Positions 1 through 64,000 of a DNA stretch of 64,000 nucleotides are shown one piece after another (the first letter of the stretch is position 1; each line of letters begins with the position of its first letter). The translations under genes were made by a program, and so were the position numbers. Under the pieces are notes generated by a model. The model searched no databases, had not been told where the DNA came from, and saw nothing but the letters and a program-made list of their open reading frames with translations. Origin of the DNA: an uncultured virus (IMG/VR IMGVR_UViG_3300046411_001024) (taxonomy: Duplodnaviria > Heunggongvirae > Uroviricota > Caudoviricetes). The stretch lies in IMG/VR virus record IMGVR_UViG_3300046411_001024; one strand, 5' to 3'.

Positions 1-1
1 C

Positions 2-2509
2 GTTGTAGGTTTCTTCTCGAGTATAGCCATCAAATCTTATATCAACTGCTTGTCCTAGATAATGCAAGTTCTTGTTGCTACTGTCCTCGATGTCATCTCT
101 ATTCCTATACCCAGCCAGTATCTGCATGTTGGGATACAGTGTATAGGTGGGCTCACACACTGCTTCTGCCAATGCCTTCAGATTCTTCACTATCTGTTGC
201 TTGCTGATACGACCTCGCCTTAGCACTCGCACTCCACCCTTGGTGAAAGCTGATAGCTGGAAGCGAGACGACAGTTGGAGCTCAGTGGGGAACTCCTGCA
301 TGTTGTCGATAATCTTGTCGGTGTATATGTACTTGCTGGCAGTAGGGTTGACAGTTGGCGTTGCAGTAGCTGACACCTCGCCTAAGTCTAGATTTTCTTC
401 TCGGTATATACCTCTATTGATTAATATAGTTCGATAGGCTGTACCATCGCCTTCGTCCAGAGACTCGAAGTTATTGGTATATCTGGCAGAACGACTGTTT
501 ACCTCGAGCTCTGGCAATGCAGGGATCTCTGGAGTGAGTAGTTCTATTGGTGTCTCTGGTAAAGGAGGTGTCTCAGGTAGGGTTTTTGGTAGTTGTTCTG
601 ATGCAATATTCTTCGGATCGTTAAATCGAACTTGTGCACCATCAATATGTGTGTTCCCACTACTGTACGAAGACCTCTGTCCAGTGATTTGCTCCACCAG
701 ACCAGCTCCAAAGTAGTAATCCGCAGTCCCAGTTAGGTAGTAGCCAGTGGTTCCATCGACACAGCGACTGAAGTTTCCTCCAAAGTGCTCGCTATACGAC
801 CCTCTGCGAATGTGTATGCCTGAGCCATTTACATTAAAGGTCTCGTTGCCATTGATTTCGATATCGCTGTTGCCAGCCACTCGCTCAAACTTGTCTCCCA
901 CCACATCGAGATTGTAATTGCCTTTTACTATGGTACTATAATTTCCCGCAATAGTCAAGTTTACATTATTGTTGACTATCACATTACATTCGCCTTCGAT
1001 ATTGACAGTGGAACCAGCCTTGACATACAGGTTAGCATCCCCTCCTATATACTGCGTCTCGTTTCCAGACACTATACTGTATAGATTCCTAGATGACTGC
1101 ATATAGCGATCGCCAACCACATGGTCGACGAGTGTCCCATTATGGTCGTATTCAAGAAAGGATCCTGGAGCAGAGAACAACGAAAGTCGCTCAGCTTCTG
1201 GAGTATCGTCGAGTTCTATGCTGTGACCTGTCTCTGATTGTAGCACCTTGTTGTAAGGATACTCAGCATTATATGGCACATCAGTCGTGTCCCAAGTCTC
1301 TCTGCTTGAATTTGTTTCATCAGATGAAGACAACAACGCAGACACTGCTTTTTGAACCCCCACAAATCGCGACGCTTCCTTCACATACACGGAGGTCTTA
1401 TCCAGTTCTTCAGCTCTTACCAGCCGACTCAAGTCACTCTCATTAGTATATTTGGGATAACTGTATTTTTGCGTAGCCAGTCCGAAACCCTTATACTGCA
1501 AAAGGTTTCCAGCTTTGCCTGTAAACACACTGCCGTCGATATTCGCATCACCTACACTTAGTGCGGTGTCACTCAGCTTATTGATACCGAGATTAGTTGG
1601 TATGCCTTTTGAAAGAAAACTGGTCGCTTCCGATGCTCGTCGAGTGTTCAAAATACCAGTTAAATCTCCCGATTTTTTACTATAATTTGCCAATAAATTG
1701 GCTGCAGATTCGAATTTACCACTGTTTAATTGTGCTATGGGAGAAGCTGTTCGTAGTTGTTCAGGAGTGAGATTATGTGCGAATGAAGCCAATGCGTCAT
1801 ACATACTGCTTGTGACTGGCTTACGAATATTCTTTGCGAGTAATCCTTTGAGTTCGCTGGGTGCGTTGATATGTCTTTCGAGCTCAGATGCAGCTTCAGT
1901 TGCAGATACTGCTCCTGGATAAGTTAATGTGACTGGACTGCCTTTCCATGTCTGTTGTCCATGACCGATAGTAAACTTGCCATCTGAGTCTTTATATGGA
2001 GCTGAACTGAATGGATAATTCTTCTTAACCTCTTCGAGTCCCTCTGTTGAGACCTTATGTGCCGTGACTGGACGAGCTTCTTCGAGTGTGGTTTCGCTAT
2101 TGCTAGAACCTTCGGGTGCCGAGCTCTCTACGAGTTCCCCATCTTCGCCCTCCGTGATATTGTTGAGGAAGTCGAGTGCTTTACTGTTCTTTTTATATGA
2201 GAGACCCTCTTTTTCGACTGGATCTTGCGGTACTCCAGGAACACTCCCGAGTACAATCGGCATTTGCTCATCTGGATCCGTGAAACAAACTGCTACAATA
2301 CTTCCGATAACCAGTCCAGGATTATAGCCGACCCCAGAGATACCAGCACTGGAAGTAGGCTGGATAACGATCGCCCACGGCAAATCTTCAGTAGGCAGTA
2401 TAGCAATATCGGTATTATGTACTCCGTGGACTCTTACTTTGACTCGACCCAGCTTGAGAGGATCGTTTCTATTCTCTACAACACCTGTATAAAGACTCAT
2501 TTTAGCCAT
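2..2509 (-). CDS. gp5: Baseplate hub/spike protein gp5 (3' end runs off the window): OB-fold, lysozyme-like domain, beta-helix, C-terminal peptidase M15-like domain
   Basis: Not in the ORF track because there is no stop inside the window. Hand translation from ATG 2509 gives MAKMSLYTGVVENRNDPLKLGRVKVRVHG, then PYNAEYPYNKV..SETGHSIELDDTP, beta-helix repeats and LHYLGQAVDIRF. Confidence 0.93.
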   Translation of the reverse strand, partial: MAKMSLYTGVVENRNDPLKLGRVKVRVHGVHNTDIAILPTEDLPWAIVIQPTSSAGISGVGYNPGLVIGSIVAVCFTDPDEQMPIVLGSVPGVPQDPVEKEGLSYKKNSKALDFLNNITEGEDGELVESSAPEGSSNSETTLEEARPVTAHKVSTEGLEEVKKNYPFSSAPYKDSDGKFTIGHGQQTWKGSPVTLTYPGAVSATEAASELERHINAPSELKGLLAKNIRKPVTSSMYDALASFAHNLTPEQLRTASPIAQLNSGKFESAANLLANYSKKSGDLTGILNTRRASEATSFLSKGIPTNLGINKLSDTALSVGDANIDGSVFTGKAGNLLQYKGFGLATQKYSYPKYTNESDLSRLVRAEELDKTSVYVKEASRFVGVQKAVSALLSSSDETNSSRETWDTTDVPYNAEYPYNKVLQSETGHSIELDDTPEAERLSLFSAPGSFLEYDHNGTLVDHVVGDRYMQSSRNLYSIVSGNETQYIGGDANLYVKAGSTVNIEGECNVIVNNNVNLTIAGNYSTIVKGNYNLDVVGDKFERVAGNSDIEINGNETFNVNGSGIHIRRGSYSEHFGGNFSRCVDGTTGYYLTGTADYYFGAGLVEQITGQRSSYSSGNTHIDGAQVRFNDPKNIASEQLPKTLPETPPLPETPIELLTPEIPALPELEVNSRSARYTNNFESLDEGDGTAYRTILINRGIYREENLDLGEVSATATPTVNPTASKYIYTDKIIDNMQEFPTELQLSSRFQLSAFTKGGVRVLRRGRISKQQIVKNLKALAEAVCEPTYTLYPNMQILAGYRNRDDIEDSSNKNLHYLGQAVDIRFDGYTREETYN

Positions 2510-2510
2510 T

Positions 2511-3767
2511 TTAAGCACTCTCCCGCAGTTTTGCTAGGTCAACTAGCATACTGTCTTTAAAGATCTCCATCGAGCAGGTATGAGCTTTGGAAGTGATTTC
2601 ATGACCGATACTGCCAATGAGATAATTCCCTGAGAACATGGGGTCAAGCATATCAGTATCCTTATCCGTGGCTTCTTTTCTAAATGTAGATAAATTCACC
2701 ACTCGACCAGCAGTATAGTCCATTCTGCCTGGAACCTCGATATTCAGTACGAAAGCACGAGTATTGGCGATGGCTGATGTTCTTTGTAGGAGTGAACGCT
2801 CTACCGATGTATCACCGAAACCTTTATGCATATTCTCATGAGTGAGTAGTTGAAAGCTGGATGCATTTTCGTTGGCGATAACATCAGGAGTACTCAGTGG
2901 ATATTTGTTTAGATGACTGCGTTCTTTAAACTGAGCCAAACTGCTGTAATTGGATTTGGTATAGGTTTTGGTTGTCATATCATAGTTTCTCAGTTTGTTG
3001 ATAAACACACCCTGTCGAAGTCGTTCAAAGAAATTAAATCCTTCATGCATAAACATCTTACTGATTCTTTTGTAAGACTCATCCGCATCTGACCCATCAG
3101 GTGACTGGTTATCTTCAATAAATTCTTGTATCACTGGTCCATTGTACAGTTCTGATAAGCCAAGGAAGTTATAGCCATCTCTATTTTCAAAGAAGATATA
3201 GTCAGCGTGTCCTTCTTTATTTATTGCTCGTTCCGTGACGAAATCGATGGCTCTTGTCGGTGACCAACCATTACATATAAAGCGAGTACCATTTACAGTC
3301 GGTGTCATGTTCAGTTGCTTCGTACTCTTTAATCCTTGTGCATCTTCAGCTACCAAGTCCTGTATGATATTGCTACAGAAACCTTTTTTGGCAGCATCGA
3401 TACTGTTGTTTCTATCTTTCACAGCATCACTGTTAATGAAGTGAAGCACATACCCAGTCTCAGTATCACCAAGACTTATTCTCTCAGTCAGTTTGAATAT
3501 GTAGAATGTACCTTTGAATTTACTTTTATCCATCTCAGGTGTTTGTATATCTATCTGTATCAGTTCTTGACCGATAAGTGGCATACGATTGATTAGATCT
3601 TGCGAATCAGTAATTGCTACTTTACCTGTGATGAATGGGGAAAAGATATCTTCGAACAGCTCAATACTTAGAACCTGCTCTCTTATATCTATTTTTGAAC
3701 CACCAGCGACTAACTCAATTGCATTAATTGTTACATCACCAGCGAATGCGACTCCTGCCTGTGCCAT
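2511..3767 (-). CDS. Baseplate hub protein (gp27-like)
   Basis: 418 aa between gp53 and gp5; IELFEDIFSPFITG, YIFFENRDGYNF and FSGNYLI..I.H motifs typical of this hub family. Confidence 0.75.
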   Translation of the reverse strand: MAQAGVAFAGDVTINAIELVAGGSKIDIREQVLSIELFEDIFSPFITGKVAITDSQDLINRMPLIGQELIQIDIQTPEMDKSKFKGTFYIFKLTERISLGDTETGYVLHFINSDAVKDRNNSIDAAKKGFCSNIIQDLVAEDAQGLKSTKQLNMTPTVNGTRFICNGWSPTRAIDFVTERAINKEGHADYIFFENRDGYNFLGLSELYNGPVIQEFIEDNQSPDGSDADESYKRISKMFMHEGFNFFERLRQGVFINKLRNYDMTTKTYTKSNYSSLAQFKERSHLNKYPLSTPDVIANENASSFQLLTHENMHKGFGDTSVERSLLQRTSAIANTRAFVLNIEVPGRMDYTAGRVVNLSTFRKEATDKDTDMLDPMFSGNYLIGSIGHEITSKAHTCSMEIFKDSMLVDLAKLRESA

Positions 3768-3770
3768 AAT

Positions 3771-4268
3771 CTATATTTCCATTTTTTTAAACTCACGCAC
3801 TATCTGCATAGCTAGTGTGGGAGTGACGATCTTTATTCTCCTCTTGGCTTCGTTTCTTTCCATCTCATATTCACGATGTGTTTGACCAATCGACCCTGCT
3901 ACTGAAGAATCAACTACCAACCCATCTTTCTTATACCATTTGACAGTATCAGGCGATGCATAGTTAGCAGTTATCATAGCAGTTAGAGCATCATGCTCCA
4001 GTGGGAAGTCATTTACATAGTCATAGCGATTATTGATGAGCATAAGGATCCAGTGTAAATTAGGATCCCCATAAAGTCTCTCAGCTAAGTTTTCGATTGT
4101 TTCATACTGCTTTATGTCATAAAACTCATAAGCAGTTATGTTTTGTAGTATTTGTTTCCTAAGTCTTACATTGGTTGTGATATCAGTAAGTACTTTGAGC
4201 TTCTCGTCATTACCTTCTCGTGTAATGTAGTATATCTCGTTGAATTTTTTAAAATATGTATCAGCCAT
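3771..4268 (-). CDS. gp53: Baseplate wedge protein gp53
   Basis: LAERLYGDPNLHWILMLIN LysM-like motif; EYEMERNEAKRRIKI C-terminus. Confidence 0.92.
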   Translation of the reverse strand: MADTYFKKFNEIYYITREGNDEKLKVLTDITTNVRLRKQILQNITAYEFYDIKQYETIENLAERLYGDPNLHWILMLINNRYDYVNDFPLEHDALTAMITANYASPDTVKWYKKDGLVVDSSVAGSIGQTHREYEMERNEAKRRIKIVTPTLAMQIVREFKKMEI

Positions 4269-5551
4269 TATTGACTCATATCTGGTTCAACACCATCTGC
4301 TGGGGTTTGCTCTTTTGGAGGAGTTTCACCCATCGCCCCAAGATGCCCTTTAGTAAGGATAGATAGTTCTTGAAAGGATAATGTCATGTTAATTTGTGTA
4401 GGAGCTCCATTATCGAACGAAGTAAACTGACCCTGTGGTGTATAGTTTACATTCACTTCTTTTAATACAGCTGATGTATGTTTGTGTATATATGGGTTTA
4501 TAGAGTCACCAATATAGTAGAATATCTCAAACTCTCCTGGATATAGGTATAAGAAACCATCATCATCTTTAAACTCAGGATGCATGTGATATTTAAATGT
4601 GTTTACAATATTTCGTATATTGTTTGACTCTTCGCCAGAGCGAGGGAAGAACTGGTAGTCATACTGAAAGGTACGAAAGTCCATGTTCTTGAATATTTGT
4701 TCTTTTTTCGGGTTAGGAGCAACACCTGCCATGGCTTGTATTGCTTCACTTCCTGGAATATTTTGTAATGCTGCTGCTTGAGCAACACCAGCAGATCCTG
4801 CTGTTAAATCATTTACTAGACCTGCTATAGATTCTGATGCAGGTTTTTTACTTGACAAGTTTTTTACCAAGTCAGTTGCACCTGCAGCAAGTACATCAGC
4901 ACCTTGCATAAATGCTTGAGTCATAAATGTTTCTGCTTCTTCATACTGAGCACCAGAACGAATAGCAAAGTTGTTAGGCATGTGTAAAGCGATAGCATGC
5001 TTCATTCTTTTTAGTGGTTTGGAAAACTTCTTACCGAGTGCTGAAGGATTTAAACTGTCAAAGTTTCCTAATGCTCCTGTTGATACAGCACCTGCTGCTC
5101 CAAGTGAAGCAGCACCTTTTGAAATCCCACCAGCAGCACCTGAAAATAATCCACCAAGTAAAGCACCAGCACCTGCTCCTGTTAGGAAACTACTTCCTAT
5201 GGCAGCAAAATTACTGAAGCCAGCACCATTAATAGCACGACCAACACCTGGATCTACATCCTCAAGTACTCTTGATGTGTCTTGTGCTATCTTAGATTCT
5301 TGCCTTTCATTAATAAAGAACATAACATAATTGCCACCATAATCTGGGACATTTAGTATATCTTCTGGATATGATAAGTGCGTGACTGCATAAGAAGGAC
5401 TCTTATTCGTTTCTTCTACTGCATCATTTAGATCCTCATCAGATACTACTGCTTGACTTGTACGAGTAGTAGTTGTTGATGATGTGGAACTGTGATGTGA
5501 GTGCGTGACCGACCCAGCGTTTTTTAATGATGCACCCCTTGCTGATGACAT
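4268..5551 (-). CDS. gp48: Baseplate tail-tube cap gp48
   Basis: PNPKKEQIFKNMDFRTFQYDYQFFPRS..E, FKYHMHP and MTLSFQEL motifs. Confidence 0.88.
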   Translation of the reverse strand: MSSARGASLKNAGSVTHSHHSSTSSTTTTRTSQAVVSDEDLNDAVEETNKSPSYAVTHLSYPEDILNVPDYGGNYVMFFINERQESKIAQDTSRVLEDVDPGVGRAINGAGFSNFAAIGSSFLTGAGAGALLGGLFSGAAGGISKGAASLGAAGAVSTGALGNFDSLNPSALGKKFSKPLKRMKHAIALHMPNNFAIRSGAQYEEAETFMTQAFMQGADVLAAGATDLVKNLSSKKPASESIAGLVNDLTAGSAGVAQAAALQNIPGSEAIQAMAGVAPNPKKEQIFKNMDFRTFQYDYQFFPRSGEESNNIRNIVNTFKYHMHPEFKDDDGFLYLYPGEFEIFYYIGDSINPYIHKHTSAVLKEVNVNYTPQGQFTSFDNGAPTQINMTLSFQELSILTKGHLGAMGETPPKEQTPADGVEPDMSQ

Positions 5552-5564
5552 GTATATTTGACCC

Positions 5565-5594
5565 CTAAATAGTAGTTGTATAGGATATATTTAG
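5565..5594. promoter_or_regulatory. Divergent overlapping late-promoter-like CTAAATA motifs (for gp4 on +, gp48 on -)
   Basis: CTAAATA at 5565-5571 (+) and 5588-5594 (-) in the divergent gap; resembles T4 late TATAAATA. Confidence 0.65.
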
Positions 5595-5596
5595 TT

Positions 5597-6064
5597 ATGT
5601 TTCACAAAAGAAAATACACCCCATTAAATCCCGAGAAGTACGAAGGAAACCCAACGAACATTATTATGCGTTCTAGTTGGGAAACTCGTTTCGCTTCTTG
5701 GTGCGATAGATCTAATCATGTGTTAAAATGGAGATCTGAAGAAACAGTTGTGCCTTATAGATCGCCAGTAGATAACCGATTGCATCGATACTTTATAGAC
5801 TTTACAATAAAAGTCAAAAATAAACATGACCAGATACACACCTATTTAGTTGAAATAAAACCAAAAGTACAATGCTCACCTCCTAAATTTACTGGAAGAA
5901 GGACAAAAAAGTATTTGGCTGAGTCAAAAGCATATACTGTAAATGCAGCCAAGTGGAAAGCAGCAGAACAATACGCATTAGATCGTGGTCAAAAGTTCAT
6001 TATATTGACTGAAGATGAATTAGGTCTTACATGGAAGACTGGTCTAGATAAAAAGACTAAATAG
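5597..6064 (+). CDS. gp4: Head completion nuclease gp4
   Basis: YRSSWE-like MRSSWE, HRYFIDF, LVEIKP, NAAKWKAA motifs; ATG 5597 preferred over the TTG at 5576. Confidence 0.92.
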   Translation: MFHKRKYTPLNPEKYEGNPTNIIMRSSWETRFASWCDRSNHVLKWRSEETVVPYRSPVDNRLHRYFIDFTIKVKNKHDQIHTYLVEIKPKVQCSPPKFTGRRTKKYLAESKAYTVNAAKWKAAEQYALDRGQKFIILTEDELGLTWKTGLDKKTK

Positions 6065-6084
6065 TAGAATAAAAAGGAGATATT

Positions 6085-6534
6085 ATGCCCCAACCAAAAC
6101 TGGGAGATCCAACTGATTTTTCATACAGAATACATAAAGTCACAAAGATAGTCGATGGTGATACCATTGATGTTATTATTGATATAGGATTTGATATAAT
6201 GTATAAGTCTAGAGTGAGAATGTTTGGTATCGATACACCCGAATCAAGAACAAGAAATAAAGAAGAAAAGATCCGAGGTCTTTTAGCTAAGAAATATTTG
6301 ACTGAAGCATTAAAAAAAGGTAAGAATCTTTCAATCAAAACATACAAGGATTACGAGACTGGTAAGTTCGGTAGAATACTTGGCGATGTATGGATAGATG
6401 GTAAGTCTATCAATGCTCAAATGATTAAAGAGTTTATGGCTGTACCATATCGTGGTCAGTCAAAAGAAGCAATAGAAAAACTACATGAAGCAAACAAACT
6501 TATGCTTCAACGACTAGGAAAGATAAGTGGCTAA
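6085..6534 (+). CDS. Thermonuclease (SNase) family protein
   Basis: IVDGDTID, RMFGIDTPES and GKFGRILG motifs; AAGGAG RBS. Confidence 0.9.
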   Translation: MPQPKLGDPTDFSYRIHKVTKIVDGDTIDVIIDIGFDIMYKSRVRMFGIDTPESRTRNKEEKIRGLLAKKYLTEALKKGKNLSIKTYKDYETGKFGRILGDVWIDGKSINAQMIKEFMAVPYRGQSKEAIEKLHEANKLMLQRLGKISG

Positions 6535-7114
6535 AACACCAACACAAACTTTTTTCGATAAGGCAGCAACTGACCCAGACATTGCTAAGAAAAGCAGAGG
6601 ATGGTTTAATAAAGAAGTTGTAAGGTTGCGTCAACTGCGACCTCAGCCAAAGGCAATAATGAAACAAGCAGGTCGTTCTACACGATTACTTCCTGGCAGG
6701 ATGTATATGTTTCAATATGAAGCCAAAGGTGCTGATACATTACCATACTTTGATAGATTCCCTTTGGTGTTTCCTTTTGAAATACAATCAGAGTATTTCT
6801 TAGGTTTAAACATGCATTATCTACCATACCTATTACGCATTAGATTGTTAGATAGATTGATGACATACGCATCAAACAAAAAGATGGACGATACTACACG
6901 ATTGAAGTTTCAATGGAACACTATACGAGGATCGTCAAGGTTAGCACTCGGCAGACCTGCTGTAAAAAAATATTTAAAGACACAAGTAAAATCACAATTC
7001 TTACAAGTAAACTCAGCCAACTGGAATACTGCTATGATGCTACCAGTTGAAAGATTTTCAGGTGCTACTAGGGATCGTGTTTGGAGAGAAAGTTTAGAAA
7101 TAGCACAAGGATAA
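6527..7114 (+). CDS. gp2: DNA end protector gp2
   Basis: LPYFDRFPLVF and FLGLNMHYLP motifs; GTG start. Confidence 0.9.
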   Translation: MAKTPTQTFFDKAATDPDIAKKSRGWFNKEVVRLRQLRPQPKAIMKQAGRSTRLLPGRMYMFQYEAKGADTLPYFDRFPLVFPFEIQSEYFLGLNMHYLPYLLRIRLLDRLMTYASNKKMDDTTRLKFQWNTIRGSSRLALGRPAVKKYLKTQVKSQFLQVNSANWNTAMMLPVERFSGATRDRVWRESLEIAQG

Positions 7115-7120
7115 TATTAT

Positions 7121-7942
7121 ATGAAACTGCCAGAATACGCAGAGTGGTCTAGAGAAAAATTACACAACTCAAAAATACAGGGAATATTCCGACATGGCGA
7201 ATACCCTATGTTAGATGAAGTCTTTGACCACATACTCCCCCTCTGCCCTGCCTTACTAGAAGAAGTATTACTTCCCTATGAAGGAGACAATATACAACAA
7301 CGATTAAATAAAATGTATGAAGAGGATACTTTACCTGTATTTGAAACTGCTGGGTATAAGGTGGCGAAAGAAGCCAATGTAGGAAATAAACAGTTAGGTA
7401 AGAGAAACCTCGACAGTTGGCATGCTTTTAATTTAATTTGGAATCCAGGAGAAGCTGGTAAAGGTGTAATGGAAAAGCGAATGAAAAAGAATCGTGATAG
7501 ATTACCAGTGTTAAGATCTATTTTAGAAAAATATGAACAATGGATAAATGTAATTACTTACTCAATGATTGCCCCAAACTCAGTTGTACTGCGTCATACT
7601 GGTCATGAAAATAAAGATGGTAAGTATTTAAGATTACACTTTCCCCTCCATATTCCTGAAGGTGATATATTCCTAGAGGTAAATGACGAGGAGATACAAT
7701 TTAGCGAAGCACCTTTCGCATTTAATAATCAAATCGTACATTCAGCACACAACAGAACAGGTAAACATAGATTGGTCATGATACTAGATTTATATAGACC
7801 ATTCCTTGGCATACCCACATCTTATTACATAACTAAACTACAAGACCTCACTGGTTGTACAGATAAATATCTGGTTGACTACGAACGAGATGGGGAAGTA
7901 TTAAATCCAAGTTGGAAGTCAGGAGCAATAGATAATGATTAA
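7121..7942 (+). CDS. Aspartyl/asparaginyl beta-hydroxylase family Fe(II)/2OG oxygenase
   Basis: RHTGHEN..LRLHFPLHIPEGD..FNNQIVHSAHN..RLVMILD. Confidence 0.85.
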   Translation: MKLPEYAEWSREKLHNSKIQGIFRHGEYPMLDEVFDHILPLCPALLEEVLLPYEGDNIQQRLNKMYEEDTLPVFETAGYKVAKEANVGNKQLGKRNLDSWHAFNLIWNPGEAGKGVMEKRMKKNRDRLPVLRSILEKYEQWINVITYSMIAPNSVVLRHTGHENKDGKYLRLHFPLHIPEGDIFLEVNDEEIQFSEAPFAFNNQIVHSAHNRTGKHRLVMILDLYRPFLGIPTSYYITKLQDLTGCTDKYLVDYERDGEVLNPSWKSGAIDND

Positions 7943-8684
7943 TTTGCCATGGTGGTCAGAAATACCAAAACAAAGACTACGAGAAATACAAGAACAAAAG
8001 ATATTTAAACGAGGAGAGTATCCTAAGTTAGATAATATATTTGATGAGTTATCTGCTCAGAAAGATAATCTAATAAATGACCTCGTTGGTCACTTAGATG
8101 AAAAGTGGAGCATGGATAAAAAATTACAATGGGTGTTAGATAATAAAGCTGTGCCTGTAATGAGTAGGGATAGTATGGGTCATGCTTCAGGTAGTAAAGA
8201 TAAGAAACCAGCAAAGCTAGACGCATGGCAAAATGTATATTTAAAATACCAACCACCCTCTACAATATATCGTGATACAGAAGGAGAGAAAGCCAGACCC
8301 CAGTATCCTACAGCAAATAAGATATTAAAGCAGTATGAAGAAGTCGTTCCTATCGCTAATTATAGCATATTAGTAAAGGATTCGGTAATACATAGGCATA
8401 CTGGACCTGAGAATCGTCGTGGACATCACCTGAGAGTACATATACCACTACATATACCCAAGGGAGATATATTCTTAGAGGTAAATGGTTCAGAGGTGGA
8501 TTGGTCTGATTGCTTCGGTTTTAATAATCAATATACTCATTCTGCTCATAATTATTCCTTCGAACACCGACTAATACTCCTGATTGACTTTGATAGGAGA
8601 TATTTAGACATCCCTCCAGGACTTGCTTACGATAAAATGGAGCAAATAACTGGCGATCCCAACATAGAATATAAAAGAATCTAA
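7935..8684 (+). CDS. Aspartyl/asparaginyl beta-hydroxylase family oxygenase (paralog)
   Basis: RHTGPEN..LRVHIPLHIPKGD..FNNQYTHSAHN..RLILLID. Confidence 0.85.
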   Translation: MINLPWWSEIPKQRLREIQEQKIFKRGEYPKLDNIFDELSAQKDNLINDLVGHLDEKWSMDKKLQWVLDNKAVPVMSRDSMGHASGSKDKKPAKLDAWQNVYLKYQPPSTIYRDTEGEKARPQYPTANKILKQYEEVVPIANYSILVKDSVIHRHTGPENRRGHHLRVHIPLHIPKGDIFLEVNGSEVDWSDCFGFNNQYTHSAHNYSFEHRLILLIDFDRRYLDIPPGLAYDKMEQITGDPNIEYKRI

Positions 8685-8696
8685 CTAAATAGTTAT

Positions 8697-9437
8697 ATGG
8701 CTGATAATTTTCAAGAAGCACCAAAGACTACACTCAACGATTTTACCTCTCAAGTTAAGAAAGAGGGATTAGCTGTAGTAAACAGATATGCTGTTGTCCT
8801 TCCTAATTTTGAAGGTCCAGACATGTCACGCATGTTATTAATGTATTGCTCTCAAGCACAACTTCCAGGAATCAATAACTCTACCACTCCAGCAAGAACA
8901 TTTGGTGAATATAGAGAGATGCCTTATGAAAGATTATTTGAAGCAATCAACTTAGAGTTTTATGTAGATCGCCCAATGAAAGTAAAAACATATTGGGATA
9001 ACTGGACATCACAAATTATAGATCCAGTCACAAGAAAGTTTAACTATTATAAAAACTACACAAAAGATATTACTATATTTGTTTTAGATAAAGCAGATAA
9101 ACAAATTTATGGATGTACTTTATATGAAGCATATCCTAAAACATTAAATCCTATACAGCTAACTGCTGAAGGTAAAGATGCAATGAAGATTGGAGTTTCA
9201 CTTTCCTACAGATATTGGAGAGGTGCTCAGTATGCTAAGAGTAAATTGCCAGCAGAAGTTGGCGATCCACCAACAGGTGTTAGACAAGAGCCAAGAATTA
9301 TTGATAGAATTGAAGAGGATATACCTCAAAATGTTGTAACAGATGGCAAAGGCAACCCAGTCACCCATTCAGGTGGCTATGTGACTTATGGTGGTAATAA
9401 TGCCAGAGGTCGAAGAAAATTTGGTAAGAGGAACTAA
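8697..9437 (+). CDS. Tail tube / tube initiator protein (gp19/gp54 family)
   Basis: C..AQLPG, REMPYERLF, LYEAYPK..PIQL, SYRYW motifs; CTAAATA at 8685-8691 just upstream. Confidence 0.85.
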   Translation: MADNFQEAPKTTLNDFTSQVKKEGLAVVNRYAVVLPNFEGPDMSRMLLMYCSQAQLPGINNSTTPARTFGEYREMPYERLFEAINLEFYVDRPMKVKTYWDNWTSQIIDPVTRKFNYYKNYTKDITIFVLDKADKQIYGCTLYEAYPKTLNPIQLTAEGKDAMKIGVSLSYRYWRGAQYAKSKLPAEVGDPPTGVRQEPRIIDRIEEDIPQNVVTDGKGNPVTHSGGYVTYGGNNARGRRKFGKRN

Positions 9438-9961
9438 TGAGTAAAATTGATAAAGGACTAGGCAAGGTATTTGACCTTCCAGCAGGATTTGATGGGACAC
9501 CAGTATATAATCCTGATGCAGCATGCCCAACTGATATACTTCCTGGGCATCAAGATATAATTGCTAAGGCAAATGAATTACCATCTGCTGTAGATGATGC
9601 AGCAAATGTAATGTCGGGATATGACCCGAAAGAAGCAAAGATTGAGAGTGATTATGATACTACTCGTTTAAATCTATTAACGATTTTAAACAAAGGTCAA
9701 GAAGCACTTAATCATGCATTAGAGATAGCTAAACAATCAGAACACCCTCGTGCGTTTGAAGTTGTAGGCAATCTCATGAAACAACAAGCTGACATAAATC
9801 AACAGCTATTAGATTTACATCAGCAAAAACAGAAGTTAGAAGGCAAGAAAGAAGAGAGAGCTCCAGGAGTTCAAAATAATTCTATCTATGTTGGCTCAAC
9901 AACTGAATTGAATAAACTAATTAAGGACATGAAAAATGTCCCGATTGAAGGAGACAAATAA
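9437..9961 (+). CDS. gp16: Terminase small subunit gp16
   Basis: SEHPRAFEVVGNL and NNSIYVGSTTEL motifs. Confidence 0.9.
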   Translation: MSKIDKGLGKVFDLPAGFDGTPVYNPDAACPTDILPGHQDIIAKANELPSAVDDAANVMSGYDPKEAKIESDYDTTRLNLLTILNKGQEALNHALEIAKQSEHPRAFEVVGNLMKQQADINQQLLDLHQQKQKLEGKKEERAPGVQNNSIYVGSTTELNKLIKDMKNVPIEGDK

Positions 9962-10695
9962 TGGCTTTACCTAAACATGCGAGTGCTTTACATCCACTCA
10001 CAATTCCTTCTACTGGTCAAGAAGTAAAATTTAGACCATTCGTTGTTAAAGACGAAAAGGCATTGATGCTTGCTATGCAATCAGAAAATGAAACGACAAT
10101 GGTTAATACCTTGCGTGAATTAATTACTAATTGTGTACAAGAAGAAATAGAAGTTAAACGATTAGCAACTTTCGACCTAGAATATTGTTTCGCTCAGATG
10201 AGAGGAAAATCTGTAGGTGAGATAGTTGAGATAATCGGTAAATGCGATAATGAAGAAGCTGGTTGTGTTGACAACCCCAAAGCTCAAGTAAAATTATCGG
10301 TAGATATTACCTCGATACCTGTCACTTTCCCAGAAGGACACAATAAAAGAATAGACTTATGGGGAGATGTAGGAGTTGTAATGAAGTATCCTACATTGGA
10401 AACTATTATTAAATATCAAGGATTAAATCAAGATAGCGATCCTGATAAAGTATTTGATATTATAATGGATTCAATGGAAGTTATTTATGAAGGAGACGAA
10501 CTCCATTATATTCAAGAACAATCTGTTGAAGAAGTAAATGATTTTATTAACAATCTTACTTCTGACCAGTTTTCTAAGATAAGAGATTTCTTTGAGCATA
10601 TGCCAAAGATGACTCATAAAATTGAATATACTTGTCCTAATTGTGGCAAAGTTCATCAGAGAACTTTGGAGGGTTTACAGAATTTTTTTGGATAA
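9961..10695 (+). CDS. gp26: Baseplate hub assembly protein gp26-like
   Basis: MALPK..PSTG..VKFRPFVVKDEK, FDLEY.F..RGKSVGE, CPNC, LEGLQNFF. Confidence 0.9.
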   Translation: MALPKHASALHPLTIPSTGQEVKFRPFVVKDEKALMLAMQSENETTMVNTLRELITNCVQEEIEVKRLATFDLEYCFAQMRGKSVGEIVEIIGKCDNEEAGCVDNPKAQVKLSVDITSIPVTFPEGHNKRIDLWGDVGVVMKYPTLETIIKYQGLNQDSDPDKVFDIIMDSMEVIYEGDELHYIQEQSVEEVNDFINNLTSDQFSKIRDFFEHMPKMTHKIEYTCPNCGKVHQRTLEGLQNFFG

Positions 10696-10886
10696 TGCTC
10701 AGCCATGAGTCGTTGATGAACCATTATAAGACGAACTTCGCTTTAATGCAACATCACAAATATTCCTTGACTGAGCTGGAAAATATGTATCCATTCGAGC
10801 GAGAGATATATACGACTATGCTTCATAAACACTTAGAGGAAGAAAAAGCTAAACACGAACAACAAAAGTTAAAGATGAGAAACTAG
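10695..10886 (+). CDS. gp51: Baseplate hub assembly catalyst gp51-like
   Basis: YKTNFALMQHHKYSLTELENMYPFEREIY; TAATG overlap with gp26 and also reachable by a -1 slip (see findings). Confidence 0.88.
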   Translation: MLSHESLMNHYKTNFALMQHHKYSLTELENMYPFEREIYTTMLHKHLEEEKAKHEQQKLKMRN

Positions 10887-12590
10887 ATGGCACTACCACA
10901 AGAAGATAAAGGAGTAAAAAAGACTCCATCCGATAAGGACGCATTACCAGATAGAAGGAAAGCTACTCCTAAGAACGAGGAGTTGGCTAATCTTATTGGT
11001 GATAAAATAGCAGAGATGATGCCCAGTAAAGAAGAAACTGGCGAGCAGATGAAAGTCTTTACAGCTATGGCTGGTTATCTAGAAATATTGGCAGGTAAAG
11101 CCGAGAAAGATGATGGTGGTGGTGGCGGAGAAGAATCTGCGTTCAGTAAATTAGGCAAGTTTGGTAAAGTCCTTGCTGTTGTTATTGGTTCACTAATCGG
11201 TCTTATTGCTGCTCAACTTAAAACTATTGGTCTATTCGCAAAAGCATTCACACCTGCAAGACTTCAAGTACAAATAAGAGCATTATTCAGAGGTTTAACT
11301 GGAACTGTTAAAGGTTTCGGTACAGCCATACGAACAGGTTTTTCTAATTTACTTAAACCACTAACTGGGTTATTCAAATCATCAGGTGGTGCAAGTGCAT
11401 TAGGAAAAACTCCTCAGGCATTAAAAAACTTTATGAAAGGTTTATCTATTTTATTCCAACCATTTATTGCGTTGGGTAAGATGTTAAAGGGAGCAATCAA
11501 ATCAGTTTCAACAGGTGTAAGTATCTTTGGTAGAATAAGTGGTTTCTTCAGAGGTATCATGACATCAATATCAACCTTTGGTAAGGCGATTGGTGCTGTA
11601 GCCAAAGTTGCTTCAAAGGTATTTTTACCACTATTAATTATTATCACTTTATTTGATACAATCAAAGGAGCATTAGCAGGTTTCGCTGAAGGTGGTATTA
11701 TAGGTGGTATCGCTGGAGCTGTTAAAGGTTTATTCAACTCATTAATATTTGGTCCACTTGATATGCTTAAAGGAGCAGTTGCTTGGGTACTTGGTATGTT
11801 TGGGTTTGATAAAGCAGCAGAGATGCTTAATAGTTTCTCATTCGCCAGTATGTTCAGTAAACTAATAGATGGTATAGCAGGTTTCATATCTCATATTGTA
11901 GAGTTTATGACAAATATAATCATGGCACCAATACGACCCATCCTAGAATTATTTAATTCATTAATGAATATATTTACCAATACCGATGGCGAAGGATTAT
12001 TCAAAAATATATCTGACTTCTTCTTTGATTTAATATTAATCATACCGAAGTTCTTCTTGAATATACTTGATGCTGTAGCTGGATTATTTGGCTTTGATGG
12101 TTTGAAAGAAAAGGTTTACAGTTTCTTTGATACTATCATGGATAATTTTGGTATTCCTGCTTTCTCATTTAAGATTCCAATTATTGGTACAGAAGTATCC
12201 TTTGGTGGATTTTTCCCATTCAGAGATGGCGAAACAGAAGTAGAAGGTGGTGAAGGTGCACCAGCTGGTGAAGGAACTTCCGCAGAACAGAAGATAAAAG
12301 ATTTCGATGAGAGAAATGCAGATGCACTAAACTTCACACCTATTAGTACTGTTAATGGTGTCAGTATAGAAGACATGGGGAAAGGTATTGAGAATGACAT
12401 GGCACTGGATGGTAGACCATTGTTAGATTTAACTCCTGAAGGATTAGCTGGTGGTGGTGGTAATACTACTGTTGTGAATAATACTAATGTATCAAATAAT
12501 ACCAATTCTAATAGTACTGGCTTACAATTTCCTAAGAGTACTAAGAATGGCGATAACCTGTATCAGTTTGGACAGAAATACGCAAGTTAA
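10887..12590 (+). CDS. Tape-measure-like protein (gp29-like)
   Basis: 567 aa of Gly/Ala/Phe-rich amphipathic repeats, Asn/Thr-rich tail, located after gp51. Confidence 0.7.
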   Translation: MALPQEDKGVKKTPSDKDALPDRRKATPKNEELANLIGDKIAEMMPSKEETGEQMKVFTAMAGYLEILAGKAEKDDGGGGGEESAFSKLGKFGKVLAVVIGSLIGLIAAQLKTIGLFAKAFTPARLQVQIRALFRGLTGTVKGFGTAIRTGFSNLLKPLTGLFKSSGGASALGKTPQALKNFMKGLSILFQPFIALGKMLKGAIKSVSTGVSIFGRISGFFRGIMTSISTFGKAIGAVAKVASKVFLPLLIIITLFDTIKGALAGFAEGGIIGGIAGAVKGLFNSLIFGPLDMLKGAVAWVLGMFGFDKAAEMLNSFSFASMFSKLIDGIAGFISHIVEFMTNIIMAPIRPILELFNSLMNIFTNTDGEGLFKNISDFFFDLILIIPKFFLNILDAVAGLFGFDGLKEKVYSFFDTIMDNFGIPAFSFKIPIIGTEVSFGGFFPFRDGETEVEGGEGAPAGEGTSAEQKIKDFDERNADALNFTPISTVNGVSIEDMGKGIENDMALDGRPLLDLTPEGLAGGGGNTTVVNNTNVSNNTNSNSTGLQFPKSTKNGDNLYQFGQKYAS

Positions 12591-12802
12591 GGAAACTTCC
12601 TCTCCCCATTAATCAAACCACTCGGTCCCCAATATTCTTTGTAGGCAATACTTTTTACTTGGTGTTGTTTTGAGTGTGTTCTAATAAATTCTCCAGCACC
12701 ACCATAAGTATGTTCATGAACATCTTGGTATTGCATTTTAGTATCAGGAAGCACTATAAAAGATACAGTGAATACATGTAAGTCGTCTTTATAGTGGGAC
12801 AT
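12587..12802 (-). CDS. Hypothetical protein
   Basis: 71-aa ORF closing the minus-strand run; overlaps both neighbours. Confidence 0.6.
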   Translation of the reverse strand: MSHYKDDLHVFTVSFIVLPDTKMQYQDVHEHTYGGAGEFIRTHSKQHQVKSIAYKEYWGPSGLINGERKFP

Positions 12803-12884
12803 ATCCTAAGTACCAAGCTATAAAAAGACCCACAAAGGGTAAGAGTCCAATTATAAACCAAAATATTCTTTCCTTCTTACTCAT
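12789..12884 (-). CDS. Small membrane peptide (31 aa)
   Basis: Hand translation MSKKERIFWFIIGLLPFVGLFIAWYLGYVPL; GGAG RBS; fills the gap. Confidence 0.55.
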   Translation of the reverse strand: MSKKERIFWFIIGLLPFVGLFIAWYLGYVPL

Positions 12885-13152
12885 GTTCTCCACCTTTACC
12901 TCTTAGACTTTGACTGTACCTTTCTTTATTTACTTCTTTAAAATAAATTGCAGTCAATACAGTCGCTGTAATTAGTAATGCGTGTGCTGCAGCAGATATA
13001 CCAAAGGCATATATGCTTTCTATTATATAGATACCAAACACTGCTGACCATAACCAAGCTAATATCTGCATAGACATAAACTTAACTTGAAAATTTAATC
13101 CTGATAGAGCATTCTTTGTGGGATCCATAATTACATCAAACCATTCTTTCAT
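12877..13152 (-). CDS. Hypothetical membrane protein
   Basis: 91 aa, two hydrophobic segments, AAGGA RBS. Confidence 0.75.
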   Translation of the reverse strand: MKEWFDVIMDPTKNALSGLNFQVKFMSMQILAWLWSAVFGIYIIESIYAFGISAAAHALLITATVLTAIYFKEVNKERYSQSLRGKGGEHE

Positions 13153-13166
13153 ATTTTTCCTTTCAT

Positions 13167-13200
13167 AAAAAAAGAAAAGGGGAACCGAAGTCCCCCTTTC
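13167..13200 (-). terminator. Rho-independent terminator after gp32
   Basis: Minus strand GGGGA-C-TTCG-G-TTCCCC followed by a T-run. Confidence 0.85.
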
Positions 13201-13217
13201 CGCAGATTTTGAATGTA

Positions 13218-14141
13218 TTACTCAGAGTCTGCTATTTTTTGGAAGTAAGACATTACATCTTCTTCCTGTTCAGCACTAGGTGCTGCTGGCTCAGCCTTTG
13301 CGACTGGCTCAGGTGCAGGAGCACTCTTAGGTGCAGGTGCTGCTGCCACAGTTTCAAGAATTGCATCTTCTGCTGTTCCCAATCCTGCGTTTTCATCCTC
13401 AAGAACTTCCATCAATCTTTTTGAAAGTGCTTCAAAAGATTTGAACTGGTCTGGTGCGACGAACTCAGATAGCTTATGCTGTTTTTCAACAATGCCAACC
13501 AACTCTTCATCAGACCCTGGAACTGCTTTCACATCAGTAAATTGACTTTCATCATAATTAGGGAAGCCAGCAACTTTCTTCATACGAAGTCGGAAGTCTG
13601 CTCCTTGCCATAAGTCAAATACATTTACTGGTTTTTCATCTTCAAATGTAGGTCTAGCTTTCTCCATGATTTTATCAAAGATTTTTTTACCAAACCTGTA
13701 CAGTCTGACCTGTCCTTCATTCTCGGGATGTTTTGGATCGCTGACAATCAAGACATTAGTAATATATGACAATCGTCTTTTTTGTTTACGAGCGATATCT
13801 TTATTAGCTTCAGAACCACTGTTCCATAGCTTTGAATTCAATTCACCCACAGGGTCTTTCTCACCCAATGTAGTTAAACTGTTTTCAATATACCATTTAC
13901 CAGTTGGACCCTGAAAGCCATGAGAAAAAACACGAATCCAAGGCAACTCATCACCTTCTACACGAGGTAGAAAACGAATAACTGCTGTTGCGTTTCCTGC
14001 TTTATCTGGGTCAAGTTTCCAGTATCTTTCATCTGGACCTTGCTTTTGGGATGTCTGGGGATTTGCGATTTTATCGAACTCTCCAGATATTTTTGAGAAG
14101 TCTGCCATAGACGACGACTTCAAGCTGTTTAAATCAACCAT
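13218..14141 (-). CDS. gp32: Single-stranded DNA-binding protein gp32
   Basis: AVIRFLP, HGFQGPTGKWYIENSLTT, FGKKIFDKI, acidic tail ending YFQKIADSE. Confidence 0.97.
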   Translation of the reverse strand: MVDLNSLKSSSMADFSKISGEFDKIANPQTSQKQGPDERYWKLDPDKAGNATAVIRFLPRVEGDELPWIRVFSHGFQGPTGKWYIENSLTTLGEKDPVGELNSKLWNSGSEANKDIARKQKRRLSYITNVLIVSDPKHPENEGQVRLYRFGKKIFDKIMEKARPTFEDEKPVNVFDLWQGADFRLRMKKVAGFPNYDESQFTDVKAVPGSDEELVGIVEKQHKLSEFVAPDQFKSFEALSKRLMEVLEDENAGLGTAEDAILETVAAAPAPKSAPAPEPVAKAEPAAPSAEQEEDVMSYFQKIADSE

Positions 14142-14185
14142 AATTTTTACTCCTTAAATATGCTTTATATGCGTTGTATGTTTTA

Positions 14186-14214
14186 ATATTACTTGATATT
14201 TTCTTAAAAGTAAA
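14186..14214 (-). promoter_or_regulatory. Sigma70-like promoter, TTTACT class, upstream of gp32
   Basis: TTTACT-TTTAAG..(17 nt)-TAATAT. Confidence 0.7.
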
Positions 14215-14215
14215 A

Positions 14216-14833
14216 TCAAGCATTAGTATTTAGTTCAATTAAATCATCATTGAAAGACTTATATGTCTCAGCAAATCTGTTTTTTTCAAACTTAACGAAT
14301 CCTTTCGTCTTCGTTATCCTGAGAACATCTTCTTCAAAAGCAACTCCTGCTTTGTCGTGCCAGTTCTCAAAGAATCCTTTAAATTTATCTAGGATACAAA
14401 CTGTTTGTACATGAACATGTTCACCAAGAACCATCTTCATCAACTCAGGAATAATCCCATTAAAATTATATAAATCTTTTTCCGACATCTTTTCCTTTTC
14501 TAAATGTAATGTAATAGTATCAAGGTCGGACTTGAATGTACTATGTAATGCTTCACGGACTCTACACCAGTTGGTATAATAGGAATCAGATGTGATTCGG
14601 GAATATAGAGTTGCGTCATGACCATAACTGAAATTAGAAACAAAATAGTCAACAATATCACGATCGGATTTATACGCATCTCCTAACCTCTCAAATAATT
14701 TAACATCATTCCTCGTGTAAAACTTTTCACGAGACCCACGAATGCTTCCATGGTTTGTAAAAACATCATACTTCTTATTGTGGAAGTGTAGTTTAAGTGC
14801 CATGTACAATTTATATACACGATATCCATCCAT
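14216..14833 (-). CDS. gp59: Helicase loader gp59
   Basis: YKLYMALKLHF..KYD motif; synteny gp33-gp59-gp32. Confidence 0.9.
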   Translation of the reverse strand: MDGYRVYKLYMALKLHFHNKKYDVFTNHGSIRGSREKFYTRNDVKLFERLGDAYKSDRDIVDYFVSNFSYGHDATLYSRITSDSYYTNWCRVREALHSTFKSDLDTITLHLEKEKMSEKDLYNFNGIIPELMKMVLGEHVHVQTVCILDKFKGFFENWHDKAGVAFEEDVLRITKTKGFVKFEKNRFAETYKSFNDDLIELNTNA

Positions 14834-15085
14834 TTATACATCCAACTTTGCAGTTCTAGGCAAGAAATTTAAATCCTGATAGTTGGCTTCTAACTTGTCT
14901 TTGAGTGCACCTCTAATTAATCCTTTTAATTCTTTTGGGTCAATCTCTGCTTTGCTACAATATTCAAGTATAGCATCAAGATGAGATATCCCAGCTTTCT
15001 CCTTTACCATTTTCTCTATATACATAGAGAAAGATTTACTATTCTCAAATAGAGTAGGAAAATCCGTCGTTGCTGATTCGCTCAT
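14834..15085 (-). CDS. gp33: Late transcription coactivator gp33
   Basis: FS..IE, DAILEYC, LKDKLEA...LNFLP motifs; synteny. Confidence 0.9.
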   Translation of the reverse strand: MSESATTDFPTLFENSKSFSMYIEKMVKEKAGISHLDAILEYCSKAEIDPKELKGLIRGALKDKLEANYQDLNFLPRTAKLDV

Positions 15086-15368
15086 ATACTCTCTCTTTAT
15101 TGTTATATTTATTTAGATAATGGTTGATAGTTGTTAGTCTATCCTCAACCTTACCATACTCCGACATTTTTAGATTATACAAAGACCATGCTTTGGTATT
15201 TGGATTATCAGGATTCAAGTGGTCACCTGCCACATGAAGATATTTGTTGAACCAACGATCTAGTCGTTCTTGTTCAGTAAGCATATCCTGCTTAACATCG
15301 TTCAGTCCTGCGATATCTCTACGAACAGCACAGTGAGCGATACGATTTTGTAGTTTAACATGGTCCAT
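15045..15368 (-). CDS. Hypothetical protein
   Basis: 107-aa ORF with AAGGAG RBS. Confidence 0.7.
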   Translation of the reverse strand: MDHVKLQNRIAHCAVRRDIAGLNDVKQDMLTEQERLDRWFNKYLHVAGDHLNPDNPNTKAWSLYNLKMSEYGKVEDRLTTINHYLNKYNNKERVYERISNDGFSYSI

Positions 15369-15380
15369 AATTTACTCCTT

Positions 15381-15590
15381 TTATAATTTAACAGCCAATA
15401 CGACAAGAATAGCAATCAGCAATACATTTACCAAAAACAATTCAATTCCTAAAATAGTATGATACCAGATCCATCTTGTTTTATATGCGTTATCAATGGA
15501 CAATTCAGCTGGATCTGGATCTGGCTCGTTATGTATGCCTTTATCTGGTTGTCCCCATAGTGTTGTGAAAAACTTTTTAATCATTTTCAT
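15381..15590 (-). CDS. Hypothetical membrane protein
   Basis: 69 aa with a C-terminal TM helix. Confidence 0.7.
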   Translation of the reverse strand: MKMIKKFFTTLWGQPDKGIHNEPDPDPAELSIDNAYKTRWIWYHTILGIELFLVNVLLIAILVVLAVKL

Positions 15591-15804
15591 TCTCGATTTT
15601 CATATCTTCAGGATATGGATCCCTCCATTTTACGAACTCCTTTTCGCCATCCTTCCAATACCATTTTAAAAAACCACTATTTGCTAACCCATCAATTGTT
15701 TTGCGGATAATCTCTCTGTGGTTTTGTTTACCCATCGTATAGCCAAGATATAATAATATCCCAGAATACAATAGAACCTGTAATATTGTAGTTTCGGTAT
15801 TCAT
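15577..15804 (-). CDS. Hypothetical membrane protein
   Basis: 75 aa with an N-terminal TM helix; overlaps neighbours. Confidence 0.65.
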   Translation of the reverse strand: MNTETTILQVLLYSGILLYLGYTMGKQNHREIIRKTIDGLANSGFLKWYWKDGEKEFVKWRDPYPEDMKIENEND

Positions 15805-16190
15805 CCTCGTCTCATCTTGGCAACATCAATTGCCTGCTCCTTATTAATAATCGGTACAGCATTAGATTTATGCATCTGAGCAATACCTTTCACCAATGTA
15901 CCTGTATATACCATTGGCTCTTTCTTAGCTGTATTACCACGCATACCATTAGAAACTGAAGGATACTTCTTATCATAATCTTCCCTAGCTTTCGCTCTTT
16001 CCTGTTCAGCCTGTGATATCTTCAATGGTACAAACTCCTTTTTCCTAGCTTTTAGCTGGTCAGGATGAACACCATTTTCACGCAACCAAGCATCATGCTT
16101 GGCTTGTCGCTGTTTCCATCCTGGTTTTTTCTTTACTTTAGATTTACCACTCATGCGAGTAGTGGTGTAAAATGCTGGTAATAATGCCAT
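15801..16190 (-). CDS. Conserved basic phage protein
   Basis: C-terminal YTGTLVKGIAQMHKSNAVPI motif recalled from T4-like phages; has its own promoter. Confidence 0.75.
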   Translation of the reverse strand: MALLPAFYTTTRMSGKSKVKKKPGWKQRQAKHDAWLRENGVHPDQLKARKKEFVPLKISQAEQERAKAREDYDKKYPSVSNGMRGNTAKKEPMVYTGTLVKGIAQMHKSNAVPIINKEQAIDVAKMRRG

Positions 16191-16200
16191 AATATAAGTG

Positions 16201-16229
16201 ATTCTATCCTATTTTAAGTTAAAAGTCAA
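16201..16229 (-). promoter_or_regulatory. Early sigma70-like promoter
   Basis: TTGACT-17 nt-TAGAAT. Confidence 0.8.
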
Positions 16230-16232
16230 GCA

Positions 16233-16478
16233 CTAATTTGCCAATTTAGCAACTTTTTTCCTGCTTGGTGCCAAGTCCCTTATCACTGTATCAGTGAATA
16301 TCCTCTTAGATTCCAGTAATATCTTAGCATCCATTTCACTCATGTGAGCCTGTTCAAATGCTAGGATTTCCAGTTCCTTCTCGGCAATCCTTGCCTTTAG
16401 CTTTTTCGCTATATCAATTGGGGTGTCTTTCCCAAGCAAAGATTTACAAAATCTTATTTCATCAAGTACATCAATCAT
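16233..16478 (-). CDS. Hypothetical protein
   Basis: 81-aa ORF, ATGA overlap with the upstream gene, AAGGAG RBS. Confidence 0.65.
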   Translation of the reverse strand: MIDVLDEIRFCKSLLGKDTPIDIAKKLKARIAEKELEILAFEQAHMSEMDAKILLESKRIFTDTVIRDLAPSRKKVAKLAN

Positions 16479-16900
16479 GCAGCATTCTCCTTTTTATATT
16501 CATATTTGTGAATAACCTCTTCAGTGTTAAGGTTATCATGGTATTCATATCCACCACGATCACCATCAAATTTCCTGATCTTGATCCAATGACCATCTTC
16601 ATTCTTAAAGAGTCTTGGCTCATGGTACAATGTACCATCATACCATTCTTTTTGTGATTTCTCATATTGTGGTACGAAGTCGTCAGATTTTACTGACCAG
16701 TCAATCACATATTCTCTAGACATGCTATTAGAATATGTAATCAAAGGACTAATCTCGTCCACCACTGACGCAATATTATTAACATCAACATCATTAACAA
16801 TGAAGTCATGACCACCTTTATATTTCCAGTATCCTTCTTCAGATACCTCGTCAACATCATAGTTCTCCATGTATTGAGTTGTTATTACTAATATTGCCAT
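16475..16900 (-). CDS. Conserved phage hypothetical protein
   Basis: TQYMENY..YWKYKGG motif; GGAGG RBS. Confidence 0.75.
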   Translation of the reverse strand: MAILVITTQYMENYDVDEVSEEGYWKYKGGHDFIVNDVDVNNIASVVDEISPLITYSNSMSREYVIDWSVKSDDFVPQYEKSQKEWYDGTLYHEPRLFKNEDGHWIKIRKFDGDRGGYEYHDNLNTEEVIHKYEYKKENAA

Positions 16901-16901
16901 C

Positions 16902-16979
16902 TTATAGACCTCCGATTTTTGACATTAGATATAAAAAGAAACTTAACACGATAACAATAGTGACGATATATTTCATCAT
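16902..16979 (-). CDS. Small membrane peptide (25 aa)
   Basis: MMKYIVTIVIVLSFFLYLMSKIGGL; GGAG RBS. Confidence 0.5.
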   Translation of the reverse strand: MMKYIVTIVIVLSFFLYLMSKIGGL

Positions 16980-17089
16980 ATATTATCTCCGAAAGTTTCT
17001 TTGGCATGCAGGTATAAAGCCACGCATGCACAGTAGATTGTAAATCCTAGTGTAGGAAATATCAACCAGTATAGAATTGCTTCTAACAT
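16976..17089 (-). CDS. Small membrane peptide (37 aa)
   Basis: MLEAILYWLIFPTLGFTIYCACVALYLHAKETFGDNI; TAATG coupling. Confidence 0.5.
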   Translation of the reverse strand: MLEAILYWLIFPTLGFTIYCACVALYLHAKETFGDNI

Positions 17090-17277
17090 TATATGATACC
17101 TAACTCAGAAGCAACTTCAGCTTCAGTATCAAATACACCAGCAGCATCCTCACCTTTTTCATTTAAGAATGCATCTTTAGCATCTAGTAATGTTAAATAT
17201 TTTTTATCGGCATAATCAGCGATAAAGTCCTGAGCTCTTTCAGTCAGCTCTAAATATAAATTACCCATTTTACTCAT
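17089..17277 (-). CDS. Hypothetical protein
   Basis: 62 aa, AAGGAG RBS. Confidence 0.7.
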   Translation of the reverse strand: MSKMGNLYLELTERAQDFIADYADKKYLTLLDAKDAFLNEKGEDAAGVFDTEAEVASELGII

Positions 17278-17298
17278 AATTTTTCTCCTTTATTATTA

Positions 17299-17607
17299 TT
17301 AATCGTTAAGACCTTCAATAGATTCGCGAACCATATTATCAACAATACTTTTATACTCAGCATTATCAAATAACATATCATGAAGTATCATCAATCCAGC
17401 ATTCATATAAGCACCACCAATTTCAAAATAAGTATTAGTACCATCATTATAGAAAGATATAGATTGACCAAGACCAGCTTTTGGGTCAAAGTCAAATACA
17501 GTTTTACCACTCAGTTTATCATAAGCGTCGAATCGATCGCCTTCAGAATTTTCAGCTTCACAAGTATTTTCGATTATATCACGATATTCAGCATAATTAA
17601 AAGTCAT
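17299..17607 (-). CDS. Hypothetical early protein
   Basis: Start moved to MTFNY (17607), downstream of the promoter at 17642-17670 and an AAGGA RBS. Confidence 0.7.
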   Translation of the reverse strand: MTFNYAEYRDIIENTCEAENSEGDRFDAYDKLSGKTVFDFDPKAGLGQSISFYNDGTNTYFEIGGAYMNAGLMILHDMLFDNAEYKSIVDNMVRESIEGLND

Positions 17608-17641
17608 ATTTTTTTCCTTTTTTTTATTAATCATTAAGTTG

Positions 17642-17670
17642 ATTGTACTCCATTTACGACCAAAAGTCAA
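17642..17670 (-). promoter_or_regulatory. Early sigma70-like promoter
   Basis: TTGACT-17 nt-TACAAT with an A-rich UP element. Confidence 0.8.
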
Positions 17671-17729
17671 GAACTTTTTTACTTTTTTTTGAAGATTTAT
17701 CATAATGAATACAACCACTTAGAGGGTGC

Positions 17730-18005
17730 TTATGCAGCACCCTTTTTAAACGCTCTCGCTCTAGACTGCATTTCATCAGCATCAAAAACAGCGAAATAAG
17801 TAGGTCTTTTGACCTCTTTACCATCTTTATCCTCAGACACACGCATTCTCATAAGAGACGCAACCTTAGTCATACCCTTAAAAGCAGACCCTGGAACACC
17901 ATAGTGTTTAATACCTTGTTTAAAAGTACAAACTCTTTCAATATCCCCACACGCATCAGCATTTACACCTGAATATTCGTAGTTATTAGTTATATTAATT
18001 GTCAT
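17730..18005 (-). CDS. ArdC-N-like ssDNA-binding protein (putative)
   Basis: NITNNYEYSGVN..TFKQG..KG.K..YFAVFD pattern resembles the ArdC N-terminal domain. Confidence 0.5.
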   Translation of the reverse strand: MTINITNNYEYSGVNADACGDIERVCTFKQGIKHYGVPGSAFKGMTKVASLMRMRVSEDKDGKEVKRPTYFAVFDADEMQSRARAFKKGAA

Positions 18006-18035
18006 ATATTTACCTCTTTATTTAATTATACAGCA

Positions 18036-18064
18036 ATTGTATCCTAATTGACTCCAAAAGTCAA
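18036..18064 (-). promoter_or_regulatory. Early sigma70-like promoter
   Basis: TTGACT-17 nt-TACAAT preceded by AGACGATTTTAC. Confidence 0.8.
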
Positions 18065-18120
18065 GTAAAATCGTCTCTTTTTTTAGATTAATTAGTTATA
18101 TGAAATCAATGACTTATAAC

Positions 18121-18151
18121 AAAAAAGGGGAGCCATTGCGGACTCCCCTTT
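18121..18151 (-). terminator. Rho-independent terminator
   Basis: AAGGGGAG..CTCCCCTT stem followed by a T-run on the minus strand. Confidence 0.8.
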
Positions 18152-18173
18152 GTAAACTAGGTCTTTTTTTGTG

Positions 18174-18791
18174 TTATTTAGACTTTTTTGCTGCCTTTTT
18201 CTTAGCAGGTTTTGCCTTTAATTCGTTGCCTTGCGCATCGACTTCAACCTCGCCTATTACATTGCCTTCACTATCTTCTAAGATTTTGAAGTAATGTTTC
18301 TTATCCTCTTCATCTTCTGCTTCAAATGCCTTGACGAAATCTTCACTTTCATTCGGCAAAGTAGCGACAACAGTTTCAGAGTTTCCACCATTCATTACTG
18401 GTGCTTTGTAAAATCTGTCTTTTATTTCTTCTAGATCTGTAATCTCAACATCAAAAACTTCCCAGTCTTCACCGACATGTTTAAAATCTTGTAGCCATAA
18501 CTCGCATTGCTTTTTAGCAAACTCAAGTGTTGGTGCGATTACATTAAATTCTTGTCCATTTCTAAAGATAAAGTTGTATTCCTCTTGGTTCTCATCTGTT
18601 TCCCATGATGGTACAGTTTCACCTTTAGCTTCTGCTTCTTGGATTTCCGCAAAGGTCTCAATTATTTTTGCTCGACCTGCGTCATTATTCAGTTGTCTTT
18701 CTAACTCTTTCTGCATTCTTACTTCTGCTGCAGTTTGAGTCTTCAAATTTGCGTTGGGATCTACTCCCATCTTTTCGACTTCTATAGCCAT
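18174..18791 (-). CDS. Hypothetical acidic protein with Lys-rich tail, probably late
   Basis: 205 aa, AGGAG RBS, two upstream CTAAATA motifs (18828, 18881). Confidence 0.75.
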   Translation of the reverse strand: MAIEVEKMGVDPNANLKTQTAAEVRMQKELERQLNNDAGRAKIIETFAEIQEAEAKGETVPSWETDENQEEYNFIFRNGQEFNVIAPTLEFAKKQCELWLQDFKHVGEDWEVFDVEITDLEEIKDRFYKAPVMNGGNSETVVATLPNESEDFVKAFEAEDEEDKKHYFKILEDSEGNVIGEVEVDAQGNELKAKPAKKKAAKKSK

Positions 18792-18892
18792 TATGTATCT
18801 CCTAGTTTACTTTGTTTATGATACTATTATTTAGTTAAGTTGAGAAGAGATATATACCCATTTCTCAGTTGCGACACAACTATTTAGTGTTA

Positions 18893-19447
18893 TTAAGATT
18901 TCAGGTCGTTTTTAATAATAGACTCAAGCAACTTACCATATGCTGGGTTAGTTGAGAATGATTCTAGATAGTGTACCAGTATATGTGCATCCTCACCTCG
19001 ATCCCTAGCATCCCTCAGCTTTTCATAAAAGTGTAAATCGTTCAGTATCCTTACTAAGTCAAAGGCACTATGACATTTAGTCTGATATGCTTTGACACCC
19101 CAGCCATGCCATTCATTATGATGGGTGACTGGTTTTACATGAGGAGTTTGTTCATTCCATGTACGAATACCAAATAGATTGTTTGCTTCATGTGCGAAGC
19201 GAGATGTACCATAACCAGATTCTAGTATGGCTTGTGCTATAATTAGTTCTTTTGGGAAATGACGATGATTGGGTTCTTGCCTGTATATACTGTCAACACA
19301 CAGAGACATTGAAACTATAAATGCCTTCTTATCTGTATTTACTATTGTGGGGTAAGACCAGCTGGCATATGCTTGAGTTGCCATTGATACTGCTACTCCC
19401 ATAAATAACAGAGTTATCATTATAAGGATTTGTTTCGCTACTTTCAT
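18893..19447 (-). CDS. Glucosaminidase (GH73) domain protein with N-terminal signal/anchor
   Basis: IAQAILESGYGTSRFA..ANNLFGI and FSTNPAY motifs. Confidence 0.88.
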   Translation of the reverse strand: MKVAKQILIMITLLFMGVAVSMATQAYASWSYPTIVNTDKKAFIVSMSLCVDSIYRQEPNHRHFPKELIIAQAILESGYGTSRFAHEANNLFGIRTWNEQTPHVKPVTHHNEWHGWGVKAYQTKCHSAFDLVRILNDLHFYEKLRDARDRGEDAHILVHYLESFSTNPAYGKLLESIIKNDLKS

Positions 19448-19480
19448 AGTGACCTCCTTTCGTGATGTAAAGAGTATTTA

Positions 19481-19999
19481 TTAAATTAAAATATGCACTC
19501 TCTTTATCAGTGACACTAATTCTCTAATTCTTACAATATCAGGATGTCTGTCATTTAGGTGTACACCCATAGCTATGGCGACTGCTTGACGCACATCACC
19601 CTCCATAAAGTGCTTGCCTTCATTAACTAAGTTAAGTTCTGGTGCACCATACATGTCACCATCTCCATGCTCTGTGAAGTCTTTGATAGCTTTATGAACC
19701 AGCTTTAGTATATTATCTCGTTCATCGTTCAATCCTAACTTATTAAAGTCCATAATAGATTGAGTGATATCATGTACGAGGTCACGAGCATTAATAGTTA
19801 ATGCTGCTGCCAAACAATATACATCCCTTAACGATCTTTCTTCATCCCTGAGTGCGATTAGTTCTTCTCTTACTTCATCAGCAAAATGTGGACAACCAAC
19901 CGAATAGTTCATAAACCATTCATCAATCTTATGTTCTGGACTGTTTAATTGGTCAATAATATCGCCCTCTTCTCCGAGTTTCCAGTTATCTTCTACCAT
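19481..19999 (-). CDS. Hypothetical protein, possibly AhpD-like
   Basis: 172 aa; weak resemblance to the AhpD N-terminus; next to a peroxiredoxin; no CxxC. Confidence 0.6.
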   Translation of the reverse strand: MVEDNWKLGEEGDIIDQLNSPEHKIDEWFMNYSVGCPHFADEVREELIALRDEERSLRDVYCLAAALTINARDLVHDITQSIMDFNKLGLNDERDNILKLVHKAIKDFTEHGDGDMYGAPELNLVNEGKHFMEGDVRQAVAIAMGVHLNDRHPDIVRIRELVSLIKRVHILI

Positions 20000-20163
20000 C
20001 CCCCATCATCCATTTCTTTGTTCTTCTTTTTGAAAGAGAAGAATTTTTTAAGTCCACCTGATAATCCCCATAGGGTAAACCAGCCAGTGTTAATTAAAAA
20101 AACAAGGACTAGGAATACCATAGCAAAGTCAACTAGACCTGCTTGTAAATATCCATACTCCAT
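19993..20163 (-). CDS. Small membrane protein (56 aa)
   Basis: Hand translation MEYGYLQAGLVDFAMVFLVLVFLINTGWFTLWGLSGGLKKFF... Confidence 0.55.
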   Translation of the reverse strand: MEYGYLQAGLVDFAMVFLVLVFLINTGWFTLWGLSGGLKKFFSFKKKNKEMDDGGW

Positions 20164-20164
20164 G

Positions 20165-20677
20165 TTAATTTGCCTTTATATGTTTAAGTGCTTCAAGCAT
20201 TTTTTCAGCACCAGATACTTCAAAAGGATCTTGAATTGGACATGCTTCTGGGTATCCCCACTCGGCATATCGTAATTTAATCTCCCCATTCTTAACATAC
20301 ATACTGTATCGCCAAGACCTTTCACCGAATCCTCTATTAGTAAAGTCATTCAGCATACCTGTACTTCTAGCAAAGTCAGCATTGCCATCAGGCAAAGGTT
20401 TTACTTTGGTAATCCCTTGTTGGTCAAACCACGCATTCATTACGAAAGAATCATTTACAGCTGTACAATAAACTTCATCCATACCCAAGTCCTTGAAGTT
20501 ATCATATAACTCCTCAAACTTTGGCAACTGAAAAGCTGAACATGTAGGTGTAAATGCTCCAGGCAATCCAAAAACTACCACATCCTTGTCATTAAACAAG
20601 TCTTGAGTTCTTTTCAAAACCCAATCATTATCTTCACGCATATAGAACACTTGGTCGGTTAAACGAGTTCCTTCCAT
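20165..20677 (-). CDS. Peroxiredoxin (Prx5/redoxin type)
   Basis: LPGAFTPTCS active site; VNDSFVMNAW; RSWRYSM. Confidence 0.95.
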   Translation of the reverse strand: MEGTRLTDQVFYMREDNDWVLKRTQDLFNDKDVVVFGLPGAFTPTCSAFQLPKFEELYDNFKDLGMDEVYCTAVNDSFVMNAWFDQQGITKVKPLPDGNADFARSTGMLNDFTNRGFGERSWRYSMYVKNGEIKLRYAEWGYPEACPIQDPFEVSGAEKMLEALKHIKAN

Positions 20678-20678
20678 T

Positions 20679-21329
20679 TTAGTTCTCCTTCATTTTTCTA
20701 TAAGTTTTTCTTAGATCTAAAAAATCCTCAATGTAGTCATCCCTTTTAGCATCTAGTAATTGTATGCCTTGGTCTTCAACATTAATGATTAGTAGCATTC
20801 TTTCAATAGGAGTGCCAGTCCTTTCTTCATACATGACAGCATAAGCTGAACACTGCATAAAATAATCTTTGACCCATTCCCTCTTCTTCATTTTAGCAGA
20901 GGTCTTGAAGTCAATTACTGTTAGTTTCCCTTCATATTCAGCTATACAATCTACAGTACCTGCAGTTTCAAGATGGTCTGAATATAATTGAGTTTCTAAA
21001 CAGTGAATGTTATTAATTTTATCGAGATATGGTATCATCTGACCGAAATCTTGTTTGCTGAAATCGTCAGATAAATCACCCTCGTTGAGTAAATACTTCT
21101 CAGCTAAGTGATGTATCTTATTACCACGAGCGAGTGCTCGTCTAGATATTTTACTAGCTTCTACTTCACCCACTTTATCTTTCCATGCTTGGATAGATTC
21201 CATGTTTTGTAGTCTAGTAATAGATGTCACTGAAGGATACTTAGCACCAGTGGGAGTTTCATAATATCTCCCACCTTCAGCATTTACCTGCTTCAGTTTA
21301 CCCACTTCAATTGGTACATGATTAAACAT
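20679..21329 (-). CDS. PD-(D/E)XK exonuclease (Cas4-like, T4-like phage type)
   Basis: YPSVTS, AGTVDCIAEY, VIDFKTS, YFMQCSAYA motifs. Confidence 0.9.
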   Translation of the reverse strand: MFNHVPIEVGKLKQVNAEGGRYYETPTGAKYPSVTSITRLQNMESIQAWKDKVGEVEASKISRRALARGNKIHHLAEKYLLNEGDLSDDFSKQDFGQMIPYLDKINNIHCLETQLYSDHLETAGTVDCIAEYEGKLTVIDFKTSAKMKKREWVKDYFMQCSAYAVMYEERTGTPIERMLLIINVEDQGIQLLDAKRDDYIEDFLDLRKTYRKMKEN

Positions 21330-21334
21330 AATAT

Positions 21335-21562
21335 TTACTTCTTAATATCAATCGGCTTTCCGTTTTTGTCCTTATGAAATCTATCATCCCACTTGGACTG
21401 GTTTCGTCGATATTTGTATATGATAGTCTTTACTTTCTTAAAAAGCAAATCCTTATACTTCTTCAAGTGCAACCATAAGTCTTTCAGCACGATTTGGTAC
21501 CTGTTTGTGCCAACGACTATCTCTTCCTTCAATTGCTGCCTGTTTCCAGTCACCTGCTTCAA
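21335..21562 (-). CDS. Hypothetical basic protein (start uncertain)
   Basis: The 3' part fills the gap between lysozyme and exonuclease; the 5' part overlaps lysozyme. Confidence 0.4.
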   Translation of the reverse strand: MKQVTGNRQQLKEEIVVGTNRYQIVLKDLWLHLKKYKDLLFKKVKTIIYKYRRNQSKWDDRFHKDKNGKPIDIKK

Positions 21563-21899
21563 CTGCTTTTTTCATGTTTTTGAACTTACCAAGTCTTGGT
21601 GCTCCCATGTTAAAACACATGTTGATTAGGACTCTCTGTACAGTATCAGGATAGCTTTCGATATCAGGATATACTTTCTTCACTTCCGTGACGAACTTTT
21701 CTACATCAGTATCGAATACTTCCCAGCAACGATCTTCAGATACAGCAGTTCCTACAGCTTTACCATGTTCTTCGTCATCTTCTGTGACGAGGTGTCCGAT
21801 ACCAAATGTAGGATAACCGAGATGGTCGTTGTATATTTCGAATTTAACTCCTTCATCGCGAATGAGTTCTTCTCTTAGTTTCTCTCTGTCAAATGACAT
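21453..21899 (-). CDS. Endolysin, T4-lysozyme (GH24) family
   Basis: DEG..IYNDHLGYPTFGIGHL (E-D-T triad), NMCFNMG, DSRWHKQVPNRA; AAGGAG RBS before 21899. Confidence 0.93.
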   Translation of the reverse strand: MSFDREKLREELIRDEGVKFEIYNDHLGYPTFGIGHLVTEDDEEHGKAVGTAVSEDRCWEVFDTDVEKFVTEVKKVYPDIESYPDTVQRVLINMCFNMGAPRLGKFKNMKKAVEAGDWKQAAIEGRDSRWHKQVPNRAERLMVALEEV

Positions 21900-21945
21900 T
21901 GATTTACTCCTTTGTTGTAAAATCTTTATAAAGGTGCCAGGGATG

Positions 21946-22015
21946 AAATGGTACAACTTTCGCATTCCTGCGAATAGCATTCCTCTTACGAAAACGAAGA
22001 GGTTGTTTACCATTT
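21946..22015 (-). ncRNA. Candidate three-way-junction RNA in the endolysin leader
   Basis: AAATGGTA.ACAAC/GTTGTACCATTT stem enclosing CCTCTT/AAGAGG and TTCGCA/TGCGAA hairpins. Confidence 0.5.
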
Positions 22016-22025
22016 ACTGCTCCAC

Positions 22026-22256
22026 TTACACCTTTAATTTCTTTTTTGCTTTTTTAATTGCAGCAATTAACTTTGCTTTGGTTTGTCTTTTGTCTAGTTC
22101 AACACCAATCTTACGACCAAGTGCTTCGAGCTCGTCTTTAGTTTTCTTTTCAAGATACTTAAAGTCTTCTTTATCAAGAACACCATCTTTGTTTGTATCA
22201 AGAACAGGAAACAATTTTGCTCCTACACATTTCAACCAATCAATAACTTTTTGCAT
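22026..22256 (-). CDS. Small protein with an EF-hand-like loop
   Basis: DTNKDGVLDKED loop plus a basic helical C-terminus. Confidence 0.75.
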   Translation of the reverse strand: MQKVIDWLKCVGAKLFPVLDTNKDGVLDKEDFKYLEKKTKDELEALGRKIGVELDKRQTKAKLIAAIKKAKKKLKV

Positions 22257-22271
22257 AATATCTCCTTTTAG

Positions 22272-22397
22272 TTATTTTGTATTAATTTTTGAAAGCCAAC
22301 CTTTTACAGTTGTTTCAATCCAACTCGCCCAAAAGGGTTGTGGAAAATTCCAGCCGATGAAAGCACCAACTGCAATCCAGAATAGAATATCTAACAT
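22272..22397 (-). CDS. Small membrane protein (41 aa)
   Basis: MLDILFWIAVGAFIGWNFPQPFWASWIETTVKGWLSKINTK; AAGGAG RBS. Confidence 0.7.
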   Translation of the reverse strand: MLDILFWIAVGAFIGWNFPQPFWASWIETTVKGWLSKINTK

Positions 22398-23152
22398 TAT
22401 CGTTTACTCCTTGTTTGTTTAGGTTTAGCATCTTCAGATTTAATCTTAGCAATGATATATTCTTTTACTAAGTCACTTCTGACGATGTCGTTTACTGTAA
22501 ACTCGACACGAGCATAACTATTCATATGCCTTACTATCTCCATGAAATTAAAAAGACCTTCCCTTTCGGTGCCCTTTCTTAAATCAGTTTGGCGATAGTC
22601 GCCACAAAACACAATACGAGAATGGTCGCCCACCCTTGTAATAATTGTGTCAAGTTCCTCCCAGTTTAGATTTTGACATTCGTCCACTATTACTACAGTG
22701 TCATCAAATGTTAATCCCCTGACGAAAGATGTTGAAGCAAAATCTAAATTGTGTTGCGTCATCAACCTATCGTATGGGTCAGGATAAACCAGATTATCTA
22801 CTTTCTTAGCGAACAATGCCGATGCTATATGTTTATATGGCAGTTGATATTGTTCTAGCTTTTCTTCTAGATCTCCTGGCAAATGACCAATCTCTCTACT
22901 TTGTACAGCAGATCGAATAATCAAAACTTTCTCAAACTCTTTATTCAGTACAGACTCTAATGCTTTATACATCGCAATATAAGTTTTACCTGTACCAGCT
23001 ACACCATGAGCCATAATGATTTGTTTACTTTTATCATTATAGAAGTCAAAAAACTTTTTCTGACTATCGTTGAGAGGATCGACTCGTTTGAGATCGGCGA
23101 TCTTCAACTTTGCTTTAGCAGATGGAGCATCTGCTTTTTTCGCTCTGGGCAT
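22397..23152 (-). CDS. phoH: PhoH-like ATPase
   Basis: GVAGTGKT Walker A, GHLPGDLEEK, RGLTFD, DECQN, GDYRQTDL. Confidence 0.95.
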   Translation of the reverse strand: MPRAKKADAPSAKAKLKIADLKRVDPLNDSQKKFFDFYNDKSKQIIMAHGVAGTGKTYIAMYKALESVLNKEFEKVLIIRSAVQSREIGHLPGDLEEKLEQYQLPYKHIASALFAKKVDNLVYPDPYDRLMTQHNLDFASTSFVRGLTFDDTVVIVDECQNLNWEELDTIITRVGDHSRIVFCGDYRQTDLRKGTEREGLFNFMEIVRHMNSYARVEFTVNDIVRSDLVKEYIIAKIKSEDAKPKQTRSKR

Positions 23153-23153
23153 A

Positions 23154-23402
23154 TTAAAATACTTCTGTGTTTATCTTACTTCCAGGATTTTTAGTTCTTA
23201 CTCTTTCAAGTACATCTCTAAATCCTGTTGCTTTTTTTCTAGCATCTGTTCCTGCTAGGATACCTGCTTCTCCGATATTTGGTGCAGATATCATAGATTC
23301 CCAATCTTTATTGGTTTCTAAATACTTTACTTTGTCATCATAACTACAAAATAATTCTTTTACTTCGCCAGTCTTTTTATTTTTTACATTATATAAAGGC
23401 AT
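23154..23402 (-). CDS. Conserved small phage protein (FmdB-like)
   Basis: MPLYNVKNKKTGE..GFRDVL..NPGS pattern. Confidence 0.7.
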   Translation of the reverse strand: MPLYNVKNKKTGEVKELFCSYDDKVKYLETNKDWESMISAPNIGEAGILAGTDARKKATGFRDVLERVRTKNPGSKINTEVF

Positions 23403-23403
23403 A

Positions 23404-24483
23404 TTATACTGCTTCCTTTAAAGGTTTACTGAGTTCATCCCAGTCTAATTCATAATCACTATCACTTTCACTGTATTTCAGCACTCCTAGTTTTTCATAT
23501 CCAGGAATAACTTCTTCAGGAAGTAATCCAATTTTTTTCAGGTTAGGCATTATTCTACTGAACAATACTTCTTGAAACTGTGTTTGAAATAAATTTTCTT
23601 TTGAATATTCTTCAGTTGCTACTAAATCTAATCCATATTTTTTCCATACTTCAAAAGGTCTTAATCTATTTCTTGATACTGTACATGCTTCAAGTGCAAA
23701 CTTAGCACGATCTAATACTTCTTCTTCTGATAAAGTTTTAACAAACTCATGTAAATAATTAATACCAAAAGTCACATGCCTAGCTTCATCTCTAATAATT
23801 AATCCAATCATCTCTTTATATACTGGGTCACGACTTGATTCTTTTGAAGCATTAAATGCTGCGAGTGCGAGTCCTTCAATAATTACTTGCATTCCGATAA
23901 ACTTTAAATCCCATCTTGGGTCAGTAAGTATTTTATCTAGTAAAGTTTTCAGACCAGTTCCTATTGGCCAACTCGTTTTAATTCTTGTCTGTAAATATTT
24001 GTTAAATGCTTCTACATGTCTTGCTTCGTCAAAGGTTTGACTTGCTGCATACAACTTTGCGTTGAATGTTGGAGCACAGGATGCTAACTGACTTGCTACA
24101 AGTAAAGCACCTTGCTCACCATGTAAAAACTGACTAAGTGCCCATGCGTTTTGGTCATGTAAAAATGCTTTTCGTTTCTTTGTATCCCAGCCTTTATACA
24201 TTTCATGTTCAGTCCATTGATTATCTTCAAACTCAAACTCTTCATCAGTGATACCTTCAAACTCTGGCGACCAATCAACATCAACCTCTACATTCCAGTT
24301 TAACTCCTTGCCTAATTCATACAACTTACGAATGCGATTATCTTGTACTGTATAATCCCAGTTATATGAGCCAGTCAGTGGAGTCTGAAATATCTCGACA
24401 ACATCAGTTGGTTCTAGTTTTTTTGGATATTCACCATCGAAATCACGAACTTCTTTGGGTGTGGTAGTCTTTATAATTTTCAT
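23404..24483 (-). CDS. Ferritin-like diiron oxygenase (AurF-like)
   Basis: SQFLHGEQGAL, DEARH twice, IEGLALAAF. Confidence 0.88.
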   Translation of the reverse strand: MKIIKTTTPKEVRDFDGEYPKKLEPTDVVEIFQTPLTGSYNWDYTVQDNRIRKLYELGKELNWNVEVDVDWSPEFEGITDEEFEFEDNQWTEHEMYKGWDTKKRKAFLHDQNAWALSQFLHGEQGALLVASQLASCAPTFNAKLYAASQTFDEARHVEAFNKYLQTRIKTSWPIGTGLKTLLDKILTDPRWDLKFIGMQVIIEGLALAAFNASKESSRDPVYKEMIGLIIRDEARHVTFGINYLHEFVKTLSEEEVLDRAKFALEACTVSRNRLRPFEVWKKYGLDLVATEEYSKENLFQTQFQEVLFSRIMPNLKKIGLLPEEVIPGYEKLGVLKYSESDSDYELDWDELSKPLKEAV

Positions 24484-24488
24484 TACTA

Positions 24489-24496
24489 TATTTATA
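24489..24496 (-). promoter_or_regulatory. T4-type late promoter TATAAATA
   Basis: Exact consensus, 5 nt upstream of the diiron-protein ATG. Confidence 0.7.
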
Positions 24497-24629
24497 ACTC
24501 TTCTATCGGTGGTAAGTGTTTCTTTTTATTAGGCACAACCTGACTTCTATACTTGGGTGTGCGTAGTTCTTTGGCAACAGGGTCTCTACTCCGAATATCT
24601 TTTATTGACTTGCGAGTGTTTTTCTTCAT
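24492..24629 (-). CDS. Small basic protein (45 aa), ArfA-like pattern
   Basis: Hand translation MKKNTRKSIKDIRSRDPVAKELRTPKYRSQVVPNKKKHLPPIEEL; fills the gap. Confidence 0.55.
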   Translation of the reverse strand: MKKNTRKSIKDIRSRDPVAKELRTPKYRSQVVPNKKKHLPPIEEL

Positions 24630-25161
24630 CTGCCCTTACCTTTTTAATTACATCTGTTAGTTTCGCACTCTTTTTTAATTTGTAATAATCTATCGCTATC
24701 TGTGGTGCGTCGACATTTTCAGTTTGTCCAGACTCTACCATATGTAAATATTGTGTATAACTTTTTACTGCTTCCTCTTCAAAATAATGTGTCATACGAT
24801 GAGCAGTTTTAGGAAAGAAAATATATAGTAGTAAATAAAAAATAATAAAAATAAACTGAGCAAATAAAACTATGTATCGTTCTAACCATGATGGTTTTGC
24901 GATATCAATAAAAATCATTAGATGCATTCTTTCATTCTCAGCTTCATCCATCATCTCGCGAATCTTTGGACCCAAGCCACTCTTCATCTTACGAAGAGAT
25001 TTCATATGTAGCCAAACACCAGCAACCATTCCAGGAACTGCAGCAACAGTTTCTAATACGACTGCACGATGCCCATACCTTTTAGCAAAAAAAGTATCGG
25101 CTATGAAACGAAAGAACATAGTCATGCTCTTCGCAAACTTATCTTTAATTATTTCCCCCAT
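24586..25161 (-). CDS. aox: Alternative oxidase (ubiquinol oxidase)
   Basis: LETVAAVPGMV, EAENERMHL, FEEEAVKSY, RADEEKH diiron motifs. Confidence 0.96.
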   Translation of the reverse strand: MGEIIKDKFAKSMTMFFRFIADTFFAKRYGHRAVVLETVAAVPGMVAGVWLHMKSLRKMKSGLGPKIREMMDEAENERMHLMIFIDIAKPSWLERYIVLFAQFIFIIFYLLLYIFFPKTAHRMTHYFEEEAVKSYTQYLHMVESGQTENVDAPQIAIDYYKLKKSAKLTDVIKKVRADEEKHSQVNKRYSE

Positions 25162-25165
25162 TCAT

Positions 25166-25309
25166 TTAATGTCCTATATGCATCCCTAGTAATACCCCAA
25201 ATCCAAATATGAGCCAGTCAAACATAAAGTGCATGATAAAACTACCAACAAAAATAGTTTTCCAATGGCATTTACATATTTCTATTTGTTCACTAATTTT
25301 CTTCATCAT
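25166..25309 (-). CDS. Small membrane protein (47 aa)
   Basis: MMKKISEQIEICKCHWKTIFVGSFIMHFMFDWLIFGFGVLLGMHIGH. Confidence 0.55.
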   Translation of the reverse strand: MMKKISEQIEICKCHWKTIFVGSFIMHFMFDWLIFGFGVLLGMHIGH

Positions 25310-25940
25310 GATTAAAGTCCTGTATCATAGGAAAAACTTCTTCAATAGCATCAGCACATTCACTAGCTATATCCATGTGTTCTTTTTGAGTACCATTTGC
25401 AGTTCTTAGATCTATATAATGCATCCATGAACGCAATGTTCCATTCATATATAGGGTACTTTCAGTCATACCCTCAGGCAATATGGCTCTAGCTTGTTCT
25501 TTGGCTATACCTTTGCCGAGTGCTTCTGTATATAATTCCTTTACTCCTCTAATAAGTTTCATCTGTTGCATATTAAACCATTCTACAATCTCACGATCTT
25601 CAAACTCTGTAGAGTTTTGTCTGTTCTTTTTATCTTGCTCTCTAGCTTTACGAGTAGTGTAATCATTTGCTTCAGCATATCTTTGACTAAATTCCTGGAA
25701 AGAAAAACTTCTATGTCTCAATATTTGTCTAGCGATATCTCTTGTAGTTTTAATTTCTAAACATACTGATACCATTTCAAATGGTGACCAGTGTTTATGC
25801 TTCATCAAATATTTGAGTAGCTTTTCAGAAGTTTCTTCATTCGCTTGGTTCGATGGATTAGATACTCTTGCGCAATATGCAACTTCCTGTAATAAATCTC
25901 CATTTTGTCCTTTCGAGTATGATATTAATTTAACTGGCAT
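25293..25940 (-). CDS. thyX: FAD-dependent thymidylate synthase
   Basis: HWSPFE, RHRSFSFQEFSQRY, TQKEH; start set at MPVKLISYS. Confidence 0.96.
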   Translation of the reverse strand: MPVKLISYSKGQNGDLLQEVAYCARVSNPSNQANEETSEKLLKYLMKHKHWSPFEMVSVCLEIKTTRDIARQILRHRSFSFQEFSQRYAEANDYTTRKAREQDKKNRQNSTEFEDREIVEWFNMQQMKLIRGVKELYTEALGKGIAKEQARAILPEGMTESTLYMNGTLRSWMHYIDLRTANGTQKEHMDIASECADAIEEVFPMIQDFNHDEEN

Positions 25941-26502
25941 AACAAGCATTTGTTCCGTGTACTTCATCGTACCATGTAGGAACATCCCTCTTAGTCCATT
26001 TAGCGAAGTCTGCTTTGTATTTAATATAGTATTGACGATAAGCAACTATGCTATCATTATGTTTCACATCCTCAGGCATCGCTTGAGGAAATGGTGTTAG
26101 ACCCTGTCGTTTAATAGCTATGGGTGTAAACATCAATGCTTCACGCAGTAGTGTATCAGTTTTGTGTACTCTACCATAGCGATGCGTATATTCATCGCAG
26201 AGTGCAGTAAATAAATTGTATGCCCACATATAATTAGCATCAGTTTCTCGTACCCATATAGCACAAGGATGGTTCATCATGGTAGCACGATAAAGTACAT
26301 TTTCCATATTACTATTTTCCATGAGCCAATACTTAGTTTCTGTTTTACCTGATACCGATGGTCGTTTAGTTAGTTCGCCATCAAGCATACGATGGGCAGT
26401 AGAAAGTAGTTGGGCAGTTTCTAGTATCATTTTAACAACATGTTTGTCACAATGTTGTTTCGCAGCAACCACAGGATGCTGATGTAATGCAAAGATATTC
26501 AT
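25930..26502 (-). CDS. Pyrimidine-dimer DNA glycosylase-like (DenV family)
   Basis: MNIF.L..HCDKHVVKMILETAQLL, NHPC..W, EYTHRYGRVH. Confidence 0.8.
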   Translation of the reverse strand: MNIFALHQHPVVAAKQHCDKHVVKMILETAQLLSTAHRMLDGELTKRPSVSGKTETKYWLMENSNMENVLYRATMMNHPCAIWVRETDANYMWAYNLFTALCDEYTHRYGRVHKTDTLLREALMFTPIAIKRQGLTPFPQAMPEDVKHNDSIVAYRQYYIKYKADFAKWTKRDVPTWYDEVHGTNACYAS

Positions 26503-26711
26503 GTATTATCTCCTTCCGTGTAAGACGCAGTTTTCTGCATATCAAACACACCTTTCTGTTTTTTTGGTGGTGCGTTTTTATCTTTTACGATCTCACCAAG
26601 TCTATAAGTTTTTATCCTTTTATCTTGTAATGTAAAAATGCTCATAGCAACTATCGCCATAGCCAATGGGGTTAGTATTACAAGATATCCTTGTATTTCT
26701 TCAATACTCAT
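26499..26711 (-). CDS. Hypothetical membrane protein
   Basis: 70 aa with an N-terminal TM helix. Confidence 0.65.
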   Translation of the reverse strand: MSIEEIQGYLVILTPLAMAIVAMSIFTLQDKRIKTYRLGEIVKDKNAPPKKQKGVFDMQKTASYTEGDNT

Positions 26712-26719
26712 AGTTTCAC

Positions 26720-26881
26720 CTATTCATCTGTAGATATATCAATAGATTCTTCAAATTGTTTTCTAGCTTCTTTGCGTTTCTTTCGTTTATCTAGACGCAT
26801 TTCAACATCTACCCAAGCGATAGCACCACAAATAGTAATCAATCCGATAACTATTAAACTATCTAATATAGTCATAATCAT
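26720..26881 (-). CDS. Small membrane protein (53 aa)
   Basis: MIMTILDSLIVIGLITICGAIAWVDVEMRLDKRKKRKE... Confidence 0.55.
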   Translation of the reverse strand: MIMTILDSLIVIGLITICGAIAWVDVEMRLDKRKKRKEARKQFEESIDISTDE

Positions 26882-26905
26882 GTTATAATTCTAATTAATA
26901 AAAAC

Positions 26906-27343
26906 TTAAATGTCAAATCCATCAATATATGCCTGTAAGTCTTCCATATCCTGAGTTGACAGGTTTGCTGCCTGTCCCCACATTAATGCTGACTGGGCAC
27001 CTCTAGTTTCCCCAGCTTTATATTGCTCTAGCATCTTAACAATCGATGTAGATCCAGATAATTTTGGACCAATACCACCCTCGCCATTCATACCATGACA
27101 CATATTACAATTAACATATTTCTTAGCACCTCTATCAGCTGGTGTTTCTGATTGCATCGCTACTCGCTTTGCTTCAAGTTGCTCAGTAAATGTACCAAAC
27201 TTATTATGGTATTCTTCAAGACACTCACCTTGGCATCCATGAACATCAGTATATCCTTTGACATCTGCGTTGGCGTATGCTAAGTTCAATATCCAAAACA
27301 ATCCTATACTTCCGACTAGGAAAGCAGTTATTCCTTCTCTCAT
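26906..27343 (-). CDS. Class I cytochrome c (c553-like)
   Basis: Signal/anchor, CNMCH heme motif, GPKL, ALMWGQA axial Met region. Confidence 0.9.
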   Translation of the reverse strand: MREGITAFLVGSIGLFWILNLAYANADVKGYTDVHGCQGECLEEYHNKFGTFTEQLEAKRVAMQSETPADRGAKKYVNCNMCHGMNGEGGIGPKLSGSTSIVKMLEQYKAGETRGAQSALMWGQAANLSTQDMEDLQAYIDGFDI

Positions 27344-27349
27344 TTTATC

Positions 27350-27898
27350 CTATGGGGTTATACTCTCCCATCCGAGTTGTTTAATTTCTGGATCTACTTT
27401 AGTCATCACATTAAGTAAATCTTGTTTCTCTAACTTGAACACTTTGTAGAATTCAGGATCGTGTTCTTTTATAGACTCAGTATTATGTATAAGGTCAAAA
27501 ACTTTTATCGTTTGTACTTCCTTACTACCTTGAGCAAGATGGTCACGATCCATTGCTTTTCTAGTAGCACGATTCCCATCTTCTGGCTTTGATACATCAG
27601 TCAAACCTCTAACCAGTTCGCTAACTTTGTCGCCAAAGAATCGTGCTATTTCTTCATGTGATGCAGGTGTATCTTCAACTACATCATGCAATAATGCTGC
27701 CATGTACATATCCTCAGTAGTATCTTTGTAATTAATTCTTAATAATTCAGCAACTGCTGTAGGATGTGTGATGTATGGCTCGCCAGTGTACTTTCTCTTT
27801 TGCCCAATATGAGCATTCTTCGCATAAGTACCAGCGAGATTTATTCTTGGGGAAAATATGCCTTTAAACAAATTTCCGTCGTGCTTTTTAACTGGCAA
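27350..27898 (-). CDS. HD-domain (p)ppGpp hydrolase-like protein (SpoT-HD/Mesh1 family)
   Basis: AH.GQKRKYTGEPYITHP, AALLHDVVEDT, IK..DLIHN; likely TTG start behind GAGG. Confidence 0.88.
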   Translation of the reverse strand: MPVKKHDGNLFKGIFSPRINLAGTYAKNAHIGQKRKYTGEPYITHPTAVAELLRINYKDTTEDMYMAALLHDVVEDTPASHEEIARFFGDKVSELVRGLTDVSKPEDGNRATRKAMDRDHLAQGSKEVQTIKVFDLIHNTESIKEHDPEFYKVFKLEKQDLLNVMTKVDPEIKQLGWESITP

Positions 27899-28412
27899 CT
27901 GCCACCTCTTGTAAATGTCTATCGGCGATAACCTTTTGTAATAAAGTGAGAGTATCAAGTACATTTTTATGACCGATACCAACACCACCATTATCGTTAA
28001 AGTAATGAACACAAGTAAGTTGGTCATCAATTAAGATGTCACCATCTTTACCGAAAGTTCCTTTTTCAGTTCTACCTTTCACGAAATTAGTGACCAAGTC
28101 ACCCAAACCATTTTCTAACAACCATAACCTTTTTTGTTTGCAACTTTCAGCAAACTGGTCATCATATAATGTATGAACACTAGATAAAATTTGGATTTCA
28201 TAACCATGCTTTTCAGCAATCTGTCTAGTAGAATCCATCAATTCATCCATGTTTACCATTCTAGGAAGTTTGGTAAATAGTTTATTCTGCATAACTTCAT
28301 CACGGAACTCTTCATATATAAAAGAGTGCCTTCCATTTCTGAAGTAATAGTCGTCAAAGTTGGCTAATACACCATCCATATCGACATATATTATTTTATT
28401 ATCTTTAATCAT
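27888..28412 (-). CDS. HAD-family 5'(3')-deoxyribonucleotidase-like protein
   Basis: IYVDMDGVLANF and ILIDD motifs. Confidence 0.88.
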   Translation of the reverse strand: MIKDNKIIYVDMDGVLANFDDYYFRNGRHSFIYEEFRDEVMQNKLFTKLPRMVNMDELMDSTRQIAEKHGYEIQILSSVHTLYDDQFAESCKQKRLWLLENGLGDLVTNFVKGRTEKGTFGKDGDILIDDQLTCVHYFNDNGGVGIGHKNVLDTLTLLQKVIADRHLQEVAVAS

Positions 28413-28418
28413 ACAGTA

Positions 28419-28447
28419 ATTCTACTCCATTTTTAGACAAATGTCAA
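28419..28447 (-). promoter_or_regulatory. Early sigma70-like promoter
   Basis: TTGACA-17 nt-TAGAAT preceded by AGACGATTTTAC. Confidence 0.82.
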
Positions 28448-28488
28448 GTAAAATCGTCTATTTTTTTAGATTAAAAAGTTATTAAAAA

Positions 28489-28890
28489 TCAATTACTTAT
28501 AAACTTTTTAAGATTAGGTGGTGAAAAATTCTTACTTTTAGTCACTTTTCCTGTAGATTCATCCTTTGTGAAGGGTGTTTTTGAGTAGTTGGAACGACCA
28601 ACTTCTGCGAATGCTTTAGTTAAATCCCACCCTTTCGAGTGAGCATATCCAGCAGCAACCCAGATTAAGTCGCATACAGCATCAAGCTGTTCGACTTCAT
28701 CTTTCATTCCATATGCTGCCATGAATTCATTAAATTCTTCATCAATTAGATTAGCATATAGTTCTGCTTGTTGATTAAAACCAGTATCGGCAAGTTCTTC
28801 AGATGGTGCTTGTTGACCTGCTATTTCCATCCATTCCTTTACCATATCAAATGGTTTTTTACTTTCAAATAATTTAGTTATTCCAGCCAT
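28489..28890 (-). CDS. MazG-like / PRA-PH nucleotide pyrophosphohydrolase
   Basis: LIDEEFNEF, LDAVCDLIWV, EVGRSNYSK, GKVTKSKNFSPP. Confidence 0.85.
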   Translation of the reverse strand: MAGITKLFESKKPFDMVKEWMEIAGQQAPSEELADTGFNQQAELYANLIDEEFNEFMAAYGMKDEVEQLDAVCDLIWVAAGYAHSKGWDLTKAFAEVGRSNYSKTPFTKDESTGKVTKSKNFSPPNLKKFISN

Positions 28891-28894
28891 GTTA

Positions 28895-29185
28895 TCAATC
28901 CCAGCCATGTATTTGCTCCTTTGGTACACCAGCTTCTTCCCAGTCTGCCAGTTTTCTAGTGGGGACTCTTCTTCGTTGTCCAGTTTCAGAATTAACCACT
29001 TCGTTTGTGTAAAGTGGTTCAGTTCGTATATCTTTCATTGCAGTTGGTACTTGGTCTGATAGTTTCTCATATTCTTGAGCCAATACATCGTATGCCTGTC
29101 TCAAGTTTTTTACTTCTGCTTCAAGTTCCAATATCCTTTTCTTATCAGTAGGATCGCCAAACATATCCATTTGTTCTTCAGTCAT
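28895..29185 (-). CDS. Hypothetical coiled-coil protein
   Basis: 96-aa ORF overlapping the KAS stop; GAGG RBS. Confidence 0.65.
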   Translation of the reverse strand: MTEEQMDMFGDPTDKKRILELEAEVKNLRQAYDVLAQEYEKLSDQVPTAMKDIRTEPLYTNEVVNSETGQRRRVPTRKLADWEEAGVPKEQIHGWD

Positions 29186-30380
29186 CTAAGTTCACCTCTA
29201 TTACTTGCGACATACATTTACCACCAAAGCCAAACGAATTATTTAGCATCGTACGAGTACGAAGTTGGTTTGAGTACATTTCATTCTCACGAACTAGAGT
29301 ACCATGTACATCTATACTTGATTGTTCTAAATTTTGAATATGTGGAACCCAGCCTTGTCTCATACTTTCAATAGCATAACATCCTTCAAGAATACCAGAT
29401 GCTGCAAGTGTATGACCGATTTTACTTTTCGGTGCCCACATTTTAGTTCCTGGCATAATTTCAGTGACTGCTTCATATTCGATTGGGTCACCAGCGATAG
29501 TACTTGTACCATGAGTACATACATAATCAACTTTATCTAAACCAGCATGACTTAAAGCATCTTGCATAGAAGTACGAGTACCAGTTCCTTCTGGGTTTAC
29601 CATATCTACTGCGTCACTTGCCATACCTGCTTTGTGTAATTTAGCATATGATTTACTTCCAAACTCTTTCATCTTTTCTTCTGATTGTAAAATCATACAT
29701 GCTCCACCATCGCCCATCAAGAAACCTTGTCGTCTATCATCAAAGGGCATTGACCAGTTTGCTAATGCTCCTAAACAAGCAAAGTATTTAATACCCATAG
29801 GGAAGTTAGCACAGTCACCAGCAGTACAGATAACATAGTCATACTCATCTACTAATCTCATAGCATAATCTATATTGACCATACCAGTAGCACACGATGC
29901 GAATGTAGCAGTTGATAAACCTTTGAAGCCATAGTAAGATGTAATATGCATACATCCCATATCAGGAATCCTATTTACTGCTCTACGAGCATTACCTCGT
30001 TTCATGTACTTAATATATTCAAAGTACACATCGATTCCTTCAGTATCATTTGAAACTGTACTGGCAAGGGTTGCTACTTTAGGACTGCGTTCTATACCAG
30101 CCATCTGCATAGCTGACTCAGTAGTACTACTCATCATCTTTTGAGCATTGGTCATACTTCGCCACATCTTTTTGTCAAACCCTTCAGGCATAACTATACG
30201 ATCTTCATCATGCATAGCACCACGATGAATTACTAAGTGGAAAATTTCTTCTACTTGTTTTGCCATGCCAGGGATTTCACGAGAGTAATCATTCTCGTCT
30301 AGCATTTTTGTGAAACATTCTTCGGGAGTGATGCCGAGAGCATCGCTCATACCATAACCAACTACATGCACAGGTTTCAT
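29178..30380 (-). CDS. Beta-ketoacyl-ACP synthase (FabB/FabF family)
   Basis: Intact Cys-His-His triad (ASCATG, THGTST, IGHTL); PFD..RQGF.MGDG; NNSFGFGG. Confidence 0.93.
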   Translation of the reverse strand: MKPVHVVGYGMSDALGITPEECFTKMLDENDYSREIPGMAKQVEEIFHLVIHRGAMHDEDRIVMPEGFDKKMWRSMTNAQKMMSSTTESAMQMAGIERSPKVATLASTVSNDTEGIDVYFEYIKYMKRGNARRAVNRIPDMGCMHITSYYGFKGLSTATFASCATGMVNIDYAMRLVDEYDYVICTAGDCANFPMGIKYFACLGALANWSMPFDDRRQGFLMGDGGACMILQSEEKMKEFGSKSYAKLHKAGMASDAVDMVNPEGTGTRTSMQDALSHAGLDKVDYVCTHGTSTIAGDPIEYEAVTEIMPGTKMWAPKSKIGHTLAASGILEGCYAIESMRQGWVPHIQNLEQSSIDVHGTLVRENEMYSNQLRTRTMLNNSFGFGGKCMSQVIEVNLDD

Positions 30381-30381
30381 A

Positions 30382-30663
30382 TTATAACTCCATTAAATAT
30401 TTAGATTCTTCTTTATCTTCTTCCTCTAGTATATACTTAGTCTCGCAAAATAACTCGAAACTTCTAAGTTCTACCATACCGAATACTTTATCATTTTTCA
30501 TACGATGCTTTTCTAATAATCCATCTATGAGATCTACTTTGTTATTAAACACATATTCTTGACACTCTTCATGACTAGAAAATGATATAGAGGTAAAGTC
30601 AGTTTGTACTGTACCAATGCCTTCATACCATAACAGTGCTGTCAAAATTATAAATGTTTTCAT
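30382..30663 (-). CDS. Hypothetical secreted protein
   Basis: 93 aa, signal-like N-terminus, F.S.EEC motif. Confidence 0.65.
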   Translation of the reverse strand: MKTFIILTALLWYEGIGTVQTDFTSISFSSHEECQEYVFNNKVDLIDGLLEKHRMKNDKVFGMVELRSFELFCETKYILEEEDKEESKYLMEL

Positions 30664-31688
30664 TTAGGATATTTTTTTCTGTACTCATCCTCTATGTTTA
30701 TTAGACTTTGCATTACATTACCGAATACTAATTTAAAAGGAACTCCAGGTTTTTCTAAGAAGTCATCATAACCTAGTCCTTGTTCCTTCAACATCTTTCC
30801 TTGCTCTTGTCCTCTACCAAGTAATCGATTTGATAGATAAACATCTTCTGCTTCATCCCAAGACATACCTTTAGCATTAGTGCCTAGATGTTTTTCTAAT
30901 TTATCTTTTAGTTGCTCTCCATCAAATACAGTTTCGGGAACATCTTCATTAGTCTCTTTATTATATAGGCACGAAAATAAACCATTATGTAATCGTGACC
31001 CATATTTTACTGTTCTATTATCAGTTTCCATATCAGCATAACCGAATCGATCTAAAGTTTTAGCTAATTTATCCCATCCTTCAAACTCACCTTTTCTATT
31101 CATAAATTCAATAGATATTGCGATTCTAGTTTTAGGAGAGTTATGCCATACTGAGTGTGGTTGTCCCACATTAATTAATCCAGGATATGACATTTGAAAA
31201 CTTAATTCTTCTTTTAGATTGCCTTGATATCCAGGAAGTATTCTTTCTCTTGGTATAATATAAGTTAAATCTTTTTCAGGATCGCCTGATACATTACACA
31301 TATCAGAGTCCCACTGTTCAGCTTCACTTGCATCCCAGTATGTCATGATAGAAGTTTCTTCTTCATCAGGTCGCCATGGTTCATATATTCCAGGACTTAC
31401 CTCTTCGAATGCCCAAGTCACTCTTCCCCAGTTCGGTCTTGCTGGAGAATCGCAGTGGGGAGACATACGATAATATGGATGAGCACGAAATATACTACAG
31501 CCATATGGCATAAGCATCATGTCTCTCCATTGTTTCATCATCTCAATACGAAACCAACTATTCCTTACACATATATTACCTCGTGCTGGATTTTCTCTTA
31601 GTGGTGCTAATATTTGATGTAGGTCTTCGTTAGTAATAGGTCGTTCAAGTGTATCCTTCAACGACATGTAGTAAGGTTCGTGTTTCAT
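30660..31688 (-). CDS. Cupin/2OG-Fe(II)-like oxygenase (putative)
   Basis: PHCD..INVGQPHSV..RIAISI facial-triad pattern. Confidence 0.6.
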   Translation of the reverse strand: MKHEPYYMSLKDTLERPITNEDLHQILAPLRENPARGNICVRNSWFRIEMMKQWRDMMLMPYGCSIFRAHPYYRMSPHCDSPARPNWGRVTWAFEEVSPGIYEPWRPDEEETSIMTYWDASEAEQWDSDMCNVSGDPEKDLTYIIPRERILPGYQGNLKEELSFQMSYPGLINVGQPHSVWHNSPKTRIAISIEFMNRKGEFEGWDKLAKTLDRFGYADMETDNRTVKYGSRLHNGLFSCLYNKETNEDVPETVFDGEQLKDKLEKHLGTNAKGMSWDEAEDVYLSNRLLGRGQEQGKMLKEQGLGYDDFLEKPGVPFKLVFGNVMQSLINIEDEYRKKYPK

Positions 31689-32473
31689 GTTATATCTCTA
31701 CTCCATCCAAACTCACCATCTTCTTTTACCCATGCTGAGATAGGAGATGGTTTGTCATCTTTTACAAATAAATGTCCCATTCTTTTTTCTATCGCTTTCC
31801 AATCATGTATCCTTGAACCAGTTCGTTTATCTCTAAAGTCAATAGAAATAGTATAGGATTCTTTTTCGCCATCATAAATCATACTATGAGCACAGTCAGG
31901 TCCACCCACACATATAAGTGAGCATTTACCCATCTGGGTATCAAAGTGTTTCTTTACTTTAGGTCTAGTTTCGTCATCAAACTCTATTAAATTTATTTCA
32001 GTATATGGCATCTTTGGGTGTCTGATTTTATTCCTGCGTTCCATATTACAGTCACGAGGATCCCAGAATGCCATACTTTTATCTGCGTTTTCATCTAAAT
32101 TTACAGGGAAGTTTAATCGCCAATAATAATTGATATTATAATCGACATAATCTATGTGTGGTCTGAGTGAATATCCTGGAGGAGATACAAATATAGTACC
32201 CACCAAAGCAGGTGCCATCATATTTCTATCTAACCATTTTAGAAACTCAGGATTGAAGTTAAAATGTTTAATCCATAGATTTGCTACGAAACCATATGCT
32301 GCGTATGAGTATGAAGATTTATCAGTGTACCATTGGTCAGGTATTAAATCTTCTCTGCGTTTTGCCCAGTCGCCACTTTCTTTATCATACCTTGCTATCT
32401 GTTTAGCAAGTTCTGCTTCAGTCAATGGGAATGGAACATCCTTCAACTCTACATGATATGGTGGTCTAAACAT
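31685..32473 (-). CDS. Cupin/2OG-Fe(II)-like oxygenase (putative)
   Basis: PHID..RLNFP..AHSM..TISIDF; similar layout to 30660-31688. Confidence 0.6.
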   Translation of the reverse strand: MFRPPYHVELKDVPFPLTEAELAKQIARYDKESGDWAKRREDLIPDQWYTDKSSYSYAAYGFVANLWIKHFNFNPEFLKWLDRNMMAPALVGTIFVSPPGYSLRPHIDYVDYNINYYWRLNFPVNLDENADKSMAFWDPRDCNMERRNKIRHPKMPYTEINLIEFDDETRPKVKKHFDTQMGKCSLICVGGPDCAHSMIYDGEKESYTISIDFRDKRTGSRIHDWKAIEKRMGHLFVKDDKPSPISAWVKEDGEFGWSRDIT

Positions 32474-32787
32474 TATTTCTTTTTCGTAGTTTTAGTTTTT
32501 TTCTTTTCGTATCCATATTTTTTACGCACATAGTCCTTAGTATCTTGCCATACATGCTCCAAATAAAATTCTTCATCAGCGAAGAAATTATGGAACTTAA
32601 CCATTACTGCTCCTGTCCAATTATAAAACCTTTTGAAGATTTTACCTTGGAGTCTTTTTAAGGCACTACCTCTTGGCATTGCCCATCCTAGTATAAAAAA
32701 TAAAAGTGAAAAAGTAAGAATTATGATATAATTAACCAAGCCACTTTCCATTTCAAAAACCAATTCTTCCATTGTGTATCCTTTCAT
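32473..32787 (-). CDS. Hypothetical membrane protein
   Basis: 104 aa, one TM helix, basic tail. Confidence 0.65.
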   Translation of the reverse strand: MKGYTMEELVFEMESGLVNYIIILTFSLLFFILGWAMPRGSALKRLQGKIFKRFYNWTGAVMVKFHNFFADEEFYLEHVWQDTKDYVRKKYGYEKKKTKTTKKK

Positions 32788-32804
32788 ATTGGAAGTTAGT
32801 CAAG

Positions 32805-32940
32805 TGGTAGTTTTTTGTTAATTCGGAAACTACCAAAACCGAACGCATGACTCTCAGATAGAGGAGTTAAACTTATGAAATAAGCAACTCAGTGAAGTGG
32901 CTACTTTATTTTCTAATATGTGTAGCTTTCACCATGCGAA
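32805..32940 (-). ncRNA. Candidate structured RNA: four-way junction plus H-type pseudoknot
   Basis: CGCATG/CATGCG closes three hairpins; then a TTCGG/CCGAA stem whose loop TGGTAGTTT pairs with AAACTACCA. Confidence 0.6.
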
Positions 32941-32942
32941 TC

Positions 32943-33890
32943 TTAACCTCTAACTTTATTTATATTCACTGCTCCAATCTTTTCTAAGAAAAGAATAAAA
33001 TATTGTGTCGGATCGTTTAATCCTTTACCAAAACTAAAGTCCTTTGGATAAGAATGATGATAATCGTGGGATCCTTCTCCCCAGTTTATGAAACTTAAAT
33101 ACCATGGGACATTACGAATATGTTGTTTTCCTCGTTTGTCACTATGTTGCCATGCGTTAGTTATACCCATAGACCATTGACCGAGACCTGCACCAGCAAA
33201 TGCTGCCCATGCAAAATTAATACCCCACTCTTGAATGTATAAGTATGGACCATCGTACCAATAAAAATGTGTTAAGTAATACCCCAACTCTGGTAGCATA
33301 ACTGCTAATCCATTTGTATATGTTTCTACAATGATTCCCCATAACAACATTAATAAGTAAGCACCAAATATAGTAATACACATAGATTTAAAACTATTAT
33401 CGTGATACCATCTAGCAGTTTTATTTCTCAGTAATCCTCTTGTAAATCTTAGTGGTACATTTTCAAAGGGTACATCCCACCTATGAGTTAAAGATCTTAA
33501 AAAACCAATTTGATGTGGACTGTGCGGATCCCTTTCCTCGTCTAGATATACATGGTGCATCCGATGTATTACTGCCCAAGCTAGTGGACTTCCGATGTTG
33601 CTTACTATACAAAGAGAGCAGAAGAAGTGTTCGAGCCATTTCCATTTTACAGTAATACTATTATGTGATAAACTTCTGTGCGCATATATTGTGATAGCCA
33701 TTGCTCCGAAAAACCACCATGCCAAAACATAGGGTATTAGATCCCATCTTCCAAATACAATGATTCCTAGCAGACACAACTGGGTGAACCACCAGTATCT
33801 GATACGAAAATTAATTTTATATGTGGTTAAGTGTTGCTCTCTAAAATTACTGAGCCAATCACGCAACCTTTGAAATCCGATAGTGAACAA
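32943..33890 (-). CDS. Membrane fatty acid desaturase (delta-9-like)
   Basis: His boxes HRSLSH, HRMHH, HDYHH; DPHSP; start uncertain (TTG, overlaps acpS). Confidence 0.92.
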   Translation of the reverse strand: MFTIGFQRLRDWLSNFREQHLTTYKINFRIRYWWFTQLCLLGIIVFGRWDLIPYVLAWWFFGAMAITIYAHRSLSHNSITVKWKWLEHFFCSLCIVSNIGSPLAWAVIHRMHHVYLDEERDPHSPHQIGFLRSLTHRWDVPFENVPLRFTRGLLRNKTARWYHDNSFKSMCITIFGAYLLMLLWGIIVETYTNGLAVMLPELGYYLTHFYWYDGPYLYIQEWGINFAWAAFAGAGLGQWSMGITNAWQHSDKRGKQHIRNVPWYLSFINWGEGSHDYHHSYPKDFSFGKGLNDPTQYFILFLEKIGAVNINKVRG

Positions 33891-34180
33891 TGTATGTTTA
33901 CCCCTGTTAATTTTTTCCTCATCTCGTCACTCGGTACTAAGTTCGGTGAGATATAGGAAAACATTTTAGCTTCTTTCATACCAACGATTGGGTGTTGTCT
34001 TGCTTTCACAAATGCTTCTTTTAACACCCATACCTTTGCTAGATAATTACATTTCTGCCTATCTAACAGTCCATCATATATTTCTTTTTCAGTCGGCGAC
34101 AATATAGTTTCCGACCATTTATCCCTGCGTCTATCAAATCTAGACTCAAGAACCATATCAATTCCGTGTCCTAAAATCAT
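33827..34180 (-). CDS. acpS: Holo-ACP synthase (4'-phosphopantetheinyl transferase)
   Basis: MILGHGIDMV, LAKVWVLKEAFVKA, HCSLS motifs. Confidence 0.88.
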   Translation of the reverse strand: MILGHGIDMVLESRFDRRRDKWSETILSPTEKEIYDGLLDRQKCNYLAKVWVLKEAFVKARQHPIVGMKEAKMFSYISPNLVPSDEMRKKLTGVNIHCSLSDFKGCVIGSVILESNT

Positions 34181-34422
34181 GTTTGGTAGTACTCTCTTGA
34201 AGTGTACTTCTTCAATGTTTCTAGTTTTTCTTCAGCAGCAGAAATCTTTTCTAGTTGTTTATCTATTTCAACCATGACTTCTGAATGCTCACCTATACCA
34301 ACTGAGTTGGATATATAGACTTGCATATTAGCATTTGCTTCAGCAATATCACCTTCATATTTTTTGACTAGAGCATCAACTATTAGTTGACTTCGCTCTG
34401 TCCTGCTTAATCTCTTCATCAC
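34177..34422 (-). CDS. Conserved phage hypothetical protein
   Basis: AL..KYEG.I..A.AN..VY..NSVGIGEH motif recalled from marine myoviruses. Confidence 0.75.
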   Translation of the reverse strand: MMKRLSRTERSQLIVDALVKKYEGDIAEANANMQVYISNSVGIGEHSEVMVEIDKQLEKISAAEEKLETLKKYTSREYYQT

Positions 34423-34849
34423 TTTTTCTCTCCTCTAATATAGTTAGTTCGCCTTTATCGGGATCTATATAGTATTTATGCTCATTAATTTCGTCCATAG
34501 TTTTATTGGCTTTTTGATGCCAATCCCAAGCAGTACCTCTTACATTTTTCTGACAGAATTCAGGAAACTCTTCTCCCTCTAATACTATCTCGCAATATAC
34601 TTTATGTTCGCCTATGGTTGCTGTATTTGCTTTCGCTACTGGTACTCGTTTATCACCTTCTTCAAAAAATATTTGTCGCTCATGGTCAAGTTCAAATAAT
34701 TGATGATTGACTACATAACGAATAATACCTTCATCAAACAACTCATCAATCTTATCAACCGAAGTATTCATTACAAAACCATTCAGTTGCATCTTTAGTT
34801 TTTCGTCTTTCATGGTTGCCCATTTACGATTAATTACATTATAAGTCAT
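34376..34849 (-). CDS. Hypothetical protein
   Basis: 157-aa ORF overlapping both neighbours. Confidence 0.65.
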   Translation of the reverse strand: MTYNVINRKWATMKDEKLKMQLNGFVMNTSVDKIDELFDEGIIRYVVNHQLFELDHERQIFFEEGDKRVPVAKANTATIGEHKVYCEIVLEGEEFPEFCQKNVRGTAWDWHQKANKTMDEINEHKYYIDPDKGELTILEERKSDEEIKQDRAKSTNS

Positions 34850-35600
34850 CTATACTCGGTGCCCCAATAATATTATATCCGCAATCTACATAATGTGTTT
34901 CACCTGTCACACCTGAAGATAAATCAGATAGGAAGTAATATGCACTTCCTGCTAAATCCTGTAGAGTGATATTTCGTTTCATAGGGTTCACTCCTTCGGC
35001 ATAAGCCAACATACCCTTACTGCCTTTTACAGCCATAGCAGATGATGTTTTTATTACACCTGCCGATATACAATTTATGCGTACTCCCTTTTCCGCACAG
35101 TCTTTCGCTAAGTATCTAGTTGCTGACTCAAGTGATGCTTTTACTAATCCCATTACATTATAGTTGTCGTAAACTCTACGAGCTCCATCATAACTAAGTG
35201 TGAGATATGCCCCACCTGTGTTCATAAATTCGATACTGTTTCTTACTATATCTATCAACGAATAACATCCTACGAGTAGCGACTCACTGAAGTTTTCCTT
35301 TGATATATCCATCATCTTACCATCTAACTCACGAAAGTCAGTCATACTCATTGCGTGAACAACATAATCAATCTTAGGATAATGGTGTTTGACAGCAAGA
35401 AAAGCATTCCTTACATCCATACTATTAGATACATCGCACTTAATAGTATGAGCCATAGGCGATAGTCTAGTAATTCTTTTCTTTATGGAATCGTTTGGAT
35501 AAGTGAAGACACAAGTATATCCTTCATCTATTAACTTGTTGGCGATACCCCATGCGATGGAGCGATCGTTCGCCACTCCCATAACAACAGCTACTTTCAT
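34839..35600 (-). CDS. fabI: Enoyl-ACP reductase
   Basis: MGVANDRSIAWGIA, YNVMGLVKASLE (Y-x6-K), RINCISAG, TGETHYVDCG. Confidence 0.93.
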   Translation of the reverse strand: MKVAVVMGVANDRSIAWGIANKLIDEGYTCVFTYPNDSIKKRITRLSPMAHTIKCDVSNSMDVRNAFLAVKHHYPKIDYVVHAMSMTDFRELDGKMMDISKENFSESLLVGCYSLIDIVRNSIEFMNTGGAYLTLSYDGARRVYDNYNVMGLVKASLESATRYLAKDCAEKGVRINCISAGVIKTSSAMAVKGSKGMLAYAEGVNPMKRNITLQDLAGSAYYFLSDLSSGVTGETHYVDCGYNIIGAPSIDDL

Positions 35601-35863
35601 CTATGATTGCTTACACGAACAGTAATATCAGTTGCGTTTAACTTATCTATGTTAGGATAAGTACACTCCCAATCTTCTCTTGTCCATTTATCTGTAGCCG
35701 AATCATAAACATCAAACTGTACCTCTTTCTTTTCAGCAGTAGTTCCTTCTCTATATGCTACTACTAATCTATCTTCGGTACATACACGAACTTCACCAGC
35801 ATACTCGATACCATTCTCTAAATCTTTCAGAGTCGTGATTCTTTCTTCTAGTGGTTTTACCAT
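35597..35863 (-). CDS. Hypothetical protein
   Basis: 88-aa ORF, coupled to neighbours. Confidence 0.65.
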   Translation of the reverse strand: MVKPLEERITTLKDLENGIEYAGEVRVCTEDRLVVAYREGTTAEKKEVQFDVYDSATDKWTREDWECTYPNIDKLNATDITVRVSNHR

Positions 35864-36382
35864 TTACTTTGCCTTCTTGATAAATTTTCCATCAGGTCCT
35901 CGTTTTTGTTGGGTACTCTGATGTGGTTTTTTTGCTTTTTCTTCAGCATCTTTTGCTTCCGCAATCATTTTATCAGCTTCGTTAGTATTAATCTCAGCAA
36001 TTTTACTTGCTACAGCTGGTGTGATTTTAGGGTATATCTTATCCAACCTTTGGTCTTTAATTGCTAGAAGTATTTTAGCTTCTGCAGGTGGGACACTTTC
36101 AAGCATCTCAATAAATAAACCTTCTCTTTTTACAGGAGTAAGATCTTCTCGTTTAAAGATATAACCTATGCGTCTTGCTTCAAGATACATATTTGTTGGA
36201 GTTGCACCATCTGGCTCGTCAGCTTCTTTAAAAGGTGGGTTGCCTTCTGGTAAAATCCATTTATTCGCAGGATTAAATGCATTCTCAAAAATAATTCTTA
36301 CTAATGCGTCATCCTTGTATTTTTCAACTTCTCCAGTGTCATTAATGTCCTGAAGAATCTTTTCTATATATTTCACAGCCAT
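35864..36382 (-). CDS. Conserved T4-like hypothetical protein
   Basis: LPEGNPPFK, KREGLFIEMLE, EAKILLAIKD; usual neighbour of RNase H. Confidence 0.8.
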   Translation of the reverse strand: MAVKYIEKILQDINDTGEVEKYKDDALVRIIFENAFNPANKWILPEGNPPFKEADEPDGATPTNMYLEARRIGYIFKREDLTPVKREGLFIEMLESVPPAEAKILLAIKDQRLDKIYPKITPAVASKIAEINTNEADKMIAEAKDAEEKAKKPHQSTQQKRGPDGKFIKKAK

Positions 36383-36384
36383 AT

Positions 36385-37275
36385 TTAAAAGTCCTCAATT
36401 TCTTCTAATAATAAATTACAGCGATTTTCCATAAGATAATTGTATAGTTTCATCTTATCTCCCTTCGCTTTATTATTTAGGTACTCGTCCACGATAGCTT
36501 TTGAATATTCTTCAGGTATATGGTCAAGCGATATAACCCTTTCATTCCTATCCCACCTTTCCCTTTCTTCGTCAGTTCTACAGGCATCTCTACCAAAAGC
36601 ATAGAACTCCTCTAGGATTTTCTTGGTGACAGGTTTCTGCCTGACACCCTCCTGATGAAAGATATCATCAGGCGAAAATATGTTTGGTACACCATCACCA
36701 GTGTCACCTTTTACTATGTGCATAGTAGTAAATTCTTTAATAGTTTCCCCTTTAGCTAGAGTGACAAACTTTTTCTGCATAGGGGAAAACTGTTTTACAT
36801 GTGAATATTTTTGAAGCTGTTTAAAATCTTTATCCGATGATATGATTATTACTGGTTCATTATTACCGAATGTATCGGTATGATTTACGAGAGCACCAAT
36901 AACATCATCAGCTTCACATCTTTCTATACGCATAACTTTGTAAGGAGAGTTTTCATCTATCTCATCCCTTACTTTACTCATTATGGTAAATAAAATATCC
37001 CATGGCATGTCATCCTGTTCCCTAGATCCTGCTCGTTTAGATTTATAGTAAGGATGATAATCTTTTCTCCAATAATTAAAGCTGTCGCAACAAACAACTA
37101 AATCGCCATATTCTTTTCCGTACCTCTTCTTGTACATTTTAAGCGAAGATAAAATACAGTGACGAATAATATTCTCTACACCTTTTTCGTCACCTGAATT
37201 ATCTGCAGCAATCAGGTCTTGCCTGAAAGACATAATGTTAGATATTGCTACTTGGCTATAATCAATTAATATCAT
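36385..37275 (-). CDS. rnh: T4-type RNase H (5'-3' exonuclease)
   Basis: MILIDYSQ, YWRKD..PYYK, EADDVIG, SSDKDFKQLQ, GDTGDGVPN. Confidence 0.95.
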   Translation of the reverse strand: MILIDYSQVAISNIMSFRQDLIAADNSGDEKGVENIIRHCILSSLKMYKKRYGKEYGDLVVCCDSFNYWRKDYHPYYKSKRAGSREQDDMPWDILFTIMSKVRDEIDENSPYKVMRIERCEADDVIGALVNHTDTFGNNEPVIIISSDKDFKQLQKYSHVKQFSPMQKKFVTLAKGETIKEFTTMHIVKGDTGDGVPNIFSPDDIFHQEGVRQKPVTKKILEEFYAFGRDACRTDEERERWDRNERVISLDHIPEEYSKAIVDEYLNNKAKGDKMKLYNYLMENRCNLLLEEIEDF

Positions 37276-37595
37276 GGAAAAACTCTTCTCGTTGGTGGGT
37301 TGTTAGTAGCAGTATGCCCAGGATAATAAAATGAAATCATCCTATCATATTTAAAGGATCGCCATTCATTTATCTCAGTATCAAAAACTACAAATAAATC
37401 CATATTATTATTTGCTTTATCGCTTTTAGGCATTTTTTCTTCAGGGATCCATCTACTATTAGTTGTAAACTTTCCTTCCCTTTCAGTACCATCTTCCTTT
37501 TTAAATTTAACAGTACACACAGACTCACCTAGTTGTTGTCGCATTTGAGTTTTCATATTCAAATCAAACTTTCGGTCATCATATTCATCAGTCAT
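37272..37595 (-). CDS. SH3/Sm-like beta-barrel protein (WYL_2-like)
   Basis: VKFKKEDGTERE..T..VVFD....WRSF. Confidence 0.75.
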   Translation of the reverse strand: MTDEYDDRKFDLNMKTQMRQQLGESVCTVKFKKEDGTEREGKFTTNSRWIPEEKMPKSDKANNNMDLFVVFDTEINEWRSFKYDRMISFYYPGHTATNNPPTRRVFP

Positions 37596-37608
37596 ACAAA
37601 CATCTCCA

Positions 37609-37794
37609 TTATAAAGTTAATCGATAAGGCATAACATTATCTACCCATTCTCCGCACACATATAATGTAGGACTCATGTCCTTAGCAATCTCTTGGGCTT
37701 CCTCTAATGTATTAGCTTCTATATCTTCAGAAGCATAAGTCTTACGAGAGCCATCACTTAGTGTTACATCGAACTGGGTCAAAAATATCGCCAT
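37609..37794 (-). CDS. Hypothetical protein
   Basis: 61 aa; I.A.TLEEAQ..A motif; promoter directly upstream. Confidence 0.7.
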   Translation of the reverse strand: MAIFLTQFDVTLSDGSRKTYASEDIEANTLEEAQEIAKDMSPTLYVCGEWVDNVMPYRLTL

Positions 37795-37800
37795 AGTTAT

Positions 37801-37829
37801 ATTCTAGTTCTTAAAAACTTAAAAGTAAA
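37801..37829 (-). promoter_or_regulatory. Sigma70-like promoter, TTTACT class
   Basis: TTTACT-TTTAAG..(17 nt)-TAGAAT. Confidence 0.75.
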
Positions 37830-37860
37830 GGGGAGTGATACTGATGACCGACTCCCCTTT
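37827..37860 (-). terminator. Terminator hairpin after the HTH gene
   Basis: AAAGGGGAGT..ACTCCCCTTT inverted repeat followed by T-rich sequence. Confidence 0.75.
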
Positions 37861-37883
37861 ATAATCATATCAGGACGATGTGA

Positions 37884-38144
37884 TTACGCACCAATGAGTG
37901 CTCTATATCCAGCAGCAACTACTGCCCTTGTAGGTGTACCGATACGATACTTCTTATAGGTCTGACCCATAGAATTAGTTCTATTGTTCAGATAGATTGC
38001 AAAACCTTTCAATTTCAAGTTTTGCACAGTAGCATATGGATTCTTAATCCCAAATCTGCTACTGATTTGATTAGCAGTAAACTCACTGCCATTTTGTAAA
38101 GCACGAAGCAACCTTGCTTCTTGCGTCATTTTAACATTAGCCAT
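37884..38144 (-). CDS. Winged helix-turn-helix DNA-binding protein
   Basis: LL.AL..G..FTANQI..RFGIKNP.A.V..L..KGFAIY; own promoter, AGGAGG RBS and terminator. Confidence 0.75.
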   Translation of the reverse strand: MANVKMTQEARLLRALQNGSEFTANQISSRFGIKNPYATVQNLKLKGFAIYLNNRTNSMGQTYKKYRIGTPTRAVVAAGYRALIGA

Positions 38145-38201
38145 ATATCCTCCTTAGATAGTTTGGTAATTGTTGTATATCTGCTTTTACACAGTATTAT
38201 C

Positions 38202-38230
38202 ATTCTACTCTAAAAAAACTTAAAAGTAAA
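38202..38230 (-). promoter_or_regulatory. Sigma70-like promoter, TTTACT class
   Basis: GGACGATTTTAC-TTTACT-TTTAAG..(17 nt)-TAGAAT. Confidence 0.75.
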
Positions 38231-38398
38231 GTAAAATCGTCCAAAACTATTAAAACCAGTGTTTTCAGCCCCCATTAGATAAAAACGGACTCTCCATTTC
38301 GCTCTGGAGTGGTGAAAGTCGATGAGCATAAGGGTTTATACCAGGAAAAAAGATGTGCTTTCCAGTGAGCTGTGAGAAGCTCTATATTTGAAATGCCC

Positions 38399-39145
38399 TT
38401 ATTTTACCCTGTTTTTAAGGTTTTTAAGAGCTGTTTCTAGCTTTAAAGGTATATATGGGGCAAATTGGAGGGTTGTGCGTGGTTTATTACTATGGTTTCT
38501 AACACCATGAATAGTAGATAGGTTGATAAGGCAGGTTCCATTATTCTGATGAGTGAATACTCTGGTGCATTCTGCCTGTTCTTTCTCAGTTAAGATAGCA
38601 TAGATATCTTCCCTATGCTTAAATTTTTCTTTATCTCTTTGAGCAATAGATTCTTGGAAATTAAAATCCCATGTTGGGTGAGAGTAGAAGTCTGTATGAT
38701 GTTCTCCTTCTCCCCAAGTCATGTTTATCGCCCACGAGTCTCCATGCTGGCGAGAATGACAATGTAATGCCATCTTAGAATTAGGTGGTGTGGTTAGAAC
38801 AATACAATACCAACCTCCAGGAATCCAATTAAGATATCTATGTACAACTTCAGGTATTACCTCTGGGCGAAGTTCCCAAGGAAAAGAGTTTTGTTTCCAT
38901 TGACCACCATGTTCATGACTATCTGCATATTCACCAACATTAAAATGCATCTCTTGGTCTAATAGATTAATATCTTCATGTTGAAGACCAGTAGTTTGTT
39001 CCCCATCCTTTGTAAGATTGATAACTGTAATTGTTTTCTTATCAGTTGACCAAAGATTAGGTCTTTCTATTTTAGGGATGTTTAATGGGATTAAGTATTT
39101 AGATTGAATAAGGGACTTGTTTCCACTTACCACTTTCTTGGTCAT
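38399..39145 (-). CDS. Cupin/2OG-like oxygenase (putative)
   Basis: LHCH..WAINM..LINLSTIHGVRN..RTTLQF. Confidence 0.55.
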   Translation of the reverse strand: MTKKVVSGNKSLIQSKYLIPLNIPKIERPNLWSTDKKTITVINLTKDGEQTTGLQHEDINLLDQEMHFNVGEYADSHEHGGQWKQNSFPWELRPEVIPEVVHRYLNWIPGGWYCIVLTTPPNSKMALHCHSRQHGDSWAINMTWGEGEHHTDFYSHPTWDFNFQESIAQRDKEKFKHREDIYAILTEKEQAECTRVFTHQNNGTCLINLSTIHGVRNHSNKPRTTLQFAPYIPLKLETALKNLKNRVK

Positions 39146-39398
39146 AGTAAAATTCCTGACATGAGTGTGACCAAAATTCTACATAGTAAGTAGTTTCCCC
39201 ATGAGATATAGTGTAGTTTCCTGTCTCATCCTTTTGAAATGGTAATGGGTATTCTTTTATATTATTCTTTAAAAAATAAGCACACTCGTTTCTATTTTCA
39301 AATGGTATAGTCCAGTTGGAATGAAGAGTGTCTCCACTGCCTACAAATGCAGTAAGCACTATGTAAAAAATAGTATCTATGAAAATATCTGGCATCAT
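39099..39398 (-). CDS. Hypothetical secreted protein
   Basis: 99 aa, hydrophobic N-terminus, FENRNEC motif. Confidence 0.6.
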   Translation of the reverse strand: MMPDIFIDTIFYIVLTAFVGSGDTLHSNWTIPFENRNECAYFLKNNIKEYPLPFQKDETGNYTISHGETTYYVEFWSHSCQEFYYDQESGKWKQVPYSI

Positions 39399-41236
39399 TT
39401 TGGTTCGTATATTGTTATAAGTTCTTCTTTTCCCTTCACCTTGATTTTATCAAGTTCTTTGGATTCAATACTATTTAGGGCATCTTTGGTGTACTGAGAA
39501 TATAGAGTATGACAGTTTTTATAGTTTCTAGTTTGAGCTTCTAATCTGGCAGCAAGGTTTACTGCGTCACCGATTACTGAGTAATCAAATCTCATTTCAC
39601 TACCCATATTTCCTACAATACATGTACCAGTATTTACACCTGAGCCAATATTAATCTCAGGTAATCCTGCTTCTTTATATTCTTTCTTTAATTTTTGTGT
39701 TTCTTCAGCACACTCTATAGAAGTTTTGACTGCCAACTCTGCGTGATTATCACAATCAAGTGGAGCATTCCAGAATGCCATAATACAGTCGCCCATATAT
39801 TTATCGACACACCCACCATTAGCCAATACAATTTTAGTCATACGATTTAAGTAATCATTGATGAGTTCAACTAATCCTTCTGGGTCATCTTTATTTTTAA
39901 AATACTCAGATATAGGAGTAAAGCCAACTATATCCATAAATAAGAAACTCATCTCTCTTTTCTCACCACCCAGTTTTAATTTACTTGGATCTTTTTGTAA
40001 TATAGCAACTTGTCTTGGATCTAGATATCTTTCAAACTGTTTTCTTATTTGTTGTTTTAAATTAAACTCTAGGATAAATCTAGTAAAGGTAGCATGAAAA
40101 CCTACAAGGAATGTAGCTATTACAAACCAAGATACATCTACTAGCCAACCATAATAAGTAAATGCGAAGTATGCTTTCGCGATGGCAGCAGATACAACCA
40201 CACCTAGATAAATTGCCAACCAAGCATAAGGTAAAAACCTACAAGCAAAGATAGTAATAATACACCAAAACATCATTAGCATTATTTCTGCTAATGGCAA
40301 CCAATCTACTCTAGTTATTTGTTCGCCTGATAAAACAGTTTGTAATGTAGAAGCAGTTATATAATGTGAATACTGTTCACCTCTTGGTGTAGCAATTATA
40401 TTAGATATACCAGCAGCAGTTGGAGATACGATTATAGTTTTACCAAATAATAATAAATCATTTATCCCATTTTCTACATCCATCATTGACATAGTATGAT
40501 ATTCTTTATCGTGCCTTAACCATATTCTAGCATTCGCATCAGTTTCAATAGTAGCGAATCCTGGAACTCTCATAGCTTGTATGCCACCATCACCTGCTTT
40601 TACTTGATAGGATGGGTCGCCCACTGCGACTCTAATAACTTCTATGGCTATACTAGGATATATGTCATTATCTATTTTCATAAGTAGAGGAACTCTACGA
40701 ACAACACCATCTATTTCAGGTGCAGTATTTACAACACCTACACCATTTGCTGCCTGACCAAGTTGTGGTATTGGACCAAGCATACCACCCCACTCAAATA
40801 AGTATGGTAATGGGTCACCTATTTTAGCCACACCTCTAGGCACACCATTCTTATTAATATCATTAGTTCCTAATTGAGCGATAACAGTTCCTGCTTTTAG
40901 TGTAGATTCAAACACCCAGTCGCCATCCTCTCTATCTTTTTCTGAGAATAATATTGGGAATACTATTACACCTGCTCCAGCTTCTCTTAATTTTTCTATA
41001 AGGAAACTGTAGTGTACTCTAGAGAATGGGTATTGACCTTTGACATCTAATGTAGCTTCGTCTATTTCAACTATAACTATATCTTCAGAAAAAGTTTTTT
41101 CTTCTGATGCTAATAGAAAATCAAAAGATTTTAATTTAATTATTTCTTTGAAGTCAGGATTGTATAATCCGATACCTGCCAGAATGGCAAGTGTTATGAA
41201 CGCACTAGTCCAGTGTGTTAGAATCTTTTTTATCAT
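39395..41236 (-). CDS. CHASE2-domain adenylate/guanylate cyclase
   Basis: IVIVEIDE..GQYPFSR and DGVVRRVPL (CHASE2); three TM helices; FMDIVGFT, DKYMGDCIMAFWNAP, GDAVNLAARLE (class III cyclase). Confidence 0.95.
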   Translation of the reverse strand: MIKKILTHWTSAFITLAILAGIGLYNPDFKEIIKLKSFDFLLASEEKTFSEDIVIVEIDEATLDVKGQYPFSRVHYSFLIEKLREAGAGVIVFPILFSEKDREDGDWVFESTLKAGTVIAQLGTNDINKNGVPRGVAKIGDPLPYLFEWGGMLGPIPQLGQAANGVGVVNTAPEIDGVVRRVPLLMKIDNDIYPSIAIEVIRVAVGDPSYQVKAGDGGIQAMRVPGFATIETDANARIWLRHDKEYHTMSMMDVENGINDLLLFGKTIIVSPTAAGISNIIATPRGEQYSHYITASTLQTVLSGEQITRVDWLPLAEIMLMMFWCIITIFACRFLPYAWLAIYLGVVVSAAIAKAYFAFTYYGWLVDVSWFVIATFLVGFHATFTRFILEFNLKQQIRKQFERYLDPRQVAILQKDPSKLKLGGEKREMSFLFMDIVGFTPISEYFKNKDDPEGLVELINDYLNRMTKIVLANGGCVDKYMGDCIMAFWNAPLDCDNHAELAVKTSIECAEETQKLKKEYKEAGLPEINIGSGVNTGTCIVGNMGSEMRFDYSVIGDAVNLAARLEAQTRNYKNCHTLYSQYTKDALNSIESKELDKIKVKGKEELITIYEPK

Positions 41237-41633
41237 ACCAATTTGATATCGCTTTCTTTATTCCTTCTTCTGCTAATACTGAACAGTGAATTTTAATTGG
41301 TGGTAAATCTAATGCTTCAGCTATCTCATCGTTTGTAATCGCCATAGCTTGTTCAATAGTTTTACCTTTTAACATATCTACGAACATTGTAGAGGATGCA
41401 ATAGCAGAACCACACCCATATGTTTTAAACTTGACATCTAATATCTTGGCTTTATCAGGATCGTTAGCTTGGTCAAGTTTTAGTTGAAGTTTCATGACAT
41501 CCCCACATGATGGGGCACCAACCATACCAGTGGCTATATCTGAATCCTGCGGATTGAATTTACCAACCGCATGCTTTTCAGGATTGCGTAGAACACTTTC
41601 AAATCTTTCTACGACTTCTTTAGAATAAGCCAC
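41205..41633 (-). CDS. iscU: Fe-S cluster scaffold protein
   Basis: GAPSCGDVM, FKTYGCGSAIASS, LPPIKIHCSVLAE. Confidence 0.95.
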   Translation of the reverse strand: MAYSKEVVERFESVLRNPEKHAVGKFNPQDSDIATGMVGAPSCGDVMKLQLKLDQANDPDKAKILDVKFKTYGCGSAIASSTMFVDMLKGKTIEQAMAITNDEIAEALDLPPIKIHCSVLAEEGIKKAISNWYDKKDSNTLD

Positions 41634-41660
41634 AATATTATTTAGTTATTTATTTTTTCT

Positions 41661-42386
41661 TTAATCTGCCACTGTGACATTACACCCATTACTAGAATTA
41701 CAAAACTGATTAAGCGAGTACGAACTGTTGCTATATCCATTATTCTGGTTGAGATCTAAGTTAGTCGGATAGTTGCCATCTAGAGTTATGGTAGCAGTAT
41801 GAGCAGAGTTATAACCCATCTGATAAGCAACTACATTATTATTATCATTATTTATAGTTAGGTTAAATGTTTTTGACCCATCGTGACCTTGCATTATTCC
41901 AACATTATTACCATCACTGTATATTTTTAAATCTATTGAATGCGCACTATATATTTGACTTGGTGAACCATTTCTTTGAGCCATATAGACATCGTTATTA
42001 TCTCCTTGTAGATATAACTTTTGATTGTGATTGCCAGCTTCTTGATTATCTGTTTGTGTAAAGTTTGTAAAGTTTGTAGTGCCTACACCCATACCCATGA
42101 ATATATCATTACTATGACCATTAATATCAACATGTGCTGTTGAGAAGGTAGAAGTTGAAACAGTTTGTTTTTGTGTAATCTTTAGGGAGTTATTATTACC
42201 AACGATACTAGCAGTTTGATTATGATATCCTCTAATTAAATTATTACCAGTACCATCTTGAATTACTTCTAGATTAAAATTATTTCCTGATTGGTTTATA
42301 TAAAGTTCGCTACCGAATGCTTCGGTCGCAAATAAAACAAAAAATATAATACTACTGATTTTGTAAAATATTGATGACATTGTCAT
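41661..42386 (-). CDS. Curlin-repeat protein (CsgB/CsgA-like)
   Basis: Signal peptide; repeated I.Q.G..N / G..N.V units; terminal Cys pair. Confidence 0.75.
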   Translation of the reverse strand: MTMSSIFYKISSIIFFVLFATEAFGSELYINQSGNNFNLEVIQDGTGNNLIRGYHNQTASIVGNNNSLKITQKQTVSTSTFSTAHVDINGHSNDIFMGMGVGTTNFTNFTQTDNQEAGNHNQKLYLQGDNNDVYMAQRNGSPSQIYSAHSIDLKIYSDGNNVGIMQGHDGSKTFNLTINNDNNNVVAYQMGYNSAHTATITLDGNYPTNLDLNQNNGYSNSSYSLNQFCNSSNGCNVTVAD

Positions 42387-43473
42387 TTCCTCCTAGTTCG
42401 TAATCAAATATGGCAAAGTCATTTTGTGTAAATGAAATTACATAACCATATTCTTTATCTAATCTAAGTTCAAAAAAGTTTCCTGCTCCCTCTCTAGAAT
42501 AAACCCAATGTGGATCTTCATCTAGAATTATAATGCCAGTTTCAGGATCTTTACCTAATCTTATATCGCCTGTAGATTTTTGTTTATCAAACTCACTTCG
42601 CATAGCTTTAGCAAGTTCTTTATTAATTTGAGCCAAAATATCTACCAAAAAGTTTTGCTCTAAAAAATCTATATCTAATCCAGTTGCCCACTGGTCTTCT
42701 TCTTCCTCTAAATAATCTACCTCTAAATCGTCAAACTGTAGGAAGTCAATATCTAATGCCGATGCTACTTTATTATATGCTGCTTCTCTCGCTTCACCTT
42801 CTTCTATTTCTTTCGGCTTTGACACGATAAGTAAATTGCCTATCATATCCTCATCTAAATTTAGTAATACTGGTTTCATCGGCTGTGATGATACAGTACT
42901 AACTACTGTTGCTTGAAATGCTTGGTTAAGTATTACTTGACCTATATCTGATTCTACTGATATCTCACCTACAAAGCAAGCACCAGTAGAGTCGCAACTT
43001 GGTAGTAATATAATTGTAGAACCACCAATCTCATCAACAGTCATGCTAAAGTCAGTTCCCCTTACAGCGATAGTTGCTGTAGGTGTAGTGATATTAACAT
43101 CTTGCCTTGAGTTCTTTGCTATCTGACCTGAAGCATATCTGATTGTTCCTAAACTTGCTTTCAATGACAGTTTTCCTGTCTTAGCTTTAGGATCGTAAAC
43201 GAATTCATCAATGATTAGTTTAGAATGTTCTGTGACATCTACCCTTGTATCATCTACGAAGTCTATAGAAGTTTTACCATCACCAGTCTTTACAGTGTCA
43301 TAGCTGAAAACATCTAAATCTTCTGTAGTGTTTACTGACTCGCCATCAGCTTTTCTTTCAATAAACCCACTTCCTTGATGGATAGTGACTTTACCAATAT
43401 CGGCTTTAGCTTCTTGTGAGCATAGTAGAAGCATGCCAAATATCGTCATTGGTATAGCGAGTTTCAAACTCAT
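42352..43473 (-). CDS. FecR-domain protein
   Basis: Signal peptide; DTVKTG, F.DDT.V.VTEHSKL.ID, TPTATIAVRGTDF. Confidence 0.88.
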   Translation of the reverse strand: MSLKLAIPMTIFGMLLLCSQEAKADIGKVTIHQGSGFIERKADGESVNTTEDLDVFSYDTVKTGDGKTSIDFVDDTRVDVTEHSKLIIDEFVYDPKAKTGKLSLKASLGTIRYASGQIAKNSRQDVNITTPTATIAVRGTDFSMTVDEIGGSTIILLPSCDSTGACFVGEISVESDIGQVILNQAFQATVVSTVSSQPMKPVLLNLDEDMIGNLLIVSKPKEIEEGEAREAAYNKVASALDIDFLQFDDLEVDYLEEEEDQWATGLDIDFLEQNFLVDILAQINKELAKAMRSEFDKQKSTGDIRLGKDPETGIIILDEDPHWVYSREGAGNFFELRLDKEYGYVISFTQNDFAIFDYELGGNDNVINILQNQ

Positions 43474-43489
43474 AACAAACCTTTACGAA

Positions 43490-44185
43490 TTAATCAGTTT
43501 GGCTAATATCGATGTCATGATTATCACCACTAGTCGTTAGTGTAATCATTTGGTCATTAATACCACTTTGTACTATATCCACATCAGCGATTCCGCCAGT
43601 ATGAGTATGTATCAGAGTATGTCCATTAACATCACCATTGCCATCCATGTCTATCAACCAGTTGTTAGTGTCACCATTCACAGTTATTGTCAGGATGGCA
43701 CTTGTACCATCTACTGTTGCTGCAACGACATTACTGTCGGAACCAGACTGACCAACTATATCTACATCAGCATTACCTGCTGCTGCAGTTTGACCAATAT
43801 CTAAATCGATGTCGTTTGAATTACCTGTAAAATTAATTACTGCATTAGCAGTACCACAAGAACTATTGTTTCCTTGGCTATCACAGTTTAAATCAACATT
43901 GTTTGAATTACCAACTAAATTAATAACACCACTATAAGTAGCACCATTAATCTGGTAAGTAATAACATTCGAGTTTCCTATTTGGTCAATGTTTAATGTA
44001 GTGGTGGCACCTGTCGAACTGGAAGCAGTCGTAGAATTACCAATAGTGTTATTTTGACCATCTTGAGTAATATCTAAGTCAAGTGTATCACCACTTTGCG
44101 TGACATAGACATCATTCGCCATCAAAAAACTACCAGCAAATAACAAAGGGACAAATAATATAGCTGTTTTAATGTATTCCCTCAT
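43490..44185 (-). CDS. Curlin-repeat protein (CsgA-like)
   Basis: Signal peptide; repeats VTQSG, ITQDGQNN, IDQIGNSN, LVGNSN, FTGNSN. Confidence 0.8.
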   Translation of the reverse strand: MREYIKTAILFVPLLFAGSFLMANDVYVTQSGDTLDLDITQDGQNNTIGNSTTASSSTGATTTLNIDQIGNSNVITYQINGATYSGVINLVGNSNNVDLNCDSQGNNSSCGTANAVINFTGNSNDIDLDIGQTAAAGNADVDIVGQSGSDSNVVAATVDGTSAILTITVNGDTNNWLIDMDGNGDVNGHTLIHTHTGGIADVDIVQSGINDQMITLTTSGDNHDIDISQTD

Positions 44186-45026
44186 CTTCTTTTTTCTCCT
44201 GTTTAAATTTCCAGAGTGACTTTTGCTCGCCCTGTTTTATTATTTCGATAATACAGTATTCTACTGCAGATCTTATAGCATAATTTACAGGTTCGTTTGC
44301 ACTTACCCCACTCTCAACCTCTATCGCTCTTGTGCCCATATCTATAAATCTAAAGGCATCAACTCCTGTCTTGTGAGATGCGATAGTTTTTGTACCATTT
44401 ACAGCTAGGATTACTTCTCCTGTTTGTACTGCTACAACTCTCATCGAGACAGTCACTTGGTCAACTCGATACTCTTCATGAGCACCGATACCAAAATATC
44501 TTACACCGAAGCCACCTGTATCAATATTAGTGTCATAGGAAACAACTCCTCCTTCTAATATTAATCCAGCAAATAATAGTGGCTTTAAACTATTTTTATT
44601 TGCTTCGTTTCCTTCATACGATTCTCTAGTGGATCGTATTAATTGTCTTTCTTTTACGAGGTTATCTAAGCCACCTCGTTCAACAACTTTAAACCATGTA
44701 CCATTACCAGCTTCTTTTAGTGCTTGTATCACCCAAACTTCTGGACCTTGAGTCACAGCAGTTGATAATTGTGAAAACTTTTGACTTGGTTTTCGTTGTC
44801 CAGTTTTATCACTAAAATTATAAACAGCAATCGTCATAATTTCTTGGTCTAGTTCTGGTAAATCAATCAGTAATTTATTTGTAGGAGTAGCATGATGGAA
44901 AGCACCCATCTCCTTGTAGTCATTTATTTTCTCAGGTGTGGTAGCACAACCTGCTAAAAAGAACAGACCCAACAATACTATGCCTTTATATAAATTGTGC
45001 ACTGAGCAACTCCCTTTAAAAAACAA
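44169..45026 (-). CDS. csgG: Curli secretion pore lipoprotein
   Basis: Lipobox LAGC; AVYNFSDKTGQRKP, STAVTQG, WFKVVER.GL.NL.KERQLIRS. Confidence 0.93.
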   Translation of the reverse strand: MFFKGSCSVHNLYKGIVLLGLFFLAGCATTPEKINDYKEMGAFHHATPTNKLLIDLPELDQEIMTIAVYNFSDKTGQRKPSQKFSQLSTAVTQGPEVWVIQALKEAGNGTWFKVVERGGLDNLVKERQLIRSTRESYEGNEANKNSLKPLLFAGLILEGGVVSYDTNIDTGGFGVRYFGIGAHEEYRVDQVTVSMRVVAVQTGEVILAVNGTKTIASHKTGVDAFRFIDMGTRAIEVESGVSANEPVNYAIRSAVEYCIIEIIKQGEQKSLWKFKQEKKEDEGIH

Positions 45027-45510
45027 AATCGCCGATAGGTACGCTCATGCTTGTCACAGATCCATTTTCATCTGTGATGGTAAGAGTTATAATTTCTGTT
45101 GTAGTATCCTTTACCCAATAGATAGTAGCACCCTCGACCTCTGAAGTACCACTTGTCGGACAGTTCGTAGTTGTACTGTCACAACTTGTACCGAACATAT
45201 TATCCACTAACTGCTTCGACAAGTTAGCATAAATTCTGGATTCAACATTTTTAATAAACTTAGCAACTGTAGTATTCTCTTGTTCCCTTGTTAATCTAGC
45301 AGCATCGCTTTTTGCTGCATCTTTTACATCTTGTCCTCTTGAATATTGCAGTTGCTCAACACTCAATACATGGGAACTGTATCCTGAACCAGAAAAAGCT
45401 GGGTTCCCAAACTCGAAAACCAGAGCATCAGCTAATGCTATGCTCGGTAATAGTAGCAAAAATGCTAGAATCTTCATACTATTATTTAGTTTTTTCATCC
45501 TTTTTTTCAT
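45016..45510 (-). CDS. csgF: Curli assembly component CsgF-like
   Basis: Signal peptide then LVFEFGNPAFSG; FIKNVESRIYANLSKQL; directly upstream of csgG. Confidence 0.85.
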   Translation of the reverse strand: MKKRMKKLNNSMKILAFLLLLPSIALADALVFEFGNPAFSGSGYSSHVLSVEQLQYSRGQDVKDAAKSDAARLTREQENTTVAKFIKNVESRIYANLSKQLVDNMFGTSCDSTTTNCPTSGTSEVEGATIYWVKDTTTEIITLTITDENGSVTSMSVPIGDFVF

Positions 45511-45778
45511 CCTGTTTCTTCTGTAATTCTTGTAATTCTATTACTGTATTAATCTTTGACTTCAGTCTTATAATATCATTATCTAACATACGAATCCTAT
45601 CTATCAATGCTATTAAAACTACATTGGCTTGGTCTAGCTTTTCAGCTATTAAGTTGGTAATGTAGTTATATATGAACCAGATAAACCAGCCCATACCAAC
45701 CACAGCCACTATCGGGAAGCCATATTCATTTATTATTTCAATCACGCCGAGCATCTTCTTTCCCATCGGCACGAGCAA
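45482..45778 (-). CDS. Small membrane protein (paralog pair, copy 2; start may be 45754)
   Basis: YGFPIVA..TM..LIDRIRMLDNDIIRL. Confidence 0.7.
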   Translation of the reverse strand: MLVPMGKKMLGVIEIINEYGFPIVAVVGMGWFIWFIYNYITNLIAEKLDQANVVLIALIDRIRMLDNDIIRLKSKINTVIELQELQKKQDEKKDEKTK

Positions 45779-46019
45779 TTCTTTCCTCGTCAGGTTTTAA
45801 ATTAAGTGAATGTGAAATAAGTATGTCGAGCTTTATCATATCATTATTCATATTTTTGATACGATTGTCGAGCATGGATATAATCCCATGCATGGTCTTC
45901 ACTTGGTCAGTGACACCTGATAGGATGTATTTTAGGATAATGTATATGAATGCCCCACCAGCAATACATCCTGCTATGGGCAGTCCTAGTTCTCCTATTA
46001 GTAAAAATATCTCATCCAT
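45738..46019 (-). CDS. Small membrane protein (paralog pair, copy 1)
   Basis: LGLPIAG..TM..LDNRIKNMNNDMIKL. Confidence 0.75.
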   Translation of the reverse strand: MDEIFLLIGELGLPIAGCIAGGAFIYIILKYILSGVTDQVKTMHGIISMLDNRIKNMNNDMIKLDILISHSLNLKPDEERIARADGKEDARRD

Positions 46020-46032
46020 AAAACCGAGTCTG

Positions 46033-46326
46033 TTATTTTCTACTCATGTAAGCAGACATACCCATATATGCTCCAACGACTCCAGCTTGTGCTATATAAA
46101 ATAGACCAAGCAGATCTCCGAGTGCTGAGACTCGTTCATTGGACATAAAAGGTAGGAATAAAAATAGAGTAAAGCCAAGCATGGATATCATAGCGACCCA
46201 TGCCATAGCTTTCTGCGTGTCAGCTTTTTCTTCTGCTGCTTCTGCTTCTTTGAGTAATTTGGCTGCTTCGATCTCTTCTTTCGAAGTGATTCCATCGCCA
46301 TCTAAATCAAAATCTTTTTTTGCCAT
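46033..46326 (-). CDS. Two-TM protein with a DxDGDG loop
   Basis: DLDGDG at the N-terminus and two TM helices. Confidence 0.7.
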   Translation of the reverse strand: MAKKDFDLDGDGITSKEEIEAAKLLKEAEAAEEKADTQKAMAWVAMISMLGFTLFLFLPFMSNERVSALGDLLGLFYIAQAGVVGAYMGMSAYMSRK

Positions 46327-46383
46327 CTTTTAGTGCACCTTTAATGATTAAACACATCATTACAAAAAGTTCACTCTAGACGA

Positions 46384-47628
46384 CTATTTAGGGTTCTCAG
46401 TATCTTTCTTTTTGATAATTTCCTTAATATCAGATCTTAATTCATAACTTTCAGGATTGTATGGTTCATTGTCTGGATCCACTTCTTTTGGCTTTTCAGC
46501 TATACTTGGTCCAGGACGATCTTCCCTTTTCTCTGGTAGATTGTCAACATGTGCCTTTACCTTACGATCTTCTTGTATTTTTTGCCAGTAATATCTTGCA
46601 TCATCACTGACATTCATTATACTCTCAGGAATTTCAGGAATTTTTCGTCTTGGTTGGGCAATCATACCATTCCAAGCAATAAGTAAAGCCACAGCAAGTG
46701 GGTCAAATACAATACATAGAATAATAATTACCCATCTTACAGCATCCTCGAGTACTGATTTATTGGCTTCCCCATATACTAACTCAGCAATATATTTGAC
46801 TGGTCCAACCTCAGCTTCAAGTTTACGAAACTCTTTTTCATAAACCATTTTTTCTTCGATTAGTGCATCAACAATAACTTGCTCAGTTTCTACATTAGAT
46901 TCAAGTGTTGCCACCTTACCATCTATATCATCAGTTTTAGATTCGGCAGTAATACGATAAGATTTTATTACTTCTTCTAGTTCTCCTATCTGTGTATTAT
47001 ATTTTCTGTCGATAGCAGTAAGTTCTTTTTTAAGTTCAGCATTTGCTGCATCTACTTGTTCTCTTTTGGCAGCACCTGAGCCAAACCCAGTGACAGTTTC
47101 ATTAATTGTTTTTAGTTTTTGATTATACGCATCGTTTGCTGCTTTCTTTTCTTCAGCAATCCTATCGTATAATGCATCTAGTCTTTCCTGTTCGTTTCCT
47201 ATTTGTACATCAACTCGTTCATTATTTGGTTGTAATAGTCTATCGATTTCAGCATCCCACCTGTCGATTTTAACTTGTGAACGAACAAGTTTATCATCAA
47301 TACTTTCGGCTAATGCTATCTGCTCATCTGATAGAGCAGTTTGCTCGATATGTGCCTTTGATAAAAAACCAAATATTCCCATACTGGTAATAAACATTAG
47401 GAAAAACACAGCGAACATTAAATATGATTTGAGTAGTATTTTACATTCGTCCCAGTATCTATGTAAATAAACTACTGTGACCAGTTTTCCTACTTCCATT
47501 GCGGATCCCATTACTATAACTGGTATCACTGCTGCAGCAAAAATAGTTGCTAATCCGATAATCGAGTAATATGCAGCAATGGCAGATATAGTTAGGGCAG
47601 TCCCCAACATTAATATCTTCATGAACAT
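46384..47628 (-). CDS. Membrane-anchored coiled-coil protein
   Basis: Three N-terminal TMs, long coiled coil, EAEVGPVKYIAE, VFDPLAVALL. Confidence 0.8.
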   Translation of the reverse strand: MFMKILMLGTALTISAIAAYYSIIGLATIFAAAVIPVIVMGSAMEVGKLVTVVYLHRYWDECKILLKSYLMFAVFFLMFITSMGIFGFLSKAHIEQTALSDEQIALAESIDDKLVRSQVKIDRWDAEIDRLLQPNNERVDVQIGNEQERLDALYDRIAEEKKAANDAYNQKLKTINETVTGFGSGAAKREQVDAANAELKKELTAIDRKYNTQIGELEEVIKSYRITAESKTDDIDGKVATLESNVETEQVIVDALIEEKMVYEKEFRKLEAEVGPVKYIAELVYGEANKSVLEDAVRWVIIILCIVFDPLAVALLIAWNGMIAQPRRKIPEIPESIMNVSDDARYYWQKIQEDRKVKAHVDNLPEKREDRPGPSIAEKPKEVDPDNEPYNPESYELRSDIKEIIKKKDTENPK

Positions 47629-47644
47629 AATTGCCCTCCTTTAC

Positions 47645-47666
47645 ACTGGGTGCCGAAGCACCCAGT
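47645..47666 (-). terminator. Stable cUUCGg hairpin (terminator or mRNA stabiliser)
   Basis: ACTGGGTGC-TTCG-GCACCCAGT on the minus strand; no clear U-tail. Confidence 0.6.
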
Positions 47667-47674
47667 ATTATTAG

Positions 47675-47821
47675 TTATATTAGTGTACATATAACCCATA
47701 TTGCTAGAGCCAGTATTCCGACTACAACAATTTTATTTTTTTTGGATAAATCTTGCCACTTCCAAACGATATTGTCCTTAGTGTCAATTATCCATTCTTT
47801 TATATCAGTAAGATTCCACAT
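47675..47821 (-). CDS. Small membrane protein (48 aa)
   Basis: MWNLTDIKEWIIDTKDNIVWKWQDLSKKNKIVVVGILALAIWVICTLI; AGGAGG RBS. Confidence 0.6.
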   Translation of the reverse strand: MWNLTDIKEWIIDTKDNIVWKWQDLSKKNKIVVVGILALAIWVICTLI

Positions 47822-47824
47822 ATA

Positions 47825-48244
47825 TTATCCTCCTATATTAGATCTTGTAAATTTAATCATAATATTCTCGTTATAATATTTGTACTCACCATTAGGAAGT
47901 TTTGCGTTTAGCACATCAAATTCAAACATATATTTAACTTCCCAGTAATTAACCTCCCCACGAGTTTTACAAAGACGAAGTATCTTTCTCTCGAAATTAC
48001 TTTCGCCTTTTCGTATTATATCTTCTTGTAGGATTGTTGACGATCCCCAATAATTTTGCCAATCACTCTCAACTCTACTTCGTCTTTTGTTGACTCTGCC
48101 TTTCAATGGCTGTAGAGTTTTCGCTTTTGTAAAATATTTGCGACCAATGTAAGATCGACCTGTTTTTTTACAGGTAATCTCATAGATGAAACCATAATAA
48201 TCTTCATAATCAGTGAAGACTCTGTCTTCATATAACCAAGTCAT
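47825..48244 (-). CDS. GIY-YIG family nuclease-like protein
   Basis: GFIYEIT..TGRSYIGRK, ESDWQNYWGSS, YYNENI. Confidence 0.8.
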   Translation of the reverse strand: MTWLYEDRVFTDYEDYYGFIYEITCKKTGRSYIGRKYFTKAKTLQPLKGRVNKRRSRVESDWQNYWGSSTILQEDIIRKGESNFERKILRLCKTRGEVNYWEVKYMFEFDVLNAKLPNGEYKYYNENIMIKFTRSNIGG

Positions 48245-48259
48245 TGCTATATATTTAGG

Positions 48260-49042
48260 TTAATTGATAAATTTAATCTTACGATTTAAGATGTTTTTAG
48301 AGAATTTAGGGATAGCGTGTTTCATAGCTTTTCTCCAGTTGTCGTTATAGTTTTCCCATACTCCAGCATTTACTACTTCGTCCATAGATATAAACTCTTG
48401 GACATAAGCATTAGATTTGAGATATTTAACTATAAGATTCTTGCGTGATGCTGTCATAAGTGCGTCATGACAGGTGACAATTTCGTTAGGGTTTATGCCT
48501 TCATTATATACAAAAGACTCTGCAAACTTTCTGGAGTATCCTAGAATAGCATTATGAGCACCTTGCTCATTAGTATAAGGTACATATTGTTGTATGAAAG
48601 GTGACACTGATAGCATAATATTTTGGATATATTCTACAGGATATTTAAACATAACATTCTTACCTTCATCACAATATCTTTCTAAGATAGCACGAAGTAA
48701 TTGTTGTGTTTCTTCATATAAAGTATCATCAACGAATAATTCTCTACGACCAGAATGAAATAATACATCAATATCTTCATTGCTTACAGCTTCTATTACT
48801 GTTTTAAAGTCTCGGGAAAGTTTTGAAGCACCACGCAGTTTTATATAGAAGTCTTCATTATGATTAGTTAGGAATCTGTTCCTATCTATATTTTCTTGTA
48901 TTCCTTGCCATGTTAATGATGGCTCAAATACTTTGATAGTCTCTACGACTTCAACTTCATATTCTTTTAAATCTTCTAATAATTCTGCTTTTACTTCTTG
49001 GTCAGTAGCATCATGACTAATAACATCAACTAAGATTTTCAT
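48260..49042 (-). CDS. Hypothetical protein
   Basis: 260-aa ORF; no recognised motif. Confidence 0.7.
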   Translation of the reverse strand: MKILVDVISHDATDQEVKAELLEDLKEYEVEVVETIKVFEPSLTWQGIQENIDRNRFLTNHNEDFYIKLRGASKLSRDFKTVIEAVSNEDIDVLFHSGRRELFVDDTLYEETQQLLRAILERYCDEGKNVMFKYPVEYIQNIMLSVSPFIQQYVPYTNEQGAHNAILGYSRKFAESFVYNEGINPNEIVTCHDALMTASRKNLIVKYLKSNAYVQEFISMDEVVNAGVWENYNDNWRKAMKHAIPKFSKNILNRKIKFIN

Positions 49043-49209
49043 ATCGGATCCTTATCTAAATCCTCCTCTTGCTCAGGTCTTTCACAATCATCCCCACAGA
49101 ATGGGCAACAAGTTATATCTTGCCCCATGAAATTATCTTCATCTTCTTCAAACGAGATGGTGTATTCAGCACCACAAGATTCACATTCAAATTTAAATTT
49201 TTTCTTCAT
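49039..49209 (-). CDS. Small zinc-ribbon protein
   Basis: CESC..CPFCG; typical downstream neighbour of nrdB. Confidence 0.7.
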   Translation of the reverse strand: MKKKFKFECESCGAEYTISFEEDEDNFMGQDITCCPFCGDDCERPEQEEDLDKDPI

Positions 49210-49211
49210 AA

Positions 49212-50207
49212 TCAGGCAGTAGCACTGACACCCCAAACTTCTTGCCAGTCCCCAGCGAGTGCTCCTTTCGCATAATCAGTGACTCTATTCTCAAAGAAGT
49301 TCCCATGTGTAGGAGCATTTATCATCTCCTCAACCCATGGTAGTGGATTTCTAGTGACTTTCCAGATACCCTTTAATCCTAGACTAATTAATCTACGATC
49401 GCAAATATATCTAATGTATTTTTTTACATCTTCAGCTGTTAAGTCAGGCATATTGCCCATAGCGAAAGACAAGTCAATAAATTTATCTTCGAGTTCAGTC
49501 ATTTTTGTAGCGATCTTATAGATATCGCTTTTAGTTTTATCATTCCAGATAGATTTGTTTTCTTCAATATAAGTTCTAAAAAGTTTAATCATGTTTTCAG
49601 CATGTAGAGTTTCATCTACAATAGACCATGTTACGATTTGACCCATACCTTTCATCATGCCATGTCTTGGGAAATTTAGTAGCATAATGAATGAAGAAAA
49701 TAATTGCATACCCTCAGTGAAAGCTGAGAATGCAGCAATATTAGTAGCAACCGATCTTTTGTTGCCATTAGATTCTGATAGTTTAATAAAGTATTCGTGC
49801 TTATCAGACATCTCTTGATATTCAGCAAACTCTTGGTATGTATTTTCAGGCATACCCAAAGTTTCAATCAGATGTGAGTAAGCAGCAATATGAAGTGCTT
49901 CTCTTGCTGCAAACCCACTTAACATCATCCTGATTTCTGGTTGTGGAAAATATGGCAAGTAGTTATTTACATAACCACCAGCAACATCAATATCTCCCTG
50001 AGTAAAGAATCTAAAGATATTAGTTAAAAAGTATTTCTGCTCAGCAGTAATCTTAGTCTTCCAATCTTTAACATCTTCAATCATAGGCACTTCAGTATGA
50101 AGCCAATGTGATTGCTCATGCTTGAGCCATGCTTCATATGCCCATGGGTAGTTAAAAGGTTTGAAGAATGTTCTTTCGTCAGTTAGTTTGAGTTGCTTTT
50201 TCGCCAT
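49212..50207 (-). CDS. nrdB: Ribonucleotide reductase class Ia beta subunit
   Basis: FFTQGDIDV, EALHIAAYS, EGMQLFSSF, DETLH, NFFENRVTDY. Confidence 0.97.
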   Translation of the reverse strand: MAKKQLKLTDERTFFKPFNYPWAYEAWLKHEQSHWLHTEVPMIEDVKDWKTKITAEQKYFLTNIFRFFTQGDIDVAGGYVNNYLPYFPQPEIRMMLSGFAAREALHIAAYSHLIETLGMPENTYQEFAEYQEMSDKHEYFIKLSESNGNKRSVATNIAAFSAFTEGMQLFSSFIMLLNFPRHGMMKGMGQIVTWSIVDETLHAENMIKLFRTYIEENKSIWNDKTKSDIYKIATKMTELEDKFIDLSFAMGNMPDLTAEDVKKYIRYICDRRLISLGLKGIWKVTRNPLPWVEEMINAPTHGNFFENRVTDYAKGALAGDWQEVWGVSATA

Positions 50208-50216
50208 CGTTATTTC

Positions 50217-50342
50217 CTATCGTGTGTATTTGTTAATTAATCTGATTATTGCGTAAACAGCCAGTCCGAGTCCAATATAAATTAAACCATCTTCCCAGCT
50301 TACATTATTAAGTAGTTCTGCATTTAAAAAACTTAGATCCAT
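50217..50342 (-). CDS. Small membrane protein (41 aa)
   Basis: MDLSFLNAELLNNVSWEDGLIYIGLGLAVYAIIRLINKYTR; AGGAGG RBS. Confidence 0.6.
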   Translation of the reverse strand: MDLSFLNAELLNNVSWEDGLIYIGLGLAVYAIIRLINKYTR

Positions 50343-50351
50343 TTTATCCTC

Positions 50352-51026
50352 CTAAAAATATGTTTTAAGTATGCCAGTTTTATAATCAACATAAACATGA
50401 CCCTGTAAAGTTATTCTATTTTCAGTAGTTGGTGGTTTGGCACCCAATCGGTGTTTAACCATCCCATGCCATAAAGACATTTTTCCTAGTTCATAATTAT
50501 GAGTAAAGTAGTCGCTAGAATCCCCTAACCAATCTAAACATGCCCCATCTTTTGGCAGTTCAATCGGTATCGCAAAAGAGTATATTTGTTCTCTATTGAG
50601 TTCAGGTTTGTAAAATCTTAGATTATCATCGGTATGATAAGGTCGGCTCTTAGTTAAGCCAATATCATTACCTTTATAGATATGAAATCCTGGAAGTGGC
50701 AAGTCCTTATAATAAGAAACTTCTTTTACTCCAATCCCAAAAATTTCCTCCAGTGTTTTGAGTACAGGTGTATATATAATATCAGAAAACTCAGTATCTA
50801 ATAGTTCCTGTACCTCCCAGTCTATGTCGTTTTTATCCTGTAATACATATAATCCGTCACCAAACAGATACATATATTCCATTCCAGGTTGCACAAACAA
50901 AGCACTGTTGAAATAGTCAGATAGTGGTTTCCAATATTTCTCGTGGTAGTTTACTTTTTCAAGTATTTTTTGACGAGTTATAGGATCGAATACCTCTTCT
51001 GAATCTTTAAATAAAAATCTATACAA
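50352..51026 (-). CDS. 2OG-Fe(II) oxygenase-like protein
   Basis: PGFHI..YHTD..HRLG..RITLQGH. Confidence 0.65.
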   Translation of the reverse strand: MYRFLFKDSEEVFDPITRQKILEKVNYHEKYWKPLSDYFNSALFVQPGMEYMYLFGDGLYVLQDKNDIDWEVQELLDTEFSDIIYTPVLKTLEEIFGIGVKEVSYYKDLPLPGFHIYKGNDIGLTKSRPYHTDDNLRFYKPELNREQIYSFAIPIELPKDGACLDWLGDSSDYFTHNYELGKMSLWHGMVKHRLGAKPPTTENRITLQGHVYVDYKTGILKTYF

Positions 51027-51243
51027 ACTTTAATGCCAATGAAATAGCTTTCTCTACTGCTGCTTTCATTTTCATTGCGTTCGCTTTGTCCATTATTTCA
51101 TCAGTACGAGTAAGATCTTGCATTAAGTCTTTATATTCCCACTCGTTGAGTTCACCAGATTCTAATTGTTTACTAAATTTATCGGCAAGTTCTACTTTTT
51201 TGTTTGCCCATTCTTCATTACGAAGATCTTTAAATGCGTCCAT
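51019..51243 (-). CDS. Hypothetical protein
   Basis: 74-aa helical ORF coupled to neighbours. Confidence 0.7.
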   Translation of the reverse strand: MDAFKDLRNEEWANKKVELADKFSKQLESGELNEWEYKDLMQDLTRTDEIMDKANAMKMKAAVEKAISLALKFV

Positions 51244-51497
51244 TATTCTCCTCCGACCATTTGTTGTAAGTGATTGATTGGTGTTTTCTTTAGTCCTTCC
51301 CAGCCACCTTCAATAACAATCTTTCCTTCTTGCATTATTTGTGGGACTGAGCGAACACCGAGCTCTCTAAATTTTTCATATGCTTCCATATCTTCATCAA
51401 CTTTGATATAGTCATATGGAATATTATGTTCATCTAGATGTCTTTTTGCTAAATCGCAGTAAGGGCAATTATTTTTACCCATAATTGTTAATCTCAT
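51243..51497 (-). CDS. Glutaredoxin
   Basis: CPYC, SVPQI, GGW motifs. Confidence 0.93.
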   Translation of the reverse strand: MRLTIMGKNNCPYCDLAKRHLDEHNIPYDYIKVDEDMEAYEKFRELGVRSVPQIMQEGKIVIEGGWEGLKKTPINHLQQMVGGE

Positions 51498-51898
51498 CTT
51501 TTTCTCCTTGATGCTAATGCTTCAGCTATCTCATCAACCTGTATAGTCAATATGATAACTTTATTTACGCAGTATGGTTTCCTTAACTTATCTGCTTTAG
51601 CAGATCTATATATTCCTTCCATACTTTCACTAAATGGTCTTATTAACTCAATGACATCTTGATGTCTATTAGCTTGAGCATACCACCATAAAATTTCTTT
51701 TGTTCGCCAAACCTTTTCTACACTGGCTAGTTTATTATCGCCTTCACATTCAATATTACGAATGTCATACTGCATTTCTGCGATCCATAGCATTTCATTG
51801 CTGTCCCAGCCAGAAGGAATTAATCCTTTTAAACTAGCACAACCTGTTAAAGCAACTAATGCTATTAAAACATATACAGTATTACGAAGCCAACTCAT
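51494..51898 (-). CDS. Lipoprotein
   Basis: Lipobox LTGC. Confidence 0.75.
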   Translation of the reverse strand: MSWLRNTVYVLIALVALTGCASLKGLIPSGWDSNEMLWIAEMQYDIRNIECEGDNKLASVEKVWRTKEILWWYAQANRHQDVIELIRPFSESMEGIYRSAKADKLRKPYCVNKVIILTIQVDEIAEALASRRKR

Positions 51899-52110
51899 GA
51901 TGCCTTCTTTGCTAGTTTAACACCTCTAGCAAGGTATAGAAAGTTTCTAATTTTACTTTTCAACTTTGGTTTAGTTTTCTCCTCATTTAAAAGATTAATT
52001 AAGAACTCTGTACTTTCATTCTTCATATAATGTCTTTTACGACTTTTAGTTTGAGTTCCATTATTATCTCTTTTGACGACTATCTCATCTTTTTTATATT
52101 TTACTGGCAT
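51895..52110 (-). CDS. Hypothetical basic protein
   Basis: 71 aa, K/R-rich. Confidence 0.7.
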   Translation of the reverse strand: MPVKYKKDEIVVKRDNNGTQTKSRKRHYMKNESTEFLINLLNEEKTKPKLKSKIRNFLYLARGVKLAKKAS

Positions 52111-52820
52111 CCTACCCCCAACTCTTCTAATTTATCTTTTACTAACCCCAGTCCAGGAGCAGTTCTATGTAGTATTAATGTTGTTATGTGCCAACTATAT
52201 CTAAATTTAGTATGATAATTCCACTCATTAAATAATCTAGTTGCTTGGATACCAAGTTCTTTATAACCTTTTTTACCCAGATGCAACTCAATAGCAACTT
52301 GCTCAACATAGTCAGGCATCTCTTCTTGAAATATAAAGTCATACTCGCCACCCTCTACATCTACCTTTAATACTTCTGGCTTATGTTCTTTTAATTTAGT
52401 CCAAAAGTTTTCTGCGTTTACAGTAAGTTTCTCTCTTCCCTTAACAGGCATATGAGTATGACAAGTTGGATACTTTTTAGATAAGTAAAAATCTACTGAA
52501 TCTCTAGAATCTCCTACGAGAGCAGTATTGAATAATGTAGTTTTTTCATTACTTACATTTTTCTCCATAACTTCGAAACTCTCAGGTGTTGGCTCATAAG
52601 TATATACATGCTTAGCACCATTCTTTAGTGCTAGGTCTGTAAAGCATCCTATATGCCCACCTACATCCATTACAACTTTATCATTGAAATCTAATTTAGC
52701 ATATTGAGTCATCTCTTTAATAACGAACAACTCTCCTAAATCTGGTCTGTAAAATAGTCCAGAAGTTTCATCCTTTACTATTTCAGCCACTTGTTCTCTT
52801 TCACTTGTAGTACTTATCAT
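52101..52820 (-). CDS. FkbM-family SAM methyltransferase
   Basis: VMDVGGHIGCF, YEP, LKVDVEGGEY, IELH. Confidence 0.88.
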   Translation of the reverse strand: MISTTSEREQVAEIVKDETSGLFYRPDLGELFVIKEMTQYAKLDFNDKVVMDVGGHIGCFTDLALKNGAKHVYTYEPTPESFEVMEKNVSNEKTTLFNTALVGDSRDSVDFYLSKKYPTCHTHMPVKGREKLTVNAENFWTKLKEHKPEVLKVDVEGGEYDFIFQEEMPDYVEQVAIELHLGKKGYKELGIQATRLFNEWNYHTKFRYSWHITTLILHRTAPGLGLVKDKLEELGVGCQ

Positions 52821-53731
52821 ATATAATCCTCTTGTTTCCTGAATTTATTAGAAAGAGATGATGAGATTTCAGGTTGCTCTCGTTTATTATCTCTTGCGTA
52901 TTTAAAATGGACATCACCGATTTCATCTAAAGTCATATCCTTAAAATGTTTTGCTGGTGGGATACCAACATAAGTTCTTTTTAAATCAATCAGCATAATC
53001 AATCTATGCTCATCAGTATTGTTATGAGCACTATGCATATATTGATTATTAAATCCCCATGGGTGTTGCCAATCAACTTCCTCGCCCTGTGCTTCTAAAA
53101 ATAAATCTCCCTCAGGTACTATAAGAGGAATATGTATTCTAATATTTTCCCCTTTCTTATTTTCTATACCTATGTGTCTTTCAATAATACTTTGAGCAGG
53201 TAATATACTGTATTCAAGTATAGGGCATCTTTCTTTATAATGCTCAGCAATTTTTTTCATAGTTGGGAATGCTTCAGGATTATATCCGTCTTGCTTTTGT
53301 TTGATGTTTAACATTCGCTTTTGAATCTTTTCATCAGCACCAGACCCAACAATATTTGGGTTATGGTATTTCATAACTAAGACTCGCCAAGCATCGTTAT
53401 TATATTCACCTGCAGTTGATTGACCCTTTAGCATATTATCATCCATACCCACTTGCATCTTTGCTCTAGCAATCTTATCGGGACTTCCTTCACGAGATCG
53501 TTTCAACTGACTGTATATTGATTCTAATGCAGAAGTCGTACCTCTTTTTAGGCAATCTTCTATATCTTCATATTCTGTTAAAAAATCCCTTGTTAAATCA
53601 GGTACGAAACCCATAAGGAAATCTAACTCGTCATCAAATCTTTTTACATCTCCATAACGAAATATTTTTTGTGTTCTTAGTTTGGCTATTGCTTCTTTGT
53701 CATAACTAAGATGTTCTGGCAAGTTTATCAT
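52817..53731 (-). CDS. Aspartyl/asparaginyl beta-hydroxylase family oxygenase (third paralog)
   Basis: RHIGIEN..IRIHIPL.VPEGD..FNNQYMHSAHN..RLIMLID. Confidence 0.85.
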   Translation of the reverse strand: MINLPEHLSYDKEAIAKLRTQKIFRYGDVKRFDDELDFLMGFVPDLTRDFLTEYEDIEDCLKRGTTSALESIYSQLKRSREGSPDKIARAKMQVGMDDNMLKGQSTAGEYNNDAWRVLVMKYHNPNIVGSGADEKIQKRMLNIKQKQDGYNPEAFPTMKKIAEHYKERCPILEYSILPAQSIIERHIGIENKKGENIRIHIPLIVPEGDLFLEAQGEEVDWQHPWGFNNQYMHSAHNNTDEHRLIMLIDLKRTYVGIPPAKHFKDMTLDEIGDVHFKYARDNKREQPEISSSLSNKFRKQEDYI

Positions 53732-53736
53732 GTATT

Positions 53737-55542
53737 TTATCCTTCACAAGCGAGACAGACATCACCATCGGCTATCGCTGATATGTCTAACTCTTTAATT
53801 ATCTCCCTTTGTATTCTTCGACTAATTTTATCGGCTTTACCGATCTTTTCACTTCTACAATAATACAGTGTTTTTAGACCAGTCTTCCATGCTAAGAAGT
53901 GAACAGCATGTAAATACTTAATATCTGCGTCAGGTCTAAAGAATAAATTAACTGACTGTGCTTGGTCAATATATTTTTGTCTTTCACTGGCATGGTTTAT
54001 AATCCATTGTTGGTTCATCTCCATAGATGTTTTATATACATCTTTCTCTAAATCTGTTAGGTATTTTAGATGCTGTACTGAACCATCATTTGCTATAATA
54101 CTTGACCATTCATCATCTAGATTTAACTTGCTCTCTTTACTTTTTTTCTCCAGTAGTTTCTGAAGGAATTTATTCTTATTGGTATGAGATCCAGAAAGTG
54201 TATCTTGACGATAAGCATTAGCTCGAAAAGGCTCGATACTAGGAGAAGTATTACCCATGATAATGCTACTACTAGCATTAGGAGCAATAGCAAGCATATG
54301 GCTAAACCTCCGACCAGTACCAGTAGCATCAGGTGCTTCCCCTCGCTCAATACCCATCTCAATGTTTGCTTTATCCAGTCCAGTTCTAATATGTTTAAAA
54401 ATCTTTTCATTTCTATTTCCTGCTATGGCACTTTCATAAGGTATTCCATTTTTCTGTAAGTAAGCATGAAAACCCAAAGCACCTATCCCGATAGATCTTT
54501 CTTGCTCAGCTGAATACTTGGCACGAGATAATTCAGGTCTAGCATTATCAATAAAATACTGCAAAACATTATCAAGCATTTCAGCTACATCTTTCAGGAA
54601 TGTTTTATTTTTTGACCACTCATCATAGTGTTCTAAGTTCAAAGATGATAAACAACATACAGCAGTTCTTTCCTCATTAGTAGGAAGTATAATCTCTGAA
54701 CATAAATTACTTTGGTGAATTTTCAAACCCTTTTCTTTTAGGAACTCTGGCATCTGTTCGTTGCTAGTGTCAATGAAGTGTAGATATGGCTCACCAGTCA
54801 TCATACGAGTTTCTAAAATACTTTGCCATAATTCTCTAGCCGATACATACTCTTTTACTTTTCCATTATGCGGATCCTTGAGTGCCCATTTATCATCACA
54901 GTTTTCATTCTTCATACAGTTTTCGATAATCTGCATAAAGCTGTGTGGGATATTAATACCATGGTGCATATTTAATGCTCGCATGTTAGGATCGCCAGTC
55001 GGCTTTCTCATTTCAATAAATTCTTTAATATCAGGATGGTCAATATTTAAGTACGCAGCATAGCTACCTCTTCTTGTACGACCTTGACGATATGCTAATG
55101 AAGATGCGTCATACATTTTCATATGTGGCATAACACCAGTAGATTTATCATCGGCACTACGAATACCGAATCCTATGCCTACACCACCACCTGACATTGA
55201 CAACCAGTTAGTTTCTGATAAATTTTGTACTAATCCTTCAGAAGAATCTTCAATATAATTTAAGAAACAACTAATAGGCAATCCTCTTTTACTTCTACCA
55301 TAAGATAAAATAGGAGTGGCATAACTTAGCCAATGTTGAGATGAATAATCATACAACCTTTGAGCATGTTCAGGATTAGATGAAAAAGTTTTTGATACAA
55401 AAGCGAATCTTTCTTGCGGAGAAGTTTCATCATCTTTCATATACGATTCTCTTAATCGTATTTTACCAGCATCATCTAGTAGAGAATCTCTAGTATAGTC
55501 TATTGTGATACCATGTATCTCTGAAATTAATTTATCTTCCAT
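53737..55542 (-). CDS. nrdA: Ribonucleotide reductase class Ia alpha subunit
   Basis: PISCF, SNLCSEI, CCLSS, APNASSS, LYYCRS, C-terminal CLACEG; start set at MEDKL. Confidence 0.97.
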   Translation of the reverse strand: MEDKLISEIHGITIDYTRDSLLDDAGKIRLRESYMKDDETSPQERFAFVSKTFSSNPEHAQRLYDYSSQHWLSYATPILSYGRSKRGLPISCFLNYIEDSSEGLVQNLSETNWLSMSGGGVGIGFGIRSADDKSTGVMPHMKMYDASSLAYRQGRTRRGSYAAYLNIDHPDIKEFIEMRKPTGDPNMRALNMHHGINIPHSFMQIIENCMKNENCDDKWALKDPHNGKVKEYVSARELWQSILETRMMTGEPYLHFIDTSNEQMPEFLKEKGLKIHQSNLCSEIILPTNEERTAVCCLSSLNLEHYDEWSKNKTFLKDVAEMLDNVLQYFIDNARPELSRAKYSAEQERSIGIGALGFHAYLQKNGIPYESAIAGNRNEKIFKHIRTGLDKANIEMGIERGEAPDATGTGRRFSHMLAIAPNASSSIIMGNTSPSIEPFRANAYRQDTLSGSHTNKNKFLQKLLEKKSKESKLNLDDEWSSIIANDGSVQHLKYLTDLEKDVYKTSMEMNQQWIINHASERQKYIDQAQSVNLFFRPDADIKYLHAVHFLAWKTGLKTLYYCRSEKIGKADKISRRIQREIIKELDISAIADGDVCLACEG

Positions 55543-55543
55543 T

Positions 55544-56098
55544 TTATTTTCCATACTGAATGACGATTGAAAATCTGTGCGTTGGGCTGTGGATTGTTGG
55601 TGGGTTGATTGTGTGGGGTATTGTGCCATCGAATAAAATTATCCTCCCTGGAATATAGAACGATGCCCAGTCTAGGGTATCGTTGGTTGAGTTAGTAAAC
55701 AGTGTTTGTCCACCCCAAGACTTTTCCCATTCCATGTTGGGATAATATAGCATGGTTAAATTATGCTCAGCACCAGTATCGCAATGAAAACGATTTTTAT
55801 CCTGGATTGTACTAAGGTTAATCCTAGCTTGTGTTATTGTATAGTCATCTAAGTGGTGTTTGATGTGGGAATATGCTTCAATTTTCTCTATCCCCATATT
55901 TTCCACATCAACGAGAGAGAGATTACAATATAAGTTATAGTCGCCTTTAGTCTCCAATCTTTGTACATCAGAGCCACTTAGCGAATACTTTTTGTTTAAG
56001 CAATAACTATATAGTCTTTCTCGTTCTTCGAAAGTAAAGATATTATCAAAATACCACAGAGACTTTCCATCGATCTTTCTGAGTCGTTCTTCAACCAT
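55544..56098 (-). CDS. 2OG-Fe(II) oxygenase (prolyl-hydroxylase-like)
   Basis: HCD..YYPN.EW..WGGQTLF..FDGTIPH..RFSI. Confidence 0.88.
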   Translation of the reverse strand: MVEERLRKIDGKSLWYFDNIFTFEERERLYSYCLNKKYSLSGSDVQRLETKGDYNLYCNLSLVDVENMGIEKIEAYSHIKHHLDDYTITQARINLSTIQDKNRFHCDTGAEHNLTMLYYPNMEWEKSWGGQTLFTNSTNDTLDWASFYIPGRIILFDGTIPHTINPPTIHSPTHRFSIVIQYGK

Positions 56099-56109
56099 AT
56101 ATACTTACC

Positions 56110-56478
56110 CTATTCATCATCCTCGTTATCGTCTATATCAGCCTGTTTGGGCTCATGGTGGGGTCTCTCACAGGGCATCCCACTATTATCAAACCACCTG
56201 CCATCAGAGGTATGAAAATACTTCTGATAATAAACTCCAGTGGTTTTCATATGGTCAGTACGATATCGTCTAAACTTTTTTTCTTCTATTTTACCTTTAT
56301 ATTCTTCACCGAACTCACCTTGTAGTAATCTGCGTTGTGCAGCAACATAGCCACCACCATAAATCCTATCAATCCACTCACCATTAACAAAATTAGTGAC
56401 AACCCTTTTGGGTTTGGATTCTTCTATATAATCCTCATCTTCCCACTTTTCTTCAATCAGTGCTTTCTTCATCATCAT
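56110..56478 (-). CDS. Hypothetical protein
   Basis: 122 aa; TSDGRWFDNSGMP motif. Confidence 0.7.
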   Translation of the reverse strand: MMMKKALIEEKWEDEDYIEESKPKRVVTNFVNGEWIDRIYGGGYVAAQRRLLQGEFGEEYKGKIEEKKFRRYRTDHMKTTGVYYQKYFHTSDGRWFDNSGMPCERPHHEPKQADIDDNEDDE

Positions 56479-56965
56479 CTCCTCGTTCAGTTTTAGTAAA
56501 TTCTAAATTGGTATTCTCATTTATGTCAACTATATTGTCATTAGCTGGCGAATCTGGTATCTGAAGAGGTTCATCATTTTCACTTCGTATATCATAATTT
56601 ACTTCCTCATTACTTCCCATTGGTCTTTTCTCAATAGAAACTAAATCGATGGTATCAAAATCTAAGGTTCCAATAATAACCTTTGCTTGCTCTTTACCCA
56701 TCTCGAGCACAAGTATATCTTTCGCAGCAATTAACATACCCATTGATGCACTTATTGCTTGCTTCCCAGTTTTAATACTTGTTAGTGCTTCCCAAAGTGG
56801 TGTAAGAATAAAGTTTTGCTCATACTCATGTTGCTTTCTAACTTCCTCCAACCTATCCGCATCAAATTTTTTCGCAGCATATTCGTTGATATCAACTATT
56901 TCAGCATCTTGTATATTATCTTTATCGTCTGTCATTTTATCTCCTTCCCTTCGGGATTGACCCAA
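56453..56965 (-). CDS. Hypothetical acidic protein (start may be 56935)
   Basis: ORF filling the gap; AAGGAG RBS before MTDD. Confidence 0.65.
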   Translation of the reverse strand: MGQSRREGDKMTDDKDNIQDAEIVDINEYAAKKFDADRLEEVRKQHEYEQNFILTPLWEALTSIKTGKQAISASMGMLIAAKDILVLEMGKEQAKVIIGTLDFDTIDLVSIEKRPMGSNEEVNYDIRSENDEPLQIPDSPANDNIVDINENTNLEFTKTERGDDDEESTD

Positions 56966-57447
56966 TGTCTTCTTTCAAAGTTTGGGTCGCTTGATTTAAA
57001 AAAGTTTCTATCGACACCTTGTTCAAATGTCTCCATTAATCTTTTGGTTGGTCTAAATACTTGACCACTGCCTTTAGCTTTTATGATGCCATCGCTCATG
57101 TCTTTTATAGCGAATATACCTTCACCAAGTTCACCTGCTTTTCTATCTGTAGCTTTCCATACTTTTCGATAACATTTTACTGTTGTAGGAAAGTGTATTG
57201 GTGCTAGGAAATTAATTTTAAAATTTCTAATAAAAAATCCAGGAACAGGATTAGAATACAATAAGGATATCATTAATGCTCCTGGCATAACATTACCCTC
57301 TTCATCACCAAAGTGTAAAGGATTATCATCTTGAATAATTTTACAAAAGTTTCTTACCAAGTCTTCAGTAATTTCTACATCATGAATATAATCTTTTAAT
57401 AAGTCTGCTCTATCAAAAGGAACTTCGCTCATTAGCATTTTCTCCAT
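56932..57447 (-). CDS. MaoC-like hotdog-fold dehydratase
   Basis: F..IIQDDNPLH..VMPGAL..INFLAPI.F hydratase motif (DxNPxH). Confidence 0.75.
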   Translation of the reverse strand: MEKMLMSEVPFDRADLLKDYIHDVEITEDLVRNFCKIIQDDNPLHFGDEEGNVMPGALMISLLYSNPVPGFFIRNFKINFLAPIHFPTTVKCYRKVWKATDRKAGELGEGIFAIKDMSDGIIKAKGSGQVFRPTKRLMETFEQGVDRNFFKSSDPNFERRHWVNPEGKEIK

Positions 57448-58445
57448 AAGTTAAATTTAGCCACAGCATCAACACCCTCTACACTATTATGTTCTATAAG
57501 AGCATGTATTGTTAGAGGTGTTTTACCTGCCATAATCATTTCATTAATATCTTTTTCTTTCACACTATCATTCCATAAACAAACACGAAACCCATGATTA
57601 ATCATTTTCTCAATCTGCTTTACTATGGCAGAGTTTCTTGGTTCATTATCAAATACGATAGTACAGTTATCTTTAAACTGACTGACTTGTGGTATATTAA
57701 AGTCAGCACCAGCTGTAGCAATACAATTATCTAGAAACAAACTATCGATTGGACCTTCGACAACATAAACATGTCTATCTTTATCTACTCGGTCGAGACC
57801 ATATACTTTATGATTTTTTTCATTTGTTTTGATTGTATAATACTTAGGTGTTTCATTTCCGAAAGATCTGCCTTGTATCGCTATTAATTCTTTTTCTTCA
57901 TTGTAAAATGGTATAACTAATCTTGGCTCATCACTTTCTATCTGATGAAACTTCATGACTATATTATTATTCACCCATTCTTTAAATCTGGGCACCCAAA
58001 AGAAGTGTTGATGAAGATCGTGATTTATGTGTCGTCTTAACAAGAACTTCTTGATTGGGTGCGAGTTATCCAAAGTAGATACTAAGTTGGCATGTTTTAG
58101 CGAGGTATAAGCCAAGTTCGTATCTGTTTTGAATATTTCTAAATCAGGTTTATCTGTAATATGTTTATTATTAGTACTACCAAATTTTTCAAGGGAGTAC
58201 TCATTATAGATTCTTTGGTCAACCTGCTTGAGCAAGTTGCCTAGACTACTGCCAGCTTGACAGTTATGGCACTTGTAAAATAACGAGGACTCTTTTCTAT
58301 AGATATATCCTCTAGCTTTTGATTGATTTTTTTGTGAGTCTCCACAGAGAGGACAGGAAAAGTTCCATAGATAATCCTTCTGTTGTTTAAAGTTTCTTAC
58401 ACGAGGTGCAAGCATACTCGCATATTTTGCGTCCACATAAATCAT
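57432..58445 (-). CDS. gp61: DNA primase gp61
   Basis: CPLCGDS..KARG..CHNC zinc finger; PRLVIPF; VEGPIDSLF; DNEPRN; KDINEM. Confidence 0.96.
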   Translation of the reverse strand: MIYVDAKYASMLAPRVRNFKQQKDYLWNFSCPLCGDSQKNQSKARGYIYRKESSLFYKCHNCQAGSSLGNLLKQVDQRIYNEYSLEKFGSTNNKHITDKPDLEIFKTDTNLAYTSLKHANLVSTLDNSHPIKKFLLRRHINHDLHQHFFWVPRFKEWVNNNIVMKFHQIESDEPRLVIPFYNEEKELIAIQGRSFGNETPKYYTIKTNEKNHKVYGLDRVDKDRHVYVVEGPIDSLFLDNCIATAGADFNIPQVSQFKDNCTIVFDNEPRNSAIVKQIEKMINHGFRVCLWNDSVKEKDINEMIMAGKTPLTIHALIEHNSVEGVDAVAKFNLWRKC

Positions 58446-58452
58446 AGATATA

Positions 58453-58481
58453 ATATTAGTTGAAAAAAACTTAAAAGTAAA
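58453..58481 (-). promoter_or_regulatory. Sigma70-like promoter, TTTACT class, upstream of primase
   Basis: TTTACT-TTTAAG..(17 nt)-TAATAT. Confidence 0.72.
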
Positions 58482-58486
58482 GTTTC

Positions 58487-58903
58487 TTACATAAGATAAC
58501 CAAGTAGTCCCATACCACCTGCAATACTAGCAATTATGCCCATGACATACCACTTATATTGCTCCAGTTTTACAACTTTGTTATCTAAATTCGTTATTTC
58601 TTCAGACATTTTGGCATGCTGTCGACTAGCAGTATCATTAATTGCCTTTTCTGACTGATGGATAGCAGTGACGACTTCTTTCGCACCTTCGGTAATTCGC
58701 TGATGCAGTACCTTAATATCTCTCTTAATTTCTTCATCGGTTTCTTCTCCCGAATCTAATCTACTGTCATGTACAGCTAGTAGCTTAGATATTTGAGAAG
58801 TGGCTTCACCTATCTTCTCAATAGATACATCGATCTTCTGAATATCATTCTTCAGGTTAGATATTTCGACTTGATTCTTTGCTATTTCGACTTCACTCGC
58901 CAT
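58487..58903 (-). CDS. Coiled-coil protein with C-terminal TM (possible holin/antiholin)
   Basis: LEQYKWYVMG then a TM helix; next to the spanins. Confidence 0.65.
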   Translation of the reverse strand: MASEVEIAKNQVEISNLKNDIQKIDVSIEKIGEATSQISKLLAVHDSRLDSGEETDEEIKRDIKVLHQRITEGAKEVVTAIHQSEKAINDTASRQHAKMSEEITNLDNKVVKLEQYKWYVMGIIASIAGGMGLLGYLM

Positions 58904-59510
58904 AGTTGTGTACCCTTTGCATTTCTCCTACCCATCTTTGTAATTGTTGAAGTTGCCTTCTTACTTCATTACAAGAGGTGTAGTTATCTACAGTTATCGT
59001 TGTTAATTCTGAGAGTCGGAGTTTTTCCTCTCCTCTATCGTCTCCATTTTCTTCCCCTCCTCCATCAGTACTTCTGGTGGTGTCGGGAACTTCATTTTTA
59101 ATGGCACTGTCGTGGAGCAACCTAACATCGTCAGGAATACTACACTGAGCATCATCGTTTTCATTAAGTAGTTCATTGACCTTCTCACTTATTTTATTTC
59201 CATTACTTGTTATTCTATTGCTGTCTGCTTCATATTCTTGAGCTAACTCGTTAGAAACTTTTTCAGCTTCAGCTTCAATAAGTTTCATTTCTTCTTTCAT
59301 GTTATTTAGCTCTTCGATAATCGGACCACTAGTCCAAACAGCACCCAATAGAAACGATCCGACGCCAAATAATAATCCAAAAACTAATCCCCAACTTTTA
59401 GGTATAAGTGGTAAAATAGAAACTATTACAAGTCCTATTAAGCCAACAGCTGTAATACCAAAATAAATTGAAGTGGGTATCCACCCAAGTATAGTAATTA
59501 ATGAAAACAT
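58893..59510 (-). CDS. Inner-membrane spanin (Rz-like)
   Basis: N-terminal TMs, coiled coil, C.IP..V.LLHD.A motif; nested lipoprotein gene. Confidence 0.8.
   Translation of the reverse strand: MFSLITILGWIPTSIYFGITAVGLIGLVIVSILPLIPKSWGLVFGLLFGVGSFLLGAVWTSGPIIEELNNMKEEMKLIEAEAEKVSNELAQEYEADSNRITSNGNKISEKVNELLNENDDAQCSIPDDVRLLHDSAIKNEVPDTTRSTDGGGEENGDDRGEEKLRLSELTTITVDNYTSCNEVRRQLQQLQRWVGEMQRVHNYGE
59003..59164 (-). CDS. Outer-membrane spanin lipoprotein (Rz1-like), nested in Rz
   Basis: MKTMMLSVVFLTMLGC lipobox followed by Pro-rich STTVPLKMKFPTPPE. Confidence 0.8.
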   Translation of the reverse strand: MKTMMLSVVFLTMLGCSTTVPLKMKFPTPPEVLMEEGKKMETIEERKNSDSQN

Positions 59511-60385
59511 TATAATGCTGTAGTTGATACTACGATATCGTTTGGTTGGTTAAGCATAGTGCTTTTACCAACTGACCTTGCTACAGGTCTTTTGATATGT
59601 CTCCAACTTCCTCCACCATTTCTATTAAATCTTATTGCTTTAGTATCACCCTCTTTTGTTTGTAAGACTATGACACCTTTCGGATTTTTACGAGCATAAT
59701 TATATATGGCAGATTGTGTATCATCTGACATATTCAGATACTCTTTCCATTTAGAATATTTCTTTTTCCCTGATTTAAACTTTTTAAGGACATCGCCTGA
59801 TACTTGAAATGTAGCAAACTTTCTACCCTTTTTCATTCTAACTGTTGGGGATAAATCTACTCCCCCACCTGACACTGAGTTTGCAGCAACTTCTTCATCA
59901 GTCTGGTCTTTTGGTTTTTTACCAGCTTTTTTCATAGAGATTGCGATTGCTGCTTGTTGTGCAGGCGACTTTGCTTCGATATTAAACATATTCCAATATA
60001 GATGTTCAATAACTTCTTCGACTAATAATTCTTCTTCTAATAGAGAAATATCTTTTGATATTAAGTCTTCATATTTTTCACGCAATATATGTACTGACTC
60101 TTGTCCTTCATATGCTTCACGAATTAGATAATATGCTGCAGCAAGTGAGCCCAGTCTGGTTTTACCACCAGGAGCTTTTTCTACGAACTGCTTTAGTTTG
60201 AATATTAATCTATGTAAAAAGGTATATGCGTTCTTTTCCTTAGTAGTAGTCAGCTTGTTAGCTTTCTTAAGGATCTTACCTCTCTCGTCAATAATACCTT
60301 CTTTAAAAGCATCAGTGTCTTTAAAAGGTTTTACTAACATAGAAATTATTCTATAAGCAATTATATTATCTACTGTTTTACTCAT
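59510..60385 (-). CDS. Conserved T4-like hypothetical, probable virion protein
   Basis: L.KPF..TDAFKEGIIDE.GK..AYT..HRLIFKLK motif. Confidence 0.75.
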   Translation of the reverse strand: MSKTVDNIIAYRIISMLVKPFKDTDAFKEGIIDERGKILKKANKLTTTKEKNAYTFLHRLIFKLKQFVEKAPGGKTRLGSLAAAYYLIREAYEGQESVHILREKYEDLISKDISLLEEELLVEEVIEHLYWNMFNIEAKSPAQQAAIAISMKKAGKKPKDQTDEEVAANSVSGGGVDLSPTVRMKKGRKFATFQVSGDVLKKFKSGKKKYSKWKEYLNMSDDTQSAIYNYARKNPKGVIVLQTKEGDTKAIRFNRNGGGSWRHIKRPVARSVGKSTMLNQPNDIVVSTTAL

Positions 60386-60759
60386 ATCTCTCTTAGTATA
60401 TCTACGATGCTTTCATCGTGATTTAAACTTGTGGAACGAGTGGATGTTCCTGGAATATATTCGGGAAGTCTGCCTAGATATGTTAGGAATACAATAAGTG
60501 CATTCCAGCTTTCTTCATCCACTTTGAAGAATAGCATATCAGTTGCAGCTTCTCCCCATAAATTATAAATTACGATTATATGATTTAAAATTAATCTTTC
60601 TCTTAGATCTTTGTTCTTTTTATATCTTTGAAATAATTTGTTAAGATATAAAAACTTCTTTAAATCATTTTCAAACTCTTCAAGTGTCGCACAAGAAGGG
60701 TTATCGTAATTATTTAGAGCAAACTGAAGAAAGTTATTTTCTGTCAGTTTTTTTATCAT
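60382..60759 (-). CDS. Conserved T4-like hypothetical protein
   Basis: LTENNF..FA..NYDNP.C..EF..DLK..LRERLILNHII. Confidence 0.8.
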   Translation of the reverse strand: MIKKLTENNFLQFALNNYDNPSCATLEEFENDLKKFLYLNKLFQRYKKNKDLRERLILNHIIVIYNLWGEAATDMLFFKVDEESWNALIVFLTYLGRLPEYIPGTSTRSTSLNHDESIVDILREI

Positions 60760-60946
60760 TGCTCTTCTTTGGTTCTTCAGTTTGAAATTTTACAATATCT
60801 TCTAATGCTTGAATCGCACCAGTCAACATGTTCATCTCAGCTTGAGTATTAACCACACCTTGATTAAGTTGAATAAGGATCTCTTCTTTTTTCTTTAGAG
60901 AATCTCTGTATCCATCAAGTTTCGCATTAACATCATAATCTGCCAT
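60734..60946 (-). CDS. Small coiled-coil protein
   Basis: 70 aa, L.GAIQALE motif, AGGAG RBS. Confidence 0.7.
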   Translation of the reverse strand: MADYDVNAKLDGYRDSLKKKEEILIQLNQGVVNTQAEMNMLTGAIQALEDIVKFQTEEPKKSNDKKTDRK

Positions 60947-60969
60947 AATTATCTCCTAAAAATAATATA

Positions 60970-61566
60970 TTAGTTTACAACTACAGAGTTAGAGCCAATA
61001 ACACTCCACCCTACAGTAGCAACATACAGTAAAGTGACTGCGTCACCAACTGCATTGAATGTTATAGTAGTACCACCATTTAATGTTGTAGGTGTAAGGA
61101 CACAAGATCCTGAACCACCAACTACTACAAAAATTTTAACTTGCCCAACTGTACCATTAGCAAGTGACGCAGCATCTGAACCAGATGACAAAGTAAGTTC
61201 GGTCACAGCTTTAGTTAAGTCGGCAGTAGATGTTCCTGTTGAAGACTGAGCAGTTTGCGATAGGTATAAACTACCACCACTGATTGCTACATCCCCATTT
61301 ACATCAAGTTTCTGTGTTGGAGTTGCTACTCCTACACCAACTCGGTCAGTTGAAGCATCTACATATAATAGATTGTTGTCGTTTAATCCTTCGACACGAG
61401 TGTCTTGGTCACCACCAGATTCGTTAATAATAACTGGGGTGTCTAAGTTTGCGAATAGATTTGCGACTGTTAGTTTTTTATTAGAGCCACCTTGAACGAT
61501 ATTCAAGAGATCGGCACCTGCAGCAGAGGTTGCTGCGACTAGTTCTGAAATTTTTTGGTCTGCCAT
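60970..61566 (-). CDS. Virion structural / fibre-like protein
   Basis: MADQKISEL N-terminus; RVGVG.ATP..KLDVNG; G/T/S-rich. Confidence 0.75.
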   Translation of the reverse strand: MADQKISELVAATSAAGADLLNIVQGGSNKKLTVANLFANLDTPVIINESGGDQDTRVEGLNDNNLLYVDASTDRVGVGVATPTQKLDVNGDVAISGGSLYLSQTAQSSTGTSTADLTKAVTELTLSSGSDAASLANGTVGQVKIFVVVGGSGSCVLTPTTLNGGTTITFNAVGDAVTLLYVATVGWSVIGSNSVVVN

Positions 61567-61597
61567 AATTTTACTCCTATTTTATATTTGCAGAATA

Positions 61598-61621
61598 GGG
61601 AGGGTTTTTTACAACCCTCCC
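61598..61621 (-). terminator. Terminator-like hairpin
   Basis: GGGAGGGTT..AACCCTCCC inverted repeat. Confidence 0.65.
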
Positions 61622-61649
61622 ACAGTTCTAGGTTTATGTTATTCGGTTA

Positions 61650-62765
61650 TTAAGATCCGAAAGTAAGTGTAGCTACACCATTAGAGACTTGCTCTGGTGC
61701 ACCATTAGCACTGTTCACTTTTACTCTGTACTTCTTACCATTGTGAGTAGTATCAGTCACACCAGATACTGCTAATGTAGCAGTAGCGAAGTCTGCGTAG
61801 ATTCCACCATCAGTACCAGCAGCGATGTCAACCCAACGAGTTCCAGTAGCTGTTTGTCTTTGCCACTTGTAGTTGAGTGCACCAATCGTACCTACGACTG
61901 ATCCAGTAGTTAGAGTAATTGTTGCATTTCCACTTGATGTAGTCATTGCAGCAGGTTGTACTGTTATAGCGAATGAGTTAGCAGCATCAGATACAGAAGC
62001 ATCATCAGCAGCATCGTCACCTGCTTGAGCAGCAGTACGAGCCATAGCAACTATACATTCAGCTTGGTATCTTGTATTACCATCTGAGTCTTGTTTGCCA
62101 GATTTAATTGTCCACCAACCAGCACCAGTAATACCTCTTGCTTTGTTTTGAGCAAGTTGTGCTTCGTCAGTATCAACGAACATAATGTCCGCAGCAGCAT
62201 ATTTGTTTCCTGCTTTTACGACACTTGCGACAGCTTGTACACCAGCGAAAGTTTGTGCGTTATTACCTGTACCAGAAATTGCGATTGCAGTTCCAGCTTC
62301 GGCATTAGTTTTGTTAGTAGCAACTTTAATATTAGTTGCGTCAACTTTAATTACGAAGTAAGTTGTACCACCAGTTAATCCAGTGATATCAGTACCACCA
62401 CCATTAGCATATATAACAGCATCACCTGTATTTAAGTTATGCGTTCCAGTTGTGATTGTATCAGATGCAGTAGTGACAGCAGAAGTAGCAACAGTATTAG
62501 ATGTTGGTGCAGCAATTGTCACACCAGCAGCATCACCTGCTACATATCCGTCTCCTGGATCTGTAATTGTAATTGAAGCAAGAGTAGAACCAGATAATAC
62601 TCCAGTTCCAGTTGCTTGAGTGCCAGATGCTGGGGCAGCAATTGCGACTGAAGGAGCGGAACCATATCCACTTCCTAAAGTAGTCACATTTAATTTTTTA
62701 ATTTGCCCAACTTCTAGCCAGTTTGGTCGATTCACATGCGAATCAGAGTCTCCCCACATTGCCAT
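61650..62765 (-). CDS. Virion decoration/fibre protein with a C-terminal Ig-like domain
   Basis: MAMWG start; GSGY..AP.V.I repeats; ITVQP..YKWQ..YRVKV..VS..ATL Ig pattern. Confidence 0.75.
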   Translation of the reverse strand: MAMWGDSDSHVNRPNWLEVGQIKKLNVTTLGSGYGSAPSVAIAAPASGTQATGTGVLSGSTLASITITDPGDGYVAGDAAGVTIAAPTSNTVATSAVTTASDTITTGTHNLNTGDAVIYANGGGTDITGLTGGTTYFVIKVDATNIKVATNKTNAEAGTAIAISGTGNNAQTFAGVQAVASVVKAGNKYAAADIMFVDTDEAQLAQNKARGITGAGWWTIKSGKQDSDGNTRYQAECIVAMARTAAQAGDDAADDASVSDAANSFAITVQPAAMTTSSGNATITLTTGSVVGTIGALNYKWQRQTATGTRWVDIAAGTDGGIYADFATATLAVSGVTDTTHNGKKYRVKVNSANGAPEQVSNGVATLTFGS

Positions 62766-62766
62766 A

Positions 62767-63990
62767 TTAGTCTCCTATTTTAGATTGAAATTGTTTATAT
62801 GATAAGGGCATCCCTTTGACTGGCTCAACTTTTGGCTCGTTGACGGACTCTAAGTCTCCATCTTCCACCAACTTAATGTAGTCATGGGCAGAGTCGGTAA
62901 GATCTGAAACGATCTCTTCAACTTCTGATATAGTTAGACCATTAAAGGTCTCAAAACTTTCTGCTGCTTTTTTCAAAGCATACTTAACTTTTCCATTAGA
63001 TGCTAATCCTTTTTTCATTTTATTAATTGCATTTGTAGCACCAGTGTAGTTATGTCCAGCCATCTTCTTAGCGATGTCGACAGCTTTAGCGATTTCTGCA
63101 TCGGAGAATTCTCCTTCATCAATCATTTCGTCTTTATCTTTTTTCTTTTGTGCGTTTACTGATTTTTTAGATTTCGGTTTCATATACTTAGAATGGTCTT
63201 CTGTAGTATAAATTTTTAAATCCTCAGTTGGTACTTCTTTTTCAACACCATGTTCGAATTCTACATCATACCAAGAAACATAGCCATCGTCAGTTGGTAC
63301 TGCGTGACTTTCATAAACTGGCTTTCCGAATCCCCATACAATATGTTCTACGACAGTAGCACAGTCATGGTCTTTTGAATGACAGTTTTCTCTTTCTTCG
63401 TTAGCAGTTTTTGCAGCACTAGCGAAATCTTTTTCTGTAGGTGCACCCTTCTCACCTTTTTTACGCATTTTTTCTCCTCGTTTTCTTTTCATATTTATAT
63501 TATGATACAGACCAGGACCTTTCTCGTCTATTGCTTCTTCTTTCTTGAATGCATTGGGAGCCATTCTCATATATTCATGCCTTGCTTTTTTAATTTTGTC
63601 ACTAATGGCATCAATATTCTTTCCTGCTTTTCTCATTTTATCTCTTTGGATAAGCATGGCTTTAAATGCTGCTGGCATTTCTTCATCAAGTGATTCTTTG
63701 TTGAGCATTTTGCCATATTCTATTCTGGCTTTTTTAATTTTGTCACTAATAGAATCAATATTCTGTCCCATAGCTTTCATTCTAGCTTTTTGGTCCAGCA
63801 TTTTTCTCAAGTCACCATAGTTTCTGATTGTTTCATCAAGCGATTCTTTTTTCATACCACCTGCTTGAATTTTTTTCTTTTCAGCTTCTATTTCTTTATC
63901 AACCACCATAGTGTTTTGACCCATTTTTCTCATGCGTTGCTTCTTTAAAAGTAAATCTGAATATTTTGCATACTTACCTTCAGTTTTCAT
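62767..63990 (-). CDS. Large modular phage protein, probably head-internal (5' may extend beyond the window)
   Basis: Frame stays open to the window edge; internal repeats; HDCA..VEH..WG.G..WYDVEFEHG module. Confidence 0.7.
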   Translation of the reverse strand: MKTEGKYAKYSDLLLKKQRMRKMGQNTMVVDKEIEAEKKKIQAGGMKKESLDETIRNYGDLRKMLDQKARMKAMGQNIDSISDKIKKARIEYGKMLNKESLDEEMPAAFKAMLIQRDKMRKAGKNIDAISDKIKKARHEYMRMAPNAFKKEEAIDEKGPGLYHNINMKRKRGEKMRKKGEKGAPTEKDFASAAKTANEERENCHSKDHDCATVVEHIVWGFGKPVYESHAVPTDDGYVSWYDVEFEHGVEKEVPTEDLKIYTTEDHSKYMKPKSKKSVNAQKKKDKDEMIDEGEFSDAEIAKAVDIAKKMAGHNYTGATNAINKMKKGLASNGKVKYALKKAAESFETFNGLTISEVEEIVSDLTDSAHDYIKLVEDGDLESVNEPKVEPVKGMPLSYKQFQSKIGD

Positions 63991-64000
63991 AGCTTTTTCT

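Follow-up and report, generated by a model that had tools for sequence, protein, structure and literature searches.

Freshwater pelagimyophages of the PMP-D group (fonsimyophages) carry fabF together with a stearoyl-CoA desaturase gene, and the curli genes CsgG and CsgF have been reported for their marine relatives (Zaragoza-Solas et al. 2020, PMC7029224). In cyanophages, Delta-9 lipid desaturases are encoded singly and have been shown to be active (Roitman et al. 2017, PMC5776448), and fabG-acpP-fabF has been described in predicted roseobacter (Rhodobacteraceae) prophages (PMC8224337). The locus considered here lies in a 64,000-nucleotide stretch of DNA from an uncultured marine virus, hereafter the window. 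An earlier note on this DNA knew of no comparable multi-step lipid gene set in a T4-like phage; the set is less unprecedented than that, given that the pairing of fabF with a stearoyl-CoA desaturase is already in print (PMC7029224). What is new is a carrier protein of the virus's own, with an ACP domain, that co-occurs with FabI and AcpS, a virus-only clade of ketosynthases, and the adjacency of ketosynthase and oxygenase-family genes.

The locus is compared below between clade A, the window's own clade, whose records are 43-73% complete, and clade B, the sister clade to the window's ketosynthase lineage, which includes a complete genome (G004). Its features are as follows.

29178..35600, minus strand: the module block, with a ketosynthase (KAS), two oxy paralogues, a desaturase, AcpS, FabI and small ORFs
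29178..30380, minus strand: elongating beta-ketoacyl synthase of the KAS I/II type, in a virus-specific clade, assigned from Pfam domains, catalytic triad and tree
30382..30663, minus strand: 93-aa ORF with a hydrophobic N-terminus and 50% identical counterparts in some clade-A contigs
30660..31688, minus strand: oxyA, predicted Fe(II)/2OG-oxygenase-fold protein (H78, D80, H178, R188), C-terminal third unmodelled (AF2, Foldseek, VIA)
31685..32473, minus strand: oxyB, paralogue of oxyA (H106, D108, H196; BLASTP E=3e-6 to oxyA)
32473..32787, minus strand: 104-aa protein with one hydrophobic helix and a Lys-rich tail, 66-100% conserved across clade A
32943..33890, minus strand: predicted membrane di-iron fatty-acid desaturase of the stearoyl-CoA (Delta-9, SCD/DesC) type (PF00487, His boxes)
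33827..34180, minus strand: AcpS-type (group I) 4'-phosphopantetheinyl transferase, 117 aa (PF01648)
34177..34422, minus strand: 81-aa ORF matching phrog_1811 (PHROG E=4e-23)
34376..34849, minus strand: 157-aa ORF, beside the module in both clades
34839..35600, minus strand: enoyl-ACP reductase FabI (PF13561, Y147-x6-K154)
38399..39145, minus strand: oxyC, a third oxy-family gene (HxH...H...R) lying 3 kb upstream of the block, recognised by hhalign

The positions and minus-strand orientation that the earlier note gave for the six enzyme-type genes (KAS, two oxygenases, desaturase, AcpS and FabI) are correct, and its description of a tightly overlapping run is accurate: neighbouring genes overlap by 1-64 bases, with a single 155-base gap as the exception. 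Neither the 93-aa ORF nor the 104-aa protein matched a family in Pfam or PHROG, and the 157-aa ORF, whose clade B homologue is 32-35% identical, matched none in Pfam, NCBIfam or PHROG. Within the block, DNA-level similarity to deposited phages is limited to the 81-aa ORF, which matches hypothetical genes of Pelagibacter podophages and of two uncultured phages at 70-76%.

T4 core genes are present in the window and in its relatives, in keeping with the T4-like context proposed earlier; phages of this type are lytic. The window's clade carries CsgG and CsgF, like the marine pelagimyophages (SAR11 myophages), but its capsid protein gp23 is 66% identical to that of the OM43 phage Melnitz, 63-64% to those of cyanophages and 63% to that of HTVC008M. 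GC content is even, at 0.34-0.38, from 6 kb onward. A synteny survey of IMG/VR, suggested in the earlier note as a check, recovered the order RNaseH-DUF6433-...-FabI-...-KAS-MazG in 10 contigs from 10 data sets. All parts of the module have dN/dS ratios of 0.06-0.18, compared with 0.11 for RNase H. The genes of the block are thus viral, intact, conserved, co-occurring and under purifying selection. Because they are so, and are conserved in related phages, neither of two outcomes that had been named as fatal to the earlier reading, a misassembled segment or a failure to co-occur in related phages, was found.

The window KAS has both ketosynthase domains (N-terminal PF00109, 75.6 bits; C-terminal PF02801, 78.1 bits; cut-off 20.8 for both), and in alignment to E. 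coli FabF (1b3n/1kas) it retains the Cys, both His, the Lys and the NSFGFGG loop. Residues C163, H290, K318 and H323 do not vary across 31 members of the family, and the earlier identification of a FabB/F ketosynthase with an intact Cys-His-His triad is upheld. We rejected its assignment as a FabF (KAS II) equivalog: it scores 183.5 bits against a cut-off of 493.75 (TIGR03150), it falls in a separate virus-only clade of 31 viral lineages (SH-aLRT 100), and cellular KAS are at most 38% identical to it (617 relatives in 185,579 species genomes). The suspected divergence from housekeeping FabF is therefore real, and the KAS is not a recent copy of a host gene. Its dN/dS is 0.08-0.13. An oxygenase-family gene directly adjoins KAS in 11 of the 31 lineages, where 0.7 would be expected and none of 5000 permutations reaches 11, and in 4 viral lineages other than the window's KAS is flanked by genuine PF05118 genes. 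One lineage, L084/L085, brings together a stand-alone ACP, KAS, a soluble acyl-ACP desaturase, a P450, PhyH and 2OG oxygenases; in many lineages KAS stands alone.

FabI matches PF13561 at 229.7 bits, and its Y147-x6-K154 motif (YNVMGLVK) is present in the translation, as the earlier note had read it; at E<=1e-20 the PDB gives 55 matches, every one an enoyl-ACP reductase. The best NCBIfam models are all FabI, yet the scores lie below the equivalog cut-offs (NF005078, 262.9 versus 446), and the protein is 41-48% identical to alphaproteobacterial FabIs, with a dN/dS of 0.15. AcpS, found in clade A records only, was also rightly named: it exceeds the PF01648 cut-off (40 bits versus 25), and its GHGID and KEAFxKA motifs align to AcpS 1fte/3hyk with D8 and E55/K59 kept, the Asp and Glu of these motifs presumably being the Mg-binding residues. 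It scores under the NCBIfam cut-offs for holo-ACP synthase (TIGR00556, 42 versus 45.35; TIGR00516, 38.2 versus 59.8).

The earlier statement that there is no ACP or FabG is true inside the window, but not beyond it: in record G001, which is near-identical, a gene some 0.8-1.7 kb beyond the right end of the window, and about 30 kb from the module, encodes a 321-aa protein into which a FAS-type ACP domain is built. The domain exceeds the PF00550 (PP-binding) cut-off (24.2-27 bits versus 20.8), and residues 159-239 are matched by ten NCBIfam ACP models at scores below their equivalog cut-offs. Of 94 PDB matches, the best 60 are ACPs without exception; the domain aligns to ACP 1x3o and resembles the ACPs of housekeeping FAS. 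An alignment of 34 homologues, every one 315-326 aa long, shows no variation in the ACP core or at Ser195, the attachment serine of an Asp-Ser-Leu motif. This is not a free-standing ACP of ~80 residues but a larger protein with further conserved parts outside the ACP domain. The carrier gene and FabI occur together in all four records that reach far enough (G001, G002, G003 and G415), with AcpS in the three of these that were searched for it (G001-G003), and all three genes are absent from the complete clade-B genome G004 and from G005. More broadly, no ACP, AcpS or FabI lies within reach in clade B or in most other KAS lineages; a virus-encoded carrier is evidently dispensable for the viral KAS, and host AcpP is thereby favoured as the substrate that it normally uses.

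The desaturase is predicted to be of the stearoyl-CoA (Delta-9) type. It scores above the PF00487 cut-off (34.3 bits versus 29.7), its three His boxes (HX4H, HX2HH, HX2HH) align to those of stearoyl-CoA desaturase (SCD1; 4zyo/4ymk), as befits the His-box membrane desaturase first reported, and among 22 sequences representing 11 viral lineages at least 95% retain each of H71, H76, H109, H112, H113, H249, H275, H278 and H279. Its dN/dS is 0.06-0.07. A tblastn search at E<=0.001 returned no match in deposited cyanophages; the sole match was Pelagibacter phage Mosig, at 27% identity. In this cultured SAR11 myophage an Asp_Arg_Hydrox gene adjoins an FA_desaturase gene, and the pair lies near sugar aminotransferase and carbamoyltransferase genes in the depositors' annotation, which we counted as envelope context.

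For oxyA and oxyB there was no family match in Pfam, NCBIfam or PHROG, and their assignment as oxygenases comes from structure and motif. The AF2 model of oxyA has a core pLDDT of about 80-92, and in Foldseek it gives 15 matches at E<=0.001, nearly all of them Fe/2OG dioxygenases. VIA aligns it to proline 3-hydroxylase 1e5r (Z=10.1, rmsd 4.3, 156 aligned) and, among the top structural matches, to human AspH (Z=8.7); nearly all of its top 50 belong to the Fe(II)/2OG-oxygenase superfamily. In 39 sequences H78 and H178 are invariant, D80 is kept in at least 90% and there is a consensus Arg at +10. By its model, oxyA is an Fe/2OG-oxygenase-fold protein, and a near-orphan one (5 matches in 1.8 billion representatives). 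In oxyB, which is placed in the superfamily by paralogy and whose own AF2 model is poor (pLDDT 46.5), HxD...H is invariant and the Arg 10 residues past the distal His is absent; in Fe/2OG oxygenases a basic residue (Arg) binds the 2OG carboxylate. The relatives found for oxyB are all 74-100% identical. The earlier call of two 2OG-like oxygenases fits the fold of the oxyA model and the paralogy and retained HxD...H of oxyB. To these oxyC may be added by profile (family profile A4, hhalign probability 91%, E=9.3e-7, 106 columns); it turned up solely in the two contigs closest to the window. In the searches run, all members of the oxy family were viral. An atlas lead to Asp/Arg beta-hydroxylases scored 0.90-0.92, and the hhalign match to PF05118-type viral neighbours is weak (probability 40%, E=3e-4, 23 columns), with the distal His-Arg motif aligned. 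As candidate oxygenases, oxyA, oxyB and oxyC could also act on proteins or nucleotides, as many members of the family do.

Several steps of the pathway were not recovered. PF00698 (FabD) and PF07977 (FabA/Z) occur in 0 of five records, one of them a complete genome, and FabI is the only SDR in those records, so that the search of the rest of the genome for ACP and FabG proposed in the earlier note yielded the ACP domain and no FabG. No FabD, FabG, FabA/Z or FabH domain was found in the 133 ORFs of G003 or in the window ORFs, and the same ORFs held no acyltransferase, thioesterase or ligase for product offloading. A complete type II FAS pathway was rejected, FabD, FabG and FabA/Z not having been found. 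The module cannot work alone, and host enzymes are assumed to fill those steps.

We put at about even the prospect that the locus belongs to a partial type II module for elongating and tailoring fatty acids, one that is the virus's own and is centred on an acyl carrier protein. We infer the enzymatic roles, the pairing of AcpS with the carrier and the dependence on the host, and activity is predicted from conserved residues. The phage AcpS would transfer phosphopantetheine to Ser195 of the 321-aa carrier-domain protein; the virus-specific KAS would condense acyl-ACP with malonyl-ACP; host FabD, FabG and FabZ/A would supply malonyl transfer, ketoreduction and dehydration; and the phage FabI would carry out the last step of each cycle. 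The SCD-type desaturase with oxyA, oxyB and oxyC would then add a double bond and, probably, hydroxyl groups. The most likely destination of the product, if a speculative one, is the infected cell's envelope lipids (acyl chains of the membrane or of lipid A type), which would be altered during infection. Because the phage has its own ACP as well as chain-building genes, the virus probably makes or reshapes the lipids of the infected cell partly with its own machinery. Points that count against the module reading include the missing FabD, FabA/Z and second SDR, the KAS lineages that have no viral ACP, AcpS or FabI within reach, the position of the carrier, 30 kb off and inside a larger protein, the absence from oxyB of the presumed 2OG-binding Arg, the chance that the oxygenases act on proteins or nucleotides, and the incompleteness of the clade A records.

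Four other explanations bear on the same evidence. Misassembled or contaminating host DNA has nothing in its favour, and we regard its probability as negligible. The recurrence of the gene order in 10 data sets, the uniform GC and the virus-only KAS clade, with no cellular relative above 38% identity, rule it out. Matches to fab genes elsewhere in the phage collection come mostly from fragmentary or unannotated records, some apparently bacterial DNA, so that artefacts of this kind do occur in other places. Overproduced FabF blocks FAS in E. coli and is toxic, and the lineages in which KAS stands alone would suit a protein that acts as an inhibitor or decoy shutting down host fatty-acid synthesis instead of as a synthase; this is very unlikely, against a complete catalytic apparatus invariant over 31 diverse sequences, a low dN/dS and companion enzymes with intact active sites.

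A less improbable account, if still a doubtful one, is that these are plain auxiliary genes boosting the host, in which KAS, FabI, AcpS and the desaturase act on host AcpP and lipids and the carrier-domain protein has an unrelated role; the purpose would be bulk fatty-acid or phospholipid supply, or membrane fluidity, after host shut-off. It would explain why KAS, often with a desaturase, occurs in G004 and in the majority of the 31 lineages without viral ACP, AcpS or FabI, and it fits the 30 kb between carrier gene and block, the housekeeping character of the ACP domain and the documented alteration of membrane lipids by single desaturase AMGs (PMC5776448). Yet a phage would have little need of its own PPTase and carrier merely to boost host FAS. 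The carrier keeps Ser195 and the ACP core invariant and accompanies FabI in every informative record (and AcpS wherever it was searched), all three being absent from the complete sister genome; the KAS is no recent host copy, and its tight link to oxygenase arrays is unexpected for bulk synthesis. We think it unlikely, too, that the genes form a dedicated small pathway making something other than bulk membrane lipid: an acyl chain, hydroxylated or unsaturated, that is built on the phage carrier and destined to be a signalling or defence lipid, a superinfection-blocking decoration of the lipid A or ornithine-lipid type, or an acylated phage protein. The earlier note had raised a dedicated acyl product, for instance for acylating virion structures; the option gains weight because the phage has its own carrier protein and PPTase, while acylation of virion structures is unsupported. 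The embedding of the carrier in a larger conserved protein, the oxygenase arrays adjoining KAS and the ACP, acyl-ACP desaturase, P450 and PhyH of L084/L085 also speak for it, and we count two precedents on the same side: LpxO, of the Asp/Arg-hydroxylase family, hydroxylates lipid A acyl chains, and rhizobia devote an ACP and FabF enzymes to a lipid A fatty acid. Against it stand the lack of an offloading acyltransferase, thioesterase or ligase among the 133 G003 ORFs and the window ORFs, and a link from oxyA/B to the LpxO-type family at an hhalign probability of 40% only.

Compared with bacterial type II FAS (FabF/B, FabI, AcpP and AcpS), the module has the same folds, catalytic residues and carrier chemistry; it differs in covering only these four roles, in having all four proteins under the NCBIfam equivalog cut-offs, and in embedding its ACP in a 321-aa protein. 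The Asp/Asn beta-hydroxylase family PF05118, which includes the lipid A hydroxylase LpxO, resembles the oxy family in the match of the oxyA model to human AspH and in the aligned distal His-Arg motif; oxyA and oxyB nonetheless have no Pfam match, the profile match spans 23 columns at low probability, and the oxy family appears virus-only in the searches run.

The cyanophage desaturases are likewise phage-borne auxiliary membrane desaturases, and are described as changing the acyl chains of the host (PMC5776448). The roseobacter prophages share with the window phage several FAS genes in a phage context, ACP and KAS included (PMC8224337). As described there, their genes keep the host operon order, and fabG-acpP-fabF may therefore be a recent capture or a matter of boundary calls; the window phage, by contrast, is T4-like, its KAS is virus-only, its ACP forms part of a fusion protein encoded at another place in the genome, and it has FabI and AcpS in place of FabG. 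The PMP-D phages are T4-like and apparently of the same broad group, with KAS and an SCD-type desaturase in the same position by RNase H. Clade B fits their description (KAS 57% and desaturase 38% identical to the window's, with an adjacent AdoMet decarboxylase). The relevant part of PMC7029224 gives fabF and the desaturase a single sentence, with no analysis of oxygenase neighbours there. To that arrangement the window's clade adds FabI, AcpS and the carrier-domain protein, none mentioned in that part of the source, and it has curli genes, as the marine pelagimyophages do.

The lipid block (29178-35600, minus strand) holds ten ORFs that overlap by 1-64 bases, with one 155-base gap, and four of the ten match curated families above Pfam cut-offs. 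These four, the window's three oxygenase-fold paralogues (oxyA, oxyB and oxyC) and a carrier protein with an embedded ACP domain are as follows.

29178-30380, minus strand: beta-ketoacyl synthase (KAS), above the Pfam cut-off
30660-31688, minus strand: oxyA, Fe/2OG-oxygenase fold as modelled
31685-32473, minus strand: oxyB, paralogue of oxyA
32943-33890, minus strand: membrane fatty-acid desaturase, above the Pfam cut-off
33827-34180, minus strand: AcpS-type phosphopantetheinyl transferase (PPTase), above the Pfam cut-off
34839-35600, minus strand: enoyl-ACP reductase FabI, above the Pfam cut-off
38399-39145, minus strand: oxyC, third member of the oxy family (hhalign probability 91%)
about 0.8-1.7 kb past window position 64000, in the near-identical viral record G001, on the module's strand: carrier, 321 aa, PP-binding domain above the Pfam cut-off

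The earlier note had described a FabB/F ketosynthase with an intact Cys-His-His triad and a FabI with an intact Y-x6-K, and both descriptions hold. Aligned to E. coli FabF, the KAS keeps the Cys, both His, the Lys and the NSFGFGG loop, with no variation at C163, H290, K318 and H323 across 31 diverse relatives; FabI contains YNVMGLVK, and its 55 PDB matches at E<=1e-20 consist entirely of enoyl-ACP reductases. AcpS retains GHGID and KEAFxKA in alignment to the AcpS structures 1fte and 3hyk, while the His boxes of the desaturase align one for one with those of mammalian stearoyl-CoA desaturase, nine His being conserved in 95% or more of 22 sequences drawn from 11 viral lineages. All four proteins miss the NCBIfam equivalog cut-offs (for example 183.5 bits against 493.75 for fabF, and 262.9 against 446 for FabI), and are thus diverged family members rather than housekeeping copies. 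The suspected divergence of the KAS from housekeeping FabF, evident in that fabF score, is also seen in a search of 185,579 species genomes: it gave 617 relatives, and among the best 80 of them identity does not exceed 38%. One ORF of the window, orf157, was suggested by size alone as a hidden FabZ and was rejected on inspection by eye, having no hot-dog motif. A promoter scan found 37 sites against 41.6 expected.

A misassembled host fragment, one of the outcomes that the earlier note named as refuting its proposal, is contradicted by T4 genes, even GC and a recurring gene order. The window encodes a gp5-like hub, gp32, gp59, RNase H, primase, RNR and baseplate genes, confirming the T4-like context, and a 131-kb relative (G003) carries gp23, portal, sheath, terminase, DNA polymerase, UvsW/X/Y and RegA. 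GC content is 0.34-0.38 and even from 6 kb onward. The order RNaseH-DUF6433-...-FabI-...-AcpS-desaturase-oxyB-oxyA-KAS-MazG is repeated in 10 contigs of IMG/VR that come from 10 data sets, with KAS identities of 88-100%. The lipid block is therefore viral. All of its parts are under purifying selection, with dN/dS of 0.06-0.18 against 0.11 for RNase H, ratios that are rough because dS is 0.5-1.3. A DNA-level search for deposited phages with the block gave a sole match of 190 bases, under orf81.

Capsid protein identity is 66% to OM43 phage Melnitz and 63-64% to cyanophages and Pelagibacter phage HTVC008M. The window also carries curli genes, which one study reports for marine pelagimyophages (PMC7029224); they form a partial secretion set at 42352-45510 (minus strand) of a FecR-like protein, CsgG (E=4e-56) and CsgF, and a NifU/IscU gene lies at 41205-41633. 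FabI has a match at E<=1e-20 in 391 of 401 alphaproteobacterial genomes, the matches listed being 40-48% identical (389 of 399 if two unpublished genomes, G051 and G251, on which no claim depends, are set aside), and is 40% identical to its counterpart in a SAR86 genome; these similarities point to neither donor nor host. Contigs from four RNA runs of three studies fall on oxyA/B, the desaturase and AcpS, and FabI. In one such run, X15, 29 of 30 bins of the 14 kb are covered evenly, and DNA carry-over is possible, so we do not count these contigs as expression. In DNA runs, 0.99 of the words were found in 14 runs of 10 studies, each flagged as a possible source of the window itself.

The earlier statement that the window contains no ACP or FabG is right for the window, but an ACP domain lies just beyond its end in G001, which shares 98% of the window's sampled words and is 100% identical in the overlap at the window's right end. 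Residues 159-239 of the carrier are matched by ten NCBIfam ACP models, and the best 60 of its 94 PDB matches are all fatty-acid-type ACPs. The family is restricted to the window's phage clade (37 clusters, 74-98% identity); across 34 aligned sequences there is no change at Ser195 (DSL motif) or in the ACP core, and an N-terminal region is also conserved. The carrier gene occurs together with FabI in all four records of sufficient reach (G001, G002, G003 and G415), and AcpS is present in G001-G003, all three of these that were searched for it; four of the five long carrier-gene contigs run away from the module and are uninformative on co-occurrence. In a sister clade (clade B), neither G004, whose genome is complete and has terminal repeats, nor G005 has the carrier, AcpS or FabI. 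Searches of the five records G001-G005 for FabA/Z domains, FabD domains and a second SDR were all negative, and Pfam scanning of the window's ORFs and of 133 from G003 revealed no acyltransferase, thioesterase or ligase.

Beside the carrier gene in G001 (contig L002, 1049-5029) is a gene whose 1326-aa product opens with an NMNAT-like nucleotidyltransferase region and also contains DUF5824; the genes on either side encode DUF6267 and DUF5754 proteins. The cytidylyltransferase-like domain adjoining the carrier gene was considered as the CoA enzyme PPAT; being NMNAT-like, it was ruled out.

Relatives of the KAS are numerous in a metagenomic protein collection (1420 at E<=1e-10 among 3002 candidates), the best 120 being 44-99% identical and some lying on contigs of 120-330 kb. 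IMG/VR yielded 110 relatives, of which 80 loci were kept, and the 81 loci analysed form 31 lineages at 85% identity; gp23 is also present in two more large records with this KAS. A tree of 31 viral and 77 cellular sequences, obtained by a quick search with a cellular sample picked by peptide pattern, places the viral sequences together on one side of a branch (SH-aLRT 100); clade B, whose KAS shares 57% identity with the window's, is sister to the window's lineage with support 97.

The neighbours of this KAS vary among lineages. An SCD-type desaturase lies within 10 kb in 11 of the 31. Oxy-family genes occur in 5 lineages, frequently 4-5 of them in tandem immediately upstream of the KAS, genuine Asp_Arg_Hydrox genes (E=5.5e-19) in 4 and genes of a 2OG-FeII_Oxy_3 family in 3; AcpS and FabI stand beside the KAS in the window's clade only. 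In 11 of 31 lineages a gene from one of these oxygenase families lies immediately next to the KAS; a gene drawn at random from the same loci would be expected to do so in 0.7, and none of 5000 permutations reaches 11; the lineages are related, yet three distinct oxygenase families contribute. An ACP motif was looked for in small ORFs directly upstream of KAS in the other lineages, and none was found. One lineage (L084/L085) encodes a free-standing 80-aa ACP, three 2OG oxygenases, a P450, two Asp_Arg_Hydrox proteins, KAS, a desaturase of the soluble acyl-ACP type (E=2.5e-52) and PhyH; in L084 these span about 11 kb (2513-13682) and look like a fuller acyl-ACP tailoring cluster.

Searches of Pfam, NCBIfam and PHROGs with oxyA and oxyB gave zero matches. 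The two are paralogues (E=3e-6); oxyA is a near-orphan, with 5 matches among 1.8 billion representatives, and the relatives found for oxyB are all 74-100% identical. A survey of neighbourhoods in other viral lineages added depth, giving 45 unique family members, 34 of which (the window's oxyA among them) were aligned with oxyB and four oxyB relatives. Across these 39 rows, whose mean identity is 18%, H78 and H178 never vary and D80 hardly does; the consensus is PHxVxNxxxxxRxxxS. From this alignment the oxyA core is modelled confidently (pLDDT about 80-92, residues 1-125 and 156-225). Foldseek returned 15 matches to the model at E<=0.001, almost all Fe/2OG dioxygenases; VIA, independently of Foldseek, ranked proline 3-hydroxylase top (Z=10.1), with human aspartate beta-hydroxylase in fourth place (Z=8.7) and nearly all of the top 50 coming from the Fe/2OG dioxygenase superfamily. 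On the strength of this model, the 'cupin/2OG-like' label given earlier is correct as to fold. An AF2 model of oxyB from a nine-row alignment was useless (pLDDT 46.5). The family profile gave nothing meaningful against PDB sequences (best E=0.11, an unrelated phosphatase), its hhalign probability with the Asp/Arg-hydroxylase family is 40% over just 23 aligned columns, and a predicted complex of oxyA (1-230) with oxyB scored 0.00, uninformative on pairing. Bona fide members of known families are also encoded: three Asp_Arg_Hydrox genes and one 2OG-FeII_Oxy_3 gene (7121-7942 and 7935-8684, plus strand; 52817-53731 and 55544-56098, minus strand), two of the Asp_Arg_Hydrox genes standing in tandem amid baseplate genes, so that the window has seven 2OG-oxygenase-type genes counting oxyA, oxyB and oxyC.

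Directly downstream of the KAS, on the minus strand, are a cytochrome c with a hydrophobic N-terminus (26906-27343), an HD_4 (SpoT-like) hydrolase (27350-28030) and a MazG-type pyrophosphohydrolase (28489-28929); a cytochrome c also accompanies KAS and desaturase in the viral lineage L070/L072. Two further O2-using di-iron proteins are encoded 4-6 kb from the block, an AurF-like oxygenase (23404-24483, minus strand; 26.4 bits, under the cut-off of 29.6) and, adjoining it, an alternative oxidase/PTOX (24586-25161, minus strand; E=2e-68). At 39395-41236 (minus strand) lies the gene of a 613-aa protein, also phrog_35576, that joins a CHASE2 sensor (E=2e-38) with the catalytic domain of an adenylate/guanylate cyclase (E=1e-19), making it a membrane sensor-cyclase carried by a T4-like phage; the scanned ORFs of G003 gave no match to these Pfam domains. 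A TnsA-like endonuclease and a staphylococcal-nuclease homologue between baseplate genes (5576-6064 and 6085-6534, plus strand), and a SegE-type GIY-YIG endonuclease (47825-48244), are possibly mobile nuclease insertions. In G003 (L029, 12925-18510), a P-loop nucleotide kinase, an inositol-phosphate-synthase-like protein, ADDT (amino acid:DNA transferase), an FkbM methyltransferase and a Tet/JBP oxygenase follow in a row, a probable DNA hypermodification cluster.

Judged by their sequences, the parts of the block most likely fit a partial type II elongation cycle on an ACP, plus tailoring. AcpS would prime a carrier, KAS would condense on it and FabI would close the cycle, host FabD, FabG and FabZ/A would supply the remaining steps, and the desaturase and oxygenases would then tailor the acyl chains. 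In the window's clade the carrier used is probably the phage's own protein, because the co-occurring PPTase and carrier point to each other. Clade B has no carrier, AcpS or FabI, which shows that the KAS can function with no viral carrier as well; for this reason we put the use of the phage's own carrier at an even chance, and plain boosting of host synthesis by the lipid genes, which the clade B arrangement favours, as unlikely.

A further alternative is a dedicated acyl product apart from bulk lipid, which we likewise consider unlikely. Envelope lipid is the most economical guess as to destination, for which the cultured SAR11 phage Mosig offers a weak analogy: Asp_Arg_Hydrox adjoins FA_desaturase there, near a sugar aminotransferase and a carbamoyltransferase (depositors' annotation). 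In this myophage (MT647606.1; L204, 6318-7594) a short FA_desaturase-domain gene, sharing 27% identity with the desaturase of the window, lies immediately downstream of the Asp_Arg_Hydrox gene, and the island around the pair includes aminotransferase, FMN reductase, TauD-like and radical-SAM-like genes (depositors' annotation). More broadly, and rather improbably, an ancient virus-only KAS lineage could be the core of a modular acyl-ACP tailoring system in marine and freshwater T4-like phages, to which lineages would add 2OG-oxygenase arrays, membrane or soluble desaturases, P450, PhyH and, in the window's clade, their own carrier, PPTase and enoyl reductase; the product would be hydroxylated or unsaturated and distinct from host bulk lipid, for example a lipid A-type envelope decoration altering the infected cell's surface. 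If so, many unexplained 2OG-oxygenase genes of marine myophages would gain a lipid substrate. The virus-only KAS and its non-random oxygenase pairing make for a testable idea on the roles of these oxygenases in marine T4-like phages, and a product that alters the cell envelope would bear on superinfection exclusion, lysis and the ocean lipid pool from viral lysis.

In the literature searched, outside subscription papers and supplements, we found no phage FabI, AcpS, PPTase or carrier fusion, and nothing joining phage, PPTase, ACP and AMG. Published accounts describe cyanophage desaturases with demonstrated Delta-9 activity (Roitman et al., PMC5776448), fabG-acpP-fabF in predicted roseobacter prophages (PMC8224337), fabG, fabF and fabZ listed at 1000 m depth in a read-level virome annotation, and a viral acyl-CoA desaturase in a Lake Baikal study. 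Closest is the set of 'fabF, stearoyl-CoA desaturase' and speH given by Zaragoza-Solas et al. (PMC7029224) as unique to freshwater pelagimyophages; clade B, in which an AdoMet decarboxylase follows the KAS, fits that set. New here are the extension of the fabF-desaturase pair to a carrier-centred set, the KAS-oxygenase association, and the oxygenase-fold family and carrier fusion protein, which are new protein families to characterise. Phage lipid genes described so far are singles or pairs; this phage encodes a carrier, its activating enzyme, a condensing enzyme and a reductase, plus O2-dependent tailoring enzymes, and so far comes closest to a virus-run acyl assembly line in what may be a phage of the abundant streamlined marine bacteria.
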